Shown piece by piece: positions 1 to 64,000 of a stretch of 64,000 nt of DNA. The stretch is from an uncultured Candidatus Saccharibacteria bacterium (GTDB lineage: Bacteria; Patescibacteriota; Minisyncoccia; 2-02-FULL-40-12; GWA2-44-9). The translations under genes and the position numbers were made by a program. Location: positions 40,048 through 104,047 of the forward strand of contig CAZAUE010000002.1 of assembly GCA_964488565.1 (NCBI GenBank), read 5' to 3'. The stretch's first letter is position 1; every line of letters begins with the position of its first letter. The notes beneath the pieces are model-generated. The model made no database searches. It saw nothing but the letters and a program-made list of their open reading frames with translations, and was not told the DNA's origin.

Positions 1-339
1 ATAAAAAGCACTGTAAACCCTCTGCTTATTTTTGCCCTTGTTTTTTCCAGAATCCGCAAAGGCCTCCACCCTAACCTTGGCTCCCAAAGGAAGCATCGTG
101 GCAGGAACTTCATTGTCCGGACTTATAACAAACTCCCACCGAACCTTGTTTACATAAACATAAACAGTCAAAGGATCGCCCGTCCTGTTTTCAAGAAAGT
201 AAGGATAGGTAGGGATTTCCGAATTTGTCGCCAACGGCCGTTCCTGATAATAAGGACGGTAATACGTCTGCGCATTTGCCATCACTGGAAAAGAAACAAT
301 AACCAACAAGACGAGAAGCAGTCTCTTCACGTTGTTCAC
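1..339 (-). CDS. hypothetical secreted protein, partial (3' end beyond window edge)
   Basis: Open frame with no stops from GTG at 337-339 (alternative GTG 328-330, Met 280-282) to position 1. N-terminus VNNVKRLLLVLLVIVSFPVMANA looks like a signal peptide. Not in the ORF track because it has no stop inside the window. Confidence 0.35.
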   Translation of the reverse strand, partial: MNNVKRLLLVLLVIVSFPVMANAQTYYRPYYQERPLATNSEIPTYPYFLENRTGDPLTVYVYVNKVRWEFVISPDNEVPATMLPLGAKVRVEAFADSGKNKGKNKQRVYSAFY

Positions 340-440
340 CTTTTATATTTCAAGAAACTTCAAATATCATATAGAATTATCCAATTTTGTCAACCATAAT
401 TAAAACACCACAGCTCAATCATTTTCCCCATCACCTTCCC

Positions 441-586
441 AACCCCTCGTCAAGCATCCTCTCACTACGCTCGCTCACCCAGCGTGTTCGCTCCCTGCTA
501 TTGCTCATAAGCTCGTCTGTCTACTGACAGACACCATGCCCGCTTATTTCGCAAAAGCCGCTCGAGAATGCATTGGCTCGGGTTAA
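441..586. repeat. left copy of a roughly 165-bp inverted repeat pair (partner 5128..5306)
   Basis: 94 bp are identical to the reverse complement of 5213-5306 (caagcatcctctcactacgctcgctcacccagcgtgttcgctccctgctattgctcataagctcgtctgtctactgacagacaccatgcccgct). A further 42 bp match with 1 mismatch. The copy contains the internal palindrome gtctgtctactgacagac. Confidence 0.85.
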
Positions 587-967
587 TTTAGTTAGCGAGC
601 CAGCCCATCTCTGATTTTGCCTTTTCTGAGGAGGAGAAAATATATGAAAGCGAATTAAGGGATTTATCCAAAATAATAGGTGCTCGGAGGGCGGTGCTTT
701 AGCCCGCCCTAGAATCTCTGTCGAGCGCCGAGCCGTCAGCCTGCCTGCGGTAGTCAGGCAATAGGCTGACGAAGCGAGGAGGCAAGCGAGGGTTACTTAT
801 TATAGCTGCGAGTGAGGACAAATGTAAGCTTACTTACAGTTTGTCCGAACGAAGCAGATATACAACGTATTTTGGCTTAAATCCCAAATGAGCTAAGTAT
901 ATTTTAGAAGACGAGGACCGAGGTCAAAATTAGAGATGGACTAGGGAGAGGTAAGTTCCGCGCGGAA

Positions 968-1342
968 CTAAACATCAATATTTTTGAAGTGTTTAATTTT
1001 GGCAACCCCCTTAGATTCATCTAATCCGACCGAGATTATATCAATCTGCCACTCCTGTTCTGAATCATATTTCTTTTCCGCGAGATAAGTCCTCGCTGTT
1101 CTGACTACTTTAATCATTTTGGAACTATTGGCTCTTAGTTCTGGCTCGAAGCCGACAATTATTTTCCTGTTAGCTTTAACTTCGACAAAAACCAAAATCC
1201 CCTCTTTCAAAGCAATGATATCTATCTCGCCCCACGGCTTTCTATAATTTAATTCCAGCACAGTATATCCCCTTTTCTCCAAATAACGGGCGACTAAGTT
1301 TTCTGCCAAAAATCCCAGTTCGGATGTTTTACCTTGAGTCAT
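968..1342 (-). CDS. yraN: YraN/UPF0102 family endonuclease-like protein
   Basis: C-terminal region GYTVLELNYRKPWGEIDIIALKEGILVFVEVKANRK matches the UPF0102/YraN core. I place the start at the internal Met (MTQGKTSELGFLAENLVARYLEKRGY, ATG revcomp at 1340-1342), because the 30-aa N-terminal extension in the ORF track is atypical for this family. Confidence 0.65.
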   Translation of the reverse strand: MTQGKTSELGFLAENLVARYLEKRGYTVLELNYRKPWGEIDIIALKEGILVFVEVKANRKIIVGFEPELRANSSKMIKVVRTARTYLAEKKYDSEQEWQIDIISVGLDESKGVAKIKHFKNIDV

Positions 1343-1677
1343 TTTGACCAAATTATCACTAATTTTTTGTCCACACAACCAAATTGACTTTTGGGCCCAA
1401 AAAATGCTAAACTCAGTAGGTAATTCTCGCAAGAGGATTTTTGCTTTATATATAGGAAATACCTGTTTTTTGGTCCCGATGGCTTTGCCATCGAGGATCC
1501 TCGACTGTGTCGGGACTTAATAGGCTAAAAGACTGGCAAGGCTAACTAATTTAAAAATCAATTAGTAAATTACTCAAAAAAATCATAGCCCTGACACTAA
1601 AAGGTCAAGGGGAAGGGTCATTTTGGCCCAAATTAAAAAGCTTCAAAGAAAGCCCCTCGTTTAATTTTTATGGGACC

Positions 1678-2703
1678 TTGGTCCTTGTTATGTTTGTCCT
1701 GATTTTCAAAGGAACTTCTGGTGAGGGTCAGGCAAATCTGTTCAGTAATCTTATTAGGAGCTATATAGAGGAAACCTCTGCGTCAATCATTACTGTCTCC
1801 CAGTCTCAAAATCAGTTAGCTGACATCAATAGTTTGACGGCTTTAAGCGGACAAAACCTGGGACGAGGAGGAGAAGTTTCAAAAAACTTAGATCCTTCAA
1901 CAGTTCAGGAAAATTCGCTAATGGCCAGCAATCCTGTCGCAACAGACTACATTGAAGCTGGATTTACCAGTAACCAAATAATTGAATATACAGTTCAACC
2001 GGGAGATTTGTTGTCTTTTATTGCCTCCGACTATGGAGTAAGTATTGATTCTATACTCTGGGCAAACAGTTTAGCCAATGCTAACAGTATAAAACCAGAC
2101 CAAGTCTTGAGAATTCCTCCTGTTTCCGGTGTAATTCATAAAGTAAAGAGTGGCGATACTGTAGCCTCAATTGCCAAGAAATACGGAGCTACCACAGATA
2201 AAATACTGGCATTTAATCATTTAGAAGATGGGCAGTCATTGGAATTAAATGAGGAATTAATCATTCCTGATGGAAAAATTAAGTCCTCAGTAACAACCAA
2301 ACCCGGAACACAAACAGCAGTTGCTAAAAGATTTTCATATCTTCCTGATTTAGGTGATTATTTCATGATTCCCACACAGGGACGAACAAGCCAAGGGATT
2401 CATGGAAGAAATGGGGTTGATAAAGCCAATCCTTGCGGTACTCCTATCTATGCGGCAGCAGATGGAAATGCTGTAACTGTTGATGGTGTTGGATATAATG
2501 GCGGATTTGGGCAATTTATTAAATTAGCCCACCCCAATGGCACAGAAACACTTTATGCTCATGCAAGTAAGTTGCTTATTACAGCCGGACAAAACGTTGC
2601 CAAAGGCCAATTAATAGCCCTGATGGGCTCCACAGGTCGTTCTACTGGCTGTCACCTTCACTTTGAAGTCCACGGGGCAAGAAACCCCCTCGTTAAGTAC
2701 TAA
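1678..2703 (+). CDS. LysM-domain M23 family metallopeptidase (cell-wall hydrolase)
   Basis: Two LysM-like segments (YTVQPGDLLSFIASDYGVSIDSILWANSL; HKVKSGDTVASIAKKYGATTDKILAFNHL). C-terminal M23 signature (HGRNGVDKA...GSTGRSTGCHLHFEV). Confidence 0.8.
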   Translation: MVLVMFVLIFKGTSGEGQANLFSNLIRSYIEETSASIITVSQSQNQLADINSLTALSGQNLGRGGEVSKNLDPSTVQENSLMASNPVATDYIEAGFTSNQIIEYTVQPGDLLSFIASDYGVSIDSILWANSLANANSIKPDQVLRIPPVSGVIHKVKSGDTVASIAKKYGATTDKILAFNHLEDGQSLELNEELIIPDGKIKSSVTTKPGTQTAVAKRFSYLPDLGDYFMIPTQGRTSQGIHGRNGVDKANPCGTPIYAAADGNAVTVDGVGYNGGFGQFIKLAHPNGTETLYAHASKLLITAGQNVAKGQLIALMGSTGRSTGCHLHFEVHGARNPLVKY

Positions 2704-2728
2704 AAACCACCTTTTCGGTGGTTTTTTG
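2703..2728 (+). terminator. rho-independent terminator after the M23 peptidase gene
   Basis: aaaccaccttttcggtggtttttt: a GC-containing stem followed by a T tract immediately after the stop codon. Confidence 0.7.
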
Positions 2729-2777
2729 ATAGTTCCGCACGGAACAATGCCAAATAAAAAGCCCCGCTACGCTGGGG

Positions 2778-3239
2778 CTAGGACTTCTGTTCTTGCGATA
2801 TTCTACTCTTGAGACTCATTAGGGCTGAGACAAGGACTTCCAGATTGTCTCTAGTCAGCGTCCAAAGGACGTCGTTTTTAAAATCAAACCATAAATTAAT
2901 TTTTAGTTGATTTTTGCGATTAGTCTTAATACCTAACTGGATTTTCACGGCATCAGCAAAAAAGGTCTTTTTGCTTGTTTTTGATCCCCCATCAACAATG
3001 TACTGTAAATACGGCTGGTAATCACTAAAAGAAAAACCATTACCAGCCACCATAAACACTGCGGCCACCTTATCTCCAACCTTCACCACACTCGAACCGG
3101 ACCGTATACCTTTCTTTATAATCCTTCCGAGGGATTGATGTTGTTCATTTAAATAAGGATTGCGAAAGCACCTTCTTAGGTCAATAACTATCATTCCTCT
3201 TCTTAACTGGCAACGTTGAACTGATTGAGGACTAAACAT
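2778..3239 (-). CDS. hypothetical protein
   Basis: 153-aa ORF with a good coding look (start may be the internal MIVIDLRR). No family recognised by eye. A hairpin agccccgctacgctggggct followed by T-run overlaps the stop on the minus strand. Confidence 0.4.
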   Translation of the reverse strand: MFSPQSVQRCQLRRGMIVIDLRRCFRNPYLNEQHQSLGRIIKKGIRSGSSVVKVGDKVAAVFMVAGNGFSFSDYQPYLQYIVDGGSKTSKKTFFADAVKIQLGIKTNRKNQLKINLWFDFKNDVLWTLTRDNLEVLVSALMSLKSRISQEQKS

Positions 3240-3352
3240 CTAGTCTCCTTGATGATTGTTAAGCTTAAAACCTGATATATAATATGCCATTTTAAATAAA
3301 TTACAAGGCGAAAACGGGCCTTTTAAGCCGATTTAATTGTTCCGTGCGGAAC

Positions 3353-4885
3353 TTATGCCAACTCGCTTAGCATCTTCTCATTAATGCGTAGATTTACAGC
3401 TTCGGCCACGTGTTGCTCTTTAATTATCTCAGAACCGTCTAAATCAGCGATAGTGCGGGCAAGCTTCTTGGTTTTATGATATGCCCTTAGTGATTGATTC
3501 TTTGCATTAATAGCTTGTTTGAGCAGATTCTCAGCCTCTTTGGTCAAAATACAGTATTTGTCTATGTTTTTATAATCAATCTCGGAATTATAAAACAAAC
3601 CAGTATTTCTGAACCTAGCCATCTGAATTTCTTTGGCTTTATTGATTTGAGCTTTAATTTCCGCCATTTTTACATTTCCTGAAGGGTAGACCTGTCCAAC
3701 TGTTTCGCGCGGAACATTGATTTGAATGTCTATTCTGTCTAATAACGGCCCAGACACCTTCTTTCTATATTTTAATACTTGAGTAGGGGAGCAGGAGCAA
3801 ATCCCCTTATCCTCGCCAAAATTACCACAGGGACAAGCATTCATAGCGGCCACCAAAGTGAAATTAGCTGGTAGGGTAATTGAGCTAGAGGCCCTAGAAA
3901 CAGAAATGGTGCCTTCTTCAAGGGGTTGCCTTAAGCTTTCTAGGACATTTCTTGGGAATTCCGGAAGTTCATCTAGAAACAAAACACCCCTGTGAGCTAA
4001 GCTTATTTCTCCTGGTTTTGGCCAAGTACCACCACCAACCATTGCTGGAGAAGACGTTGTATGATGCGGGCTTCTAAATGGGCGTTTAAACGAAAGAGGG
4101 GAGTTCTTAAATAGTCCGACTGAACTATAAATCTTGGCAACCTCAATCGCCTCCTCAAAAGACATTTTTGGCAACAACTCAGATAAGGCCTTAGCTAGTA
4201 ATGTTTTTCCTGAACCTGGAGGACCAGACATCAAGATGTTGTGAGCTCCAGCAGCTGCAATAATTAGGGCCCTTTTGGCCGTTTCTTGGCCCTTTATGGA
4301 CAACAATAGACCGTCGTCACCATCTTCAGGAGATTCATTTGTCTTTGCCCGCTCACTAAACAATGGTCGCGTGTTGTTTAAATGACCAACTACTTCTTTA
4401 ATATTCTTTGCCCCAACAACATTAATTCCTTGAACTATTTGCGCCTCAACAAGATTAGAATGGGGGACTATCAACTCTTTAAAACCCTTATTTTTTGCCA
4501 ATATTGCCGTAGCCAACACACCGTTGGTATGCTTTAAAGAGCCGTCTAAAGAAAGCTCGCCAATAAATAATTTTTTAGAGGAATCAAACTGTATTTGTTT
4601 GGTTTCCATCAAATAACCCACGGCAATCGGAAGGTCGTAGGATGGACCTTCTTTTTTAATATCAGCTGGGGCTAGGTTTATAATAATCTTTCTGTGCTTT
4701 GAGTTTGGCGCTGCCAAAGCGCTGTTCTTAATGGCTGAAGCAATCCTGTCTTTGGATTCTTGAACTGCTTTATCGGGAAGTCCGACAATATTAAAAACGT
4801 GAATACCTGGAGTTGAATCAACCTCAACCTCTATGAGTTGCGCGTCTATTCCGCTTATTGCGGAGGAAAAAAGTCTGATGGACAA
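3353..4885 (-). CDS. comM: ComM/YifB family Mg-chelatase-like AAA+ ATPase
   Basis: N-terminal Lon-like domain, Walker A GPPGSGKT, Walker B LFLDELPEF, and a C-terminal segment typical of YifB/ComM. 510 aa. Confidence 0.85.
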   Translation of the reverse strand: MSIRLFSSAISGIDAQLIEVEVDSTPGIHVFNIVGLPDKAVQESKDRIASAIKNSALAAPNSKHRKIIINLAPADIKKEGPSYDLPIAVGYLMETKQIQFDSSKKLFIGELSLDGSLKHTNGVLATAILAKNKGFKELIVPHSNLVEAQIVQGINVVGAKNIKEVVGHLNNTRPLFSERAKTNESPEDGDDGLLLSIKGQETAKRALIIAAAGAHNILMSGPPGSGKTLLAKALSELLPKMSFEEAIEVAKIYSSVGLFKNSPLSFKRPFRSPHHTTSSPAMVGGGTWPKPGEISLAHRGVLFLDELPEFPRNVLESLRQPLEEGTISVSRASSSITLPANFTLVAAMNACPCGNFGEDKGICSCSPTQVLKYRKKVSGPLLDRIDIQINVPRETVGQVYPSGNVKMAEIKAQINKAKEIQMARFRNTGLFYNSEIDYKNIDKYCILTKEAENLLKQAINAKNQSLRAYHKTKKLARTIADLDGSEIIKEQHVAEAVNLRINEKMLSELA

Positions 4886-5127
4886 AAAAGTGTATCGCCC
4901 CTCCTACGACTAGTTATGTTTAATATTAGAATAATAACCCTTATGTTTTAAAAAGCAATCTCTAATATCGCTCTCGCCCCTTATTATTTCCGCTCCCCAG
5001 CCACATACTCTTGAAAAACCGCAATTGGTTTTCTCCTGCGAAAAACCATTGCTTCATGCTCAGCGTTCCGAAGAACCAAGCCGAAACGCTTCCGCAACAT
5101 TTTTCAAGAATACGTGACTGGTTCGCT

Positions 5128-5306
5128 TAACCCGAGCCAATGCATTCTCGAACGGCTTTTGCGAAATAGCTCGGAGTGTGCCGTGCTTTAGCCGGCTTAA
5201 CTCTCTGTAGCGGGCATGGTGTCTGTCAGTAGACAGACGAGCTTATGAGCAATAGCAGGGAGCGAACACGCTGGGTGAGCGAGCGTAGTGAGAGGATGCT
5301 TGGAGA
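5128..5306. repeat. right (inverted) copy of the inverted repeat pair; carries a 40-bp extra module
   Basis: Reverse complement matches 441-586. An additional 40 bp (about 5173-5212) contains the GTGCTTTAGCC module also seen at 693-727 and 11303-11336. Confidence 0.85.
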
Positions 5307-5651
5307 GGGGTTGAAGAAATTTTAAGAATCAAAAAAGGCGCAGAACGCCCCTAATAAGTATGTAGTGTGGGCTCTGCGCCTTTGGGTCTCTTGCGAGACA
5401 TGAATTGCCGGCAATCCACGAATGTGTCTGACCACCAGCTAAAGATCTATACTAATTATACAAAGTCATTGGTGACACTGCAATAGCCAAACTGTGGATA
5501 AGGTGACACCATCAAACCATGGTGACATATTCATGGTGACACCATCAAATATTGGCTAATAGTGTCATTATTCCAAATAATCAGCCCCGCCAAGCGGGGC
5601 TGATTATTTACTAAATTTTATGGTGACAACAGGTTATGCACAAACCATCAC

Positions 5652-7079
5652 CTAAAATCCTTTGAGCTTATCTATTGTTCCAAAGATGGCTTCTCTCGAG
5701 TTTGTTACAACAAAATATGTTTTACCATTAGATGCCACAACAATTGAATAGTCTATCGTTCTGTCGGCAAATGGGAAATTCCAGAATCTAATGTTTGTGT
5801 TCCTGTATGAGTTGTTTGTAAAACCAGTTTGGTCTTTATTGCTTTTACCTAAAGAAAACAGGACCTTAAGATCGTTACTTAAACTATTTTCCCAACTGGT
5901 AATTACTTCGGAAGCACTGGCGGAATCTTTTAGTTCTGCGACAGCCACAATTCTATTAGAGGCAGTGGGTTCAATCAACAAATTACCCTTGGAGTCAAAA
6001 GATTCTTTTTGACCATAAACGAACATGGCGGAATCGTTTCCAATATTGCTTACTAATCCCACTGGAACGTTTAAGGCAAGTTTGGACAATAAATCAACAA
6101 AACCATAGGAAGTAGATGCGTTTTGAGCGTCGATAGTATTCAATATTTTAAATGATCCTGGAACCACAACCACCTTGCCAGTATCAGATACAAAAGACGC
6201 TAGTGCTCCAGTCTGTTTGATACTGACACTCTCTCTTACTACTCCGGAAAACATAGAGCTCAATGTTGGAGTAGGGGTTGGAACTGGTGTTTCTGTTGGA
6301 GTTGGCGTAGGAGTTTCAATTACAATCTCCGGGGCTGGTGCTCTTAAGATAAAGAACCAGTATGCAAATCCGGCCACCAATGCTATAGCGCCGATTCCCA
6401 AAAATAACACATTACGATTACCGCCCTTGGACCCAGCCTCAGGAACATAAATTTGTGACTTTTCCTCTGAAGTTGCTGGTGGTTTTGGGGCATCTTTCAT
6501 TTGAGCTAGTGGGCCCGTTTTCTGGCTTTCGCCCAAATTTACACTTGGAACTTTGAATTGCTGACCTGGTACTGCTGGCTTAGGAACGACGGGTTGAGGA
6601 GCAGGAGCTGCTTGTTCAACCTTTCTGGGAATATTAATTCCGGCTGGTTTTTGGCCTTGTTTTATATTAGAAATATCCTCACTCATTGTTCTGATTGAAG
6701 ATTGATATTCTTTTACGCCCGAGGTTGGTGGGGGAGTAACAGAAGATGGAGCTGGGGCTGGTTTTGATTGAGCAAATGACTGAGGGGGAACATTAAATTG
6801 TGGTCGTGGTGCTTCTGGTTTAGGTGTTGGAGTTGGAACAACTGGAGGTCTCACCGTGGTTGGTGGGACAAATGGTTTTGGTGCTGGCGAAGGAGGAGTT
6901 GCGGGTAAACCAGCCATTGGGGGAGATACTGGCGGTTTAGGTGTTGAGGGAATAGGTCTTGGTGCCTGAGTTGAAGGCGCAAGGGGCGGTGTCGGTGCTA
7001 CAGGATTTGTAGAACTTTTACTTAATTCCCTAACCAAGTCATTTATGTCCATAGTTTGGGGTTTCTGGTCATCTGCCAT
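5652..7079 (-). CDS. proline-rich membrane protein, hypothetical
   Basis: 475 aa. An N-terminal low-complexity P/T/A-rich region of about 200 aa, one TM helix (VLFLGIGAIALVAGFAYWFFIL), and a C-terminal globular domain. No recognisable family. Confidence 0.5.
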   Translation of the reverse strand: MADDQKPQTMDINDLVRELSKSSTNPVAPTPPLAPSTQAPRPIPSTPKPPVSPPMAGLPATPPSPAPKPFVPPTTVRPPVVPTPTPKPEAPRPQFNVPPQSFAQSKPAPAPSSVTPPPTSGVKEYQSSIRTMSEDISNIKQGQKPAGINIPRKVEQAAPAPQPVVPKPAVPGQQFKVPSVNLGESQKTGPLAQMKDAPKPPATSEEKSQIYVPEAGSKGGNRNVLFLGIGAIALVAGFAYWFFILRAPAPEIVIETPTPTPTETPVPTPTPTLSSMFSGVVRESVSIKQTGALASFVSDTGKVVVVPGSFKILNTIDAQNASTSYGFVDLLSKLALNVPVGLVSNIGNDSAMFVYGQKESFDSKGNLLIEPTASNRIVAVAELKDSASASEVITSWENSLSNDLKVLFSLGKSNKDQTGFTNNSYRNTNIRFWNFPFADRTIDYSIVVASNGKTYFVVTNSREAIFGTIDKLKGF

Positions 7080-7212
7080 GAGTAGTGTTTAAATCTGGTA
7101 TTCAGAAATTTAGTATCAAAACTAAAAACCAAAAAACAGATTATGATTATGCTTGAGATAATTTTAACACAACCAAAGAATAAGTTGTAAACATTTGTAA
7201 ACAAAAAAGACC

Positions 7213-7250
7213 TCAACACAGTGAGCTTCACGCTATGCGTGAGGTCTCTT
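7213..7250 (-). terminator. rho-independent terminator (minus strand) downstream of the GC-rich islet gene
   Basis: Minus-strand reading gagacctcacgcatagcgtgaagctcactgtgttgaggtctttttt: an 8-bp stem followed by a U tract. Confidence 0.6.
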
Positions 7251-7412
7251 CTGTGCCGAGGTCGACCTAGGACCGAACGACAGGTTGCTGTTTGACGGGG
7301 CAACCCGTCATCGTCATGGGGTTGCGACGACGGAGCTTCAGGAGCATCCGCCAGAACCAGAATGTCTTTGATTTCTTCATGGATTCTCCTATCTTGGTCG
7401 ATGGGTCAACAA

Positions 7413-7745
7413 CTACTTGATGATGTTGCTGACCTCAGCGATGCCCCAGCCAACTCGATTGATGCCGACGAGGCGTCCGTAGCGGGAAACATTTCCATCT
7501 TCCCGCATCTCTCCACATGCCCAGACGTGGTTCTGACCCTTCTCGTCAGTCCAGGTGACACGATCGAGGTTGACGTCGTCAAAGCCCTCGGCGGGCCAGA
7601 CGTAGACAACGGCGCCGTCGTCCTTGGGTTGAGCAGCAGCGAGTTGTGCCTTGAGCGACCCAATCTCGCTGTTCTTGCTGATCCTGTCCGCTACACTTGG
7701 ACCGATAATGAGCAAGCAGATCATTACCCAACGAAGTTGCGTCAT
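7413..7745 (-). CDS. small secreted protein of foreign (high-GC) origin, hypothetical
   Basis: 110-aa ORF with a strong SD (GGAGGcagtATG) and signal peptide MTQLRWVMICLLIIGPSVA. GC and third-codon-position GC are far above the surrounding genome. Overlapping ORFs on other frames (7362..7820, 7406..7663, 7579..7881) are typical high-GC shadow ORFs. Confidence 0.45.
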   Translation of the reverse strand: MTQLRWVMICLLIIGPSVADRISKNSEIGSLKAQLAAAQPKDDGAVVYVWPAEGFDDVNLDRVTWTDEKGQNHVWACGEMREDGNVSRYGRLVGINRVGWGIAEVSNIIK

Positions 7746-8060
7746 ACTGCCTCCTGCGCGCTAAGCGCGCGTACCGAATTTTTACAGAACGAATCGTATT
7801 TAAATTATACCACATTTTAAGCCATTTTGTCAAACCATGATTTATAACAAAAAACCAGCTTTTTGAGCCGATTTTTAACATTAGCGCAGGAACTCAGTCA
7901 TCTGAAGACATTTGAGACGTTGGCTGAACCGACTGATACAATATTGGACGAAGTCTATCAGTCGGCGATTAGACAATGCGATTATAGCCGAGATAAAACC
8001 GCTCACGGAGGAGCGGTTTTATCGGAGGCGTGTCTGAAGGTGGCTGGGTTCTGGAGCGAT

Positions 8061-10172
8061 CTATCTGTGCCCCTTCATCGTCAAACTTATCTTTCCTGTG
8101 TCATCTACGGCTTTGACCCAGACGTGGACTTCCTGACCCACCTTCAAAACATCAGTTACTTTGCTTACTCTTTCGTTGCTGATTTCAGATACATGAACCA
8201 TTCCATCTTTGCCAGGCATTATTTCCACAAAGGCCCCGAAGTCTCTGATGCTTACAACTGTGCCATCAAATTCATCTCCAGTTTTTACTTCGTAAGTAAC
8301 CTCGGCGATAAGAGCTAAGGCCTTTTTCATTCCTTCTGGAGTCATAGATGTGACGAATACGGAACCATCATCTTCAATATCTATTTCAGCTCCGGTTTTC
8401 TCAATGATTTCATTAATTACTTTTCCGCCTGGGCCAATAAGGGCTCCTATCTTGGCGGGATTTATTTTCACGGTTTGTATGCGAGGTGCATGAGCTGATA
8501 ATTCAGCTCTCGGAGCAGAAATTGCTTTATTTATAACATCCAAAATTTCCAAGCGAGCCTTAAGGGCTTGCGCTAATGTTTCTTCAACTATTTTGGGAGT
8601 AATACCATCAACTTTTACATCCATCTGCATACCAGTAACACCATCTTTGGTTCCAGCAACTTTCAAGTCCATGTCACCATGATGATCTTCTGGTCCCTGA
8701 ATGTCGGTAAGGATTTTATACTTCTCATTTTTTTCATCAAACATCAATCCCATAGCAATACCGGCAGCAGGGGATTTGATAGGAACTCCACCATCCATTA
8801 ACGCTAGAGTGGAACCGCAAACCGAGGCCATGGATGAAGAACCGTTAGACGATAGAATTTCTGACACCAAACGAATGGTGTAAGGAAATGCGTCTTTGTC
8901 GGGAATTATTGGCTCAAGAGAACGTTCTGCCAAATATCCATGTCCAACCTCTCTGCGTCCAAGGGCACCGACACGTTTTACCTCACCAGTTGAATATGGA
9001 GGAAAGCTGTAATGATGCATAAAGCGCTTCTTTGTAAGATTTATTTCCATGGTTTCAAGCCATTGTTCCATGCCTGGAGCAGCAAGTGTCAAAATAGACA
9101 AAGCTTGTGTTGTTCCCCGATTAAACAATCCTGAACCGTGAACACGAGGAAGAATTGAGGTGTCAGCTGATAGAGCACGAAGTTGATCAATCTTTCTTCC
9201 GTCTGGTCGTTTTCCTTCCTCAAGGACATTCTTGTGAACCATTCGATCTATTTCTTCTTCAAAAATTACGCTTACTTCGCTTAATTTTTTAGCAAGATTA
9301 AGGTCTGCTTCATATGTAGCCTTAAAATGGTCCATGAGTTCAGTCTTAATCTGACCAATTCCTTCATACAATTCGTCCTTGCCTTTGCCAGGTAAATAAA
9401 GAGCAACCCGAAGCTTGTCTTCGGTAAGTTTTCGGACCTCTTCAACTAATGCGACATCATGTACTGCAATAGTAAGCTCTTTCTTTGGTTTTCCGACTTC
9501 GCTCGCAATTTTTTTCTGAAAATCAGTCAATTGTTTGAGGGACTCAAAACCAGCATTGATTGCATCAGACATATCTTTTTCAGGAACGATCTTTGCACCG
9601 GCTTCAATCATGTTAATTCTTGTTTCTGTTCCAGCAACAACAATGTCAAAATCACTCAAAGCTCGTTCGGCATAAGTAGGGTTAAAGATCAGTTTTCCGT
9701 CTACGCGGCCAACACGAACACCAGCAATCGGGCCATCAAAAGGTATGTCGGAAATCATCAACGCAAGAGATGCGCCAAAAAGCGCCACGATATCTGAATC
9801 GTTAACGTAATCAAACGACAAAACTGTTGCAACAACCTGAATTTCGTTTCTGATTTTATTATTAAATCTGGGTCGGAGAGGTCGATCAATTAATCGGCCT
9901 GCAAGTATGGCTTCTTCTGTTGGTCTGCCATCGCGTTTTACCCAATTTGAGCCCTTAATTTTTCCGGCGGCATAATATTTTTCTTCGTACTCAACCTGAA
10001 GAGGGAGGTAGTCAACGGCTTTTTCAGCGTTCGACATGGTGGCATTAACCATAACGGTAGTTTCACCATATTGAACAACACAAACACCATTAGCCTGTCC
10101 ACCGAGACGACCTAATTCGACCTTGAGGGTTTTCCCCGCAAAGTCCATACTATATGTTTTTACTTCTGCCAT
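8061..10172 (-). CDS. pnp: polynucleotide phosphorylase (PNPase)
   Basis: 703 aa with two RNase PH domains, KH and a C-terminal S1 domain (GTVVSIRDFGAFVEI). Classic PNPase order. Confidence 0.95.
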   Translation of the reverse strand: MAEVKTYSMDFAGKTLKVELGRLGGQANGVCVVQYGETTVMVNATMSNAEKAVDYLPLQVEYEEKYYAAGKIKGSNWVKRDGRPTEEAILAGRLIDRPLRPRFNNKIRNEIQVVATVLSFDYVNDSDIVALFGASLALMISDIPFDGPIAGVRVGRVDGKLIFNPTYAERALSDFDIVVAGTETRINMIEAGAKIVPEKDMSDAINAGFESLKQLTDFQKKIASEVGKPKKELTIAVHDVALVEEVRKLTEDKLRVALYLPGKGKDELYEGIGQIKTELMDHFKATYEADLNLAKKLSEVSVIFEEEIDRMVHKNVLEEGKRPDGRKIDQLRALSADTSILPRVHGSGLFNRGTTQALSILTLAAPGMEQWLETMEINLTKKRFMHHYSFPPYSTGEVKRVGALGRREVGHGYLAERSLEPIIPDKDAFPYTIRLVSEILSSNGSSSMASVCGSTLALMDGGVPIKSPAAGIAMGLMFDEKNEKYKILTDIQGPEDHHGDMDLKVAGTKDGVTGMQMDVKVDGITPKIVEETLAQALKARLEILDVINKAISAPRAELSAHAPRIQTVKINPAKIGALIGPGGKVINEIIEKTGAEIDIEDDGSVFVTSMTPEGMKKALALIAEVTYEVKTGDEFDGTVVSIRDFGAFVEIMPGKDGMVHVSEISNERVSKVTDVLKVGQEVHVWVKAVDDTGKISLTMKGHR

Positions 10173-10368
10173 GTTTAAATACCAACAAAAGAGTGACCTG
10201 CCTGCGCAGGCAGGGAAACAAACTGGCCGAATATCTCAAGTAATAATTAAGATATTTGGCCAAATTATAGCCCCTTATAGTTAGTTTTTTGCGCCCTTGT
10301 TGGTTGTTAATTAACTTATCATGAAGATACCACAACACTTAAGAAAAATCCAGCCTTTAGCTGGATTT

Positions 10369-10881
10369 TTACTTCAGAAGAATCTTATCTTTCAACTCCT
10401 CTAGATCTGTGAAATTATTGGCAACATCTATTAATTTTGAACTGGCGCTTCTTTTGAAACCAACGACTTCTACGATTATTCCACTGAATTTAAGGTATTC
10501 TACCAATGGCTCATAGTCACCATCTCCTGATACAAGCACCACAACATCAAGTTGTTTAGATAAGCTGATTGCATCTACAGCAATAGCCACATCCCAATCT
10601 CCCTTTTTCATTCCCCCTGGGAATATCTGAAGGTCTTTGGATTTTAATTCGTAACCAGCCTTTTCAAGGGCATCAAAAAAGGCCTTCTCTTCATCGGTAT
10701 CGGATTTAACCACGTAGGCAATAGCTCTAACCAACTCTCTATTTGCGGTTGCGACCTTCAAAAGTTCACGAAAATTTACTCGTGATTTATAGAGATTTTT
10801 TGCCGAATGGTACATGTTTGAGACATCGACAAAAACACCAATTCTGTGATTCTTTCTTTGAGGGACCGTTACTTTGTGCAT
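10369..10881 (-). CDS. NYN/LabA-like (PIN-related) domain protein
   Basis: IGVFVDVSNMYH...DVAIAVDAI...VVLVSGDGDY motifs typical of the NYN/LabA family. Encoded immediately upstream of rpsO-pnp. Confidence 0.65.
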   Translation of the reverse strand: MHKVTVPQRKNHRIGVFVDVSNMYHSAKNLYKSRVNFRELLKVATANRELVRAIAYVVKSDTDEEKAFFDALEKAGYELKSKDLQIFPGGMKKGDWDVAIAVDAISLSKQLDVVVLVSGDGDYEPLVEYLKFSGIIVEVVGFKRSASSKLIDVANNFTDLEELKDKILLK

Positions 10882-10899
10882 GAGATAGTGAAAACTCTA

Positions 10900-11166
10900 T
10901 TATTTATCCAAACCTAACTTCTTAACAACTGAAGAGTGTCTTTTTGGAGCTTCTCTTTTCAAGTAATCCAGGAGTCGTTTTCTTTTTGAAACCATCTTTA
11001 AAAGTCCGAGTCTGGATGAGTTGTCTTTTCCGTGCTTTTTGAGGTGCTTAGCCAACTGTTCAATTTCTTCAGTAAACAAAGCAATCTGCGCTTCAGCAGA
11101 TCCTGTATCCTTGTCGTGAATCTTGACCTTGTCTATGACTTTTGTTTTTTCCTTTGGAGTTAACAT
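10900..11166 (-). CDS. rpsO: 30S ribosomal protein S15
   Basis: 88 aa. Matches the S15 consensus (DTGSAEAQIALFTEEIEQLAKHLKKHGKDNSSRLGLLKMVSKRKRLLDYLK). Confidence 0.9.
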   Translation of the reverse strand: MLTPKEKTKVIDKVKIHDKDTGSAEAQIALFTEEIEQLAKHLKKHGKDNSSRLGLLKMVSKRKRLLDYLKREAPKRHSSVVKKLGLDK

Positions 11167-11358
11167 GAATTTGTGCGTATCTTCCAGTCGTAACCAGATG
11201 ACCGCGGTTAATATTTCAATATCTGCTTATTTTACCACAACAAAAACAAATCTGCAAACCCTCTTTTCTTTCCATTTTTTACAGAAAATTCTATACTTAT
11301 TATGCGACAGAGTTCCTCGGTGGGCTAAAGCACCACCAGGAAACCACTCCGCCCACCC

Positions 11359-12270
11359 ATGGACATTAAGACACTAAAAATCCAATATCTTGAACATCTA
11401 GAAATAGAGAAGAATCGTTCAGCTAAAACCCTTGAGAATTACGGGCGTTATTTGGATAGATTTTTACAATTCGCAAAAGTTTCCAATCCATCAGGAATTA
11501 CCGAAGATTTAATAAGACAGTACCGACTTCACTTAAACCGCCTGAAAGACAAAGAGGGGAACACTCTAAAAAAAGTCACCCAAAACTATCACATCATTGC
11601 CTTAAGAAATTTTTTGAAGTATTTAGCCAAAAGAGATATAAAATCCGTCCCAGCTGAAAAGGTTGAATTAGGAAAACAAGAAGATAGAGAAGTCACATTT
11701 CTTGAGGCTGATGAATTAGAAAGATTATTAAAATCACCCGAAGGAGATAATTTAGACACATTAAGAGACAGGGCTGTTCTTGGTACTTTGTTTAGTACTG
11801 GCATGCGTGTCTCTGAGCTTTGTTCATTGGATAGAAATAAAATAGACACAACTCGAGGAGAGCTAAGCATACGCGGGAAGGGGAGTAAGATTAGGGTGGT
11901 GTTTCTTTCTGATGACGCCAAAGAAGACATCAGTAAATACCTCTCTAAGCGTTCCGACATTGATGAGGCTCTTTTTATTCGAATTCCTAAATCAAAAACT
12001 TTTTCCAAAGACGACAACTTAAGGCTTACCCCACGAAGCATCCAAAGAATAGTTCAAAAATACGCCACCAAATCCGGCATCATGGGAAAGAGTGTCAGCC
12101 CTCACACCTTGCGTCACAGTTATGCCACCGACCTTCTACGCAATGGTGCCGACATCCGCTCCGTTCAGTCAATGCTCGGACACTCATCCGTCACTACAAC
12201 TCAAATCTATACTCACGTTACAGACAAGCAACTTAGAGAAGTGCACAAGAAATTTCATAACAAAAAATGA
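11359..12270 (+). CDS. xerC: tyrosine recombinase XerC/XerD family
   Basis: N-terminal SAM-like domain. Catalytic region with R...HTLRHSYAT...Y (TQIYTHV). 303 aa. Confidence 0.85.
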   Translation: MDIKTLKIQYLEHLEIEKNRSAKTLENYGRYLDRFLQFAKVSNPSGITEDLIRQYRLHLNRLKDKEGNTLKKVTQNYHIIALRNFLKYLAKRDIKSVPAEKVELGKQEDREVTFLEADELERLLKSPEGDNLDTLRDRAVLGTLFSTGMRVSELCSLDRNKIDTTRGELSIRGKGSKIRVVFLSDDAKEDISKYLSKRSDIDEALFIRIPKSKTFSKDDNLRLTPRSIQRIVQKYATKSGIMGKSVSPHTLRHSYATDLLRNGADIRSVQSMLGHSSVTTTQIYTHVTDKQLREVHKKFHNKK

Positions 12271-12287
12271 ACCGACAAATCGGTTCA

Positions 12288-12683
12288 TTAAAATCTTTTA
12301 GATCTAAGTTCTGGTCCATAATATGGATGTTTTCTTTTCTCGCCACAATGAGGACACTTGAAACTCAACCAATACTTATAGACATGGGAATGTAATCTCT
12401 CTGGGTCACCGCCCAACCACTTACACTCGTATTCATAATCTGGCAAAACCGGACCTTCAATTTTCACAATTTTACCTATGGCCATATAGCTAAAAGAAGA
12501 ATTTTTAGCACAAAATCTTGCTTCAATGGCCAAAGCCATATCACCAACTCTAAAAACTTTCTTTTCTTTTGTTCTTGATTCACATTCTATGGCTTTTCTT
12601 TGAGTACGATATTTAGTTCCACAAACTTCACATTGAAAAGAGCGGACTGTATGCGCAGGAACTCGTCTGATTATCTTCTTCAT
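12288..12683 (-). CDS. zinc-ribbon protein, hypothetical
   Basis: CEVCG...CPHCGEK Cys pairs. 131 aa. Overlaps the start of the downstream M23 gene by 4 nt (operon). Confidence 0.4.
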   Translation of the reverse strand: MKKIIRRVPAHTVRSFQCEVCGTKYRTQRKAIECESRTKEKKVFRVGDMALAIEARFCAKNSSFSYMAIGKIVKIEGPVLPDYEYECKWLGGDPERLHSHVYKYWLSFKCPHCGEKRKHPYYGPELRSKRF

Positions 12684-13612
12684 TGTATTTCTCCATAAGG
12701 AAGGGCTGAGTTGATTGTATCAATAAACACTAGCGGGTCAACGTTCGTTCCATGAACTTTAATCATGAAATGAAGATGTGGAGATGCTTTCCGAGGCGTT
12801 GCTCCTGTTAAGGCAACAACCTGCCCCTTTTTAACAACATCTCCAACCTTAACTTTAAATTTAGACAAGTGCAGATACAAAGAAATAACTCCGGAGCCGT
12901 GATCAATGATGAGCATGTTTCCTTCTGTCCCTTGAATCGGAAAATTATGGGCCAGCAGAACTCGTCCTGAATTAATTGCAACAACAGGTAGGGGAGTTCT
13001 GGCCCTTAAGTCCGTTCCGGCATGATAAACAGTTTGTTGAATTTTTATTTTCTTTGTCTTTTTATCACGCTGTCCGTACAAGCGGGGAGTGCCAAAGTTA
13101 TCGGTTTTTTCAATACTTTCTAATGGATACAAGAATGGCCCCACCGCATAATTTTCATAAAAATTGGCGGATTTATATGCTTTGTTTTTTATTGCCTGCT
13201 CTTTGGCACGTTGCTCTTGAATGAGTTTATTTTTGGGTCTAAGTGAACCAACAAACCAAGGATCTCCGAAAACAGTTTCCTTAACATCTATGTGAGTATA
13301 ATAGAAATCAAACTGTTTAGCTTTCTGATATTCTTGATATTCAACCAAATAGACCAAATAACTACCCGGCTTTTGACTGATCTCGACTCCAACAAAAACA
13401 AATCCATTAGAGTCAAAAGGGTAGTCTCTATCAAAAACACGAAGCCCCAAATTTTTACCAACCAAATCGGAAGCGACTCTCACCACTAAAACTTCGCCCT
13501 GATTAACAAATGACTTACGGTTGTAAACCTCGAAGCTCTGAGCATAAGCTTGGGATAGTGATAAAAACATAAAGCAAATAATGGCCCCGGCCATTCGTAC
13601 ACATTTTTGCAT
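12680..13612 (-). CDS. M23 family metallopeptidase, secreted
   Basis: Signal peptide, then C-terminal M23 motifs (HAGTDL...; GNMLIIDHGSGVISLYLHL; GATPRKASPHLHFMIKVHG). Confidence 0.75.
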   Translation of the reverse strand: MQKCVRMAGAIICFMFLSLSQAYAQSFEVYNRKSFVNQGEVLVVRVASDLVGKNLGLRVFDRDYPFDSNGFVFVGVEISQKPGSYLVYLVEYQEYQKAKQFDFYYTHIDVKETVFGDPWFVGSLRPKNKLIQEQRAKEQAIKNKAYKSANFYENYAVGPFLYPLESIEKTDNFGTPRLYGQRDKKTKKIKIQQTVYHAGTDLRARTPLPVVAINSGRVLLAHNFPIQGTEGNMLIIDHGSGVISLYLHLSKFKVKVGDVVKKGQVVALTGATPRKASPHLHFMIKVHGTNVDPLVFIDTINSALPYGEIQ

Positions 13613-13702
13613 TGTAAAGGTCCTTCTTTGATACTAATTGCTTACAAAAATACCGCATTTAGCGGTATTGGTAAAGGAGGAGGAAGTCTGGGGGGGACTC
13701 GG

Positions 13703-13880
13703 TCACAGATAATTCTTCACTACTGGGGAGGGACTCGCCCACAAGTTGAATTGTCTTCCGACAATTCTCTTGCGGGCCCAGCTCGTGGTTTCGCTCGCCA
13801 ATTGCTCGCGAAACATCACTGCGCTTTTCGAGTCACTACGCGAGCCAAGCAGTTGGCTCGCTCCCTCGGGCTACTGAGTA
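13703..13880. repeat. GC-rich insert downstream of tRNA-Leu carrying a partial duplicate of the tRNA 3' end
   Basis: ctggggagggactcg at 13723-13737 duplicates the tRNA-Leu T-arm and acceptor sequence (13929-13943). It shares the cccagctcgtggttt...aacatcactgcgcttt module with 32470-32530. GC content is far above the flanks. Confidence 0.6.
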
Positions 13881-13920
13881 GTAAATTAAAATCGCTGTAA
13901 TTACAGCGATTTTAATTTAC
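13881..13920. repeat. perfect 40-bp palindrome (bidirectional hairpin terminator) at the tRNA-Leu 3' end
   Basis: gtaaattaaaatcgctgtaa|ttacagcgattttaatttac: perfect 20-bp arms. Separates tRNA-Leu from the GC-rich insert. Confidence 0.7.
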
Positions 13921-13925
13921 TAAAG

Positions 13926-14007
13926 TGCCCGGGGAGGGACTCGAACCCTCAATCCTTACGGAACACGATTTTAAGTCGTGCGTGTATACCAATTCCACCA
14001 CCCGGGC
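13926..14007 (-). tRNA. tRNA-Leu (anticodon TAA), long variable arm
   Basis: Minus-strand cloverleaf: acceptor gcccggg/cccgggc, anticodon loop cuUAAaa, T arm gaggg-ttcgagt-ccctc. No encoded CCA. Confidence 0.75.
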
Positions 14008-14121
14008 AAACATATTTCTGCCTTAATTTATCATAAATTCCAAATAATATAAACCCTCCTTTACAGCCCTCGGGACTTGTGAGAAAATCTTCTTGCTCTT
14101 TAAAATCAGAGGACTCAAAAA

Positions 14122-14787
14122 GTGTTGGGAACAAAACCATCCAAAAAAGTTATTACTTTTGCCATATCCGACAAGGAATATAAAAAATTTGGCTGTCCTG
14201 TTTGCGGACACGCTACAAGTAAGTGGTCATTCATGGGTGGTGGTGGATTAGTCGTAACATGTAAAAATACTAACTGCGAATCTATTTTTTATATCCTCAT
14301 TGGAAACTTCAAATCTTTTTACGTTAGATTTACCGATAAAACCGGCAAGTGTTTTACCCCAAAACTAGAAACGCATCCACGCAAAAACATACCTGCGTGG
14401 GGTGCAAGAGAGGATAAGAGATCACCAAAGACGGGCGAATTTTTTACGAACCCAAGCCAGTCTGAATATCGACACGGCCTTTGTTTTATTTGCAAAGATG
14501 TTTGCCGACTCCCGATTGACATAGAATGGCCAATGAAAAATCTTTTTTCTGTTAGCTTTAAAACACCCTGCGAAGAAGCGGCAAAAAGAATTCAAAAAAT
14601 CTTTGAAGCAAATGGACTTTGCATAAACACAGTAGGAAGTGGGGAAGAATATCCTCCTTCATTTTATCTTATAAACGTTTCCAGTTGCGTTGCTCACAAA
14701 CCCAATCTCTTAGAACTCCAAAAGGTTGCAAGAGAGAAGGGGGTCATCAACAAGAAAATCCTTTCAAAAATAAAGGCCCTCAAGTAG
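14122..14787 (+). CDS. hypothetical Cys-rich (zinc-finger-like) protein
   Basis: 221 aa with CPVCGH...CKNTNC and further Cys/His clusters. Lies between two tRNA genes. Terminator hairpin at 14788-14820. Confidence 0.4.
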   Translation: MLGTKPSKKVITFAISDKEYKKFGCPVCGHATSKWSFMGGGGLVVTCKNTNCESIFYILIGNFKSFYVRFTDKTGKCFTPKLETHPRKNIPAWGAREDKRSPKTGEFFTNPSQSEYRHGLCFICKDVCRLPIDIEWPMKNLFSVSFKTPCEEAAKRIQKIFEANGLCINTVGSGEEYPPSFYLINVSSCVAHKPNLLELQKVAREKGVINKKILSKIKALK

Positions 14788-14817
14788 GGTCTTTTTTATA
14801 TCTGATATTTTTACTTG

Positions 14818-14889
14818 AGGCGGCGGGCGGAATCGAACCGCCGTATAGGAGTTTTGCAGACTCCTGCCTTACCACTTGGCTACGCCGCC
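14818..14889 (-). tRNA. tRNA-Cys (anticodon GCA)
   Basis: Acceptor ggcggcg/cgccgcc, anticodon loop cuGCAaa, T arm ggcgg-ttcgatt-ccgcc, discriminator U73 as expected for Cys. Confidence 0.75.
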
Positions 14890-14895
14890 CTAACC

Positions 14896-16425
14896 TTAAA
14901 TAGAACGCTTGATTCTTTCCTCCTCGTATATATCTAATATATCTCCAACCTTAACATCTGCAAAATCTTTAGAAACAATATCAAACCTAATTCCAGCTTC
15001 AAGACCTTCTTTAACTTCAGGCATATCTTCTTTATTGTGCTGAAGTTGGCCAATCTTGCCCGTAATCACAACTAAACCGTTTCTTGTAACATCTCCCATT
15101 GCCCCCCTGACAACTTTGCCTGACATAACTCTGCCTCCAAATATTTGAGCTCTAGCATCTTTTTTAAACGTTGCCAAAACTTTTAATTTTCCAAGAGGAT
15201 TTTTCTTTATCTCCGCTCCCAAGAGAGCTGACATTTCTTCTCTAACATATTCTATTAATTCATAAATAATATCAAAATTAGATATTTTGATTCCTTCTTT
15301 GTCTGCTATTTTTTTTGCTGACTCTTCTGTTCCAACCCTAAAACCAATAACCTGACATTTTGAAGCAACAGCTGTTTTAATGTCGGCTTCAGAAATATTA
15401 CCAATATCATACGATATAACACGATAACCAATCTCAACTGATTTTATTGCCTTAAGTGAAGCTTCTATTGCTTCTAAAGAACTTGAGACGTCAGATTTAA
15501 AAACAAGATTCAAAAACTTTTTATTTTCATCACCAGTCTCAACGGAACCCTTAAAGAAAGTGAATAGGGGAGCGAGGTTAATATTACCTTCAGCAATTTT
15601 AGTTGCTTCGTCTTTGTTTGGAGCCACAACAAATTCTTTGCCGATATCCGGAGTTGTTGGCCATCCTGTAACCAAAACAGGCTGAGATGGTTTGGCCTGA
15701 ACAATGGCTTTGCCCATGAAATCTTCCATAGATTTTACTTTTCCAACAACAGTTCCAACAACGAGCCAGTCGCCCACACTAAGAATTCCTTTTTGAATCA
15801 ATACGGTGGCGACGTAGCCCCTTCTTTTATCTAGATTGGATTCAATTATTATTCCCGTAGCCGGTGATTCTAAATCTTCATTTAATTCTTCGAGCTCTGC
15901 CACCAAAAGAATCATGTCTAAAAGGGCATCTATGTTTCTGCCTTCTTTAGCTGAAATTTCTATAACAGGAACTGTTCCACCCCAATCTTCAACCAAAACA
16001 TCTTCTGTCGCTAAGTCTTGTTTAACCTTTTGAACATTTGCCCCTTCTTTGTCCATCTTATTTAATGCAACAATAAAAGGAATCTTCGCTTCTTTGATAA
16101 TTTTAATAGCTTCTTTTGTTTGAGGCTTTACGCTTTCATCGGCGGCAACCACCAAAATAGCAATGTCGGCCACTTTTGCCCCACGAGAACGAATGGCAGT
16201 AAAAGCTTCATGACCAGGTGTATCTAAAAAGGTAATAATCTTCCCATTAATATCTGTCTGATATGCTCCGATATGCTGAGTTATCCCACCAGATTCTCCT
16301 TCAGCTATTTTTGTTTTTCTTATTGTATCCAAGAGTTTTGTCTTGCCATGGTCGACATGACCCAAAACGACCACCACTGGTGGTCTTACGTTTTTGCCGT
16401 TTTTTATATCTTTAATGTCTGCCAT
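14896..16425 (-). CDS. infB: translation initiation factor IF-2 (short form lacking N-terminal domains)
   Basis: G domain VVLGHVDHGKTKLLD...DTPGHEAF...NKMD, followed by the IF-2 beta-barrel domains. Only 509 aa. Confidence 0.9.
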   Translation of the reverse strand: MADIKDIKNGKNVRPPVVVVLGHVDHGKTKLLDTIRKTKIAEGESGGITQHIGAYQTDINGKIITFLDTPGHEAFTAIRSRGAKVADIAILVVAADESVKPQTKEAIKIIKEAKIPFIVALNKMDKEGANVQKVKQDLATEDVLVEDWGGTVPVIEISAKEGRNIDALLDMILLVAELEELNEDLESPATGIIIESNLDKRRGYVATVLIQKGILSVGDWLVVGTVVGKVKSMEDFMGKAIVQAKPSQPVLVTGWPTTPDIGKEFVVAPNKDEATKIAEGNINLAPLFTFFKGSVETGDENKKFLNLVFKSDVSSSLEAIEASLKAIKSVEIGYRVISYDIGNISEADIKTAVASKCQVIGFRVGTEESAKKIADKEGIKISNFDIIYELIEYVREEMSALLGAEIKKNPLGKLKVLATFKKDARAQIFGGRVMSGKVVRGAMGDVTRNGLVVITGKIGQLQHNKEDMPEVKEGLEAGIRFDIVSKDFADVKVGDILDIYEEERIKRSI

Positions 16426-16525
16426 TTGAACCCGTAAATTATATCATTTTAAGCCCAAAATATCAATAAAAACCTACCTAAGAAGTTGAAATGAAACAAA
16501 AATAATGTTAAAATAGTATGGATTT

Positions 16526-16615
16526 GGAGACGTGTCAGAGTGGTCTAATGTGCCTCTTTGCTAAAGAGGTGATCGGTTTATCCCGGTCCGGAGGTTCGAA
16601 TCCTCCCGTCTCCGC
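16526..16615 (+). tRNA. tRNA-Ser (anticodon GCT), long variable arm
   Basis: Acceptor ggagacg/cgtctcc, anticodon loop uuGCUaa, long variable arm, T arm ggagg-ttcgaat-cctcc. Confidence 0.75.
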
Positions 16616-16761
16616 AGTGATAAATAAGGACAGCCGGTGGCTGTCCTTATTTAGTATCAATGCGTGATAGGGAGGATGAGAAAGGCGGAGCGCTGGCGCG
16701 AGCCGGGGTCGCGGAATTTTTCAGTAGAAAAATATCTGTGACCGAATCCTCCCGTCTCCGC
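16616..16761. repeat. about 145-bp GC-rich insert after tRNA-Ser ending in a 19-bp duplicate of the tRNA 3' end
   Basis: cgaatcctcccgtctccgc at 16597-16615 is repeated at 16743-16761. The insert begins with a terminator hairpin (aaataaggacagccggtggctgtccttattt) and contains the cgcgagccggggtcgcgg module. Confidence 0.65.
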
Positions 16762-16765
16762 CAAC

Positions 16766-17488
16766 TTACCCCCTCGCAACCACCAAAGCTACAACTCTTG
16801 AGGCTCCACCAGCCTTCAAGATCTTGGCACATTCATTTAATGTTGCTCCCGTGGTGCAAACATCATCTACCAACAACACCTCTCGCCCAATTATTTTTTC
16901 TTTATTTTTTATCCTAAAAATTCCATTCAAATTTTTTAATCTTTCTTCTCTCTCTTTAATGTCTGCCTGTGGGGTGGCGTTAATTGTTCGCTCAACAACA
17001 TCAACCGCCATTTCCATTTGAAATGTATCGGAGATATTTTTGGCCAATAATTCTGACTGATTAAAACCTCTCCAATTTAAACGCCTCAAATGAAGAGGCA
17101 CGGGAATCAAAAGGGGATTAGACTCAAAGACATTAAACTTTTTATCCAACGTTAGCCACTTAAGATACTTCTTAATTAAAACAGATAATGGCTGTTCCAA
17201 ATCAGATATAAATTTATACTTAAAGAACTTGAGAGTTTTTTCAACTAAGTGATTCTTATAATCCGCCACAATTAACAACTGATCAGCGGGGTTGGTCTTG
17301 GTGCAAAGAAAACAGGTTTGCCCAAAAGGAGTGTTCCTTTTACATCCTATGCATTCAAAGGACTTCTTTGTTGGTATTGCCCCAAGACATCCTCGACAAA
17401 CATAATCGCCAAAATCACCACAATCTATACATCTAATAGGGAAAATTGTATCCAAGAGCCAAACAAGGCCTTTCTGGGGATAATTCAT
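16766..17488 (-). CDS. comFC: competence protein ComFC (phosphoribosyltransferase-type)
   Basis: N-terminal Cys4 zinc finger (CIDCGDFGDYVCRGC). C-terminal PRTase motif VLLVDDVCTTGATL. Confidence 0.8.
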   Translation of the reverse strand: MNYPQKGLVWLLDTIFPIRCIDCGDFGDYVCRGCLGAIPTKKSFECIGCKRNTPFGQTCFLCTKTNPADQLLIVADYKNHLVEKTLKFFKYKFISDLEQPLSVLIKKYLKWLTLDKKFNVFESNPLLIPVPLHLRRLNWRGFNQSELLAKNISDTFQMEMAVDVVERTINATPQADIKEREERLKNLNGIFRIKNKEKIIGREVLLVDDVCTTGATLNECAKILKAGGASRVVALVVARG

Positions 17489-17530
17489 AATATATAGACA
17501 AAGATATTATGCTATACTTTTATTGTAGTA

Positions 17531-18616
17531 ATGTTTAATCTTTTTAAAGAAAAAGGCAAACTCGGCATCGACATCGGGACAGCTGCCATCAAAATTGTTG
17601 AACTTGATAAATCAGGCGGTCGTTTTGCTTTAAAAAATTACGGCCTTTTTGAACTAAAAGGCACAGACGTCCAATCATCCGGACCAGGCATGGGTCAGAG
17701 TATTTTGAAACTACCAGATCAAGAAATTATTTGGGGATTAAAAGAGTTAATAAGAAAAAGCAATATTAAATCCACAGACGCCATAGCCTCGATTCCATCT
17801 TTTTCAACTTTTACAACAATTATTGAGGTACCATATCTTTCAGAACAAGAATTGGCCAAGTCCTTACCTTTTGAAGCTCGCAAATATATTCCGATACCTC
17901 TGGATGAAGTTATTCTTGATTGGTCTATTATTGATATTACGAATCCGACTGTTTCAAAAGTTGTTGGTTCGGTTCCAAAACCGACCACAGTACAAGTATT
18001 TCTTGCTGCCGTACCAAAGGATGAGACTGAAAAGTATAGAAGAATAATGAAAGGTGCTGGATTAAACCTAAAAGCTCTTGAGTTGGAAAACACTGCTCTC
18101 ATTAGAGCTCTCCTTGGAAATGACCTGTCCCCAACAGCCATAGTAAACATTGGGGGGCGCAGCACTTCAATTGTTATCGTTGATAAGGGGTACGAACGAG
18201 TAAGTCATAATTATGAAATAGGTGGTTTTGAAATAACGAAGTCCATTGCCCGTTCTTTAAATGTAAGCATTGAGAAAGCGGAAGAGTTAAAAAGAAAGAT
18301 GGGTATGAATAAGGCCGATGAAAATATTGTTAACGAGGCCATGGTTTCTTTGATTGATATGATGGTTTTTGAAACCAAAAAAACTATCAGCAACTATGAA
18401 GGTGCCAAAAAACAAAAAATATCTAGGGTTCTCCTTGTTGGGGGATTGACCAATATGCCCAGCTTCGTAGATTACTTTAAACAAAAACTGAATATGGATG
18501 TTTATGGCGCTAATGCTTTTGCAAGAATTATTTACCCCGAACAATTAAAGCCCGTCATTCAAGAATTGGCCAACACATTTTCTATCGCCGCGGGCCTTGC
18601 CATGAGAGATATCTAA
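17531..18616 (+). CDS. pilM: type IV pilus assembly protein PilM (actin-like ATPase)
   Basis: LGIDIGTAAIKIVEL N-terminus, 361 aa, first gene of the pil operon. Confidence 0.8.
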   Translation: MFNLFKEKGKLGIDIGTAAIKIVELDKSGGRFALKNYGLFELKGTDVQSSGPGMGQSILKLPDQEIIWGLKELIRKSNIKSTDAIASIPSFSTFTTIIEVPYLSEQELAKSLPFEARKYIPIPLDEVILDWSIIDITNPTVSKVVGSVPKPTTVQVFLAAVPKDETEKYRRIMKGAGLNLKALELENTALIRALLGNDLSPTAIVNIGGRSTSIVIVDKGYERVSHNYEIGGFEITKSIARSLNVSIEKAEELKRKMGMNKADENIVNEAMVSLIDMMVFETKKTISNYEGAKKQKISRVLLVGGLTNMPSFVDYFKQKLNMDVYGANAFARIIYPEQLKPVIQELANTFSIAAGLAMRDI

Positions 18617-18658
18617 TGTTGATAACAAGTTTAGTCTATTAAGGTATACTTTATTAAG

Positions 18659-19213
18659 ATGCCAGATCAAGGTGGATTACAATTGCTTCCCGAGACAAGG
18701 AGAAAGATAGATGTAAAAGTTCCGGGAGAAAACAGACTTCTTTACTCAGGAGTCGCTATTTTTGTCTTAATTCTTATTGCCATAGGTGGTCTTTATTTTT
18801 ACAAGAACACCATGGAAAACAAGTTGGTAGAATTAGATGCGCAAATACTAGACCTTGAGAAAGCTCGAGACAAAAACGTTGAGACAAATCTTTTAGTCCT
18901 AAACAAACAGTTGTCCCTTATCTCAACTCTTCTTGATTCGCATATTGTTTGGTCAAAAGCATTTGGTAAGGTTGAGAGTTTATTACATCCACAAGTTCAG
19001 TTCCTAACTTTTGCTGCTGCTGTTTCTGATAATAGGTTTGAGTTTAAAGCTCTAGCTCCAAATTATACCGTAGTAGCAAAACAAATGGCCGCCCTTGTTT
19101 CAGACGATTCAATAAAAGATTTGGCCCTTATCAATGTTCACGTCTTAACTTCAGGAAAATTAGAATTCAGTATTAAGATAGAATTTGATAAAACTAAATT
19201 CATAAAAGAATGA
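18659..19213 (+). CDS. pilN: PilN-like bitopic membrane protein
   Basis: Short cytoplasmic N-terminus, single TM, coiled-coil periplasmic part. Positioned after pilM. Confidence 0.55.
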   Translation: MPDQGGLQLLPETRRKIDVKVPGENRLLYSGVAIFVLILIAIGGLYFYKNTMENKLVELDAQILDLEKARDKNVETNLLVLNKQLSLISTLLDSHIVWSKAFGKVESLLHPQVQFLTFAAAVSDNRFEFKALAPNYTVVAKQMAALVSDDSIKDLALINVHVLTSGKLEFSIKIEFDKTKFIKE

Positions 19214-19737
19214 ACAAAAACTACACCGGAGCAGGATTGATAGCCATAACCATTGTTTTGTTTTGGGCAATGGCTTTTCCAACCTATAACAGAATTTCTG
19301 ACCTAGATGTTGCCATTAAAGAACGAGAAGAGCTTTTAAGTTCCAGAAACACAATCATCGCTAATATAAAAAAATTAAATACTGAATACCAAAAAAGGAT
19401 TCCTGAAATCACCAAGCTGTCAGCAATTGTCCCTTCAAAGAAAAGTGTCGCTGAAATCTTATCAGCCATTAATGATGTGTCCGCAAAAAATGGAGTTGAA
19501 CTGTTTAGCTCGTCAATAATCGGCCAAAAAACATCTAACGCAGATGCTAGTCCTTTTAATCTTTTGTCTTTGGACATTGGTCTGAATGGAACCTACCCCG
19601 GCTTAACTAATTTCCTTAGAGGTTTAGAAAAAAACCTACGACTTGTAGACATAACATCGGTTGATGCAGCGGTCGGAACAGGGACAATTTCAGTTTTAAA
19701 TTTCACAATTAAAGGAAACGCGTATTATTTAAAATAA
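19210..19737 (+). CDS. pilO: PilO-like bitopic membrane protein
   Basis: N-terminal TM followed by a coiled coil. Start codon overlaps the pilN stop. Confidence 0.5.
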   Translation: MNKNYTGAGLIAITIVLFWAMAFPTYNRISDLDVAIKEREELLSSRNTIIANIKKLNTEYQKRIPEITKLSAIVPSKKSVAEILSAINDVSAKNGVELFSSSIIGQKTSNADASPFNLLSLDIGLNGTYPGLTNFLRGLEKNLRLVDITSVDAAVGTGTISVLNFTIKGNAYYLK

Positions 19738-20021
19738 TGGCTCCACAACAATCAAACAACCAGAACACACTTATAATAGCCTTAATATTGGTGGCCGGTT
19801 TCGCTGTGGGATATTTTTACTACTCACAATGGGTAGTTCCAGCAAGAGTCCTTATTGATCCACCTCCAGTAGCGGCAAGAGACGATCTTAAAAAATTTGA
19901 GAATTTAAAAATAGATTTTTCAATATTAGACAATAAAAAATACAAAGCCTTAGAAATTTTTGGAGAGTCACCTGTAAATCCTGGAGTTACAGGAAAGAGA
20001 GATATTTTTGCCCCGATTTAA
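19737..20021 (+). CDS. small TM protein of the pilus operon (PilP-like?)
   Basis: 94 aa, one TM helix, overlaps the pilO stop. Function inferred only from position. Confidence 0.35.
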   Translation: MAPQQSNNQNTLIIALILVAGFAVGYFYYSQWVVPARVLIDPPPVAARDDLKKFENLKIDFSILDNKKYKALEIFGESPVNPGVTGKRDIFAPI

Positions 20022-20120
20022 GCATTTGTCCAAAAGCGAAGCGATTGGCTACAAATGCTTACCCGCCTAAGGCGGGTGACAAGTTTATAACTATTCGCTT
20101 CGCTCATAGATAAACATGTC

Positions 20121-21875
20121 ATGCCGATAAAAATACCCCAAACTCTTATAGACGAATTAGTTCGTCTTAATGTAATCACGACAGAAGACATCGCGCCTTT
20201 TTCAGATCTGGCCCAAAACGAGAACAAAGATTTTGGTCAAATTTTAATAGACAAAGCACTTATATCTGATCCAGACCTTCTGGTGTTAAAATCAAAGCTT
20301 TACCACTTACCCACCGTTGACCTAGAAGGATATGAATTTAATCGTGAAGTTTTAAAAGAATTTTCCGAAGATATTGTTAATTTTTACAGAATTGCCCCAT
20401 TTGAAAAAGAGGGGAATGTGTTGAAGGTGGCCATAATTAATCCGGAAGCCATTGATGCTCTTGAGGCTTTAAAATTTATAGCAGAGGATAAACAATTAGT
20501 ACTAGATAAATATTTAGTAAGTTATCGTGATTTTGAAACAATCATTAGAAACTATAGAACCTTGTCAGGTGAAGTTGGTAAGGCTCTTGAATCCCTAACC
20601 GAAGAAAAGGCCGGAGAAGAAGAAGGGGGCGCTATTAAATCCATTGAAGACATCACAGCTGAGGCACCTGTGTCCAAAATAGTAGCCGTCTTAGTAAAAC
20701 ATGCCGTTGAATCAAGAGCTTCTGATATTCACATTGAACCATTTGAGGATAGGGTTAGAACACGTTTCAGAATTGATGGCATTCTTGTCACGACACTAAC
20801 GTTGCCAAAAGCTCTCCAATCAGCAGTCGTAACTCGCATCAAAATATTATCTGATTTAAAAATAGACGAAACTCGCCTAGCTCAAGATGGAAGATTTTCT
20901 ACCAAACTTGGTACGCGCAGAGTAGATTTTCGTGTTTCAACATTTCCTACAAAAAACGGAGAAAAGGTTGTAATGCGTATTTTGGATCCTCTGACAGGTA
21001 AAGTTGAGTTGGCAGACTTGGGATTAGATGGAAGATCAGAAGAAGTAATACAAAAAGCGATGGATAAACCTTTTGGAAGCATCCTCATAACTGGTCCAAC
21101 GGGTTCGGGTAAATCCACAACCTTGGCCGGAATGCTTAAAAGAATGAACAGTGAAGACGTAAACATTGTTACCCTTGAAGATCCAATTGAATACTTTGTT
21201 GATGGAGTTAACCAATCCCAAGTTCACGAAGAAATTGGGTACACCTTCGCTAGTGGTTTACGTCACATTTTGAGGCAAGACCCTGATGTTATTGTGGTGG
21301 GAGAGATAAGAGACAGAGAAACAGCAAGCTTGGCCACTCAAGCTGCTTTGACTGGCCACATCGTTCTTTCAACCCTACATACTAACGACGCTTTAGGGGT
21401 CGTCCCTCGTTTAATAGATATGGGCGTTGAGAAATATTTAATTCCATCAACTTTAAATGTTGCTGCTGCTCAAAGACTATTGCGACGATTATGTGCAGAA
21501 TGCAAACTTGAAGTTAAGGCTAACACCGCCGAAGAGCAAATGATAACTACGGCAATCCTTGATATGCCTGATAGCTATCAAAAAGAGCATCTTTCCAAGT
21601 CTGGCTACACCATACACAAACCAAATCTAGAAAATCCGTGCAAAAAATGTGGAGGTAAGGCTTTTAAGGGCCGAATAGCTATCTTTGAAATGTTGGAAAT
21701 GAGTGATGATCTGGAAAAAATAATTTTGGGAGATATCTCTGAATCAGCTCTTCGTGCAGAGGCGAAAAAGCAAGGAATGATTACAATGTTTCAAGATGGA
21801 ATTTTGAAAGTATTAAAAGGGGTAGTATCATTAGAGGAGTTACTTGAGATTGCTCAAGCAGGCGATAGTGCATAA
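20121..21875 (+). CDS. pilB: type IV pilus assembly ATPase PilB (GspE family)
   Basis: N-terminal GSPII domain, Walker A GPTGSGKST, Asp box, Walker B, His box, and a tetracysteine motif (CAECK...CKKCGG). Confidence 0.9.
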   Translation: MPIKIPQTLIDELVRLNVITTEDIAPFSDLAQNENKDFGQILIDKALISDPDLLVLKSKLYHLPTVDLEGYEFNREVLKEFSEDIVNFYRIAPFEKEGNVLKVAIINPEAIDALEALKFIAEDKQLVLDKYLVSYRDFETIIRNYRTLSGEVGKALESLTEEKAGEEEGGAIKSIEDITAEAPVSKIVAVLVKHAVESRASDIHIEPFEDRVRTRFRIDGILVTTLTLPKALQSAVVTRIKILSDLKIDETRLAQDGRFSTKLGTRRVDFRVSTFPTKNGEKVVMRILDPLTGKVELADLGLDGRSEEVIQKAMDKPFGSILITGPTGSGKSTTLAGMLKRMNSEDVNIVTLEDPIEYFVDGVNQSQVHEEIGYTFASGLRHILRQDPDVIVVGEIRDRETASLATQAALTGHIVLSTLHTNDALGVVPRLIDMGVEKYLIPSTLNVAAAQRLLRRLCAECKLEVKANTAEEQMITTAILDMPDSYQKEHLSKSGYTIHKPNLENPCKKCGGKAFKGRIAIFEMLEMSDDLEKIILGDISESALRAEAKKQGMITMFQDGILKVLKGVVSLEELLEIAQAGDSA

Positions 21876-21876
21876 C

Positions 21877-22944
21877 ATGATTGATTCAAAAAAATATTTA
21901 GAAGAATTACTTTTAACAACCGCTCAGCAAGGAGCGACTGATTTACATTTATCTCCCGGACACTATCCAACAATAAGAATAGACAGTCGCCTAATAATGC
22001 TAAATCAGCAGAAGATTTTAGATCGAGAAACCTTAGAAGGTTTAATTTTCGCTCTTTTGGGAGAAGAACGTAAGGCCAGATTTCTTTCAGAAAAAGAGTT
22101 GGATTTTTCCTATGAATTAGAGGGGCAGAACAGATTCAGGGTGGATGCATATCAAACTAAGGGTGGTTTAGCCGCCTCTTTAAGATTGATTCCCAACGAG
22201 GTCAAAACAATTGATGAGTTAAACCTGCCCCAAATAACCAAAATATTCTCAAAATTGTCTCAGGGTTTCGTTTTGGTTGTAGGACCAAATGGTCACGGTA
22301 AATCCACGACACTGGCAGCCATAGTGGACATGATAAACAAAGAGCGCGCTGAAAAGATCGTAACCATCGAAGATCCGATTGAATACATTTTTACACCCAA
22401 CAAAAGCATCATAGATCAAAGAGAGGTTTACCAAGATACATTTTCTTTTCATAAAGCCATCCGATCAACCTTTAGGCAGAATGCCAATGTTATTATGGTA
22501 GGGGAGGTAAGAGACTATGAAACCATGAGTGCAGTGGTAACTGCGGCAGAAACAGGACACTTAGTTTTAACTTCATTGCACACCAACAGTGCCTCTCAGA
22601 CGATTGAAAGAATTATTGATAGTTTTCCACCCAACCAAGAATCTCAAATCAGAAATCAACTCGCCAACACCATCTCGGGTATAATTTCACAAAGATTAAT
22701 ACCAAGAATAAAGGGTGGCCTTATTCCCGCAGTAGAAGTCATGATTGCTACTCCAGCAATCAGAACCCTCATTCGAGATAATCGCCCAAGACAAATGGAC
22801 ATGGTTATTGAGACCAGCCAAGACATCGGAATGATAAGTCTAGACAGGTCATTAGCAGATCTTGTCAGAAGAAAAGAAATTAGCTGGGAAAGAGCGGAGT
22901 TCTATTCAGTTAATCAGGCCGAATTAAAAAACTTGTTACAATAA
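21877..22944 (+). CDS. pilT: twitching motility/retraction ATPase PilT
   Basis: Walker A GPNGHGKSTT, AIRSTFRQNANVIMVGEVRD, and the His box. I use the Met at 21877 rather than the track start at 21844, which overlaps pilB by 32 nt. Confidence 0.88.
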   Translation: MIDSKKYLEELLLTTAQQGATDLHLSPGHYPTIRIDSRLIMLNQQKILDRETLEGLIFALLGEERKARFLSEKELDFSYELEGQNRFRVDAYQTKGGLAASLRLIPNEVKTIDELNLPQITKIFSKLSQGFVLVVGPNGHGKSTTLAAIVDMINKERAEKIVTIEDPIEYIFTPNKSIIDQREVYQDTFSFHKAIRSTFRQNANVIMVGEVRDYETMSAVVTAAETGHLVLTSLHTNSASQTIERIIDSFPPNQESQIRNQLANTISGIISQRLIPRIKGGLIPAVEVMIATPAIRTLIRDNRPRQMDMVIETSQDIGMISLDRSLADLVRRKEISWERAEFYSVNQAELKNLLQ

Positions 22945-22945
22945 T

Positions 22946-24154
22946 ATGAATTTTTTATACAAAATCAAAACCCAAAGCGGTGAAATAATAGAAGGGAAAA
23001 TAGAAGCTCCAGATGAAAACGTAGCAGTTAATACTCTTCAAAGTAAGGGTTACTTAATTTTATCCATTAAACAACTAGAAGGGGATATTTTTTCAATAGA
23101 TTTAAATAAGTACTTTCAAAAACCCACAAATAAAGACGTTGTTATTTTTACTCGCCAACTTTCAACACTAATAGATGCCGACATGCCTTTGGCTGAAGGA
23201 TTGAGAACTCTGGCTCGTCAATTCGAAAAACCCACCTTAAGAAAAATATTATCAGAAATATCTGATGCGGTTGAAGGGGGTTCTTCTTTGTCGAATGCGT
23301 TGGCTGTTCACCCTGAGCAATTTTCCTCTTTTTACATCAAACTTGTTCAATCAGGAGAAGTGTCCGGAAAACTTCATGAGGCATTACTTTATTTAGCTGA
23401 TCACCTTGAAAGAAGTCAGGAAATAAATTCAAAAATAAAAGGCGCGTTGGCCTATCCAGCATTCGTAGTTTTTGCCCTTATTGTTGTTACTGGCATTATG
23501 GTTGTTTATGTTTTGCCTCAATTATTAGCTATTTTTAAAGATGTCGGCGCTAATGACCTACCACTAACCACGCGGGCTTTGATTTGGGTAACTACTTTTG
23601 TTAATGATTATCTTTATTACCTTGCTGGTTTAATTTTTGGATCCCTTTTCTTCGGGTGGCAATATATTAAAACACCTGGAGGTAAAACCGCGTTTGATAA
23701 TTTCAAAATAAACATGCCAGCATTAGGAACAGTAGTTAGGAATCTATATCTGGCCAGAATATCAGAGAGTTTGTCTACCCTGATTAAATCGGGAATACCA
23801 ATCCTAGATACCATCCACATCACATCTGATCTTGTTGGTAATGAAAATTATAGAAGAATTCTCCTTGATGCTGAAGAAAATGTCAGAGGAGGAGGAACCA
23901 TTTCTGATGTGTTTATTAAATACAAAGAAATCCCACCACTAATGTCCTCCATGGTGGCAATAGGGGAGAAGACTGGAAAATTAGATTTTATGCTTGAACA
24001 TATTTCTAAATTTTATAAATCTGAATCCGATACAACCATAGACAACATAGCCACATTGATTGAGCCTATCTTAGTATTGGTTCTTGGTGTCGCTGTGGCA
24101 GTTTTGGTGTCCGCAATTTTGCTCCCAATATATAATCTAGTAAACGTAACCTAG
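22946..24154 (+). CDS. pilC: type IV pilus platform protein PilC (GspF family)
   Basis: Two GspF repeats, three TM segments, 402 aa. Confidence 0.85.
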   Translation: MNFLYKIKTQSGEIIEGKIEAPDENVAVNTLQSKGYLILSIKQLEGDIFSIDLNKYFQKPTNKDVVIFTRQLSTLIDADMPLAEGLRTLARQFEKPTLRKILSEISDAVEGGSSLSNALAVHPEQFSSFYIKLVQSGEVSGKLHEALLYLADHLERSQEINSKIKGALAYPAFVVFALIVVTGIMVVYVLPQLLAIFKDVGANDLPLTTRALIWVTTFVNDYLYYLAGLIFGSLFFGWQYIKTPGGKTAFDNFKINMPALGTVVRNLYLARISESLSTLIKSGIPILDTIHITSDLVGNENYRRILLDAEENVRGGGTISDVFIKYKEIPPLMSSMVAIGEKTGKLDFMLEHISKFYKSESDTTIDNIATLIEPILVLVLGVAVAVLVSAILLPIYNLVNVT

Positions 24155-24238
24155 TGTATTGCCCCATATCAAACACCTTATCTTAATGTTGATAACTAGA
24201 GTTTGTTAACATAATAATTTAAGTTGTATACTTAGTGT

Positions 24239-24727
24239 ATGAAAAATAAAAACCAAAAAGGTTTCACATTGGTCGAATTGCTAGTCGTCATTGCTATTAT
24301 TGGTATCTTGGCCACACTACTTTTGCTTCAATTAGGTGTTGCCAGACAAAGAGCAAGAGATGCAAAGAGAATTGTTGACGTAAGCCAGGTAAGAACCGCA
24401 GCGGAACTCTACTTTGACGATTCAGGTCAATATCCTCAGGTTGCAACTTGGGCTGCTTTGGCTGCACTTTTTGTTCCTAAGTACATGACCCAACTTCCAT
24501 CAGATCCATTAAACAACGGCAATTACACTTACAATTATGCCTACAGTGGACTGACAAAATATCACATGTGGGCTGAGCTTGAACAGTCTGCCGCCGCCCT
24601 AAAAAGCGATGCGGATATTGATTCTACTGGATGGACAGGACAAACCCAAAACGGAGCTGACGCTAATGGTGTCAACTGCACAACAGCTGCCATAGATTGT
24701 GTCTACGACCAAGGTCAAAGCCAATAG
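24239..24727 (+). CDS. pilA: type IV major pilin (class III signal peptide)
   Basis: MKNKNQKGFTLVELLVVIAIIGILA prepilin leader with G|F cleavage site and E+5. Strong double hairpin terminator follows at 24737-24793. Confidence 0.85.
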   Translation: MKNKNQKGFTLVELLVVIAIIGILATLLLLQLGVARQRARDAKRIVDVSQVRTAAELYFDDSGQYPQVATWAALAALFVPKYMTQLPSDPLNNGNYTYNYAYSGLTKYHMWAELEQSAAALKSDADIDSTGWTGQTQNGADANGVNCTTAAIDCVYDQGQSQ

Positions 24728-24736
24728 AATGATCTC

Positions 24737-24793
24737 TCAAACAAAACTCCGCTAGTAGCGGAGTTTTGTTTTTATCTCCACATCCATGAGTAG
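24737..24793 (+). terminator. tandem hairpin terminator after the pilin gene
   Basis: aaactccgctagtagcggagtttt followed by T-run, then a second hairpin atctccacatccatgagtaggcgtggagat. Attenuation of this kind after pilA is typical. Confidence 0.7.
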
Positions 24794-24823
24794 GCGTGGA
24801 GATAAATCTGATATAATTAACCC

Positions 24824-25576
24824 ATGGACATTTTCTTTATCTTTTTGATCGGATTAATCATTGGGAGTTTTTTAAACGTCGTTATTTTTAGATTAGATAA
24901 AAAGGGCGGTATTTTGATGGGTCGGTCTGAGTGTCCTAAGTGTCTAGAACGACTTAAATGGTATGACCTACTTCCTGTTTTAAGTTATGTGTTTTTAAAA
25001 GGAAAGTGCCGAAGTTGTAAAAACAAAATATCCAAAATCTATCCTCTAACCGAGATAGTCACTGCATTTTCTTTTTCATTGTTTTACCTAATATATAAAC
25101 CCACAATTGGGATAACTGATTTTTATTTCCTGCTGATTATAACCTCTTTCGTTGTTTTGGTCTTTTTTGATTATCTTTATTTTTTAATTCCAGACAAGAT
25201 AGTTTTACCACTAATCATTATTGCGTCTTTATATAATTATTTTTTCAGACAACCAGATTTTATAAGCTTATTATTATCCGCTTTAGTCATGGGCGGTATT
25301 TTTGCTATAATACACTTATCCTCTAGGGGGGAGTGGATGGGCTTTGGAGATGCCAAGCTTATGTTCTTGATTGGATTGGTACTTGGCTATCCTTTGGGAT
25401 TTTTAGCTCTGATACTATCAGTTTGGACGGCAGCATTGGTGGGGATCGTCTTAATGCTACTTGGAAGAGCTAATCGTAAAACTGCTTTACCTTTCGGTTC
25501 TTTCTTGGCCGGAATTTCAATTATAATAATTATTTTTCAAAATGAACTACAAAAAATTACTAATCAGTTTTTTTAA
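24824..25576 (+). CDS. pilD: prepilin peptidase PilD (A24 family)
   Basis: N-terminal CxxC...CxxC zinc motif, multi-TM, catalytic GFGDAKL. 250 aa. Confidence 0.85.
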   Translation: MDIFFIFLIGLIIGSFLNVVIFRLDKKGGILMGRSECPKCLERLKWYDLLPVLSYVFLKGKCRSCKNKISKIYPLTEIVTAFSFSLFYLIYKPTIGITDFYFLLIITSFVVLVFFDYLYFLIPDKIVLPLIIIASLYNYFFRQPDFISLLLSALVMGGIFAIIHLSSRGEWMGFGDAKLMFLIGLVLGYPLGFLALILSVWTAALVGIVLMLLGRANRKTALPFGSFLAGISIIIIIFQNELQKITNQFF

Positions 25577-25970
25577 GAAACCAGTCTTTGCTCAAATTAT
25601 TCTTTTAATAGCCCTACTGGGGGTGGCTTCTTTCCTTAAACTATCTTTTAATTTTTCAGGTGACTCTGCACCGGAACTAGCTACATTGTTTATAAATTTT
25701 GAAACAGAAAAAAGATTCTTTGAGGGTGAAGTGACTGACAATATGACAGTGTTGGATGCGCTTAACGCTGCAGTTTCAATTGGAAAAATTAAATTTAATT
25801 ATGCTATTAACGAATCCTCCGATGTAAGTGTTCTAGAGATAGATGGTCACACAAACGGGGCTGGTAACAAATACTTTGTTTTTTATCTTAACTCCAGAAA
25901 AATTCCCGTTCAAGACCTAAACAAGAAAGAAGTTCGCGGCGGAGATAGGATAGAAATTATAAATGAATAA
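25542..25970 (+). CDS. hypothetical membrane-anchored protein in the pil operon
   Basis: N-terminal TM. No pilin leader. Overlaps the pilD end. Confidence 0.35.
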   Translation: MNYKKLLISFFKKPVFAQIILLIALLGVASFLKLSFNFSGDSAPELATLFINFETEKRFFEGEVTDNMTVLDALNAAVSIGKIKFNYAINESSDVSVLEIDGHTNGAGNKYFVFYLNSRKIPVQDLNKKEVRGGDRIEIINE

Positions 25971-26517
25971 TTTAAAATTAAAAACCGAAAACACGAAAAC
26001 TGGTTTTACTCTGATTGAGGTCGTGGTGGTAGCCACAATAACCGCGATTATTAGTACTTTTATGCTTCTAAGTTTTCAAAGAACTCGCTTAGACTTAAAC
26101 GAAAGTACTACTGTTATCATAGCAGACCTAAGGTCTGCTCAGTCCAAAGCTCTTGCAAGCACAAAGTATGACAGTGGCTCTGGGTCCAAAATAAGGTGTG
26201 GCTATGGAGTTCATTACATCAACACAACTTCATATTCTATCTATGTTGGCCCTGACGCAAGTTCAGGTGATTGTAAATCACTGAACAGAAATCTTGACGG
26301 CGCAGATTCAGTAATTGCAACTAAAATTTTTAGTAACGAAAAGGTTGAATTTAAAGGTAGTTTCAGTGACATATTCTGGGAACCGCCTCATCCCTATACC
26401 TACATTAGCAATTCTTCATCGAGTGCCTCTGTAACTATCACAATCGGCAAAAAGGGCGGTGTCTGTCCTGGAGATTGTAAAACTATAAATGTATCAACAT
26501 CTGGAAAAATTGAATAA
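25963..26517 (+). CDS. minor pilin / pseudopilin
   Basis: GFTLIEVVVVATI prepilin-type N-terminal methylation motif. Confidence 0.6.
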   Translation: MNNLKLKTENTKTGFTLIEVVVVATITAIISTFMLLSFQRTRLDLNESTTVIIADLRSAQSKALASTKYDSGSGSKIRCGYGVHYINTTSYSIYVGPDASSGDCKSLNRNLDGADSVIATKIFSNEKVEFKGSFSDIFWEPPHPYTYISNSSSSASVTITIGKKGGVCPGDCKTINVSTSGKIE

Positions 26518-27001
26518 TAATTCATCATTAAGATCATCTAAAGGATTCACCTTAATTGAGGCTTTAGTGTCCTTGGTTGTCTTAACTGTCGCGTTGGGGC
26601 CAGCATTAGTTCTCTCTAGTAATATTTCTTCTACCGCGTCCATCATCCAAAACAACTTAGTTGCGGCCAACCTTTCCCAGGAAGGTCTTGAGGTCATCCG
26701 AGCACTAAGAGATGCTAATTGGTATAACGGATTGTCTTTTGATTCTGGACTACCTGATGGAATTTACAGAATTGACTGGAATTCAATTGATCTTATTTCT
26801 TTAGGAGGCAATCCGCCCCTTAAAATAACAAATGGTCTATATAACTATTCCTCAGGGGCAGATACGATATTCAGAAGAACTATAACCATAACAAAAATAA
26901 ACTCTGAAGAATTAAGAATTATAAGCGAGGTCAACTGGACAGAAAGGGGGGAAAGGGCAAGAAGTGTAAAAGCCGAATCACATTTGTTTGATTGGAAATA
27001 A
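26489..27001 (+). CDS. minor pilin / pseudopilin
   Basis: KGFTLIEALVSLVVL prepilin-type motif. Confidence 0.6.
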   Translation: MYQHLEKLNNNSSLRSSKGFTLIEALVSLVVLTVALGPALVLSSNISSTASIIQNNLVAANLSQEGLEVIRALRDANWYNGLSFDSGLPDGIYRIDWNSIDLISLGGNPPLKITNGLYNYSSGADTIFRRTITITKINSEELRIISEVNWTERGERARSVKAESHLFDWK

Positions 27002-27533
27002 AATTATGAAAAGTCATAAAAATGAAAATGGTTTTACTTTAGTAGAAGTTTTAGTGACTTCTTTGATTTTTTCAATAATCGCACTGAGTGTTAATGCTAT
27101 TTTTGTACAGATTATAAATTTGCAAAGACGAGGGTTTGCTGTTCAAAAAATTCAGGACAATTCTCTTTTAGCACTAGAGGAGATGTCCAGAGACATAAGA
27201 GTAAGTAGGATTTCTGACCAAGAATCTTCTGGTTGCACTGCGACCACCATAACTCTCACACACCCAACAAAAGGAGCCGTGATTTATCGAACAAACGGTG
27301 GAATAGTTCAGAGAAGTGTTGGAGGCGGAAGCTATGAAGATGTTAGTGGTTCCAATGTTAATTTCACCAGAATGAATTTCTGCATTATTGGATCTTTGAC
27401 CAATGACAACCAGAGCCCGCGAGTATCCGTAGTTGCTTCTGTTCAAAATCGAACAGGTAAAGACATACTGCAAATAAACATCCAAACAACTACCACTTCT
27501 AGAAATGTGGCAGATGAGTTTCAAAATCCATGA
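26988..27533 (+). CDS. minor pilin / pseudopilin
   Basis: NGFTLVEVLVTSLIF prepilin-type motif. True start is probably the Met at about 27006. Confidence 0.6.
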   Translation: MIGNKIMKSHKNENGFTLVEVLVTSLIFSIIALSVNAIFVQIINLQRRGFAVQKIQDNSLLALEEMSRDIRVSRISDQESSGCTATTITLTHPTKGAVIYRTNGGIVQRSVGGGSYEDVSGSNVNFTRMNFCIIGSLTNDNQSPRVSVVASVQNRTGKDILQINIQTTTTSRNVADEFQNP

Positions 27534-27883
27534 TAAATCAAAAAGGTTCAATTTTAATTTTTTCAGTCTTAATGCTTGGGGTTATTTTAACCATAACCTT
27601 GTCTTTGGGTAATATTTATTTACCTCGCCTTAAAACATCAACCGAAGCCATAAATTCAGTTGCTGCGGTCTACACTGCCGACAGTGCCCTAGAATGGTGT
27701 TTACACGAACAAAGAGGAAGAACCCCGTCAGTAGTTACTCCAACAATATCAATTATCGCAACCTATACAATTTATTTTGGTTCTGGAATAGCCACATGTG
27801 CTCCAGCAGAAGACCCCTTAAACCATCGGGCGGTAGGAACATATAAAGGAGTCACGAGATCGCTTGATATAGTTGAGGATTAA
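27530..27883 (+). CDS. pilus-associated small membrane protein (PilX-like?)
   Basis: 117 aa with an N-terminal hydrophobic helix. Last gene of the operon, start overlapping the previous stop. Confidence 0.35.
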   Translation: MINQKGSILIFSVLMLGVILTITLSLGNIYLPRLKTSTEAINSVAAVYTADSALEWCLHEQRGRTPSVVTPTISIIATYTIYFGSGIATCAPAEDPLNHRAVGTYKGVTRSLDIVED

Positions 27884-27973
27884 TTAACTAAGATTTGATT
27901 AAAAAGTTAACCAAAAGACTCTTTTCAGAGCCTTTTGGTTTGGTATACTACGGTCAGATAATTAACCTAACAC

Positions 27974-29992
27974 ATGAACAAGGATGCAGCCAAAGAAAGA
28001 ATATGGAAACTCAAGAAAACGATTAACCATCACCGTTATCTTTATCATGTTTTAGATCGTCAAGAAATATCGGATGAGGCTTTGGATTCTCTAAAAAAAG
28101 AGTTGTTTGACTTAGAACAAGAGTTCCCTAATTTAGTTACCACCGATTCACCAACTCAACGCGTTGCTGGCGAGCCACTAGAAGGGTTCACAAAAGTCAC
28201 ACACCCAGGACGAATGATTTCATTAAATGACGCTTTCAGTCACCAAGACTTACGAAACTGGCAAGAACGCTTAAACAACTTCCTCGGCCAAGATTATACT
28301 GGAAACTACTATTGCGATCTAAAAATGGATGGCCTCGCCATTGAACTTAGATATGAGAACGGAGAACTCACACAAGCATCTACCAGGGGTAATGGCCTTG
28401 TTGGTGAAGATGTCACTCAAAACATCCGAACGGTAGATGCTGTTCCATTACGCCTTCGCAGCGAAGACCGCCCCATTCCAAAAACACTTCTCGTCCGAGG
28501 TGAGGTATTTTTAACCAAAAAAGAATTTGCCAGAATAAATAAAGAGCAAGTCAAAAAAAATGAAAAAACTTATGCCAATCCACGTAATTTTGCCGCCGGA
28601 ACAATACGCCAACTTGATCCACGTATTACCGCTGGCAGAAAACTTTCTTTTTATGCCTACAGCGTAGTCGGTATTGATGGAACATATGGCGATGATTTTA
28701 AAAGTCATGCCGATGAATACCGAGCTCTAAACGAGTGGGGGATCGGAACTAATCCTCATGGTAAAGTCGCCAACACCCTGGAAGATATAATTTCATTCTG
28801 GGAAACATGGCAAGAAAAACGCGATAAATTAGATTATGAGTTTGATGGCATTGTCGTTTCAATAAATGACAATGGGGTTTATCGACGTGCTGGTGTCATT
28901 GGTAAATCGCCTCGAGGTGCGATTGCATTCAAGTTTTCACCAAAGTCCGCTCAGACAATTATTGAGGATATTCAAATTCAAGTCGGAAGAACAGGGGTCC
29001 TTACTCCTGTTGCTCATCTTAAGCCTGTTTCAATTGGAGGCACCACTGTTTCTAGAGCAACCCTCCACAATATGGATGAAATTAAACGCCTCGGTGTAAA
29101 AATAGGAGACACTGTTGTCGTCGGAAGAGCTGGAGATGTAATACCCGACATCCTTAATGTTCTGACGGAATTAAGAACTGGCAAAGAAAAAAACTTCCAA
29201 CTTCCGACAAAGTGTCCTGTTTGTAATACCCCCATCAAAAAAGAAGCTGAACAGGTTGCATCCTATTGTCCAAACATTGATTGTCCAGCTCGCCAACGAA
29301 TCACCATTTATCATTTTTGCTCCCGCAATGCCCTGAATATTGACGGTGTTGGTCCAAAAATTATAGATGCTCTCATGGATGCTGGTCTAGTCCAAGACTA
29401 TGCAGACTTATTTACCCTCAAAATCGAAGATCTCCAAAACCTAGATCGGTTTGCCGAAGTATCAAGCGCAAACGTTATTAAGGCCATCAATGACAGCAGA
29501 GAAGTTCCTCTCGCACGATTCGTTTATGCTCTCGGCATCATGCATGTGGGAGAAGAGACTGCTCGCGTTCTAGCTCAACACTTCCACACACTAGAGAAGA
29601 TCGCGGAAGCATCGGAAGAAGAACTCACCACAGTTGAAGATGTCGGTCCGGTTGTCGCTCATAGCATTGCCGAATGGTTTAAACGTCCGTACCATAAAAA
29701 AATATTAAAAAAGTTTGAACAAGCAGGATTAAAAATAATCACTGACAAAGGATTGGTTAAGGGCAAACTGTTCGGAAAAACATTTGTTCTGACTGGCACT
29801 CTTGAAACAATGAGCCGAGAAGAAGCTGGAGCAAAAATACGAACTCTTGGTGGTAAAATTTCATCTTCAGTTAGCAAAGATACGAGTTTTGTTATTGCTG
29901 GAGACAATCCTGGCTCTAAATATGACCAAGCTCAAAAACTTGGAGTAAAGATTCTGGATGAAAAAGAATTTTTGGAAATGCTGGCAATGTGA
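27974..29992 (+). CDS. ligA: NAD-dependent DNA ligase LigA
   Basis: Adenylation motif CDLKMDG, OB fold, Cys4 zinc finger (CPVCNTP...CPNIDC), HhH repeats, C-terminal BRCT. 672 aa. Confidence 0.92.
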   Translation: MNKDAAKERIWKLKKTINHHRYLYHVLDRQEISDEALDSLKKELFDLEQEFPNLVTTDSPTQRVAGEPLEGFTKVTHPGRMISLNDAFSHQDLRNWQERLNNFLGQDYTGNYYCDLKMDGLAIELRYENGELTQASTRGNGLVGEDVTQNIRTVDAVPLRLRSEDRPIPKTLLVRGEVFLTKKEFARINKEQVKKNEKTYANPRNFAAGTIRQLDPRITAGRKLSFYAYSVVGIDGTYGDDFKSHADEYRALNEWGIGTNPHGKVANTLEDIISFWETWQEKRDKLDYEFDGIVVSINDNGVYRRAGVIGKSPRGAIAFKFSPKSAQTIIEDIQIQVGRTGVLTPVAHLKPVSIGGTTVSRATLHNMDEIKRLGVKIGDTVVVGRAGDVIPDILNVLTELRTGKEKNFQLPTKCPVCNTPIKKEAEQVASYCPNIDCPARQRITIYHFCSRNALNIDGVGPKIIDALMDAGLVQDYADLFTLKIEDLQNLDRFAEVSSANVIKAINDSREVPLARFVYALGIMHVGEETARVLAQHFHTLEKIAEASEEELTTVEDVGPVVAHSIAEWFKRPYHKKILKKFEQAGLKIITDKGLVKGKLFGKTFVLTGTLETMSREEAGAKIRTLGGKISSSVSKDTSFVIAGDNPGSKYDQAQKLGVKILDEKEFLEMLAM

Positions 29993-30088
29993 TAATCTAA
30001 AAATGTGGGTATGGCCGAGAAAAAGGCGCATGGCAGGCAATCCATGATTCGGTAGGCTGAAATCCCTACCTACCCACTACATCTATTT

Positions 30089-30394
30089 ATGCTAACCGAT
30101 AAAGAAGTAAAACATATCGCTGAGCTAGCGAGAATAAAAATAAGTGAAAAAGAAGAACAAAGTCTCAAAAAAGATCTGTCTTCAATTTTAGAATACATCA
30201 ACAAATTAAACGAGGTGGATACAACCGGAGTTGAGCCATTATATCAGACAACCGGATTGGTTGATTCGTTCCGCAGTGATGAGTCAAGAGGGGAGTTTAA
30301 GATGGATGAAAATTTGAACGAAAAACTTATTGGCCAAGCACCACACAAAGACGACAGGTTTATAAAAGTTAAATCAGTTTTAGCACACAAATAA
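30089..30394 (+). CDS. gatC: Asp/Glu-tRNA amidotransferase subunit C
   Basis: 101 aa, [23 protein letters not shown], followed directly by gatA with overlapping stop/start. Confidence 0.8.
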
Positions 30395-31794
30395 TGGAAC
30401 CATCACTTACAATCAAGGATGTCCGAGATGGCCTTTCAAAGAGTCATTTTACGACTGAGGAGATTTTTAAAAAGTACTCAGATAAAATTAGCAAAGAAAA
30501 CAAAGAATTAAACGCGTATCTTTCTGTTTTTGAAAAACCAAAAGAAAGTCCTCCTCATGGTGAACTTTATGGCATTCCATGTGCGATTAAAGACAATATG
30601 CTAATTGAAGGAACTATCGCAACTGCTGGTTCTAAAATACTTAAAAATTATATTTCTTCTTACGATGCAACAGTTATTAAGAAGCTTAATAAGACTGGCG
30701 CAATGATTCTTGGAAAAACCAACATGGATGAATTCGCCATGGGAACTTCTACTGAGAACTCCGCTTTTGGACCAACAAAGAACCCCCACGACTTAACTCG
30801 AGTCCCCGGTGGTTCTTCTGGTGGTTCTGCTGCTGCCGTGGCTGCTGATCTTTGTGTTTTTGCTCTTGGCTCTGATACTGGGGGTTCTGTTCGCCAACCG
30901 GCTAGTCTGTGTGGGGTTGTTGGTTTAAAACCCACCTACGGTAGAGTTTCGCGGCACGGATTAATGGCCATGGCTTCATCTTTAGATCAGATTGGCCCTC
31001 TAACCAAAAATGTTTATGACTCGGCTTTGGTTTTAAATACTATCTGCGGACAAGATATTTTTGATTCCACTACCGTATCAAACAAAGTTCCCGACTTTAC
31101 TGAAAATCTTGAAAATGAAGTAAAAGGATTAAAAGTCGGTGTTCCAAAAGAATTTTTTGGAAAAGGATTAGATGGAGAGGTTGAAGAAAAAATACGATCA
31201 ACCATTACCAAACTCGAGAAGTTGGGTGCTGAAATTGTTGAAATAAGTTTACCTAATTTTGAATATGCTTTAGCTACTTATTACATAATCGTTCCCAGTG
31301 AAGTTTCCGCTAATTTATCGAGGTTTGATGGTATTCGATATGGCCACTCATCCAAAGAAGCCAAAACTCTTCTGGATACTTATTTAGAATCCCGTTCTGA
31401 AGGATTTGGGGCTGAACCAAAGAGAAGAATAATGCTCGGGGCATATGCATTATCGTCGGGTTATTATGATGCTTATTATTTAAAGGCTCAAAAGGTGCGG
31501 GCTTTAATAAAAAAAGATTTTGATAATGCTTTCAAAATAGTTGATGTTATTGTTGGACCCACTGCTCCTCACACAGCATTTAAGATTGGGGAAAAAATAT
31601 CAGACCCACTGTCTCTCTATATGGAAGACGTTTATACCGTTCCGGTTAATCTTACAGGCCTACCCGGAATCTCAATTCCGTGTGGAAATGGGACAACGAG
31701 TGGAATGCCTGTAGGCTTTCAAATAATCGGTCGTTCTTTTGACGAAGAGACTCTTTTAAAGGTATCCTACCAACTCGAGCAATCAATGAAATAA
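30394..31794 (+). CDS. gatA: Asp/Glu-tRNA amidotransferase subunit A (amidase family)
   Basis: Amidase signature [13 protein letters not shown]...[13 protein letters not shown]. 466 aa. Confidence 0.9.
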
Positions 31795-31808
31795 CAGCCG
31801 CGAGAATA

Positions 31809-32399
31809 ATGCTAATAAACAACGACAACCTTATAGAGAGTACCGTCTCGAGCTTGTATCAAGTGTCCGATTTTGAAATTGGAAAACTTACGGTTGCTCA
31901 AGCTTTAGAATATCTTCCTGGATTCGGAGCCGATGCAAACTGGAATATCGTAAAAATAATCATGATAGTGATTAGTGTATTGATTGGGATATTTTGGGTA
32001 AGGATATTATTAAAAACAAGAGAATTGTTTTCCACAAAAACAGACCTCTCCAAAAACCTCTTGCCACCATCAGGTACCACATCGGGATTAGATGCTCGTT
32101 GGGTTGAAATTGAGAAACACATTAACTCAACACGTGAAGCAGAATGGAAATTTGCAGTTATAGAAGCGGACAAATTAACTGACGAATTATTAAAATCATC
32201 TGGATTCCAAGGAGACACAATGGGGGATAGACTGATGAATATTCAACCTGGCCAACTAGTGACCATACAAGGCCTCTGGGAGGCTCACAAGATAAGGAAT
32301 CGCCTGGTTCATGATACTAATTACTTCCTACGCTACACTGAAGCAAAAAGAGCTGTCGGTCTATATGAAAAAACTTTAAAAGAATTACAGGCATTATAA
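31809..32399 (+). CDS. membrane-anchored hypothetical protein with a HEPN-like Rx4H motif
   Basis: Central TM helix (IIMIVISVLIGIFWVRILL). C-terminal AHKIRNRLVHD resembles the HEPN R-x4-6-H motif. Terminator aaactccctttagggagtttt follows. Confidence 0.35.
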   Translation: MLINNDNLIESTVSSLYQVSDFEIGKLTVAQALEYLPGFGADANWNIVKIIMIVISVLIGIFWVRILLKTRELFSTKTDLSKNLLPPSGTTSGLDARWVEIEKHINSTREAEWKFAVIEADKLTDELLKSSGFQGDTMGDRLMNIQPGQLVTIQGLWEAHKIRNRLVHDTNYFLRYTEAKRAVGLYEKTLKELQAL

Positions 32400-32569
32400 A
32401 ACTCCCTTTAGGGAGTTTTATAATCTGGTGGTCACAAGTATTTTTCCTGACGGAAAAATCTCGCGACCCCAGCTCGTGGTTTTTGCCTTTCGCTATCGCT
32501 CAAACAAAAACATCACTGCGCTTTCCAAAAGCTAAAAATCTAAAGCAGTTTAGATTTTCTGACGCTTTG

Positions 32570-32640
32570 TGGACCTACCGAGAGTCGAACTCGGCCCTCT
32601 TCCATGCCATGGAAGCGTAATACCGATTTACTATAGGCCC
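32570..32640 (-). tRNA. tRNA-Ala (anticodon GGC)
   Basis: Acceptor gggccua with a G3:U70 pair (Ala identity), anticodon loop auGGCau, T arm ccgag-ttcgact-ctcgg. Confidence 0.7.
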
Positions 32641-32804
32641 GAACGAGGATGTGGGAATGTTTTACATTCACATCATCCGAGTGAAGGGTATATACCTCTT
32701 GGTATAGGCCCTAATCCCATCAAAACTATACAAACATCATTCTCTTAATTTAATTGAAAAAATACCACAAAAATGCTACTATATCAAGATAAATTAACTT
32801 ATTC

Positions 32805-32876
32805 GCCCTCGTAGTTCAATGGATAGAACAAATCCGTCCTAAGGATAAAATGGGGGTCCGATTCCCTCCGAGGGCA
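32805..32876 (+). tRNA. tRNA-Arg (anticodon CCT)
   Basis: Acceptor gccctcg/cgagggc, D arm with GG, anticodon loop guCCUaa. The T loop reads tccgatt (C at position 55), which is unusual, so confidence is moderate. Confidence 0.55.
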
Positions 32877-33031
32877 CAAATTATGTTACGTTTTACGTAA
32901 AGCAAGTGAACTGCTTCACTTGCGTCAGAATTTGTGAGTTCGGAACTTATGACAGTCAATAGACTGTCATGTGAGAACGGGGTCGCGACCGAGCCAAGCG
33001 ACGGCGAGGCGAGAGTTGTGACCAAAAAGAT

Positions 33032-34465
33032 ATGAAATTACCAGAAGAAGTCCAAAATATAATCAAAAAGCTTCAAGATTCAGGATTTGAGGGGTATGCC
33101 GTGGGTGGCTGTGTCCGAGATTTATTATTGGGCAAAGAACCCAAAGATTGGGACATTACAACCAACGCCAAGCCGGAGGAAATACAAAACATATTTCCTG
33201 AACATGTTTACGAAAACACATTTGGAACCGTAGCGGTTAAAACCGGTTCAGAAAAATCTGAGCTTACTCTTGTTGAAGTTACACCGTATCGCATTGAAGG
33301 CAAATACACGGACAAACGCCATCCTGATGATGTTAAATTTGCCGACAAACTTGAAGACGATTTATCGCGTCGTGATTTTACGGTTAATGCTCTGGCGATG
33401 GATATTGATGGCAAAATCATAGATCTTTTTGATGGCAAAAAAGACTTGAAATCAAAAACAATAAGAACTGTAGGCGAGCCGGAAGAAAGATTTAATGAGG
33501 ATGCTTTGAGGTTGCTACGGGCCGTAAGATTCGCAACAATTCTTGATTTTAAAATAGAAAAGAAAACATTAGAAGCGGTAACCAAAAATTCAGATTGGTT
33601 GATAGCTATATCCAAAGAAAGAATCAGAGATGAGTTTGTTAAAATAATCAATTCTGACAACGCATATGATGGAATTGTACTTCTTAATGAAACAGGGTTA
33701 TTAAAACATATTGTTCCGGAACTATTAGAAGGAATCGGAGTTGGTCAAAACCTTCATCATATTTATACAGTCTGGGAACACAATCTTTTAGCTCTTAAGT
33801 ATGCCGTCAGTAAAAACTACTCACTGGAGGTAAGGCTTGGTTCATTGTTTCATGACATTGGTAAACCTCAAACAAAAAGAGGGGACGGGAAACATTCAAC
33901 CTTTTATGGACATGATGTGGTTGGGGCTAGAATAACCGCTGAGGTAATGGATAGATTAAAGTTCCCCAAAGAAACAGCCGAGAAAGTTATCAAACTTGTC
34001 CGTTACCATCTTTTCTATTACAACGTAGATGAGGTGACCGAATCCTCTGTAAGACGATTATTGGTGAACGTTGGTCCTGAAAACATGAGCGACCTAATAA
34101 AAATACGAGAAGCAGATAGAATTGGTTCAGGGACACCAAAAGCAGTTCCTTATAAATTAAGGCACCTGCAATATATCATTGATAAGGTTTCCCATGACCC
34201 GATTTCTGTAAAAATGTTAAAGGTCGGCGGAGAAGATGTTATAAAGGAACTTAAAACCCAACCAGGACCTAAGGTTGGATTGATTTTAAACTATCTTTTA
34301 GCTGAAGTAATAGATGATCCGTCAAAAAATACAAAAGAATATCTAGAACAAAGAATCCATGAATTAGATAAAGAGTCCCCAGAAGAATTAAAAAAATCAT
34401 TAGAAAAGATAGAGAAGGCGATTGAGGAGGAGGAGAAGGAAAGAATGAAGAAGTATTACGTTTAA
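33032..34465 (+). CDS. cca: CCA-adding tRNA nucleotidyltransferase with C-terminal HD domain
   Basis: Pol-beta NTase motif GGCVRDLLLG..DWDI, RRDFTVNALA, and an HD domain (HHIYTVWEH...FHDIGK). All tRNAs in the window lack an encoded CCA. Confidence 0.85.
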   Translation: MKLPEEVQNIIKKLQDSGFEGYAVGGCVRDLLLGKEPKDWDITTNAKPEEIQNIFPEHVYENTFGTVAVKTGSEKSELTLVEVTPYRIEGKYTDKRHPDDVKFADKLEDDLSRRDFTVNALAMDIDGKIIDLFDGKKDLKSKTIRTVGEPEERFNEDALRLLRAVRFATILDFKIEKKTLEAVTKNSDWLIAISKERIRDEFVKIINSDNAYDGIVLLNETGLLKHIVPELLEGIGVGQNLHHIYTVWEHNLLALKYAVSKNYSLEVRLGSLFHDIGKPQTKRGDGKHSTFYGHDVVGARITAEVMDRLKFPKETAEKVIKLVRYHLFYYNVDEVTESSVRRLLVNVGPENMSDLIKIREADRIGSGTPKAVPYKLRHLQYIIDKVSHDPISVKMLKVGGEDVIKELKTQPGPKVGLILNYLLAEVIDDPSKNTKEYLEQRIHELDKESPEELKKSLEKIEKAIEEEEKERMKKYYV

Positions 34466-34468
34466 TTT

Positions 34469-34540
34469 CGGGCCGTAGTGTAACGGTAACACGCACGATT
34501 CGGGTTCGTGAGACTCCGGGTTCAAATCCCGGCGGCCCGA
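34469..34540 (+). tRNA. tRNA-Pro (anticodon CGG)
   Basis: Acceptor cgggccg/cggcccg, anticodon stem cacga/tcgtg, loop uuCGGgu, T arm ccggg-ttcaaat-cccgg. Confidence 0.75.
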
Positions 34541-34710
34541 CTGGAGCAACGCGAAAGGAGGGGTGCAGCAAACAAACTACTTTGTTTGCGTCGAGAAGTG
34601 AAAAGCGGAGCGATATTTCTCGAACAGTTGGTGAGAGAAATCGCGAGCTGGGCCTGCGACCGAGCCGACGGAAGTCGGCGAGAGTTGTAGGCAAATCCCG
34701 GCGGCCCGAC
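34541..34710. repeat. about 170-bp GC-rich insert after tRNA-Pro ending in a perfect 19-bp duplicate of the tRNA 3' end
   Basis: caaatcccggcggcccgac at 34523-34541 is repeated at 34692-34710. The insert carries the gcgaccgagcc...cggcgagagttgt module shared with 32985-33020. Confidence 0.7.
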
Positions 34711-34720
34711 AAGCATCTGG

Positions 34721-35215
34721 TCAGTTAGGCTTTTTTCTTATTATTATTTTTATAGCTCTTTTCATGGTTTCAAAAATAACTGGAAGTTCAAGATAGTCTA
34801 TAGATATGGCTAGCCATGCAACGATATGGTTCCAGTGACCCACCAAACTTGCGTAACCCAAAACCTGGATAACCATTTCGTCGGTTATCCATAAAATATG
34901 CAACCACTGAACATTCAAGAAAATAAGGAAAAACAAATCTTTCCTGTTTGGTTTAATTTTGTATGATCTTAGATACACCAAAGAAGTTGCCACTATGGCC
35001 GGAATTTCAGTATAATCAACAACCGCTATGGTAGTATTGAAAAGGTGATTAATTAAAAACGGGGCAACGTCAAAAATTCTAGGAATTACCACGTTTGTAG
35101 TCAACCACAGAAGATGAATCAGTTGAATTGAAAATAATGCCCCAGCAAAGACAACATTGAAATCATCATGGTTGTCATACCACCTTAAAAATTTGCGCAC
35201 GATATTAGAAAACAT
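34721..35215 (-). CDS. hypothetical polytopic membrane protein
   Basis: 164 aa, 4-5 predicted TM helices. No recognisable family. Confidence 0.4.
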   Translation of the reverse strand: MFSNIVRKFLRWYDNHDDFNVVFAGALFSIQLIHLLWLTTNVVIPRIFDVAPFLINHLFNTTIAVVDYTEIPAIVATSLVYLRSYKIKPNRKDLFFLIFLNVQWLHILWITDEMVIQVLGYASLVGHWNHIVAWLAISIDYLELPVIFETMKRAIKIIIRKKPN

Positions 35216-35254
35216 TGTTTAAACATAATACCAGAAAAATATTAATTTTCAAAC

Positions 35255-35326
35255 GGGCCCGCCCTCACACCTACTTAGCACTGAGGGCCTCCGGCCCTAA
35301 AGTGTTATTGTGCTAAGTAGGTGTGA
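35255..35326. repeat. 65-bp palindromic insert flanked by a 7-bp direct repeat (gggcccg) at the 5' end of tRNA-Ala(CGC)
   Basis: Perfect 20-bp arms ccctcacacctacttagcac / gtgctaagtaggtgtgaggg (35262-35281 / 35310-35329) with a GC hairpin in the loop. gggcccg at 35255-35261 duplicates the tRNA acceptor 5' strand at 35327-35333. Confidence 0.65.
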
Positions 35327-35397
35327 GGGCCCGTAGTTAAGTGGCATAACGCGACATTCGCATTGTCGAGGCGGGAGTTCGATTCTCCCCGGGTCCA
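35327..35397 (+). tRNA. tRNA-Ala (anticodon CGC)
   Basis: Acceptor gggcccg/cgggucc with G3:U70, anticodon stem cgaca/tgtcg, loop uuCGCau, T arm gggag-ttcgatt-ctccc. Confidence 0.7.
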
Positions 35398-35399
35398 CA

Positions 35400-35424
35400 A
35401 TAAAAACCCCACCTAGGTGGGGTC
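35400..35424 (-). terminator. bidirectional hairpin terminator (CDF gene on minus strand, tRNA-Ala on plus strand)
   Basis: aaaaaccccacctaggtggggtc. The minus-strand reading ends in a U tract. Confidence 0.65.
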
Positions 35425-36354
35425 AGAAGAACATCTTGTCTCAATTGTTAGGTGCACATTTTTTAATTCAGGAAATTCTTCCTGAAGATGAGTCTTAATT
35501 AGGTCGGGGACAGAGTCGTGCAGGGTGTGACTACTAATCAAGACGCTACCACTTAAAACCGTTAGGTCGGAGCTGATTTTGTTTATATGTAAATCTAAAA
35601 CATCACTTACTCCATAAACTTTATTAATTGATGCTGTGACTTTATTAAAATCGATATCTATTGGCACAGCTTCCATTATCATGTTGAAAATTATTTTCGG
35701 AGTTTTTCTAAAACTCCAGATCAACATACCAGCAATCATAATCGCGGCTAAAATATCTACCCAGAATAAACGTTGGTCAATCAAAACAACAACGGAACCG
35801 ATAATAACAGCAACAGAACCTAACGCATCGGTAACAGCACAGGCAATAGCGCTTTTTATTCCTTCTTCTCCGTGACTATGAACACTTAGGGTCTTGAAGA
35901 CCGCTAGATTTACCACAAGTCCGAGTGTGCCGACCAAAAATACCGGCCACGCAAGAATCTCGGTGTGTCCAAACATTAATCGCAAATACGCTTCTCTGAC
36001 AATCCAAAAAATCGCGGTCCCCACCAAAAGAGTGTTGAGAATAATAATTAATAACTCCAAACGACGGAAACCAAAACTTAGATAGCCAACAACCGAATCT
36101 CTTGGGGGAACACTCCTTAATTTATAAACCCAGTAGGTCAGAACCAGAACAAAACCATCAGTGAGCATGTGAATACTATCACCCAACATTGCCAAACTGT
36201 TTGTTAGGTAGCCGGTTATAAATTCAACCGCAAAGTAAGCAAGTGTTATGAAAATACCTTTTTTTAAATCACCCAATTTAAGATGCTCGTGATGTACGTG
36301 TTCATGTCCGTGATGTATATGTACATCTTTTTGTTCCTGAAATGTGCAACTCAT
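35413..36354 (-). CDS. cation diffusion facilitator family divalent-metal efflux transporter
   Basis: Six TM helices, HxxxD metal-binding motifs in TM2/TM5, His-rich N-terminus (HIHHGHEHVHHEH), and a C-terminal cytoplasmic domain. Confidence 0.8.
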   Translation of the reverse strand: MSCTFQEQKDVHIHHGHEHVHHEHLKLGDLKKGIFITLAYFAVEFITGYLTNSLAMLGDSIHMLTDGFVLVLTYWVYKLRSVPPRDSVVGYLSFGFRRLELLIIILNTLLVGTAIFWIVREAYLRLMFGHTEILAWPVFLVGTLGLVVNLAVFKTLSVHSHGEEGIKSAIACAVTDALGSVAVIIGSVVVLIDQRLFWVDILAAIMIAGMLIWSFRKTPKIIFNMIMEAVPIDIDFNKVTASINKVYGVSDVLDLHINKISSDLTVLSGSVLISSHTLHDSVPDLIKTHLQEEFPELKNVHLTIETRCSSDPT

Positions 36355-36437
36355 ACTTGTCCTTTTAAAGGTACCTAATTACTATCTTTATACGCTAAAT
36401 CTAAAACTTATTCAAAATTACGAATTTTCATAAATGT

Positions 36438-38444
36438 GTGGTAATGTCAGATATAAACATGGAAGAAATATTCAAGAATTTAAATGACAAACAGATAGAA
36501 GCCGTGAAAGCCGTTGAGGGTCCGGTTTTAGTCATTTCAGGTCCTGGTTCAGGTAAAACTCGATGCCTAACTCACAGGGTGGCTTATTTAATTTCTCAGG
36601 GAATAAGGCCTGATAATATTTTGGCCATAACTTTTACAAACAAAGCATCAAACGAAATGAAGGAGAGGATTAATGTACTACTCAACCAAGAAAATAAACC
36701 TTCTTTCGGTCGAATGGGTCAACCGGTAATCGGCACATTTCATTCAGTCTGCTTAAGAATATTAAGGAGAGAAATTACCATCTTAGGATATAAATCAAAC
36801 TTCTCAATTTTTGATACTAATGACCAGCTAAGCCTAATAAAAAAAGTAATGACTGGTTTGGAAATAGATTCCAAAAGATATAACCCTCGTTTGGTATTAA
36901 ATAAAATTTCCAAACTTAAAACAGATTTAATTTTCCCAGAGAACTACAACCCAACAGAATTTTTCACAAAAATTGTTTCACGAGTCTATAATGGCTACCA
37001 AGATGAGTTAAAAAAGATGAACGGTTTAGACTTTGATGATTTAATTGTTTTAACTGTTAAAATTTTCAAACAAAATCCGGAAATATTGGAAAAATATCAA
37101 AGTTTTTGGAAATACATCCTCGTGGACGAATATCAAGATACCAGTCATGACCAGTATACATTAGTAAAACTATTATCGGCCAAGGACAAGAACATCTTCG
37201 CCATAGGTGATGACGCTCAATCAATTTATGCTTTTCGTGATGCTGACATAAGAAATATTTTAAATTTTCAAAAAGATTATCCTGATGCTCAGGTTATTTT
37301 TCTTGAACAAAACTATCGCTCAACCAAGAACATACTAGCCGCAGCTCAAAATCTTATCTCAAATAACCAAGCTCGTGTTCCTAAAGAATTATGGACCGAA
37401 AACACGAAAGGGGAGAAGATCTATGTTAAAGAAACTCTCAACGAACGAGATGAGGCTGAATTTGTGGTTGATAAAATAGATGAACTAATGGAATCGGGTT
37501 ACAAGATTCAGGATTTTACAATTCTATATCGCACTCATGCCCAATCAAGAGCTATTGAGGAGGGCTTAATCACCAGAGGATTTCCGTATCAAATCGTGGG
37601 CGGTATCAGATTCTACGAAAGGAAAGAGATTAAAGACATTCTGTCTTACCTTAAATTTATGGTTAATCCAACTGATTTAATGAGTCTTGAGAGGATATAC
37701 AATGTCCCAACAAGAGGGATCGGCGAAACAACTTTCAACAAAATCACTGCAATTGATGCGCCTGACCTAATTCAATCAATCGGGATACTTGCCAAAGAGA
37801 GGGGCGACACCAAGCAAGCCAGATCTTTAAATGAATTTGAAAAACTCCTAACCGATCTATCTGAAAGAAAAAATGATAAAAATTTAACTTCCGTCATAAA
37901 GTACATAATCAAAAGAATTGACTATGAAGATTATCTGAAGAGTTTAGTTGCAAAAAAAGAACTCTACGACAACGTTGAGGACAAAATGGAAAACTTAAAA
38001 GAACTTTTAACTGTTTCAAAAAAATACGACCTACTAAAAGGCGAAGAGGGGATAGAAAAGTTTCTCGAAGAAATAGCCCTGCTCCAGGAAACAGACAAAA
38101 TGAAGGCTTCTGCTGACAGAATCACACTCATGACAGTTCACTCATCAAAAGGCTTGGAATTTCCTGTTGTTTTTATTGCCGGAATGGAAGAGGGTCTTTT
38201 TCCACACAGCAGAGCGACATTGGTGCCATTGGAACTGGAAGAAGAACGTCGTCTTTGTTATGTGGCTATTACAAGGGCAAAAGATCGCTTGGTCATGACT
38301 CATGCCAAATACCGAACCATTTATGGTACCACTCAAACCAACCTGCCCTCGCGATTTATTTATGAAATACCCAAAGACGTTCTTCATGTTCAACCATTAT
38401 TTGAAAGCATTAGTCGTTATGATGAGGATATTATAGAATACTAG
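36438..38444 (+). CDS. pcrA: ATP-dependent DNA helicase UvrD/PcrA family
   Basis: Motif I GPGSGKT, motif II DEYQD, and the later motifs through TVHSSKGLEF...VAITRAK. 668 aa. Confidence 0.9.
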   Translation: MVMSDINMEEIFKNLNDKQIEAVKAVEGPVLVISGPGSGKTRCLTHRVAYLISQGIRPDNILAITFTNKASNEMKERINVLLNQENKPSFGRMGQPVIGTFHSVCLRILRREITILGYKSNFSIFDTNDQLSLIKKVMTGLEIDSKRYNPRLVLNKISKLKTDLIFPENYNPTEFFTKIVSRVYNGYQDELKKMNGLDFDDLIVLTVKIFKQNPEILEKYQSFWKYILVDEYQDTSHDQYTLVKLLSAKDKNIFAIGDDAQSIYAFRDADIRNILNFQKDYPDAQVIFLEQNYRSTKNILAAAQNLISNNQARVPKELWTENTKGEKIYVKETLNERDEAEFVVDKIDELMESGYKIQDFTILYRTHAQSRAIEEGLITRGFPYQIVGGIRFYERKEIKDILSYLKFMVNPTDLMSLERIYNVPTRGIGETTFNKITAIDAPDLIQSIGILAKERGDTKQARSLNEFEKLLTDLSERKNDKNLTSVIKYIIKRIDYEDYLKSLVAKKELYDNVEDKMENLKELLTVSKKYDLLKGEEGIEKFLEEIALLQETDKMKASADRITLMTVHSSKGLEFPVVFIAGMEEGLFPHSRATLVPLELEEERRLCYVAITRAKDRLVMTHAKYRTIYGTTQTNLPSRFIYEIPKDVLHVQPLFESISRYDEDIIEY

Positions 38445-38445
38445 A

Positions 38446-39189
38446 ATGGAAATAAATCCTAAAAAATCACTGGGTCAAAACTTTTTAATAAATGCTGGCG
38501 TATTAGAAAAGATTGTTGATGCAGCAGAAATAACTAAAGAGGATACGGTCTTAGAAGTTGGTCCCGGAACAGGAAATCTAACTAAACTAATATCCGAAAG
38601 AGCCGGTAGCGTTGTGGCAATTGAAAAAGATTACCGATTAATAGAAGACCTCAAACTAAAATTTCCTGCCATCAAATTGATTGAGGATGATATCCTTAAA
38701 TTTAAACCGGAAGAACATGGCCTAAAAGATAACGCCTACAAAATTGTTGCCAATATTCCTTACTATTTAACTTCAAATTTACTGAGGATCATCTTTGAAA
38801 AATGGCCTAGGCCAAAATTAATAGTTTTAACTATTCAAAAAGAAGTTGCCCAAAGAATCATTGCCAAATCTCCTGACATGAACTTACTTGCTCTATCAAT
38901 CCAACTTTATTCAGAGCCTAAAATAATTGGATATATCTCTAAGGGCAGTTTTCGCCCCATACCTAAAGTAGACTCGGCAATCATTAAGCTAACACCCAAA
39001 GAGGGGACAAACACGGAAGACAATGAAAAAGTTATTGAGGTTGCAAAAAAAGCTTTTGCTGGTAAAAGAAAACAACTACAAAACACTCTCTCGGAAATAA
39101 ATCTTGAATCTCTTGGAATCAATCCCAAGTCTAGGCCAGAGGAACTTTCTATCTCTGATTGGCTAAAAATGGCTGAGGATAGCTTTTAG
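38446..39189 (+). CDS. rsmA: 16S rRNA (adenine1518/1519-N6) dimethyltransferase RsmA/KsgA
   Basis: LGQNFLIN...VLEVGPGTGNLT SAM-binding motifs. 247 aa. Confidence 0.9.
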   Translation: MEINPKKSLGQNFLINAGVLEKIVDAAEITKEDTVLEVGPGTGNLTKLISERAGSVVAIEKDYRLIEDLKLKFPAIKLIEDDILKFKPEEHGLKDNAYKIVANIPYYLTSNLLRIIFEKWPRPKLIVLTIQKEVAQRIIAKSPDMNLLALSIQLYSEPKIIGYISKGSFRPIPKVDSAIIKLTPKEGTNTEDNEKVIEVAKKAFAGKRKQLQNTLSEINLESLGINPKSRPEELSISDWLKMAEDSF

Positions 39190-39204
39190 TGCTAAGATTA
39201 ATAG

Positions 39205-39765
39205 ATGAATCGTCGTCTCACTACAGTAATTGTTTTATTAGGAGTTGTGGTTCTGTTTGTTCCAAGGAGCACTCAAGCTGCCAACCCGTTCAGTATCTTT
39301 AAAATTATCGGTACAATAAATGATGCGGTCCGTTCAGCACAAATCCCTAGTGGCCCATCAGCATTGGCTCCTTTTGGAGGGAGAATAACAGAAAGCGGGA
39401 CGGCATGTAAGCTGAATTACTGGACAGGATATCCCATTCCCTTTTTTCCTTTTTATGTTACTCACCCAGGACCACCCATTCCTCTTTTTGGAACAAAAAT
39501 TAGTGTAAGTCGTCCAGGAATTCCGGTATCGGATGTTTTCACATTCCCAGGTATCACCAAAATTTACCCCAATCACAATGAGGACAAGGTGGGGAAATGG
39601 ACACTTGGTCAGGTTTATAGGACTAATTTTATGGGACCACTCATAGACAAAATAAACTCTACCCTAAGCTCAATGCCTCCTATAGTGGTTGGGCCAGTAA
39701 CCTTTTATAATTTTAGTTTAAGTTGCCCAGACGGTAAGGCAATCTTCAAGATTGGCACAAGTTAA
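39205..39765 (+). CDS. secreted hypothetical protein, first gene of the T4SS-like operon
   Basis: Signal peptide MNRRLTTVIVLLGVVVLFVPRSTQA. Pro/Gly-rich mature part. No recognisable family. Confidence 0.45.
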   Translation: MNRRLTTVIVLLGVVVLFVPRSTQAANPFSIFKIIGTINDAVRSAQIPSGPSALAPFGGRITESGTACKLNYWTGYPIPFFPFYVTHPGPPIPLFGTKISVSRPGIPVSDVFTFPGITKIYPNHNEDKVGKWTLGQVYRTNFMGPLIDKINSTLSSMPPIVVGPVTFYNFSLSCPDGKAIFKIGTS

Positions 39766-39814
39766 CATATCAACACTCTTATTGTTGGTTTAGTGCTATA
39801 ATTAGGGCACAGAA

Positions 39815-40732
39815 ATGGCAAATAAATTCAAACTTTTTGTCGGTTTTTTGGCATTGATAGCCCTATTTTCGGTTTACAGTTTCTTCAATTCTTTTAGCTC
39901 TCCTTCTCCGATTACAAAAACCGCAAACATGCTCCAAAATTCTACATCCTTTAAGGTTGATGCCGATACAGATAAAGATGGTTTAACCAATCGAGACGAA
40001 TCCTATTGGAACACAGATTTTCAAAACCCCGATACTGATGGTGATGGATTTTTAGATGGAGAAGAAGTTTCATCCGGCCATGATCCTTTAATCCCTAGCC
40101 CAAACGACCTTTTAAATACTGGCAACACGACATACAAACTATCAAATCTCACACTCTCTGGTCTTTATGAAGGTTCTCTTGCTCCGAATAATCCAAATTA
40201 CAACAAATCCATATATGACATGGCACTTGCAGTTATGGATGATGCCTCCAGCGAGTTAAGCTCTAAAATTTCTCCTGAAAAAATAAAGACCTCAAAATCC
40301 AACAAAGAAAACCAGGAAAAATACATTAGGGAGATATCTCCTCTAATCGAGCAGATGTTCTCAGCTTATGTATTTGAGTTAAATAAAATTGCAAGCGACT
40401 TCAATAATTCAGAACTATCTAACTCAGACGATCAAATAATTGAATTTTTCAAGAATCAATCTGAACAATATGATGAGTATCTCAACACAGCACTAAACAT
40501 CGTCCCGCCTAAAAATTGGGAGTCTGATCATGTTGGGCTTTTAAAACTTCTTGAAGACCTAAAAAATGTTCATGCGGCAATCTTTAAAAATAATACTGAC
40601 CCGATCACAGCACTTGTTGCAATGAATCGACTCAGTGGTCTTTTGGAAATAATCCCCAAAATAACACTATCTTACGCTGAAAAAGTTGAGGTTGAAAAAA
40701 TAAAAACCGAATCAACTATTTTCCACAAATGA
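39815..40732 (+). CDS. secreted/membrane-anchored protein with thrombospondin type-3-like Ca-binding repeats
   Basis: N-terminal hydrophobic segment. DADTDKDGLTNRDE...DTDGDGFLDGEE repeats (DxDxDG). Remainder helical. Stop overlaps the next start (ATGA). Confidence 0.5.
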   Translation: MANKFKLFVGFLALIALFSVYSFFNSFSSPSPITKTANMLQNSTSFKVDADTDKDGLTNRDESYWNTDFQNPDTDGDGFLDGEEVSSGHDPLIPSPNDLLNTGNTTYKLSNLTLSGLYEGSLAPNNPNYNKSIYDMALAVMDDASSELSSKISPEKIKTSKSNKENQEKYIREISPLIEQMFSAYVFELNKIASDFNNSELSNSDDQIIEFFKNQSEQYDEYLNTALNIVPPKNWESDHVGLLKLLEDLKNVHAAIFKNNTDPITALVAMNRLSGLLEIIPKITLSYAEKVEVEKIKTESTIFHK

Positions 40733-42282
40733 GAGTAATCTTTTTAAAAACAATTACCTGCTTACTCTTTGTTATTCTTATTTATCCCAACAACACCGCA
40801 TTTGCAGCACCAACGGTTGGTTCAATTTCTGTGGGTGCCGCTAGATTTGGTGCTTGCTCCATAGGAGGAAAAATATCTCCCTACTTAAGCCAAGTATTGG
40901 ATGACGGCTACAAAAATCTCAATAAAGGAATAAATAAAATTATCGCCCGAATTCCTGGATTATCTAGAATACCAGGTATCGGAGGATTGGCTGGTGGGGT
41001 TCTCGGTGGAGATTCTGTTCCGGTCAATGATGCTGGTTTAAATACTATTCAAAGCAGGCTTTTGGCAAAAGAAACTTCTGGTGACATTGCAACCAGATGC
41101 GCTTCTATGGAGGTTTTGAATTTTATGAACACAAGCATAAATGATCTAGCCAGAAATAGTGGTAGAAATGGCGGAGCGTCCTGGATTAGAAATTGGAGAA
41201 ACTTTCAAACCGACTCCCAATACAGAGGAGAGGGAATATTTAGAGCGATGCTTTCAAATACAAAACTTTGCGATTACTTTAGCGGTGACCTTAAGGGGTT
41301 ATTTGGAGCAACAACACCAACGGCTGCACCCAGAAATACCAGAACAGGCAATCTTGATCCCTACGCCCTTCGTGCTAATTGCACTATGCCCTCAGGTTTT
41401 AATTTAACCAATTATCAGAACGATTTTTCTGGAAATGGTGGTTGGAATGCTTTTTCGAGAATGCTTGAACCACAAAATAATTACTATGGAGCTTTGTTCG
41501 GGGCTTTAGATGAGGTGTCCAAGCAAAGATCGTTAGAGGAGTCGGCTGATTTAAACCAAGTTATAGCAAACAGGGGTTTCACTGGAAGGAGTGGTGGAAA
41601 TGCAGCTGAAAGTTGCTCTTCAAGAGACCCAAGTGGTAAATGTCTTAGCTACAACGACATAAAGACACCCGGAAGTGTAATCGCAGATAGTATTGCCGCA
41701 TCAATAAAAACAGAACTTGATGTGGCTGTTTCGGCAGATGAAATAAGTGAACTAATAAGCACCGCCACCGATGTTTTAATAAACAGATTAAAAGACCTTG
41801 GTAATCCTAATGAAGGTGAGTACTTATCATATACACCTCCCGAAGTGTCTGAAGAAGCACCACCCGGAGGTGGTGGTCGTTGTGCTGGAACAAGCACGGG
41901 TCCAATCTATGAGGGAGCTCTTGATGGTGCAATTAGTGCTGTTATTACTGCCAATCCGGGAGGAATAGCCGATGAACTTAACACCGCCAATAATGGTTTT
42001 GTTTTTCTAAGCTATTTAGGCCCAGAACTAGAGCGAAGAGGATTTAACGCTACCGCTACGGTCTTGAATGGAAATGACAATCCCAACCAAGGAGATTTAA
42101 TTGCGCTTCAGAGACCAAACGAGCCGGAATGGGAACGATATGATGTAATTGTTAATTCCGGAGCAGGAGATGCTCCACTAAGGACAGTGGTCGGTACTGA
42201 CTATGTAGGCACCATTCCTTTGAGTTGTGTTACGGGTGGTAGTGGTGGTGGTGGAACACCAACTCCTGAACCGGCATTTTAA
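40729..42282 (+). CDS. large secreted Cys-containing hypothetical protein
   Basis: Signal peptide ending NNTAFA|AP. 517 aa. Gly-rich segments and a C-terminal GGSGGGGTPTPEPAF tail. Translationally coupled to the flanking genes. Confidence 0.45.
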   Translation: MRVIFLKTITCLLFVILIYPNNTAFAAPTVGSISVGAARFGACSIGGKISPYLSQVLDDGYKNLNKGINKIIARIPGLSRIPGIGGLAGGVLGGDSVPVNDAGLNTIQSRLLAKETSGDIATRCASMEVLNFMNTSINDLARNSGRNGGASWIRNWRNFQTDSQYRGEGIFRAMLSNTKLCDYFSGDLKGLFGATTPTAAPRNTRTGNLDPYALRANCTMPSGFNLTNYQNDFSGNGGWNAFSRMLEPQNNYYGALFGALDEVSKQRSLEESADLNQVIANRGFTGRSGGNAAESCSSRDPSGKCLSYNDIKTPGSVIADSIAASIKTELDVAVSADEISELISTATDVLINRLKDLGNPNEGEYLSYTPPEVSEEAPPGGGGRCAGTSTGPIYEGALDGAISAVITANPGGIADELNTANNGFVFLSYLGPELERRGFNATATVLNGNDNPNQGDLIALQRPNEPEWERYDVIVNSGAGDAPLRTVVGTDYVGTIPLSCVTGGSGGGGTPTPEPAF

Positions 42283-44741
42283 TGATAAAAATAAAACTAT
42301 CAAAACTTAGTTTATTATTTGTACTAATCGCGGTGAGCGCAATGGTTTTGCTTCCAACACATCCAGTTAATGCCGCGTGTATTGCTGGATTTTTCCCCAT
42401 AACAGACTGCATTCTTGTGGGAACATCCTATCTTGTTTATTTAGTATTCACGATAGTTGGTCAAGGCATCGCTGCTCTGGTTGGGGTTCTTCAGTGGGTT
42501 ATAAATCTTCCTGTTTACCCAGCTGACGGCCAGAGAATCGCTGTTATTGATGAAAGTTGGAAAATAATGAGAGACTTTGCCAACATGTTTTTCATCTTAG
42601 CTCTTATTCTGATGGCGTTTGCAACTATTTTTGACGTTCTTCCTGGAGCGGCTAAATATAATGCTCGGGCTTTGTTCGGTAAATTTATTTTTACAGCACT
42701 TCTTATAAATTTCAGTCTAGTGCTCGGGGTTATGGTTATTCAAGGAACTCAAGTTCTAAATAATACATTTCTGACATCAATAGGGGACATGTCTAGTCAA
42801 TTGGGGCAAGCATTAAATCCGTCACTTTTACTTCCAAATATTAGTTCCGCAACAATTTCCCAAGCAGTAGATCAGGGCTTGTTTGGATCTCTTATTTCAC
42901 TAGTATTTGCTGTTGTTTTGGCTTTTACTTTTTTATTCAGTCTTTTGACAGCAGTTATCTTTTCCTTCATTAGAATTCCGATTCTCTGGGCCCTGTTAGT
43001 GATTTCACCGATTGCCTGGATTTTAAATATTTTTCCGGCAGGAGAAGGTATGTTTAAAAAATGGTGGAGTACATTCATAGGTTGGAATATGTTTCTTCCA
43101 ATCTTTCTGTTTTTCCTTTATTTCGGTCTTTATTTCCTTAAGAGCCAAGGCACCACAATGCAGGCAATAGCAGGAAGCTCTGGTACTGGTACTATTCTGG
43201 GTGACACTGTCACAAGTTTCACTTTTCAAATGTTGTTCATGTATGTCATGGCAGGAATATTCTTAATTGGTGGAACAATCGTCGCCATGAAAGCATCTAT
43301 GTTGTCTGGAACTGGAGTGCTGGGAATTGCGAAGTGGTCACGAGGAAAAGCGGCGCGCTGGACAGGATTAACCGGAGCAAATCAAGCTTGGCAGGAAAAG
43401 AGAAAAGAAATTGAAGGAGGAGAGGGGAGATTGGGCAGAATTTTTGGTGGTCCACCGATGGGACTTGAGTCATCCAGAAGACTGCTCGGTGTCAGAGGAG
43501 GAGATTACAAAACCCAAAAGGAATTCGTTGATAGGGCTGGAAAAGAATATGACCTTATTCAAAATCAATATGACACTGGCAAAATTAGTGTTAATGACAT
43601 AGTTGCCCGAGCTAGCCAAGGAAGTGCTACTAATCCAGAGACATACGCCTACAGAAAAATGGCTGCCAAAATGGGTAAACTTACTGATCCTATTTTTGAA
43701 AAAACAGTTAACGACTTGTCGGAAAATCCTTATGCTCTGCAAGACTTTATTAAAACAGCCAAAGAGGGCAAGTTTTCCGATGTTGGTGCTGGTACAATAC
43801 TTGATTTTGCCTCTCGACAAGGTGGTTTTGCGAATACCGGACCCAATGCACTTCCAGGTAGACGAGAAACATATAGACACATTCAGTCTAATGCCAAAAT
43901 AATGTCTAATCCGAGATTTGGTCAAAGTGAATTCAATCAAGGTGTAGACATTTTTGGCGGACATACAACCGCTGAAGGTCAAAGCTTCTTAGAAGATGTT
44001 GGCAAAACCAGACCTGACTTGGTCATAGATTACAATATGGGAAATGAGGATGTAATGAGAAAGATAAACGATAGAAGGAGAGAAGAGGGTAAAAATCCAG
44101 TTACTCGTTCAGAAATGTTTGATGGTTATATTAAAGACGCAAAAGATATCGCCAACCTTCCCAAGACTGTGTGGACAAATCAAGACTTTCAAAAAGCTCT
44201 CGAAAGAAAACTGTCTTTCGGTAGCCCCAAGGCTCAAAGAAATTTCCGAAACCGTATCATTGATAACCTTAGGACTGCCATGAACGGCGAGGACAAGAAA
44301 AATATTTTAAACACATTGTCAGGAGCTAGAGATGATGGACAAACACCAGACAATGACAACTTTGGAGAAGACGACTTGGATTTAGATAACGATGAAACTC
44401 CACCAACAGGGGGTGGTCCTGGTCCAACAACACCGCCAACCCCAACAACTCCTCGAACTAACAATGTAAACCCTAACAACGTCGTTAATTTAAGAAACCC
44501 CACAACTCAAAACACTAGGGGGTCAGGATGGCTATCTGATGTACAACAAAACATTGAGAGGCTCGGCAAACAAGAATTTACACTTGAAGATGCGTATAGT
44601 TTTGAGGGCGAACTAAGCACACTTCATCCTGAAAATAAATTTGTAAAAGATAAAATCCGACAACAACTACAGGTTCTACGTGATAAAGGATACCTTGAAT
44701 TTACTGGCCCAGGAAAATACCGAATAAAAAATAGCCCATGA
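42282..44741 (+). CDS. VirB6/TrbL-like polytopic membrane protein with large C-terminal hydrophilic extension
   Basis: N-terminal signal or TM segment plus about 7 further TM helices over about 330 aa (the VirB6/TrbL architecture). Then a roughly 450-aa soluble domain containing a PT-rich linker (GGGPGPTTPPTPTTP). Position immediately upstream of VirB3-like and VirB4 genes. Confidence 0.5.
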   Translation: MIKIKLSKLSLLFVLIAVSAMVLLPTHPVNAACIAGFFPITDCILVGTSYLVYLVFTIVGQGIAALVGVLQWVINLPVYPADGQRIAVIDESWKIMRDFANMFFILALILMAFATIFDVLPGAAKYNARALFGKFIFTALLINFSLVLGVMVIQGTQVLNNTFLTSIGDMSSQLGQALNPSLLLPNISSATISQAVDQGLFGSLISLVFAVVLAFTFLFSLLTAVIFSFIRIPILWALLVISPIAWILNIFPAGEGMFKKWWSTFIGWNMFLPIFLFFLYFGLYFLKSQGTTMQAIAGSSGTGTILGDTVTSFTFQMLFMYVMAGIFLIGGTIVAMKASMLSGTGVLGIAKWSRGKAARWTGLTGANQAWQEKRKEIEGGEGRLGRIFGGPPMGLESSRRLLGVRGGDYKTQKEFVDRAGKEYDLIQNQYDTGKISVNDIVARASQGSATNPETYAYRKMAAKMGKLTDPIFEKTVNDLSENPYALQDFIKTAKEGKFSDVGAGTILDFASRQGGFANTGPNALPGRRETYRHIQSNAKIMSNPRFGQSEFNQGVDIFGGHTTAEGQSFLEDVGKTRPDLVIDYNMGNEDVMRKINDRRREEGKNPVTRSEMFDGYIKDAKDIANLPKTVWTNQDFQKALERKLSFGSPKAQRNFRNRIIDNLRTAMNGEDKKNILNTLSGARDDGQTPDNDNFGEDDLDLDNDETPPTGGGPGPTTPPTPTTPRTNNVNPNNVVNLRNPTTQNTRGSGWLSDVQQNIERLGKQEFTLEDAYSFEGELSTLHPENKFVKDKIRQQLQVLRDKGYLEFTGPGKYRIKNSP

Positions 44742-45046
44742 GATTTCAATTACCACAATTTATTGAGACAGAGACCAAAATAATTGGTCCGTTTACTCTT
44801 CAACAATTCCTGTGGATTGCCGGCGGGGTAGCTTTCATTTTTTTGTTCTATACTTTAATCAAGGGGGTTTTATTCTTCTTTCTTGCAATTCCGGTGGCTG
44901 TAATTTTCGGAGCCCTGGCCTTTGTTAAAATAGATGGCGTTCCGCTTATTGTTTATGCATCTTATAGTATTTCTTATTTCACGAATCCCAAAAAATATGT
45001 TTTCAAAAAAGACGATGAGGGTATAAAAGATTACACTAAGCAATAG
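44738..45046 (+). CDS. VirB3-like small two-TM membrane protein
   Basis: 102 aa with two hydrophobic helices. Encoded directly upstream of the VirB4 ATPase, as VirB3/PrgI-type proteins are. Confidence 0.4.
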   Translation: MRFQLPQFIETETKIIGPFTLQQFLWIAGGVAFIFLFYTLIKGVLFFFLAIPVAVIFGALAFVKIDGVPLIVYASYSISYFTNPKKYVFKKDDEGIKDYTKQ

Positions 45047-45054
45047 ATACAAGC

Positions 45055-45711
45055 ATGGCAACCCAATCCACCAAACAATTAGTCGAAATTTCTAACATCA
45101 TAGACAATGTTGTTTTACTAAAAAACGGATCATTAAGATCTGTGATTGAGGTTACAGCAATAAACTTTGAGCTCCGCTCAGAAGGGGAGCAGATAGCCAT
45201 TCTTCAGAATTTTCAACGATTTGTAAATTCAATAGATTTTCCACTTCAGATAGTAATTAACTCCAGAAAGTTAAACATAGACGAGTATGTTAAGTTTGTT
45301 GAAAAATCTTCAGGCGAACTTACCAATGAATTGTTAAAAATACAGGCCACGGAGTATTCCAAATTCATTAAGGAGCTTTCCGACCTTTCTAATATCATGT
45401 CCAAGAAATTCTATATTGTTATACCTTTCTATGTTTTTGAGGCGCCTTCAAAGGCGGGGATAACCCAAAGCTTAAAAAGTATATTCAAACCCTCTACTGT
45501 TGCAAAAGAGCTTACTCCAGAACAATTGGAAACCTACAAAAGCCAACTTCTTCAAAGAACTGAACTGATTTTTGATGGCTTGGTTGGAATGGGACTAAAA
45601 ACAAGAACATTAGAAAAGGATGACTTAATGAATCTTTTCTATGGACTATATAATCCATCCACTAAAAGCGATTTTAAAAGCACTGAAGATAACACGCTAG
45701 ACTTAAAATAA
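45055..45711 (+). CDS. VirB4/TraC-type ATPase, N-terminal domain (separate ORF)
   Basis: IIDNVVLLKNGSLRSVIEVTAINFELRSEGEQIAILQNFQRFVNSIDFPLQIVI resembles the N-terminal domain of Gram-positive-type VirB4 (ConE/PrgJ/TcpF-like). Ends in TAATG overlapping the next start in a different frame. Confidence 0.6.
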   Translation: MATQSTKQLVEISNIIDNVVLLKNGSLRSVIEVTAINFELRSEGEQIAILQNFQRFVNSIDFPLQIVINSRKLNIDEYVKFVEKSSGELTNELLKIQATEYSKFIKELSDLSNIMSKKFYIVIPFYVFEAPSKAGITQSLKSIFKPSTVAKELTPEQLETYKSQLLQRTELIFDGLVGMGLKTRTLEKDDLMNLFYGLYNPSTKSDFKSTEDNTLDLK

Positions 45712-47456
45712 TGGATATCGGACAAAATAAAAAATTAGACGAATTGTTTGCCCCTTCGGCTTTCAGCGTTTCACCTAACTATTTTCAGATAGGGGATAGA
45801 TATGCTCGCACGATCTTTCTTGCAACTTATCCGCGCTATCTCCAAACCAGTTGGTTTTCACCGGTAATAAATCTTGACCGAGTATTTGATGTTTCGATTT
45901 TTATATTACCAAAAAATACGGCCACGGTTCTCAAGCAGTTACGAGACCAGCTGGCCAGACTCCAATCTCAAGTGATGGAGGAATCCTCAAAGGGAAAAGT
46001 TCGTGATCCAATGCTTGAGACGGCTATCCAAGACATAGAGACACTAAGAGACAAACTCCAGCAAGGAACTGATAAGTTCTTTGAACTTGGGGTCTATATT
46101 ACGATTTATGAAAACAGCGTAAAAGAATTAGATGAAACTGAAAATAAAATTAAAGGTTTTTTGGAATATCAACTAGTCTATCCGAAACCGGCTATTTTCA
46201 GAATGAATGAAGGTTTTAATTCAACCCTTCCTATTAATGACGACCAGCTTAATGTTCACACCTCACTAAACACAGAGCCACTTTCTTCTTTGTTTCCGTT
46301 CGTTTCTTTTGACCTGACATCCGATTCGGGAATCCTTTATGGCATAAACACACACAATAATTCACTAGTCTTGTTCGACAGATTTGGTTTAGAAAACGCC
46401 AATGCTGTAGTTTTTGGAAAATCTGGAGGTGGTAAAAGCTATACAATCAAGTTGGAAATATTAAGAAGTCTTCTTTTTGGAACTCAGGTTTTAATTATTG
46501 ATCCAGAAAACGAATACAAATATCTCTCAGACACAATTGGAGGATCGTCGATAAAAATTTCGATTAATTCAGACCAACACATCAATCCATTTGATTTACC
46601 AACACCAAAATCCGACGAGTCGCCGGCTGACGTTTTCAAATCCCACATTTTAGAGCTTACTGGTCTTTTAAGACTCATGCTCGGAGAACTAACCCCAGAA
46701 GAGTCAGCCATCTTAGATGAAGCTCTTATCCAGACATATGCCATCAAGGACATAACTCCAGAATCAGATTTCTCTCAGTCATCTCCACCATTACTTTCTG
46801 ACCTTCAAAGTATTCTTGAGGGATTAACTGGGGCAGAATCAATGGCCATAAGACTACGAAAGTATACACAGGGAACTTATTCAGGGTTCTTGAATAAGCC
46901 AACCAACGTATCTCTTGATAATCAACTCATTACGTTTAGTATACGAGAAATGGAAGAGGAGTTAAGACCTATCGCCATGTACCTAATCTTGAATTTTATG
47001 TGGGTAACAATAAGAAGAACCCTCAAGAAACGCATTCTTGTTGTTGATGAGGCTTGGGTACTTATGAAATATGAAGTTGGCGCAAACTTTTTATCCAATA
47101 TCGCCAAGAGAGCTCGAAAATATTATGCTGGGCTGACAACAATCACTCAAGACATACCCGATTTCCTCTCATCGCCACAAGGAAAAACTATTCTGAGTAA
47201 TTCTTCAATACAAGTACTAATGAAGCAGTCGCCATCATCAATTGAGGTGGTAAAAGAAACCTTCAACCTAACTGATGCTGAAAAATATTACCTATTAGAG
47301 GCACGTGTAGGTTTTGGATTATTCTTCCTTGGGCAAAATCATATCGGCATTAGGGTTGTTGCCTCTTATGCTGAAGATCAAATAATTACTTCTGATCCAC
47401 GCCAAATACTTGAGATAGAAAAGGCAAAAGAGGAGTGGGCTAAATTAAGAGGGTAA
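45711..47456 (+). CDS. VirB4/TraC/CagE-type T4SS ATPase, C-terminal ATPase domain
   Basis: Walker A VVFGKSGGGKS, Walker B RILVVDEAW, a TQ sensor motif (LTTITQD), and VirB4-type linker regions. 581 aa. Together with the 218-aa ORF it makes about 799 aa, the size of a full VirB4. Confidence 0.75.
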   Translation: MDIGQNKKLDELFAPSAFSVSPNYFQIGDRYARTIFLATYPRYLQTSWFSPVINLDRVFDVSIFILPKNTATVLKQLRDQLARLQSQVMEESSKGKVRDPMLETAIQDIETLRDKLQQGTDKFFELGVYITIYENSVKELDETENKIKGFLEYQLVYPKPAIFRMNEGFNSTLPINDDQLNVHTSLNTEPLSSLFPFVSFDLTSDSGILYGINTHNNSLVLFDRFGLENANAVVFGKSGGGKSYTIKLEILRSLLFGTQVLIIDPENEYKYLSDTIGGSSIKISINSDQHINPFDLPTPKSDESPADVFKSHILELTGLLRLMLGELTPEESAILDEALIQTYAIKDITPESDFSQSSPPLLSDLQSILEGLTGAESMAIRLRKYTQGTYSGFLNKPTNVSLDNQLITFSIREMEEELRPIAMYLILNFMWVTIRRTLKKRILVVDEAWVLMKYEVGANFLSNIAKRARKYYAGLTTITQDIPDFLSSPQGKTILSNSSIQVLMKQSPSSIEVVKETFNLTDAEKYYLLEARVGFGLFFLGQNHIGIRVVASYAEDQIITSDPRQILEIEKAKEEWAKLRG

Positions 47457-47465
47457 TCAATAACC

Positions 47466-48029
47466 ATGGGATACGAATCAGAAGAAAAAAAAGAGTCGTT
47501 AAATCCAGAAAATAAACAAAACAGGCTGGACCGGATCTGGGAACAACAAGAGGGGCTTGAGCCAGGTAGCGCTAATCAGTCAAAGCAGGAAAGACTGGAA
47601 CGAATCTTGGAACAACAAGAACAGCTCGAATCAGACAGGGCTGTTTATCAAAACGAGCAAGAAAGAGAAAGTGCGGAAGCAAAAAATCAATCTCCACAAG
47701 CACAACCATACAAAATGGGGGCTGGGTCTTATGTCCTTATACTCTTTGCTCTTTTCGTTGATATAATTGAAATAATAACAACCTACACAGGGGTTGGTGC
47801 TATAATTTCTATCCCACTGGGTCTTCTTGTGGATGTTATAATATTTTTAGGGGTTGGCATGTCCAAAGATGCTCGAAAACAGTGGAAACGATTTGCTGTT
47901 GGGTTTGTTGGAGAAAATTTCCCCATACTTGCCTCAGTTCTTGAATTCATACCATTCCGAACACTTTCTTTAATCTGGATGTATCGAGGCATGAGTAGTC
48001 CTCAACAAGAAGATCCTGGGGTAAACTAA
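47466..48029 (+). CDS. hypothetical protein with charged N-terminal repeats and C-terminal two-TM hairpin
   Basis: Repeats RLDRIWEQQEGLE / RLERILEQQEQLE. C-terminal hydrophobic hairpin (VLILFALFVDIIEIITTYTGVGAIISIPLGLLVDVIIFLGVG). Operon position follows VirB4. Confidence 0.4.
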   Translation: MGYESEEKKESLNPENKQNRLDRIWEQQEGLEPGSANQSKQERLERILEQQEQLESDRAVYQNEQERESAEAKNQSPQAQPYKMGAGSYVLILFALFVDIIEIITTYTGVGAIISIPLGLLVDVIIFLGVGMSKDARKQWKRFAVGFVGENFPILASVLEFIPFRTLSLIWMYRGMSSPQQEDPGVN

Positions 48030-48030
48030 T

Positions 48031-49104
48031 ATGAATAGGAAATTTTTAATCTTTTTAACGGTTATTTCTTTATCTTTTACGGCTTTTTTATCCGGATATT
48101 TAGTAAGCCAAAAAGATTTTCATAGAAACCCTGATTCAATCCCTACCGGAAACATCCTTGATAAATTTAACGGTGTTAGCTCGGAATCAAATTCGCAAAT
48201 AAATTCATCTAACACACCAAAACTCCTAGGCCCAAGAAATGTAATATCTCCAATCCTCTCCAAAGAAAAAGATGGTATTATTTACTACGAAAAAGGCACG
48301 GGCAAGGTTTTTGAAATCACACCAAAAAACCTAAGAGAGAAGCCTGTTTCTGATATTTTTTTAGAAAATCTAGTTAAAACAATATGGGCACCATCGAGAA
48401 AAGAGGTTGTATCTGTTTTTTACTACCCGAAAGGAAATAGTTACAAATACTTTAATTACAAAACAAAATCTTCTGTTGATCTTGGGACAGATATTGAATC
48501 TTTGGTTTTCTCTCCTGATGGAAGTCAGATAGCTTATTTCGGAACAAAAAATGATTCCCGTGGTGTTTTTATTTCCCAACCTGACGGCAGTGCCTTAAAA
48601 CAAATACTCTCAAGTCGCTTGGAGGACGTGGAAGTTTATTGGCCTTCAAGTGAACTTCTCTCTTTTAAAACAACTTCGACTAATGGTTCTGAATTATATA
48701 GTCTATCCAAAGTAGGGGAGGTTAAAAAGATATTAGGCATAAAAGACGGTCTGGATATTAAATGGTCCGAAGACGGTTCGCGAATGTTGTTTTCTCAGAA
48801 AACAGAATCTGGCACTAGTTTGTTTTATAAAGATATCAACTCTGAAAAAGAGACTGGCCTGGGGATATCAACTCGAGCATCAAAATGTGATTGGGGCATG
48901 AGTGGAGAGACTGTGGTTTGTGGAGTTTCCAGAGCATCTATGTCTGGCGATGAAATATATGAAATTAATATAAATGGGGCAATAAAACTTATTTCCTCAC
49001 CAACCACAAAAATAAACACCTCAGAACTCTTTCTTTCTGGATTAGATAGTCACATTATTATTTTTAATAGTTTAGACAACAGATTGTACGTAATTAATAA
49101 ATAA
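48031..49104 (+). CDS. membrane-anchored TolB-like beta-propeller (PD40 repeat) protein
   Basis: N-terminal TM helix. PD40-like repeats (FSPDGSQIAYFG, WSEDGSRMLFS). Last gene of the operon. Terminator aaccccgcaattgcggggtt at 49106-49125. Confidence 0.5.
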   Translation: MNRKFLIFLTVISLSFTAFLSGYLVSQKDFHRNPDSIPTGNILDKFNGVSSESNSQINSSNTPKLLGPRNVISPILSKEKDGIIYYEKGTGKVFEITPKNLREKPVSDIFLENLVKTIWAPSRKEVVSVFYYPKGNSYKYFNYKTKSSVDLGTDIESLVFSPDGSQIAYFGTKNDSRGVFISQPDGSALKQILSSRLEDVEVYWPSSELLSFKTTSTNGSELYSLSKVGEVKKILGIKDGLDIKWSEDGSRMLFSQKTESGTSLFYKDINSEKETGLGISTRASKCDWGMSGETVVCGVSRASMSGDEIYEININGAIKLISSPTTKINTSELFLSGLDSHIIIFNSLDNRLYVINK

Positions 49105-49145
49105 CCCCGCAATTGCGGGGTTATTTATTAATTACTAGTTAGGGT

Positions 49146-49622
49146 CTATGGATAAGGCTTAATAACAATTCGTCTCTGTGGCTCATCTCCAATACTCTCT
49201 GTGGCCACATCAGGATAAGAAGCTAATTCCATGTGAACTATTCGTCTCTCATAAGCCGACATTGGAATAAGAACTTCTGCCTTCTGAGTATTTCTTACTC
49301 TGGTTACTGCCTGCTTGGCTGTATCTACAACAAATGATGCTCTGGATTTTTTGTAATCGTTAATGTCTATAATTATATTTTGTCCGTCATTATTTTTTAA
49401 AAGCATAGCTCTGACTAAGTGCTCAAAAGCTTTAAGATTCTGACCATTTTTACCAATAATAAACCTAACATTGTCAGGAGTATAAACAGAGACCACCACA
49501 GCCTTTGATTCAGGACCATTTTCTTCTCGTATTTCTACCTGGCAATCAAGGTTCATAAAACCAATAATCTTTTTGATTGTTGTAACTACTTTTTCTTTGT
49601 TTTGTTCGATTATATTATCCAC
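49146..49622 (-). CDS. jag: Jag/KhpB-like RNA-binding protein (KH + R3H domains)
   Basis: Conserved position downstream of yidC. R3H-like motif near the C-terminus. 158 aa. Confidence 0.7.
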   Translation of the reverse strand: MDNIIEQNKEKVVTTIKKIIGFMNLDCQVEIREENGPESKAVVVSVYTPDNVRFIIGKNGQNLKAFEHLVRAMLLKNNDGQNIIIDINDYKKSRASFVVDTAKQAVTRVRNTQKAEVLIPMSAYERRIVHMELASYPDVATESIGDEPQRRIVIKPYP

Positions 49623-50307
49623 AATATTTAATATATACCTGCTCTAGAATTGAAAAGACTGTAGTTGTTATCCAGTATAATACCAGACCTGCGGGTAAAT
49701 TCCAACCAATAATTATTATCATAACGGGGAAAAAATACAACATCTGACTATTCAAGGCTTTCATTTCTTTACTGACTCCTGCGCCTTGGTTTTGCGCTTT
49801 AGACACCCATGCTTGAGCAAACTGAGCCGCTCCAGCAATTATTGCCAAAAGAGGTATCTTGGAGGTTATGTTCATAAAACCAAAAGACATTTCGTTTATT
49901 GTTCCAGGATTAAGCACAAACGCATAAAGCATGCTTAGGTTTTCTGGTTTTAATCCAGCTATAAAAGCTTGGTACAGAGCAATCAAAATTGGTAGTTGAA
50001 TTAAAAGAGGAAGGCATCCTGCAAGGGGATTAACATTATGGTCTTTATACAATTTCATAATCTCAGCCGACTGAGCGGAAGAATCACCCTTGAGTCTCTG
50101 TTTTATCTCCTGCATCTTAGGGTTTAATTGATTTAGCTCTTTTTGAGACCTAACGGTTTTAATAGACAGAGGAAAGAAGAGTACTCTTATTACAGCCGTA
50201 AGAGCAATTATGGCTAACCCAAAATCATTCCCTGGCAAAACATTGTAAAGAAAAACAACGGCGTTAAATAATGGGCGGTATAAAATTTCAGTATATAGTG
50301 TCATCAT
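49615..50307 (-). CDS. yidC: membrane protein insertase YidC (short Gram-positive/CPR type)
   Basis: Five TM helices with the conserved YidC/Oxa1 core. 230 aa. Position within rnpA-yidD-yidC-jag. Confidence 0.85.
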   Translation of the reverse strand: MMTLYTEILYRPLFNAVVFLYNVLPGNDFGLAIIALTAVIRVLFFPLSIKTVRSQKELNQLNPKMQEIKQRLKGDSSAQSAEIMKLYKDHNVNPLAGCLPLLIQLPILIALYQAFIAGLKPENLSMLYAFVLNPGTINEMSFGFMNITSKIPLLAIIAGAAQFAQAWVSKAQNQGAGVSKEMKALNSQMLYFFPVMIIIIGWNLPAGLVLYWITTTVFSILEQVYIKYCG

Positions 50308-50327
50308 AATATTATAACTGGCAGTGA

Positions 50328-50558
50328 TTACGCTTCGTCTATGCCTGCTTTAGACAAAGGATTACATCTTAAAACTCTACCCACGGCTTTTATTGTCCCT
50401 CTTGTGGCTCCATATTTAGAAACCGCATCAAGAGCATAATCGGAACAGGTTGGATAAAACCTACAAGAAGAATTAAATGATCCGAAAGGACTACTGGCCC
50501 AAAAAGGGGATATTGCCCCTTTATAAAACTTAATTAATTTAATTATTATTATTTTCAT
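50328..50558 (-). CDS. yidD: membrane protein insertion efficiency factor YidD
   Basis: 76 aa with conserved Cys and the YidD motif FYKGAISPF...CRFYPTCSDYA. Confidence 0.75.
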   Translation of the reverse strand: MKIIIIKLIKFYKGAISPFWASSPFGSFNSSCRFYPTCSDYALDAVSKYGATRGTIKAVGRVLRCNPLSKAGIDEA

Positions 50559-50908
50559 TTAATTTTCTTAATAACCTCCAAAAAATCATCGACCAGATCC
50601 TTCTTGTCCGCAATGATTGTTTTCTTGGTTGCAAATACAATAATGTCGTGACCTTCTAAATTTTTAATCCTACCTCTTGCTGCTTCGGAAATAATTCTCC
50701 TTATCTTATTTCTTTCAACTGCTTTCTTTGCAATTTTAGCCGATACAACAAACCCGAAACGGGGGATACCTAATTCGTTTGTTCTGTGTTTTATAAACAA
50801 AAAGCTGCCATTAACAGCTTTCCCTTTTTTAAAAACGTCCTCGAAGTCTCGTTTTTTCTTAAGCCTGTTTTTTATATTCAAAGCCATGCGATAATTGTCC
50901 GCGAACAC
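50555..50908 (-). CDS. rnpA: ribonuclease P protein component
   Basis: 117 aa, basic, RNR-like motif (KIAKKAVERNKIRR). Position after rpmH. Confidence 0.8.
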   Translation of the reverse strand: MFADNYRMALNIKNRLKKKRDFEDVFKKGKAVNGSFLFIKHRTNELGIPRFGFVVSAKIAKKAVERNKIRRIISEAARGRIKNLEGHDIIVFATKKTIIADKKDLVDDFLEVIKKIK

Positions 50909-50987
50909 AGTGAGTGGTTACAATTATCAGCACCCGCCTTAGGCGGGTAACTTTTTGTTTCCAATCGCTAAGCTCTTGGACAAAAAG

Positions 50988-51125
50988 TTAGACAGCTAAA
51001 CTCTTCCTGCCTTTTCTCCTTCGCCTGGTCAAAACATTCCTTCCAGACTTAGTTTGCATCCTTCCCAGAAAGCCATGTTTTACTTTCCTTTTCTTCTTTT
51101 TTGGTCTAAATAAAGTAGATTTCAT
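50988..51125 (-). CDS. rpmH: 50S ribosomal protein L34
   Basis: The C-terminal 45 aa [45 protein letters not shown] match L34. I start at the internal Met (ATG revcomp at 51123-51125), because the 25-aa N-terminal extension in the ORF track is not L34-like. Confidence 0.8.
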
Positions 51126-51375
51126 AAGTTTTAGTATACTTTTTATTTCTTGGAGGGTCAACCCCGCCGTTGAAGAGCAGAATTTATAATTATTAACCAA
51201 TTAACCCTAAAATCTCCATTGATTAACTATTTTTTAAAATAAAAAATTTAATTTTATGATTACACTGCTTTTCAACGGCGGGGTCAATATTGTTTTAATA
51301 TTTTCCACTTGTTATACACAATATATCAACTAATTTCTTGTCCCGCTAAATTTTTAACAAGGTATAATAAAACGT

Positions 51376-52749
51376 ATGACCAACGAAGAACTATGGAAAG
51401 CGGTGTTAGGAGAAATGGAATTGTCTTTAACCAAGGCAAATTTTACTACTTGGTTTAGGAACACCACTATTTTATCTAAAGATAAAAACGCTGTCGTTGT
51501 AAGTGTGCCTAATGGTTTTATTAAAGAATGGCTTGAAAACAAATTTAACAAAAGAATTCTTCAGTCTATTAGAAACCAGACCCCTGAAATAAGAGAGATA
51601 AAATATCTCATCGGCCGACCCAAAATAGAGCTTGCAAAACAAGACCTATCAAAAATGAATCTCGATACTGAGATAGACGAGAAAGCCGAATCGGATCTTG
51701 ATAAGGATCTAGATAAGACAACCAACCTAAACAGGAAATATACATTTGATTCTTTTGTTGTAGGTTCAAATAATGAGCTGGCTCATGCTGCTGCTTCGGC
51801 TGTAACCAAAAATCTTGGACGACTTTATAATCCACTATTCCTTTATGGTGGTGTTGGGTTAGGCAAAACCCACCTCCTTCAGTCTATTGGCAATAAGATA
51901 GCCGCGGAAAATAGGGATAAGAAAATATATTACATTCCCGCAGAAAGATTTACTGCTGAAATTGTGGAGGCAATCAGAAACAAAAACATAGAAGAGTTAA
52001 AAAATCAGTATTCAAAACTAGACCTACTCATGATTGATGATGTTCAGTTTATCGCCGGCAAAGAAAAGACTCAGGACATATTCTTTTCAACGTTCAATGA
52101 ACTCTATAGCCGAAACAAGCAAATAATTCTTTCCTCGGATCGACCTCCTCAAACAATTCCCGCACTTGAAGAACGTTTACGTTCACGCTTTCAAGGTGGC
52201 ATGGTCGCTGATGTTGGTCTGCCTGATTTTGAAACTAGGTTAGCTATCTTGAAATTAAAAGCTGCTGAAAGAAATTATGATCTTAATTTAGAGGTCCTCA
52301 CTTATATAGCTACTCACATCCAGAAAAATGTCAGAGAGCTTGAAGGAGCCTTAAACAGGGTAGTGGCTTTTGGTCAAATCTATAATAGAGTTCCCGATAT
52401 AAAAGAAGTAAAAAACATTCTAAACACCTACCTAAGCACTCCTTATAGAAAAACTTCTCCTCAGGTAATTCTTAAGTCGGTTGCCGATTTTTATAGTATT
52501 TCTTTGGCTGATTTAGTAAAAAGAAGTCGAAAGAAAGAAATTGTTAGACCTAGACAAATAGCCATGTTTTTACTTAGAGAGGAGACTAAATTATCCTTCC
52601 CTGAAATAGGTCAAAAATTAGGTGGGCGTGACCATTCAACTGTTATCCATGCTTGTGAGAAAATTAAAAACGAAGTTTCAGTAGATGAACCATTAAAACA
52701 AGAATTAATTTTGATAAAAGAACGTGTTTATAATTCGTTTGATAAGTAG
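51376..52749 (+). CDS. dnaA: chromosomal replication initiator DnaA
   Basis: N-terminal domain I, AAA+ Walker A GGVGLGKTHL, Walker B LLMIDDVQF, sensor and Arg finger, and a C-terminal DnaA-box-binding HTH. 457 aa. Confidence 0.95.
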   Translation: MTNEELWKAVLGEMELSLTKANFTTWFRNTTILSKDKNAVVVSVPNGFIKEWLENKFNKRILQSIRNQTPEIREIKYLIGRPKIELAKQDLSKMNLDTEIDEKAESDLDKDLDKTTNLNRKYTFDSFVVGSNNELAHAAASAVTKNLGRLYNPLFLYGGVGLGKTHLLQSIGNKIAAENRDKKIYYIPAERFTAEIVEAIRNKNIEELKNQYSKLDLLMIDDVQFIAGKEKTQDIFFSTFNELYSRNKQIILSSDRPPQTIPALEERLRSRFQGGMVADVGLPDFETRLAILKLKAAERNYDLNLEVLTYIATHIQKNVRELEGALNRVVAFGQIYNRVPDIKEVKNILNTYLSTPYRKTSPQVILKSVADFYSISLADLVKRSRKKEIVRPRQIAMFLLREETKLSFPEIGQKLGGRDHSTVIHACEKIKNEVSVDEPLKQELILIKERVYNSFDK

Positions 52750-52752
52750 TGA

Positions 52753-53022
52753 GGTCAGGTAATTAACATATTTAACAATCTTAGCGGAGCGGATTTTAGC
52801 CAAATCCGAGACGCGAGGATGAAGCTGTAGTTTATTCTACTGCGAGTCCGAGTAACGAAGGATTTGGTCTAAAATCAGCCCGCCCTCAGAGGGAAGCAAT
52901 GAATAGACCGATTTCTTTATCACTCCTCCTTGTCATAGAACAATCTATGTCTTCGTCGTCGTTTCTTGAACTCGGTCTATTCATTAGTTTCTAATGTTGT
53001 TAAATATGTTAATTACCTGACC
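52753..53022. mobile_element. MITE-like element with 26-bp perfect terminal inverted repeats inserted at the dnaA stop codon
   Basis: ggtcaggtaattaacatatttaacaa (52753-52778) pairs with ttgttaaatatgttaattacctgacc (52997-53022). The roughly 220-bp core has further internal inverted repeats (ggattttagccaaatcc / ggatttggtctaaaatc). No ORF. Confidence 0.6.
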
Positions 53023-53026
53023 ACAA

Positions 53027-53244
53027 ACTTGTTGATAAATTTGGAAATAAAAAGTTATCATTTATATATCCAGATGTAATTAGTACTTTATTAACATTTA
53101 AACAAAACAAAATTTAACCAATTTAGTTAATGATTACGTGATAAAAGTAATATCATCCACAAAGTTTTCAACATTTCCACAGCCCTAATAATAGTAATAA
53201 TATTTTAATCTAATAGTTATAAGAAGAGATCCACTATCCACTTT
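53027..53244. promoter_or_regulatory. putative oriC segment / dnaN promoter region with DnaA-box-like motifs and an AT-rich unwinding region
   Basis: TCATCCACA (53153-53161), ATTTCCACA (53173-53181), CTATCCACT and GATCCACT (53229-53243) approximate the TTATCCACA consensus. The intervening sequence is more than 80% AT. Classic dnaA-dnaN intergenic location. Confidence 0.5.
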
Positions 53245-54336
53245 ATGAAAATAACAGTTAATCAAAAAAATCTTAAGAAAGCATTAAGTCTGGTTGAGAA
53301 GGTTGTTTCTAAAAATTCATCTCTTCCGATTTTAAATAACATTCTTCTTAAAACTGAAAATGGGCGTCTTAAAATTTCAGCCACAAATCTTGAGATAGGA
53401 ATTAATTATATTATTGGCGCTAAAATTGAAGAGGTAGGTCAGATAGCCGTACCCGCAAGAATTATTTCAGATTTTATAGGAAATATAATGGACGACAAAG
53501 TTTCCTTAACAACAAAGAATAATATTTTAAGCATAAATTCCGACAGGTATAAGACTCAAATTCTTGGTTTTGATGCTAAAGATTTTCCAATAATACCTAA
53601 AATAAAATCCCAACCCCTAGCTGCTATTCCGACTAAACTTCTTAAAAATTCACTTATGACAGTTTTAGATTCAGTAGCTGTATCAGAAACAAGACCAGAA
53701 CTAGCAGGAGTCTATATGAATTTTAATAACGACAAGATTGTATTTGCAGCCACTGATAGTTTTAGATTAACTGAAAAAAGTGTTGATTTTAAAAATGTTC
53801 AAAAACAATTTTTCATCATTCCAAGAAACACAGTCGTAGAATTAATAAGAATAGCAGGAGAGATAGAAGGGGATTTATCGTTTAATACTAGCGATAATCA
53901 AGTATCTTTCTTTAATGATGATTTTGAAATGGTATCAAGGATTGTAGATGGAAATTATCCTGATTATAAAAAAATAATTCCTGAAAAATCTGTATCTAGG
54001 GTATTGGTAAACAAAAACGAATTAGATAAAAACATACGCATAGCAGGTTTATTCTCAACAAACATATCCGATATAAAAATTAACTGTTCTGAAGGTAAGA
54101 TGGCTATTTTAGCCAAAAACTCAGACAAAGGAGAAATTGAGACTCTTGTTGAAGCATCTCTTAAGAATGAACCATTTGAAGTTTCTTTAAACTTCCACTA
54201 CCTTCTTGATGGTTTAAAAATATTAGATACAGAAAAAATTATTATAGAATTTACAGGACAAGGTAGTCCTTTGGTAATAAGACCTAATGATGACAAAAAA
54301 GATGTGGTCTATCTCATTATGCCCCTAAGAAGTTAA
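53245..54336 (+). CDS. dnaN: DNA polymerase III beta sliding clamp
   Basis: 363 aa, three-domain clamp architecture, conserved position after dnaA. Confidence 0.9.
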   Translation: MKITVNQKNLKKALSLVEKVVSKNSSLPILNNILLKTENGRLKISATNLEIGINYIIGAKIEEVGQIAVPARIISDFIGNIMDDKVSLTTKNNILSINSDRYKTQILGFDAKDFPIIPKIKSQPLAAIPTKLLKNSLMTVLDSVAVSETRPELAGVYMNFNNDKIVFAATDSFRLTEKSVDFKNVQKQFFIIPRNTVVELIRIAGEIEGDLSFNTSDNQVSFFNDDFEMVSRIVDGNYPDYKKIIPEKSVSRVLVNKNELDKNIRIAGLFSTNISDIKINCSEGKMAILAKNSDKGEIETLVEASLKNEPFEVSLNFHYLLDGLKILDTEKIIIEFTGQGSPLVIRPNDDKKDVVYLIMPLRS

Positions 54337-54350
54337 CTGAATTACTAAAA

Positions 54351-54638
54351 ATGTTCAGATCAATAGGTGGAACTATAGACAGAAAGAAAAATAATTTAAT
54401 TAAAGCTGGAGAAAAAAGCTCAGATATTAGTTTGATTTTTAATAAGTTTTTGAATAAGTATTTTGCGGATTATAAAGATTTATTCGAATGGGAAGCTTCT
54501 TATAGTCCTAAAGATGGAAAAGTTATTATCAATACTGGCAGTAAACTAATAGCTGGAGAACTCAGTTTAAAAATTAAGGAGCTCTCACAGCTCCTTAAAG
54601 AGGCAAACCTAAAAGTTACTCAAATTGTTATTGTATAG
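54351..54638 (+). CDS. small hypothetical protein downstream of dnaN (DUF721/DciA-like position)
   Basis: 95 aa. Only the position after dnaN is suggestive. No motif confirmed. Confidence 0.3.
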   Translation: MFRSIGGTIDRKKNNLIKAGEKSSDISLIFNKFLNKYFADYKDLFEWEASYSPKDGKVIINTGSKLIAGELSLKIKELSQLLKEANLKVTQIVIV

Positions 54639-56757
54639 GAGGATTGTAAAAATTAGTTACAGGCCATTCCCAGTTTTTAAATTGAGGATCAGTGCTTGGA
54701 TTTAATGGGATTGGACCAAGAGGATTACTTCTGTCTACATAATAAAGAACTTCATGATATTCGGGGAACGAGCTACCTTCTCTCAGATAGGTGTAATTGC
54801 CGTCTAACATCACTTTGTTGACGATTACGGGGTCTGGGTTGGTGAATCTCTCATTTGGCATTGTACTTAACGCCTTAGCCATAAATTCATGCCACATTGG
54901 ACCTGATGCACTTATACCAGCTCCTTCTTTTGTCATGGATTCGTTTTTATTGTTTCCTGTCCAAACACCGGCAACAAGATTAGGAGAATAACCAACAACC
55001 CAAGCATCTCTATTTTCTTGAGTCGTTCCTGTTTTAGCAGCCACATCTCTTCCAGGGAAATATAAAGAGCTTGAATAGCCAAACACAGGAGCTCTTGCCA
55101 CATTATCTGAAAGCATGTTGCTAATAAGGCGGGCTATTTGAGAATCAATAACTCTTTCTTGCTCATTAGTTTTTTCCTCTAACACTTGGCCATTAGAAGA
55201 TTCAATTTTTTGAATAAAAGACCAAGGACTTCTCATTCCATCATTTGCAAAAACTCCGTAAGCAGAAACCAAATCAACTAGTTTTACTTCAGCACCTCCT
55301 AAAACAAGTGATAATCCAAAACGTGACTTGTCACCTAATGTTGTAATTCCCATATTTTCAGCAAGCGTTATTGTGTCATCTATTCCTGCCAAGTAAAGAG
55401 CTTTAACAGAAGGAACGTTTAAGGACTGCGAGAGTCCTTGTCGGAAAGTAACTGGGCCACGATATCGGCCGTCATAGTTTTGAGGATGATAACAATCTAA
55501 ACCATACTGATCTTTTGTTTGAGAACTATTGGGATTACAGTTAGGATTAAATTCTGTTTTAAGGTCAAAAACAACAGTGTCATCAGGATAGCCTTTTGCC
55601 AGCGCGGCAGCGTAAGCAAAAGGCTTGAAAGAAGATCCAGGTTGGCGATTAGCTATGGCAACATTAAAATTTCCTTCATCTTCAATATTAAAATAATCTT
55701 TTGAACCGACTAAAGCTAAAAGATCACCATTTCTTGGATTTATGGCCACCAAAGAAGCATTTACAGCTTTATATTTTTCCTTATTTATTGTGGCATATTT
55801 AGAAACAGCTTCTTCGGCAATTTTTTGAAGATTTGAATCAAGAGTTGTGATTATTTTAAAACCGCCGCTTTCAACAGCATCCTCTCCGTATTTAGAGCTC
55901 ATATATTCCTTGACCATGATTACGAAGTGAGGGGCTTGGATATCATCATCAACCGCTTTGAATTCTAGTTTTTGAGACAAAGCTTCCTGATACTCAGTTT
56001 CGTTTATGTAACCAAGATTTTTCATACTAGCTAGAACAGAATTTTTTACTCCCATAAGAGCATCGACGTGATTACCAAAGGGAGAATAGAATGATGGAGC
56101 TTTGGGTAGAGAAGCTAGGGTGGCGGCTTCAGCTAAGGTCAGACCATAAGCATTTTTACCAAAGAATTCTTTAGCAGCCGCCTCTATGCCATAAGCATTA
56201 GATCCATATGGAATTTGGTTTAAGTACATCCAAAAGATTTGATCTTTAGTAAACTTTCTTTCTATTTCAATTGCCAAGACAGCTTCTTTTATTTTTCTTG
56301 AAATGGTTCTCTCATCTCCAAGTAAAGCTTTTTTGACTAATTGTTGAGTAATAGTAGAACCTCCCTGAGAAACACCGAGATTAATAATGTCCTTAAAGAA
56401 CGCTCTTGCAATACCCTTGAGATCTAGTCCTTTGTGGTTATAAAAATCGCTATCTTCGGAAGCTAAAGTGGCTTTCTTGATGTTCTCGGGGATTTGCTCC
56501 CAAGGAATGATGGTTCGTTTTTCTTCGCCATGAATGTCATACAGGAGTATTTCGCCGGTATTATCATATATCTTTGTAGATTCGCCGACTTTTCTAGTTG
56601 CAATTGACTCTGGATCAGGCAGTGTTCTTTGGAGGTATAAAAAGAAGGAAAGAAGCATGATTGTTCCAATTACGAATAACCACAAAAAAAGCATTGCCAA
56701 TGCCTTGAAATTCTTAAATGTTCCTATTTTTCTGAACTTTCTTAGTAGATTAGTCAT
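54628..56757 (-). CDS. mrcA: class A penicillin-binding protein (PBP1A; glycosyltransferase + transpeptidase)
   Basis: N-terminal TM, GT51 motifs EDSDFYNHKG and RKxxE, transpeptidase SxxK (SSFKPF), SxN and KTG(T) motifs. 709 aa. Confidence 0.9.
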   Translation of the reverse strand: MTNLLRKFRKIGTFKNFKALAMLFLWLFVIGTIMLLSFFLYLQRTLPDPESIATRKVGESTKIYDNTGEILLYDIHGEEKRTIIPWEQIPENIKKATLASEDSDFYNHKGLDLKGIARAFFKDIINLGVSQGGSTITQQLVKKALLGDERTISRKIKEAVLAIEIERKFTKDQIFWMYLNQIPYGSNAYGIEAAAKEFFGKNAYGLTLAEAATLASLPKAPSFYSPFGNHVDALMGVKNSVLASMKNLGYINETEYQEALSQKLEFKAVDDDIQAPHFVIMVKEYMSSKYGEDAVESGGFKIITTLDSNLQKIAEEAVSKYATINKEKYKAVNASLVAINPRNGDLLALVGSKDYFNIEDEGNFNVAIANRQPGSSFKPFAYAAALAKGYPDDTVVFDLKTEFNPNCNPNSSQTKDQYGLDCYHPQNYDGRYRGPVTFRQGLSQSLNVPSVKALYLAGIDDTITLAENMGITTLGDKSRFGLSLVLGGAEVKLVDLVSAYGVFANDGMRSPWSFIQKIESSNGQVLEEKTNEQERVIDSQIARLISNMLSDNVARAPVFGYSSSLYFPGRDVAAKTGTTQENRDAWVVGYSPNLVAGVWTGNNKNESMTKEGAGISASGPMWHEFMAKALSTMPNERFTNPDPVIVNKVMLDGNYTYLREGSSFPEYHEVLYYVDRSNPLGPIPLNPSTDPQFKNWEWPVTNFYNPPIQ

Positions 56758-56821
56758 GTGCGCTTGTGTTTAATTGTGCCACAAAAAAGTGACATTTACA
56801 AGGATTTAAATTAGCGATAAT

Positions 56822-58021
56822 ATGAAGCATATGTTTGGAACTAAAATAAATACTGACCCTGAAAAGATTAAAGAAATTCTTGAACGAGGTGTTGATGAAG
56901 TTATCAATAAAGAACACCTTCAAGAACTTTTGCAAAGCGGAAAACAACTAAGAATAAAACTTGGCATAGATCCAACGTCTCCGAGTATTCACATTGGGCG
57001 TGCTGTAGTGCTTTGGAAGTTACGGGCGTTTCAAGATTTGGGCCATAAGGCAGTTTTAATCGTCGGAGATTTTACGGGACTGATAGGGGATACCTCAGAT
57101 AAGGAGTCTGAGCGACCCATGCTCACAGAAAAACAAGTGCAAGAAAACAAAAAGACATATTTTGAACAAGCTTTTAAAGTTCTTGATAAATCAAAAACAG
57201 AAACTAGATATAACTCTAGTTGGTTAAAAAAACTAGGATTTCTTGAGATTGGAAAATTGGCCGACATGTTCGGATTGCATGAGTTTGAGGCTCGAGAAAA
57301 TATTTCCAAAAGACTTAAAGAGGGAAAACGAGTTTCTCTCCGTGAGTTGCTTTACCCGCTTATGCAAGGATACGACAGCGTAGAGGTTAGAGCCGATGTG
57401 GAGCTTGGCGGCACAGATCAGAGGTTTAATTTGTTGGCAGGAAGAACTATTCAGCCGGCTTATGGGCAGAAACCACAGGACATATTGATGACGAATCTCA
57501 TAGATGGAACTGATGGACGTAAAATGTCTTCTTCGTGGGGTAATGCTATTAATCTTACTGATGAGCCTAATGATATGTTTGGTAAGGTTATGTCTGTTCG
57601 TGATGATATGATTGTTAGGTATTTTGAGCATGCGACTAGGGTTCCCATGAATGAAGTAGAAGTCATTAAAAATGAGCTTGAAGCTGGAGCAAGTCCTCGC
57701 GATATTAAAAAACGATTGGCCACAGAAATTGTTTCATTGTATTACAACACTAAAACAGCACAGGAATCTTCTCTTGAATGGGAAAAAGTTTTTTCTAAGA
57801 AAGAAATGCCAAGTGAAATTCAGGAAGCACCAGGAGAGGGGATGAAGCTGGTTGATTTTATGACAGAACACGCCATGGCAACTTCATCTTCAGAAGCAAA
57901 AAGATTATTGGACCAAGGAGCGGTTAGTGTAAACGAAGAAGTTGTAAAAGAATGGGGACGTGTGCTTAGGGGTGGAGATGTTGTGAAGGTTGGCTCAAGA
58001 AAATTTCTCAAAGTAGTTTAA
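56822..58021 (+). CDS. tyrS: tyrosyl-tRNA synthetase
   Basis: HIGH-type motif GIDPTSPSIHIGRAV, a KMSKS variant KMSSS, and a C-terminal S4-like RNA-binding domain. 399 aa. Confidence 0.85.
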   Translation: MKHMFGTKINTDPEKIKEILERGVDEVINKEHLQELLQSGKQLRIKLGIDPTSPSIHIGRAVVLWKLRAFQDLGHKAVLIVGDFTGLIGDTSDKESERPMLTEKQVQENKKTYFEQAFKVLDKSKTETRYNSSWLKKLGFLEIGKLADMFGLHEFEARENISKRLKEGKRVSLRELLYPLMQGYDSVEVRADVELGGTDQRFNLLAGRTIQPAYGQKPQDILMTNLIDGTDGRKMSSSWGNAINLTDEPNDMFGKVMSVRDDMIVRYFEHATRVPMNEVEVIKNELEAGASPRDIKKRLATEIVSLYYNTKTAQESSLEWEKVFSKKEMPSEIQEAPGEGMKLVDFMTEHAMATSSSEAKRLLDQGAVSVNEEVVKEWGRVLRGGDVVKVGSRKFLKVV

Positions 58022-58022
58022 A

Positions 58023-58058
58023 TAACAAAACACCCCAGAAAGGGGTGTTTTGTTATTG
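58023..58058. terminator. bidirectional hairpin terminator between convergent tyrS and the acidic-protein gene
   Basis: aacaccccagaaaggggtgtt with T and A runs on either side. Confidence 0.65.
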
Positions 58059-58298
58059 TTAGATTACTTCTTCAAGTTCTTCTTCCTCGTCCTCATCATC
58101 CTCTTCGTCTTCGTCTAAGTCATCTTCGTCGTCATCCTCTTCCAAATCTTCAATAGCATCGTCTTTTTTCTCTTCCACTTCATCCGCTTTTAAAACGTAT
58201 AGCGGATCCATTATTTCGTTTATTGCCATGCTGGCCTTATTTATCTTGTTTCTATTGACGGGCCGCTTAAGAGCCGCCAGACCATATAAACGAGACAT
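58059..58298 (-). CDS. small protein with extremely acidic C-terminal tail, hypothetical
   Basis: 79 aa. The C-terminal 40 residues are almost entirely D/E. First gene downstream of ruvC in the same orientation. Confidence 0.4.
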   Translation of the reverse strand: MSRLYGLAALKRPVNRNKINKASMAINEIMDPLYVLKADEVEEKKDDAIEDLEEDDDEDDLDEDEEDDEDEEEELEEVI

Positions 58299-58309
58299 TT
58301 ATTAAAACT

Positions 58310-58780
58310 TTATCCAATTTTATTACTTACTCCGCAAATTGCAATAGCCAATGCATCTGCAGCATCATCGGGCCTGATTTCTTCTTTTATTCCCAGTATT
58401 AAACGAACCATTCTTTGGACCTGATTTTTGTCGGCTCCACCATGTCCTGATACAGCTTGTTTTACCTGCATAGGAGTAAACTCAAGAACGGGTAGGTTGT
58501 GATTGGCGAGAGTTAACATTAGTACCCCACGCATTTCCCCGACAGACATAACTGTTTTTTGGTTTTTAAAAAAGAATAGTCTTTCTACAACAGCTAGCTC
58601 TGGTTTGTGTTTCTTGATTAGTTTGGAGAGTTCTTTGGCTGTGTTTTTATAATCAAATAGTTTGTCTTTGCCATTATTTTTTATAATCCCGTAATCTAAA
58701 GACTCAAAACGATTACCCTCGTTTTTAATAACACCAAAACCTATTTGTGTGGTTCCAGGATCAATTCCAATAATTATCAT
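58310..58780 (-). CDS. ruvC: Holliday junction resolvase RuvC
   Basis: MIIIGIDPGTTQIGFGVI N-terminus, RNase H-like fold, conserved catalytic acidic residues. 156 aa. Confidence 0.85.
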   Translation of the reverse strand: MIIIGIDPGTTQIGFGVIKNEGNRFESLDYGIIKNNGKDKLFDYKNTAKELSKLIKKHKPELAVVERLFFFKNQKTVMSVGEMRGVLMLTLANHNLPVLEFTPMQVKQAVSGHGGADKNQVQRMVRLILGIKEEIRPDDAADALAIAICGVSNKIG

Positions 58781-58788
58781 ATTTACAA

Positions 58789-59298
58789 TTACTCAGCTAA
58801 ATTAGAGGTAACATCTTCTACTTCATCCTGATCATCTAGAGCTTCGAAAAGTTTCTCTACTTGCTCCTGAAGAGAGGAGTCATTGAGGGTCAATGGCTGA
58901 TTAAACATCCAAGTAAGACTTCCCGGTTGAACCAACTTAGAATTGTTTTCTCCTAATATTTTTTTAATTTCAGCCATTGTCCTGTTTCGGTTGTCAGTGA
59001 TGGCTTTTATTTTTAGAGCAACCCCTCCAGGGCCTAATGCTTCAATAGACAATTCTTCTAATTGAGCATGATCTTTATCGGCAACTTTTTTGATTGCCCT
59101 CTCTATGTTTTCGTTGGGCATGTTTACGGCTTTAGCATTTTCAATTGCTTGAACAAGAGAAGGATTAGATTTGGGATCAGGTCCTTTTTTGGCAGCCAAA
59201 GTAATCAGCCTAGAAAGCTTAGAAAATATTTGCCCTTTCTTCTTGTCAGTGATGGCTTTCTTGTGTTTTATTTGTGACCACTTGGAATGTCCTGACAT
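58789..59298 (-). CDS. yebC: YebC/PmpR family transcriptional regulator (shortened, 169 aa)
   Basis: MSGHSKWSQIKHKKAITDKKKGQIFSKL N-terminus is diagnostic. The protein lacks about 70 residues of the central domain compared with canonical 240-aa members. Confidence 0.75.
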   Translation of the reverse strand: MSGHSKWSQIKHKKAITDKKKGQIFSKLSRLITLAAKKGPDPKSNPSLVQAIENAKAVNMPNENIERAIKKVADKDHAQLEELSIEALGPGGVALKIKAITDNRNRTMAEIKKILGENNSKLVQPGSLTWMFNQPLTLNDSSLQEQVEKLFEALDDQDEVEDVTSNLAE

Positions 59299-59302
59299 AT
59301 AA

Positions 59303-60349
59303 TTACAATAAGGTTTCTTTTACGGGTCGGCCTATGTGTTTTAATCCATTTGAAGTGATAATTCGGCCTTTGGGTGTTCGAGATAAAAATCCCATTTGCA
59401 TTAAGTATGGTTCGTAGACATCTTCAATCGTTCCTTCTTCTTCTGAAATGGCTGCTGCGATGGATTTAAGGCCTACGGGTCCGCCATCGAATTTTTCTGC
59501 GATAGCCAAGAGAATCTTCCTGTCGGTTTCCTCGAGGCCCTTGTGGTCAATTTCTAGAAGCTTAAGGCTCTCTTTGGCCAAGGTCTCGTTAATATAATCA
59601 ACATCTTTCATTTGTGCGTAGTCGCGAACCCTCTTTAATAGACGATTGGCTACGCGAGGAGTGTATCTAGATGAGGTGGCCACTATCTGTATTGCTGGCT
59701 TATCTATTTTTACAGATAATAATTCAGCAGAGCGACTAATTATTTTTTCAATATCCTCGTCTTTGTAAAAATCTAATCTGAAACTTACTCCGAATCTTGA
59801 ACGAAATGGAGCAGAGAGAAGTGAAATCTTTGTTGTTGCAGCTATCAAAGTAAATCTCGGAAGATCAATCTGAAGGGTTTTTGCTGAATTGCCTTTGCCG
59901 ATAACGATATCGAGTTTGAAGTTCTCCATCGCTGGATATATGACTTCTTCCACCATCTTATTAAGTCTGTGAACCTCATCAATAAACAAAACATCTCCAT
60001 CACTAAGACCTGTTAGTATTGAGCCGACATCACCAGCTTTTTCCAAAGCCGTGCCCGAAGTTATTTTGATACTTGCCCCGAGTTCTTTGGCGATAAGATA
60101 GGCGAGTGTAGTCTTTCCTAGTCCGGATGGACCATGAAGAAGTAGGTGCTCTATGGGCTCTTTGCGCTTCTTTGCCGCTCCAATGACCACTTTTAGGTTT
60201 TCTTTTATTCTGTTTTGGCCAATATATTCGTCAAAAGTTTTGGGCCTCAAAGCCTGATCAAGTAATTGATCCTCAGGGACAGGTTTTGGGGTCATAGAAT
60301 TAGGCTTGACATTCATGGCAATTTGAACTAAAATATGTAGACTATACAA
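59303..60349 (-). CDS. ruvB: Holliday junction branch-migration helicase RuvB
   Basis: AAA+ Walker A GPSGLGKTTLA, Walker B VLFIDEVHRL, sensor 2, and a C-terminal winged helix. 348 aa. No ruvA seen between ruvC and ruvB. Confidence 0.9.
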   Translation of the reverse strand: MYSLHILVQIAMNVKPNSMTPKPVPEDQLLDQALRPKTFDEYIGQNRIKENLKVVIGAAKKRKEPIEHLLLHGPSGLGKTTLAYLIAKELGASIKITSGTALEKAGDVGSILTGLSDGDVLFIDEVHRLNKMVEEVIYPAMENFKLDIVIGKGNSAKTLQIDLPRFTLIAATTKISLLSAPFRSRFGVSFRLDFYKDEDIEKIISRSAELLSVKIDKPAIQIVATSSRYTPRVANRLLKRVRDYAQMKDVDYINETLAKESLKLLEIDHKGLEETDRKILLAIAEKFDGGPVGLKSIAAAISEEEGTIEDVYEPYLMQMGFLSRTPKGRIITSNGLKHIGRPVKETLL

Positions 60350-60548
60350 GGACCTTTATAATCTGTAGGCAATTGGGTCGGAGTATTTTAATACATAGAT
60401 CCAATCGGGATATTATCTAGTTTGGATAGTTTGGTTTCGACTGGGCTACTCCTCGGAATTATCCTGCCCCGCGTTTTGTAAATTCGGGCATTTGCCTACA
60501 GATTATATGGGTTCTTTTCTTTTCCCGCCAATTTTGGCGGGTTTAATT

Positions 60549-62207
60549 TTAACCCAAAACCCTATCAATCTCTTCCACAGATGTAATTCCCTTCAGTAGT
60601 TTTAAATAGGCATCCTGCAACATGGTAACCATGCCTTCTTTTTCAGCCAACTCTTGAATGTCTGAAATCGCTGGTGATTTTAAAATTAATTTCTCCATTT
60701 CCTTGCTAATTATAAAAGCCTCGTAAACTCCTATTCTCCCTTTATATCCAAGCTCATTGCACTCCTTACATCCCTTACCCTGAGAGTAAATATTGGAGGA
60801 ATCAATTTCGGACAGTTTAAAACGGTCTTTTATGGGAGCCATGATTTTTTGTATTTTTTCTAGCGTTTCTGGTTTGACCTCATCTTGTTTTTTGCAATCT
60901 GGACAGAGTTTTCGAACCAGTCGTTGGGCCATGGCCATATTGATCGCCGGAGCAATAATCTGGGGTTGAATACCTAAGTCGATAAGACGGGGGATAGTTC
61001 CAGCCGAATCATTGGTGTGAATTGTAGACAAAACCAAGTGTCCAGTCAGAGCTGCTTGTAGGGCAATATCAGCCGTTTCTTCATCTCGTATTTCACCAAC
61101 AAGAATAATGTCTGGATCTTGTCTGACTATCGCTCTTAAGCCGTTAGCAAAACTATATCCCTTTTTAGTATCAACTTGAGTTTGGGAAATGCCTTGGATG
61201 TGGTATTCAATTGGATCTTCAATCGTGATTACTTTAGTGCCGGAAGAGTTTAGATAAGTAACAAAGGCATATAGACTGGTGGTCTTACCAGAACCAGTGG
61301 GTCCTGTGGTAAGAATGGCACCAGTAGCTTTGGTTAATTGTTCCCGCACTAACACCAAAAGGTCTTCACGCATTCCAAGATCTTCCAGGTTGGTTTTGAT
61401 AGATCGGGGATCTAGTAAGCGCATTACAATTGTTTCTCCATATTCACTTGGGAGAACAGAAACTCTGACCTCAATGTTGGCAACTTTTTGTTTGATGGTA
61501 AATCTGCCATCTTGTGGGGAACTGTGAATGTTTAGTTTTAGTTTGGACAAAACTTTAATACGATTCAAAAGTTTCTCGTACGTGGGTTTATCTAGAATGG
61601 TGACATCGTTTAAAACTCCATCAAATCTGTATCGAAGGCGAGTGTTTTCTGATTCTGGTTCAAAATGAATATCGGACGCACCTATCTTGAGGGCCCCCGC
61701 AATCAAAGTTTCAAGCATTTCGGTTGCTGAAATTTTATTTACCTTGTCCTTTAGGTCTCCAATATTTTTTATCTCATCCTGGATTTTTTTTAATTCTTCT
61801 TCTTTTATTTCTATGGCTCCAACTTCAAAAAGTTCATGCGTTTGGGCATATTTATATCGACTCAGTATATTATCAAGAACGGAAGGGGAAGTGACAATGG
61901 GGTTGATGACAAACCCTTTATCCTTGAGGCTATCTAATGTCTTTTGTGTCGCTGAGCTTTCTGGATTGGTTATGGCTACCGTTAGTTTGTTTCCTGCTTT
62001 GTATATAATAGCTAAATTTGAAGAGCGAGCTGTGTTTTCATCAATCAACATCAAAGCATCACTATCAATAGGGGCTGACTTTAAGTCCGAAAAAGGAAGG
62101 TTAAACTTTTTAGCCAAAGACACAGAGTCTTCCTCGGTTCTTTTTGTGGCCATTTCAGAAAGTTTCTTTTCTAACTCTTCTTCTTTTGTGTTTGTTGGTT
62201 CTGTCAT
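60549..62207 (-). CDS. second GspE/PilB-family secretion ATPase (orphan)
   Basis: Walker A GPTGSGKTTS, Asp box, Walker B, His box, and a tetracysteine motif (CPDCKK...CKECN). 552 aa. Not adjacent to other pilus genes. Confidence 0.85.
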   Translation of the reverse strand: MTEPTNTKEEELEKKLSEMATKRTEEDSVSLAKKFNLPFSDLKSAPIDSDALMLIDENTARSSNLAIIYKAGNKLTVAITNPESSATQKTLDSLKDKGFVINPIVTSPSVLDNILSRYKYAQTHELFEVGAIEIKEEELKKIQDEIKNIGDLKDKVNKISATEMLETLIAGALKIGASDIHFEPESENTRLRYRFDGVLNDVTILDKPTYEKLLNRIKVLSKLKLNIHSSPQDGRFTIKQKVANIEVRVSVLPSEYGETIVMRLLDPRSIKTNLEDLGMREDLLVLVREQLTKATGAILTTGPTGSGKTTSLYAFVTYLNSSGTKVITIEDPIEYHIQGISQTQVDTKKGYSFANGLRAIVRQDPDIILVGEIRDEETADIALQAALTGHLVLSTIHTNDSAGTIPRLIDLGIQPQIIAPAINMAMAQRLVRKLCPDCKKQDEVKPETLEKIQKIMAPIKDRFKLSEIDSSNIYSQGKGCKECNELGYKGRIGVYEAFIISKEMEKLILKSPAISDIQELAEKEGMVTMLQDAYLKLLKGITSVEEIDRVLG

Positions 62208-62295
62208 TTTTAATCTTATTTTACCATGCTCTTAAGTATGCCTCAATCTAACGAATCAAGGTCTTTTGTAAAGATAAATTTGTGGATAAACCAGA

Positions 62296-63084
62296 TTAGA
62301 TGTTGATATGTTCTGCTGAAATAGTTTTTTTCATCAAAGTAGATGCAACATTTGAGAAAATCTTGCTATCTCCAGTCGTTAGATAATAGGTTTTACCACC
62401 TCTAGTGTTCAGGGAATCAGAATCTTTAAGAATGCTCAAAGTTCTTTTAGCGACCGCTTTTCCAGAATCAATAATTTTAACATTTGGACCCAGTTTCGAT
62501 TTAATCTTTGTTTTTAAAAAGGGATAGTGGGTACAACCAAGAACAATAGCATCAGCCCTGGCTATCTTTATTGGTTGCAAGAATTTTTGTAGAAGCAACT
62601 CTGTTTCTTTAGAATTTAGATCTCCATTTTCAACAACATTTTCAAGCCCAAAACAGCCGACATTAATAACCCTAACTCCTTGTGTGTGGTTGGAAATAAG
62701 ATCTGAAAGATAACCACTTTCAGAGGTGGATGGGGTAGAGATAATTCCAACACACTTGTTCGTGGTTTTTTCGGCGGCAGTTTTGATGGCCGGTACTGTA
62801 CCCACAAAAGGCACGGCGAATTTCTTTCTCAAAAAACCTATTGAATTACAGGTCGCGGTGTTGCAGGCCACTACTATCAACTTGGATTCGCTTTTTACAA
62901 GAAAATCGGAAATATTAGATGTAAGTCGGCAGAGCTGAGATTGAGATTTTTCTCCATAGGGAACATTGGCCTGATCGGCTAAAAAAATAAAGTCTTCTTT
63001 GGGGAGGAGTTTGTGGAGTTCCTTGAGTATGCTCAACCCTCCGACACCTGAATCAAACACCCCGATTGGACGTTTATCACTCAT
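62296..63084 (-). CDS. murI: glutamate racemase
   Basis: VFDSGVGGLS and the two catalytic Cys motifs (VVACNTAT; LGCTHYP). 262 aa. Confidence 0.85.
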   Translation of the reverse strand: MSDKRPIGVFDSGVGGLSILKELHKLLPKEDFIFLADQANVPYGEKSQSQLCRLTSNISDFLVKSESKLIVVACNTATCNSIGFLRKKFAVPFVGTVPAIKTAAEKTTNKCVGIISTPSTSESGYLSDLISNHTQGVRVINVGCFGLENVVENGDLNSKETELLLQKFLQPIKIARADAIVLGCTHYPFLKTKIKSKLGPNVKIIDSGKAVAKRTLSILKDSDSLNTRGGKTYYLTTGDSKIFSNVASTLMKKTISAEHINI

Positions 63085-63219
63085 AGGATAAGTATACTAC
63101 AACCCTAAATATTCGCATTTGACTTTGTTTTTAAAAACTGATATTATGTATCTATAGATTGATTACTACTGATGTCCGCCGATGGCGGTCATTTGTTTAA
63201 TACAGTCCAAAAACTAAAT

Positions 63220-64000
63220 ATGGATACAAAACAATTCGTTTCGGCAATCAAACAAATTTCCGAAGAAAAAGGCATATCAGAAGCAAGCGTTCTGGAGACA
63301 ATAGAAGCGGCCATCGCAGCTGCTTACAAGAGAGACTATGGCAAGAAGGGTCAAATAATTAAAGCTAAACTCGATACTGAAAGCGGGGATCTTGTCATGA
63401 CCCAAACTCACTATGTCGTTGAGGGTGTTGATGAAGAGGGTTATTTAACCGGAACTTTGCCGACTAAGGTTATGGAAGAGAAGCCAGATCCTCAGGACTA
63501 TGATTCCAGATCAAGAAGAGAATATAGAGAGGTAGAAACTTCTGGAGAAGACGACATAATCAAGATAAAATATAATCCCGAAAAACATCTCTTGCTAGAA
63601 GAGGCAAAAAAGAAAAGCAAAAAAGCCAAAATTGGAGACGAAATTATCGTTAAACTTGAAACGCATACCGATTTCGGACGTATTGCTGCTCAGACCGCAA
63701 AGCAGGTTATTATTCAGCGATTGAGAGAGGCAGAGAGAGAAGCCATCTTCTCTGAATTTAAAGGAAGAGAGGGAGAAATAATTAGCGGTGTTGTTCAGAG
63801 AAAAGAGGGCCAATTGGTCTTTATTGATCTTGGAAAAACCAACGGATTGTTGATTCCTGCAGAACAAATACCGACAGATAATTACAGAATGAATCAAAGG
63901 TTCCGATTTATGATTTTAAAGGTTGAAGAAACTCCTCGTGGACCAGTCGTTTTGCTTTCTCGTTCTCACCCAAAGCTTGTGTTGGGATTGTTTAAGGTTG
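63220..64000 (+). CDS. nusA: transcription termination/antitermination factor NusA (N-terminal part; continues beyond window)
   Basis: N-terminal domain MDTKQFVSAIKQISEEKGISEASVLETIEAAIAAAYKRDYGKKGQIIKAK, followed by an S1 domain. The ORF runs off the window end. Confidence 0.8.
   Translation, partial: MDTKQFVSAIKQISEEKGISEASVLETIEAAIAAAYKRDYGKKGQIIKAKLDTESGDLVMTQTHYVVEGVDEEGYLTGTLPTKVMEEKPDPQDYDSRSRREYREVETSGEDDIIKIKYNPEKHLLLEEAKKKSKKAKIGDEIIVKLETHTDFGRIAAQTAKQVIIQRLREAEREAIFSEFKGREGEIISGVVQRKEGQLVFIDLGKTNGLLIPAEQIPTDNYRMNQRFRFMILKVEETPRGPVVLLSRSHPKLVLGLFKV

What the first reader, a model, noticed from the sequence alone, without database searches (positions are those of the whole stretch)
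52747..53244. MITE-like element inserted exactly at the dnaA stop codon, within the dnaA-dnaN origin region
A roughly 270-bp element with perfect 26-bp terminal inverted repeats and nested internal inverted repeats begins 4 bp after the dnaA TAG stop and ends about 220 bp before dnaN. It is followed by the AT-rich DnaA-box-bearing segment that is the likely oriC. A non-autonomous transposable element inside the origin spacer of a streamlined genome is unusual. It could affect oriC function or dnaN expression. Alternatively the inverted repeats are functional origin architecture.
Basis: seen in the sequence. Interest (0 to 1): 0.55.

Follow-up and report, generated by a model that had tools for sequence, protein, structure and literature searches.

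The report
Palindromic insertion element beside dnaA stop
A 270-base hairpin-forming piece of DNA was inserted just after the dnaA gene of a groundwater Yanofskybacteria (CPR) genome; most close relatives lack it, so it is a mobile-type insertion and not part of the replication origin, though no second copy or transposition footprint was found.

Summary
A 270-nt element (52753-53022) with perfect 26-nt terminal inverted repeats (27 bp once paired) lies 3 nt after the dnaA TAG and 222 nt before dnaN. It folds very strongly (z about -11).

It is an insertion. Nine other lineages, including one whose DnaA is 99.1% identical, have an 8-nt empty site at the same place. Only one other lineage (L023) carries it, at exactly the same position. 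The two carriers are not sister lineages (0 of 500 bootstraps). The two copies are 95% identical, although the hosts differ by dS of about 0.6. The element has therefore moved or spread horizontally, or is under strong constraint.

MITE membership is not established. There is no target-site duplication. No other copy turned up in the 64-kb window, in GTDB representative genomes, in JGI metagenomes, or in viral, phage and plasmid collections. No matching IS was found. Rfam gave no hit, and with two alleles there is no covariation.

The DnaA-box cluster downstream (53026-53244) is intact and is conserved with or without the element, so the idea that the repeats are origin architecture is not supported.

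Other genuine small MITEs with duplications sit around dnaA in this clade, so such insertions are not unusual here. Interest is modest.

The parts
51376..52749 (+). dnaA; stop codon TAG at 52747-52749
   Evidence: Pfam Bac_DnaA, Bac_DnaA_C and DnaA_N. Identical to KKR02596.1 of Candidatus Yanofskybacteria bacterium GW2011_GWA1_39_13.
52753..53022 (.). Inserted palindromic element, 270-nt core (GGTCAGG...CCTGACC). The imperfect repeat extends to 52750-53025.
   Evidence: Absent from nine other lineages. Removing these 270 nt leaves 8 nt, the same length as the empty sites. Fold z about -11.
52753..52778 (+). Left terminal inverted repeat, 26 nt
   Evidence: Exact inverted match to 52997-53022; 0 matches expected by chance. 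Identical in the L023 allele.
52997..53022 (-). Right terminal inverted repeat, 26 nt
52784..52883 (.). Left internal hairpin: 16-bp lower stem and a purine-rich upper internal loop
   Evidence: MFE structure. Only 2 differences from L023, both in the apical loop.
52884..52892 (.). Small central hairpin at the palindrome centre (within CCCTCAGAGGG)
   Evidence: MFE structure. Identical in L023.
52893..52991 (.). Right internal hairpin: 19-bp lower stem and a pyrimidine-rich upper loop. This is the variable part.
   Evidence: 10 of the 13 differences from L023 fall here (Fisher p = 0.0008 against the rest of the element).
52899..52994 (+). Candidate 31-codon ORF (MNRPISLSLLLVIEQSMSSSSFLELGLFISF) preceded by GAGGGA. 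Weak evidence only.
   Evidence: Intact in both alleles, with 6 synonymous and 4 non-synonymous differences (simulation p about 0.012-0.018). No homologue or family found.
53026..53244 (.). A+T-rich DnaA-box cluster and dnaN promoter region (likely oriC or part of it). Not part of the insertion.
   Evidence: 77% A+T and 7 DnaA-box-like sites, the densest such stretch in the window. Conserved blocks are shared with relatives that lack the element. Promoter-like sites at 53165-53201.
53245..54336 (+). dnaN
   Evidence: Pfam DNA_pol3_beta, all three domains.

Best explanation
It is a non-autonomous, hairpin-forming insertion element of the MITE or foldback type: 270 nt with 26-nt perfect terminal inverted repeats. 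It sits in a permissive position, between the dnaA stop codon and the first DnaA box of the dnaA-dnaN spacer.

Shown:
- It is an insertion.
- It occupies the identical site in two non-sister lineages of one Yanofskybacteria species complex.
- The two copies are far more alike than the neutral divergence of their hosts.

Inferred:
- It entered these lineages horizontally. This happened either by site-preferring insertion catalysed in trans by an unidentified enzyme, or by transfer of the occupied allele through homologous recombination, with later erosion of the linked flanks.
- It is not needed for origin function.
- Its likely consequences are passive. It moves dnaA 270 bp away from the DnaA-box cluster. 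It places a cruciform-capable palindrome next to oriC. If dnaA transcription reads through, it adds a 27-bp double-stranded RNA stem to the 3' end of the dnaA message. That stem could be a substrate for RNase III or a barrier between dnaA and dnaN transcription.
For: Empty sites: nine other lineages (DnaA 80-99.1% identical) have TAG + 8 nt (7 in L026) + CTTGTTGATAAA where the window has TAG + TGA + 270 nt + ACAAA + CTTGTTGATAAA.

Second occupied allele: L023, whose record name points to Hainich groundwater, has the element at the same nucleotide position.

The carriers are not sister lineages. Window groups with L003/L004/L024 (80% bootstrap) and L023 with L021/L026 (78%). A window+L023 clade appeared in 0 of 500 bootstraps.

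Element against host divergence: the two copies differ at 13 of 276 positions, while host dS is 0.57 (dnaN) and 0.66 (dnaA 3' end).

Flanks: outside the element the carriers share no special similarity. The only shared derived bases are those touching the element, A on the left and AC on the right.

Composition: the element is 59% A+T, against 77% for the spacer it interrupts.

Form: long perfect TIRs and a very stable fold are typical of prokaryotic MITEs (review PMC10969869).

Context: genuine small TIR elements with flanking duplications occur around dnaA in the same clade.

Origin region: the conserved motifs downstream are unchanged in carriers and non-carriers.
Against: There is no target-site duplication under any boundary choice. 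Three to six bases of the ancestral 8-mer appear to have been replaced instead.

No second copy was found:
- in the 64-kb window;
- in 185,579 GTDB representative genomes, using the exact 20-mer and a gapped 12+12 TIR pattern;
- in JGI metagenome contigs;
- in IMG/VR, where the only hits are chance matches inside a phage ORF;
- in the phage or plasmid collections.

No IS with matching ends is known.

The strong, uneven conservation goes beyond what a transposase-binding TIR alone requires: 2 differences in 173 nt of TIRs, left arm and centre, against 10 in 97 nt of the right arm (p = 0.0008).

The negative searches are weak evidence. The source genome is not among the GTDB representatives. At least one JGI contig that does carry the element (L035) was missed by the metagenome scan. 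Only about 64 kb of the source genome could be read.
Confidence: 0.55

Rival explanations
1. The element is a horizontally acquired functional module, not junk. It could be a structured RNA (a 3' UTR or small-RNA element), or a type-I-toxin-like cassette in which the 31-codon ORF in the right arm is translated and its GAGGG ribosome-binding site is masked by the central hairpin and the long pairing between the two ends.
For: The TIRs, left arm and centre are conserved as tightly as non-synonymous sites of dnaA and dnaN: 2 of 173 positions, against dN of 0.012-0.023. The ORF is intact in both alleles with 6 synonymous and 4 non-synonymous changes. Its dN/dS is about 0.17, simulation p about 0.012-0.018, and its dS of 0.34 is of the same order as host dS. 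The patchy distribution in intergenic DNA resembles accessory toxin-antitoxin loci (own knowledge).
Against: Rfam gave no match even at E <= 10. No promoter-like or terminator-like site was found in or next to the element on either strand. The predicted minimum-energy fold is not conserved. It is a three-way junction in the window allele, but a full-length rod in L023, favoured there by about 17 kcal/mol. Of the 4 substitutions that fall in predicted pairs, 2 break the pair and none is compensatory. The peptide has no homologue among 5.8 billion protein clusters and matches no Pfam or NCBIfam family. One substitution puts an Asp in the middle of its hydrophobic stretch. The coding signal rests on a single pair of sequences.
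Confidence: 0.15
2. The element is an old relic. It was inserted once in the ancestor of the seven-lineage clade, is no longer mobile, and was later deleted independently in most descendants.
For: The divergence of the variable right arm (10 of 97 positions) equals the overall nucleotide distance between the two hosts, about 0.097. The site is identical in both carriers. Palindromes are prone to deletion (own knowledge).
Against: This needs one gain plus two or three exact losses, against two gains. Empty sites in L003 and L024 read TTGGTAA(A/G), the same as the outgroups L011 and L012, whereas the carriers have A and AC next to the element. The empty sites therefore look ancestral, not like deletion scars. 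The neutral divergence expected from dS of about 0.6 is roughly 40%, far above even the right arm.
Confidence: 0.15
3. The inverted repeats are part of the replication-origin architecture, for example extra DnaA-binding sites or a cruciform that assists unwinding.
For: The element directly abuts the DnaA-box cluster. By eye, each TIR contains two adjacent 9-mers (TAATTAACA, TATTTAACA) that resemble the locally conserved TTATTAACA and TTATCAACA boxes. This was not tested statistically.
Against: The element is absent from nine related lineages, including one with 99.1% identical DnaA, and these retain every conserved spacer block. The TIR 9-mers have 3 mismatches to TTATCCACA and did not score in the scan allowing up to 2 mismatches. 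The composition is foreign to the spacer.
Confidence: 0.04
4. The element is an assembly artefact, a chimeric join or a palindrome created by the assembler.
For: Two Logan contigs begin inside the element or just after it (L034, L033).
Against: The identical element and junctions occur in at least nine contigs from different runs and assemblers (MEGAHIT ENA contigs, ANAN16 scaffolds, JGI). A diverged copy occurs in an unrelated German data set.
Confidence: 0.01

Closest known systems
Prokaryotic MITEs with long TIRs, e.g. Correia repeat-enclosed elements of Neisseria and QMITE2 of Coxiella
   Same: Small size and no transposase gene. The TIRs are about 23-29 bp; QMITE2 has TIRs of 23-29 bp and a predicted transcript fold of about -113 (PMC10969869). 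The location is intergenic, next to genes. Presence varies between strains. The stable hairpin could interact with RNase III, as described for Correia elements (PMC2649163 abstract).
   Different: Those elements have flanking direct repeats and many copies per genome. Here no duplication exists and only one copy per genome could be seen. This element is G+C-richer than its surroundings, whereas MITEs are typically A+T-rich. Its whole length is a degenerate palindrome: the left half is about 67% identical to the reverse complement of the right half.
ERIC / IRU imperfect palindromes of enterobacteria
   Same: An imperfect palindrome over the full length, located in intergenic DNA, present or absent at a given site between relatives, and conserved in sequence more than its flanks (own knowledge; copy numbers in PMC10969869).
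   Different: ERIC is 127 bp and occurs in tens to hundreds of copies. There is no sequence similarity. Multiple copies have not been shown here.
[quoted passage not shown]
   Same: A mobile element tolerated inside the dnaA-dnaN origin spacer, with non-random integration there (titles of Kurepina et al. 1998 and Turcios et al. 2009, cited in PMC3701491).
   Different: IS6110 is an autonomous 1.3-kb IS3-family element that makes duplications. This element is 270 nt and has no transposase.
Type I toxin-antitoxin loci (hok/sok, AapA/IsoA)
   Same: A cassette of about 250-300 nt, a roughly 30-codon ORF, long-range pairing between the 5' and 3' ends, a masked ribosome-binding site and a patchy strain distribution (own knowledge).
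   Different: No promoter, antisense RNA or family match was found. A 26-bp perfect end pairing is atypical. The peptide is not convincingly a membrane helix.
Small TIR elements of the same clade (L026/L003 type and the CCCTCACACCTACT type)
   Same: Same hosts and the same neighbourhood around dnaA. They form hairpins and insert at the edges of conserved regulatory DNA.
   Different: Those elements are 68-113 nt, have 4-7 bp flanking duplications, and occur at more than one locus. The focal element shares no sequence with them.

Membership tests
MITE (miniature inverted-repeat transposable element) | Small (under about 500 bp) and lacking a transposase gene | tested here: met
   270-276 nt. 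The only ORF has 31 codons and matches no family.
MITE (miniature inverted-repeat transposable element) | Terminal inverted repeats | tested here: met
   26-nt perfect TIRs; 0 of 100 shuffles gave any match.
MITE (miniature inverted-repeat transposable element) | Target-site duplication flanking the element | tested here: not met
   No direct repeat of 2 nt or more at any boundary choice in either allele. Flanks are TGA / ACAAA in the window and TTA / ACAAG in L023. The review notes that such repeats decay with time.
MITE (miniature inverted-repeat transposable element) | Several copies per genome, or a family of copies at different sites | tested here: inconclusive
   No other copy in the window or in any collection searched. 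Only about 64 kb of the source genome was readable, and the collections demonstrably miss carriers. Single-copy MITE occurrences are known.
MITE (miniature inverted-repeat transposable element) | An autonomous IS with the same ends that could mobilise it | tested here: inconclusive
   The TIR 20-mer has 0 hits in GTDB representatives and 1 chance hit in JGI metagenomes. Diverged ends would be missed.
MITE (miniature inverted-repeat transposable element) | Insertion polymorphism, with empty sites in relatives | tested here: met
   Nine lineages have the empty site and two have the element.
Described structured RNA family (Rfam) | Match to a covariance model | tested here: not met
   No hit at gathering score. 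At E <= 10 there are only four chance snoRNA hits, two of them partly overlapping the element.
Described structured RNA family (Rfam) | Structure conserved with compensatory changes | tested here: not met
   Only two alleles are available. Their minimum-energy folds differ (three-way junction against rod) and there is no compensatory pair.
Type I toxin-antitoxin | Small toxin ORF belonging to a known family, plus its own promoter and an antisense RNA | tested here: not met
   No Pfam or NCBIfam match. No promoter-like site on either strand. Expression itself cannot be tested with these tools.
oriC component | Conserved in orthologous origins of close relatives | tested here: not met
   Absent in nine lineages that keep the DnaA-box cluster.

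The most novel reading that the evidence does not exclude
The element is a site-specific selfish module that homes to the boundary between the dnaA stop codon and the first DnaA box, a conserved safe site. It inserts without duplication and is kept under selection because it acts as a structured RNA and/or encodes the 31-residue peptide with a masked ribosome-binding site (an addiction-like cassette). This would be a kind of element not yet described in CPR bacteria.
Probability: 0.1. Interest if true: 0.6.

Novelty: new member of a known kind. Interest (0 to 1): 0.3.

Why it matters
Small non-autonomous elements are hardly documented in CPR/Patescibacteria. A full-text search pairing "miniature inverted-repeat" with "Candidate Phyla Radiation" returned one unrelated paper.

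This case, together with the other small elements seen around dnaA, shows that even genomes of about 1 Mb in this clade take up hairpin-forming insertions. These settle at the very edges of the conserved origin and promoter DNA, next to stop or start codons.

If the element proved to be site-specific or functional, it would offer a marker for strain-level population structure. It would also be a possible handle on how dnaA and dnaN expression and oriC tolerate large local structures. As it stands it is a tidy example of a known phenomenon, not a surprise.

Tried and rejected
- Rfam over the whole window at gathering score, and over the region at E <= 10: nothing relevant.
- Other copies: BLAST and nhmmer of the element against the window and all 35 fetched loci gave only self matches and the carriers.
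- The exact 20-mer TIR gave 0 hits in GTDB representatives.
- The gapped 12+12 TIR pattern gave 0 hits in GTDB representatives.
- The 20-mer gave one single-arm chance hit in JGI metagenomes.
- The 18-mer in IMG/VR hit five related phage contigs, all inside a 441-aa ORF, so these are chance matches.
- Two internal 20-22-mers gave 0 hits in IMG/VR.
- blastn in distant mode against the phage and plasmid collections gave no match.
- The peptide and the 64-codon open frame, searched against 5.8 billion protein clusters, gave no hit. Pfam and NCBIfam gave no hit.
- Local origin of the element by duplication of nearby sequence is rejected. There is no similarity to anything else in the window.
- Retron, ribozyme, attC and IS200/IS605-type ends were considered from memory and dropped. 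There is no reverse transcriptase or recombinase nearby, no Rfam ribozyme hit, and long TIRs do not fit IS200/IS605.
- Homologous-recombination hitch-hiking with long shared flanks is rejected. The carriers share no derived sites beyond 1 nt on the left and 4 nt on the right. Transfer followed by erosion of the flanks is not excluded.
- An off-by-one comparison was corrected.
Full report
**What is there**

The window comes from Candidatus Yanofskybacteria bacterium GW2011_GWA1_39_13, a CPR bacterium from Rifle groundwater. Its DnaA and DnaN are identical to KKR02596.1 and KKR02595.1. dnaA (51376-52749) and dnaN (53245-54336) were confirmed with Pfam. The divergent rpmH-rnpA-yidD-yidC cluster lies upstream, which is the classical origin neighbourhood.

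- A perfect 26-nt inverted repeat lies at 52753-52778 and 52997-53022. No shuffle of the window gave any match. It is also the longest inverted repeat in the window.
- The repeat closes a 27-bp stem around three nested hairpins at 52784-52883, 52884-52892 and 52893-52991.
- The fold is extreme on both strands: -120 kcal/mol with z = -11.0 on the plus strand, and z = -11.3 on the minus strand. It is also strong with DNA parameters, at -63.5 kcal/mol.
- At least nine further contigs from different runs and assemblers carry the identical sequence, so it is not an artefact.

**It is an insertion**

I fetched the dnaA-dnaN spacer of relatives by looking up their DnaA or DnaN proteins.

- Nine other lineages lack the element (L003/L004, L005, L007, L009, L011, L012, L021, L024, L026; DnaA 80-99.1% identical).
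- Their spacers are 166-347 nt. The closest ones read TAG + TTGGTAA(A/G) or GTGATAAT + CTTGTTGATAAA. The window reads TAG + TGA + [270 nt] + ACAAA + CTTGTTGATAAA.
- Removing 52753-53022 leaves exactly 8 nt, the length of the empty sites.
- No direct repeat of 2 nt or more flanks the element under any boundary choice. Instead, 3-6 bases of the ancestral 8-mer differ.

**A second carrier, and what it shows**

One further lineage carries the element at exactly the same position. This is L023, an ENA contig whose record name points to Hainich groundwater.

- Tree: within the tight clade of seven lineages (Jukes-Cantor distance 0.075-0.10), the window groups with L003/L004/L024 (80% bootstrap) and L023 with L021/L026 (78%). 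A window+L023 pair was never recovered in 500 bootstraps.
- Host divergence: the two hosts differ by dS = 0.57 in dnaN and 0.66 in the dnaA 3' end.
- Element divergence: the two copies differ at only 13 of 276 positions. One lies outside the TIR, two in the apical loop of the left hairpin, and ten in the right hairpin.
- The difference in divergence between the right arm and the rest of the element is significant (Fisher p = 0.0008).
- Flanks: outside the element the carriers share no special similarity. The only derived bases they share against the four close non-carriers are the A and AC that touch the element.

Taken together, the two copies share a more recent ancestor than their hosts, or are strongly constrained, or both. 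The empty sites of L003 and L024 match the outgroups and so look ancestral, not like deletion scars.

I therefore read the distribution as horizontal spread. This could be repeated insertion into one preferred site. It could also be transfer of the occupied allele with later erosion of its flanks. These data cannot separate the two.

**Is it a MITE?**

Form and polymorphism fit: it is small, has long perfect TIRs and a stable fold, and relatives have empty sites. These are the features listed for prokaryotic MITEs in PMC10969869.

Three defining features were not met or stayed open:
- No target-site duplication exists.
- No second copy was found:
  - in the window;
  - in 185,579 GTDB representative genomes, with the exact 20-mer and a gapped 12+12 TIR pattern;
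  - in JGI metagenomes;
  - in IMG/VR;
  - in the phage and plasmid collections.
- No IS with the same ends was found.

These negatives are soft. The source genome is not in the GTDB representative set. A JGI contig that does carry the element (L035) was not returned by the metagenome scan. Only 64 kb of the source genome could be read. MITE-like is therefore a fair description of form and behaviour, but membership is not demonstrated.

**Structure and coding**

- Rfam gives nothing.
- The element as a whole is a degenerate palindrome. The left half is about 67% identical to the reverse complement of the right half.
- The purine-rich upper loop of the left arm is complementary to the pyrimidine-rich upper loop of the right arm. 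Two folds therefore compete.
- The three-way junction wins in the window allele (-120 against -102 kcal/mol). A full-length rod wins in L023 (-124.5 against -108 kcal/mol).
- Of the four substitutions that fall in predicted pairs, two break the pair and none is compensatory. There is no support for a conserved RNA structure, although two alleles cannot exclude one.
- A 31-codon ORF (52899-52994) preceded by GAGGGA is intact in both alleles. It shows 6 synonymous and 4 non-synonymous changes (dN/dS about 0.17, simulation p about 0.012-0.018).
- This is a hint, not a finding. It rests on one sequence pair. One change puts Asp into the hydrophobic stretch. No homologue or family exists. No promoter-like site was detected on either strand.

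**Relation to the origin**

- The 219 nt after the element are 77% A+T. They hold seven DnaA-box-like 9-mers, the densest such stretch in the window.
- They also contain blocks conserved down to relatives with 80% identical DnaA, for example GTTTTCAACATTTCCACAG and TAATAATAGTAATAAT.
- These blocks are the same in carriers and non-carriers. The first box (TGTTGATAA, 53030-53038) starts 8 nt after the element.
- The element is thus parked at the outer edge of the functional spacer and is dispensable for it. The origin-architecture alternative is not supported.
- GC skew within 64 kb is not decisive. There is a shallow local minimum near 52 kb, while the window minimum is at 18 kb.

**Context in the clade**

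Small hairpin insertions around dnaA are common in these genomes.

- A 107-113-nt element with CCCGTTAGAAG...CTTCTAACGGG ends sits at the dnaN start codon in L026 and at the rpmH start codon in L003/L004. In both places it is flanked by a duplicated ATGAA(A/T) context that regenerates the start codon.
- A palindromic element beginning CCCTCACACCTACT occurs upstream of dnaA in L012-L014 (flanked by TCAA) and next to tRNA-Ala in the window (35262-35329, flanked by CCCG).
- Every lineage examined has some hairpin at the same GGTCAA/TCAATATTG site upstream of dnaA.

The premise that such an element is unusual for a streamlined genome therefore does not hold for this clade. Mobile elements in the dnaA-dnaN spacer are also known elsewhere, for example IS6110 in M. 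tuberculosis (references in PMC3701491).

**Verdict**

The element is an insertion of mobile type and is not origin architecture, but it is not shown to be a repeated transposable element.
- The most likely mechanism is passive. It is a selfish or relic palindromic insertion in a permissive site. A possible side effect is a 27-bp double-stranded stem on dnaA read-through RNA (inferred, not shown).
- It is a new member of a known kind, and interest is modest (0.3).
- The unusual points are the identical site in non-sister lineages, the absence of a duplication, and conservation well above neutral expectation. These leave about a 10% chance of something more specific, such as a site-specific or functional module.

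Noticed in passing
L026:619-731 and L003:2178-2284 (also L004): A separate small TIR element family (ends CCCGTTAGAAG...CTTCTAACGGG, 107-113 nt, diverged interior). It is inserted at the dnaN start codon in L026 and at the rpmH start codon in L003/L004. It is flanked by duplicated ATGAA / ATTTCAT, so the start codon is regenerated. It is absent at both sites in the window.
   Followed up: partly
window 35262-35329; L012:2324-2407 (also L013, L014): A palindromic element beginning CCCTCACACCTACT occurs at two different loci in different genomes, each flanked by a 4-nt direct repeat. In the window it lies directly before tRNA-Ala(cgc), with CCCG flanks that regenerate the tRNA 5' end. In L012 it lies upstream of dnaA with TCAA flanks. 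It looks like a genuine MITE or REP-like family.
   Followed up: partly
window 51162-51283 (rpmH-dnaA spacer): A hairpin with 19-nt arms (CCCCGCCGTTGAAGAGCAG / CTGCTTTTCAACGGCGGGG) and an A+T-rich 84-nt loop, flanked by TCAA. Every relative has a hairpin at the same GGTCAA...TCAATATTG site, but with lineage-specific stem sequences. Window against L011 shows at least one compensatory C-G to T-A change. It is either a conserved structure next to the dnaA promoter and DnaA boxes, or a hot spot for the palindromic elements above.
   Followed up: partly
window 60348-60516: A 28-nt, 86% complementary inverted repeat pair 113 nt apart, in the gap between two minus-strand ORFs. No Rfam hit.
   Followed up: no
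L005:~4090-4157 and L009:~3875-3940, ~4160-4221: Other lineages have extra segments of about 55-65 nt right after the dnaA stop or right before the dnaN start, without clear inverted repeats. Insertions and deletions pile up at the two edges of the conserved spacer core.
   Followed up: partly
window 51355-51378: A TATAAT hexamer lies only about 9 nt upstream of the dnaA ATG and is conserved in relatives. This suggests a leaderless or nearly leaderless dnaA mRNA (seen by eye).
   Followed up: no
window 1-20000: The minimum of cumulative GC skew in the window is at about 18 kb, not at dnaA. Skew is weak and does not by itself place the origin.
   Followed up: partly
L035 (JGI 3300025030, 1.8-kb contig): This JGI contig carries the element, but the metagenome-contig scan for the TIR 20-mer did not return it. 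Negative scans of that collection are therefore not exhaustive.
   Followed up: no
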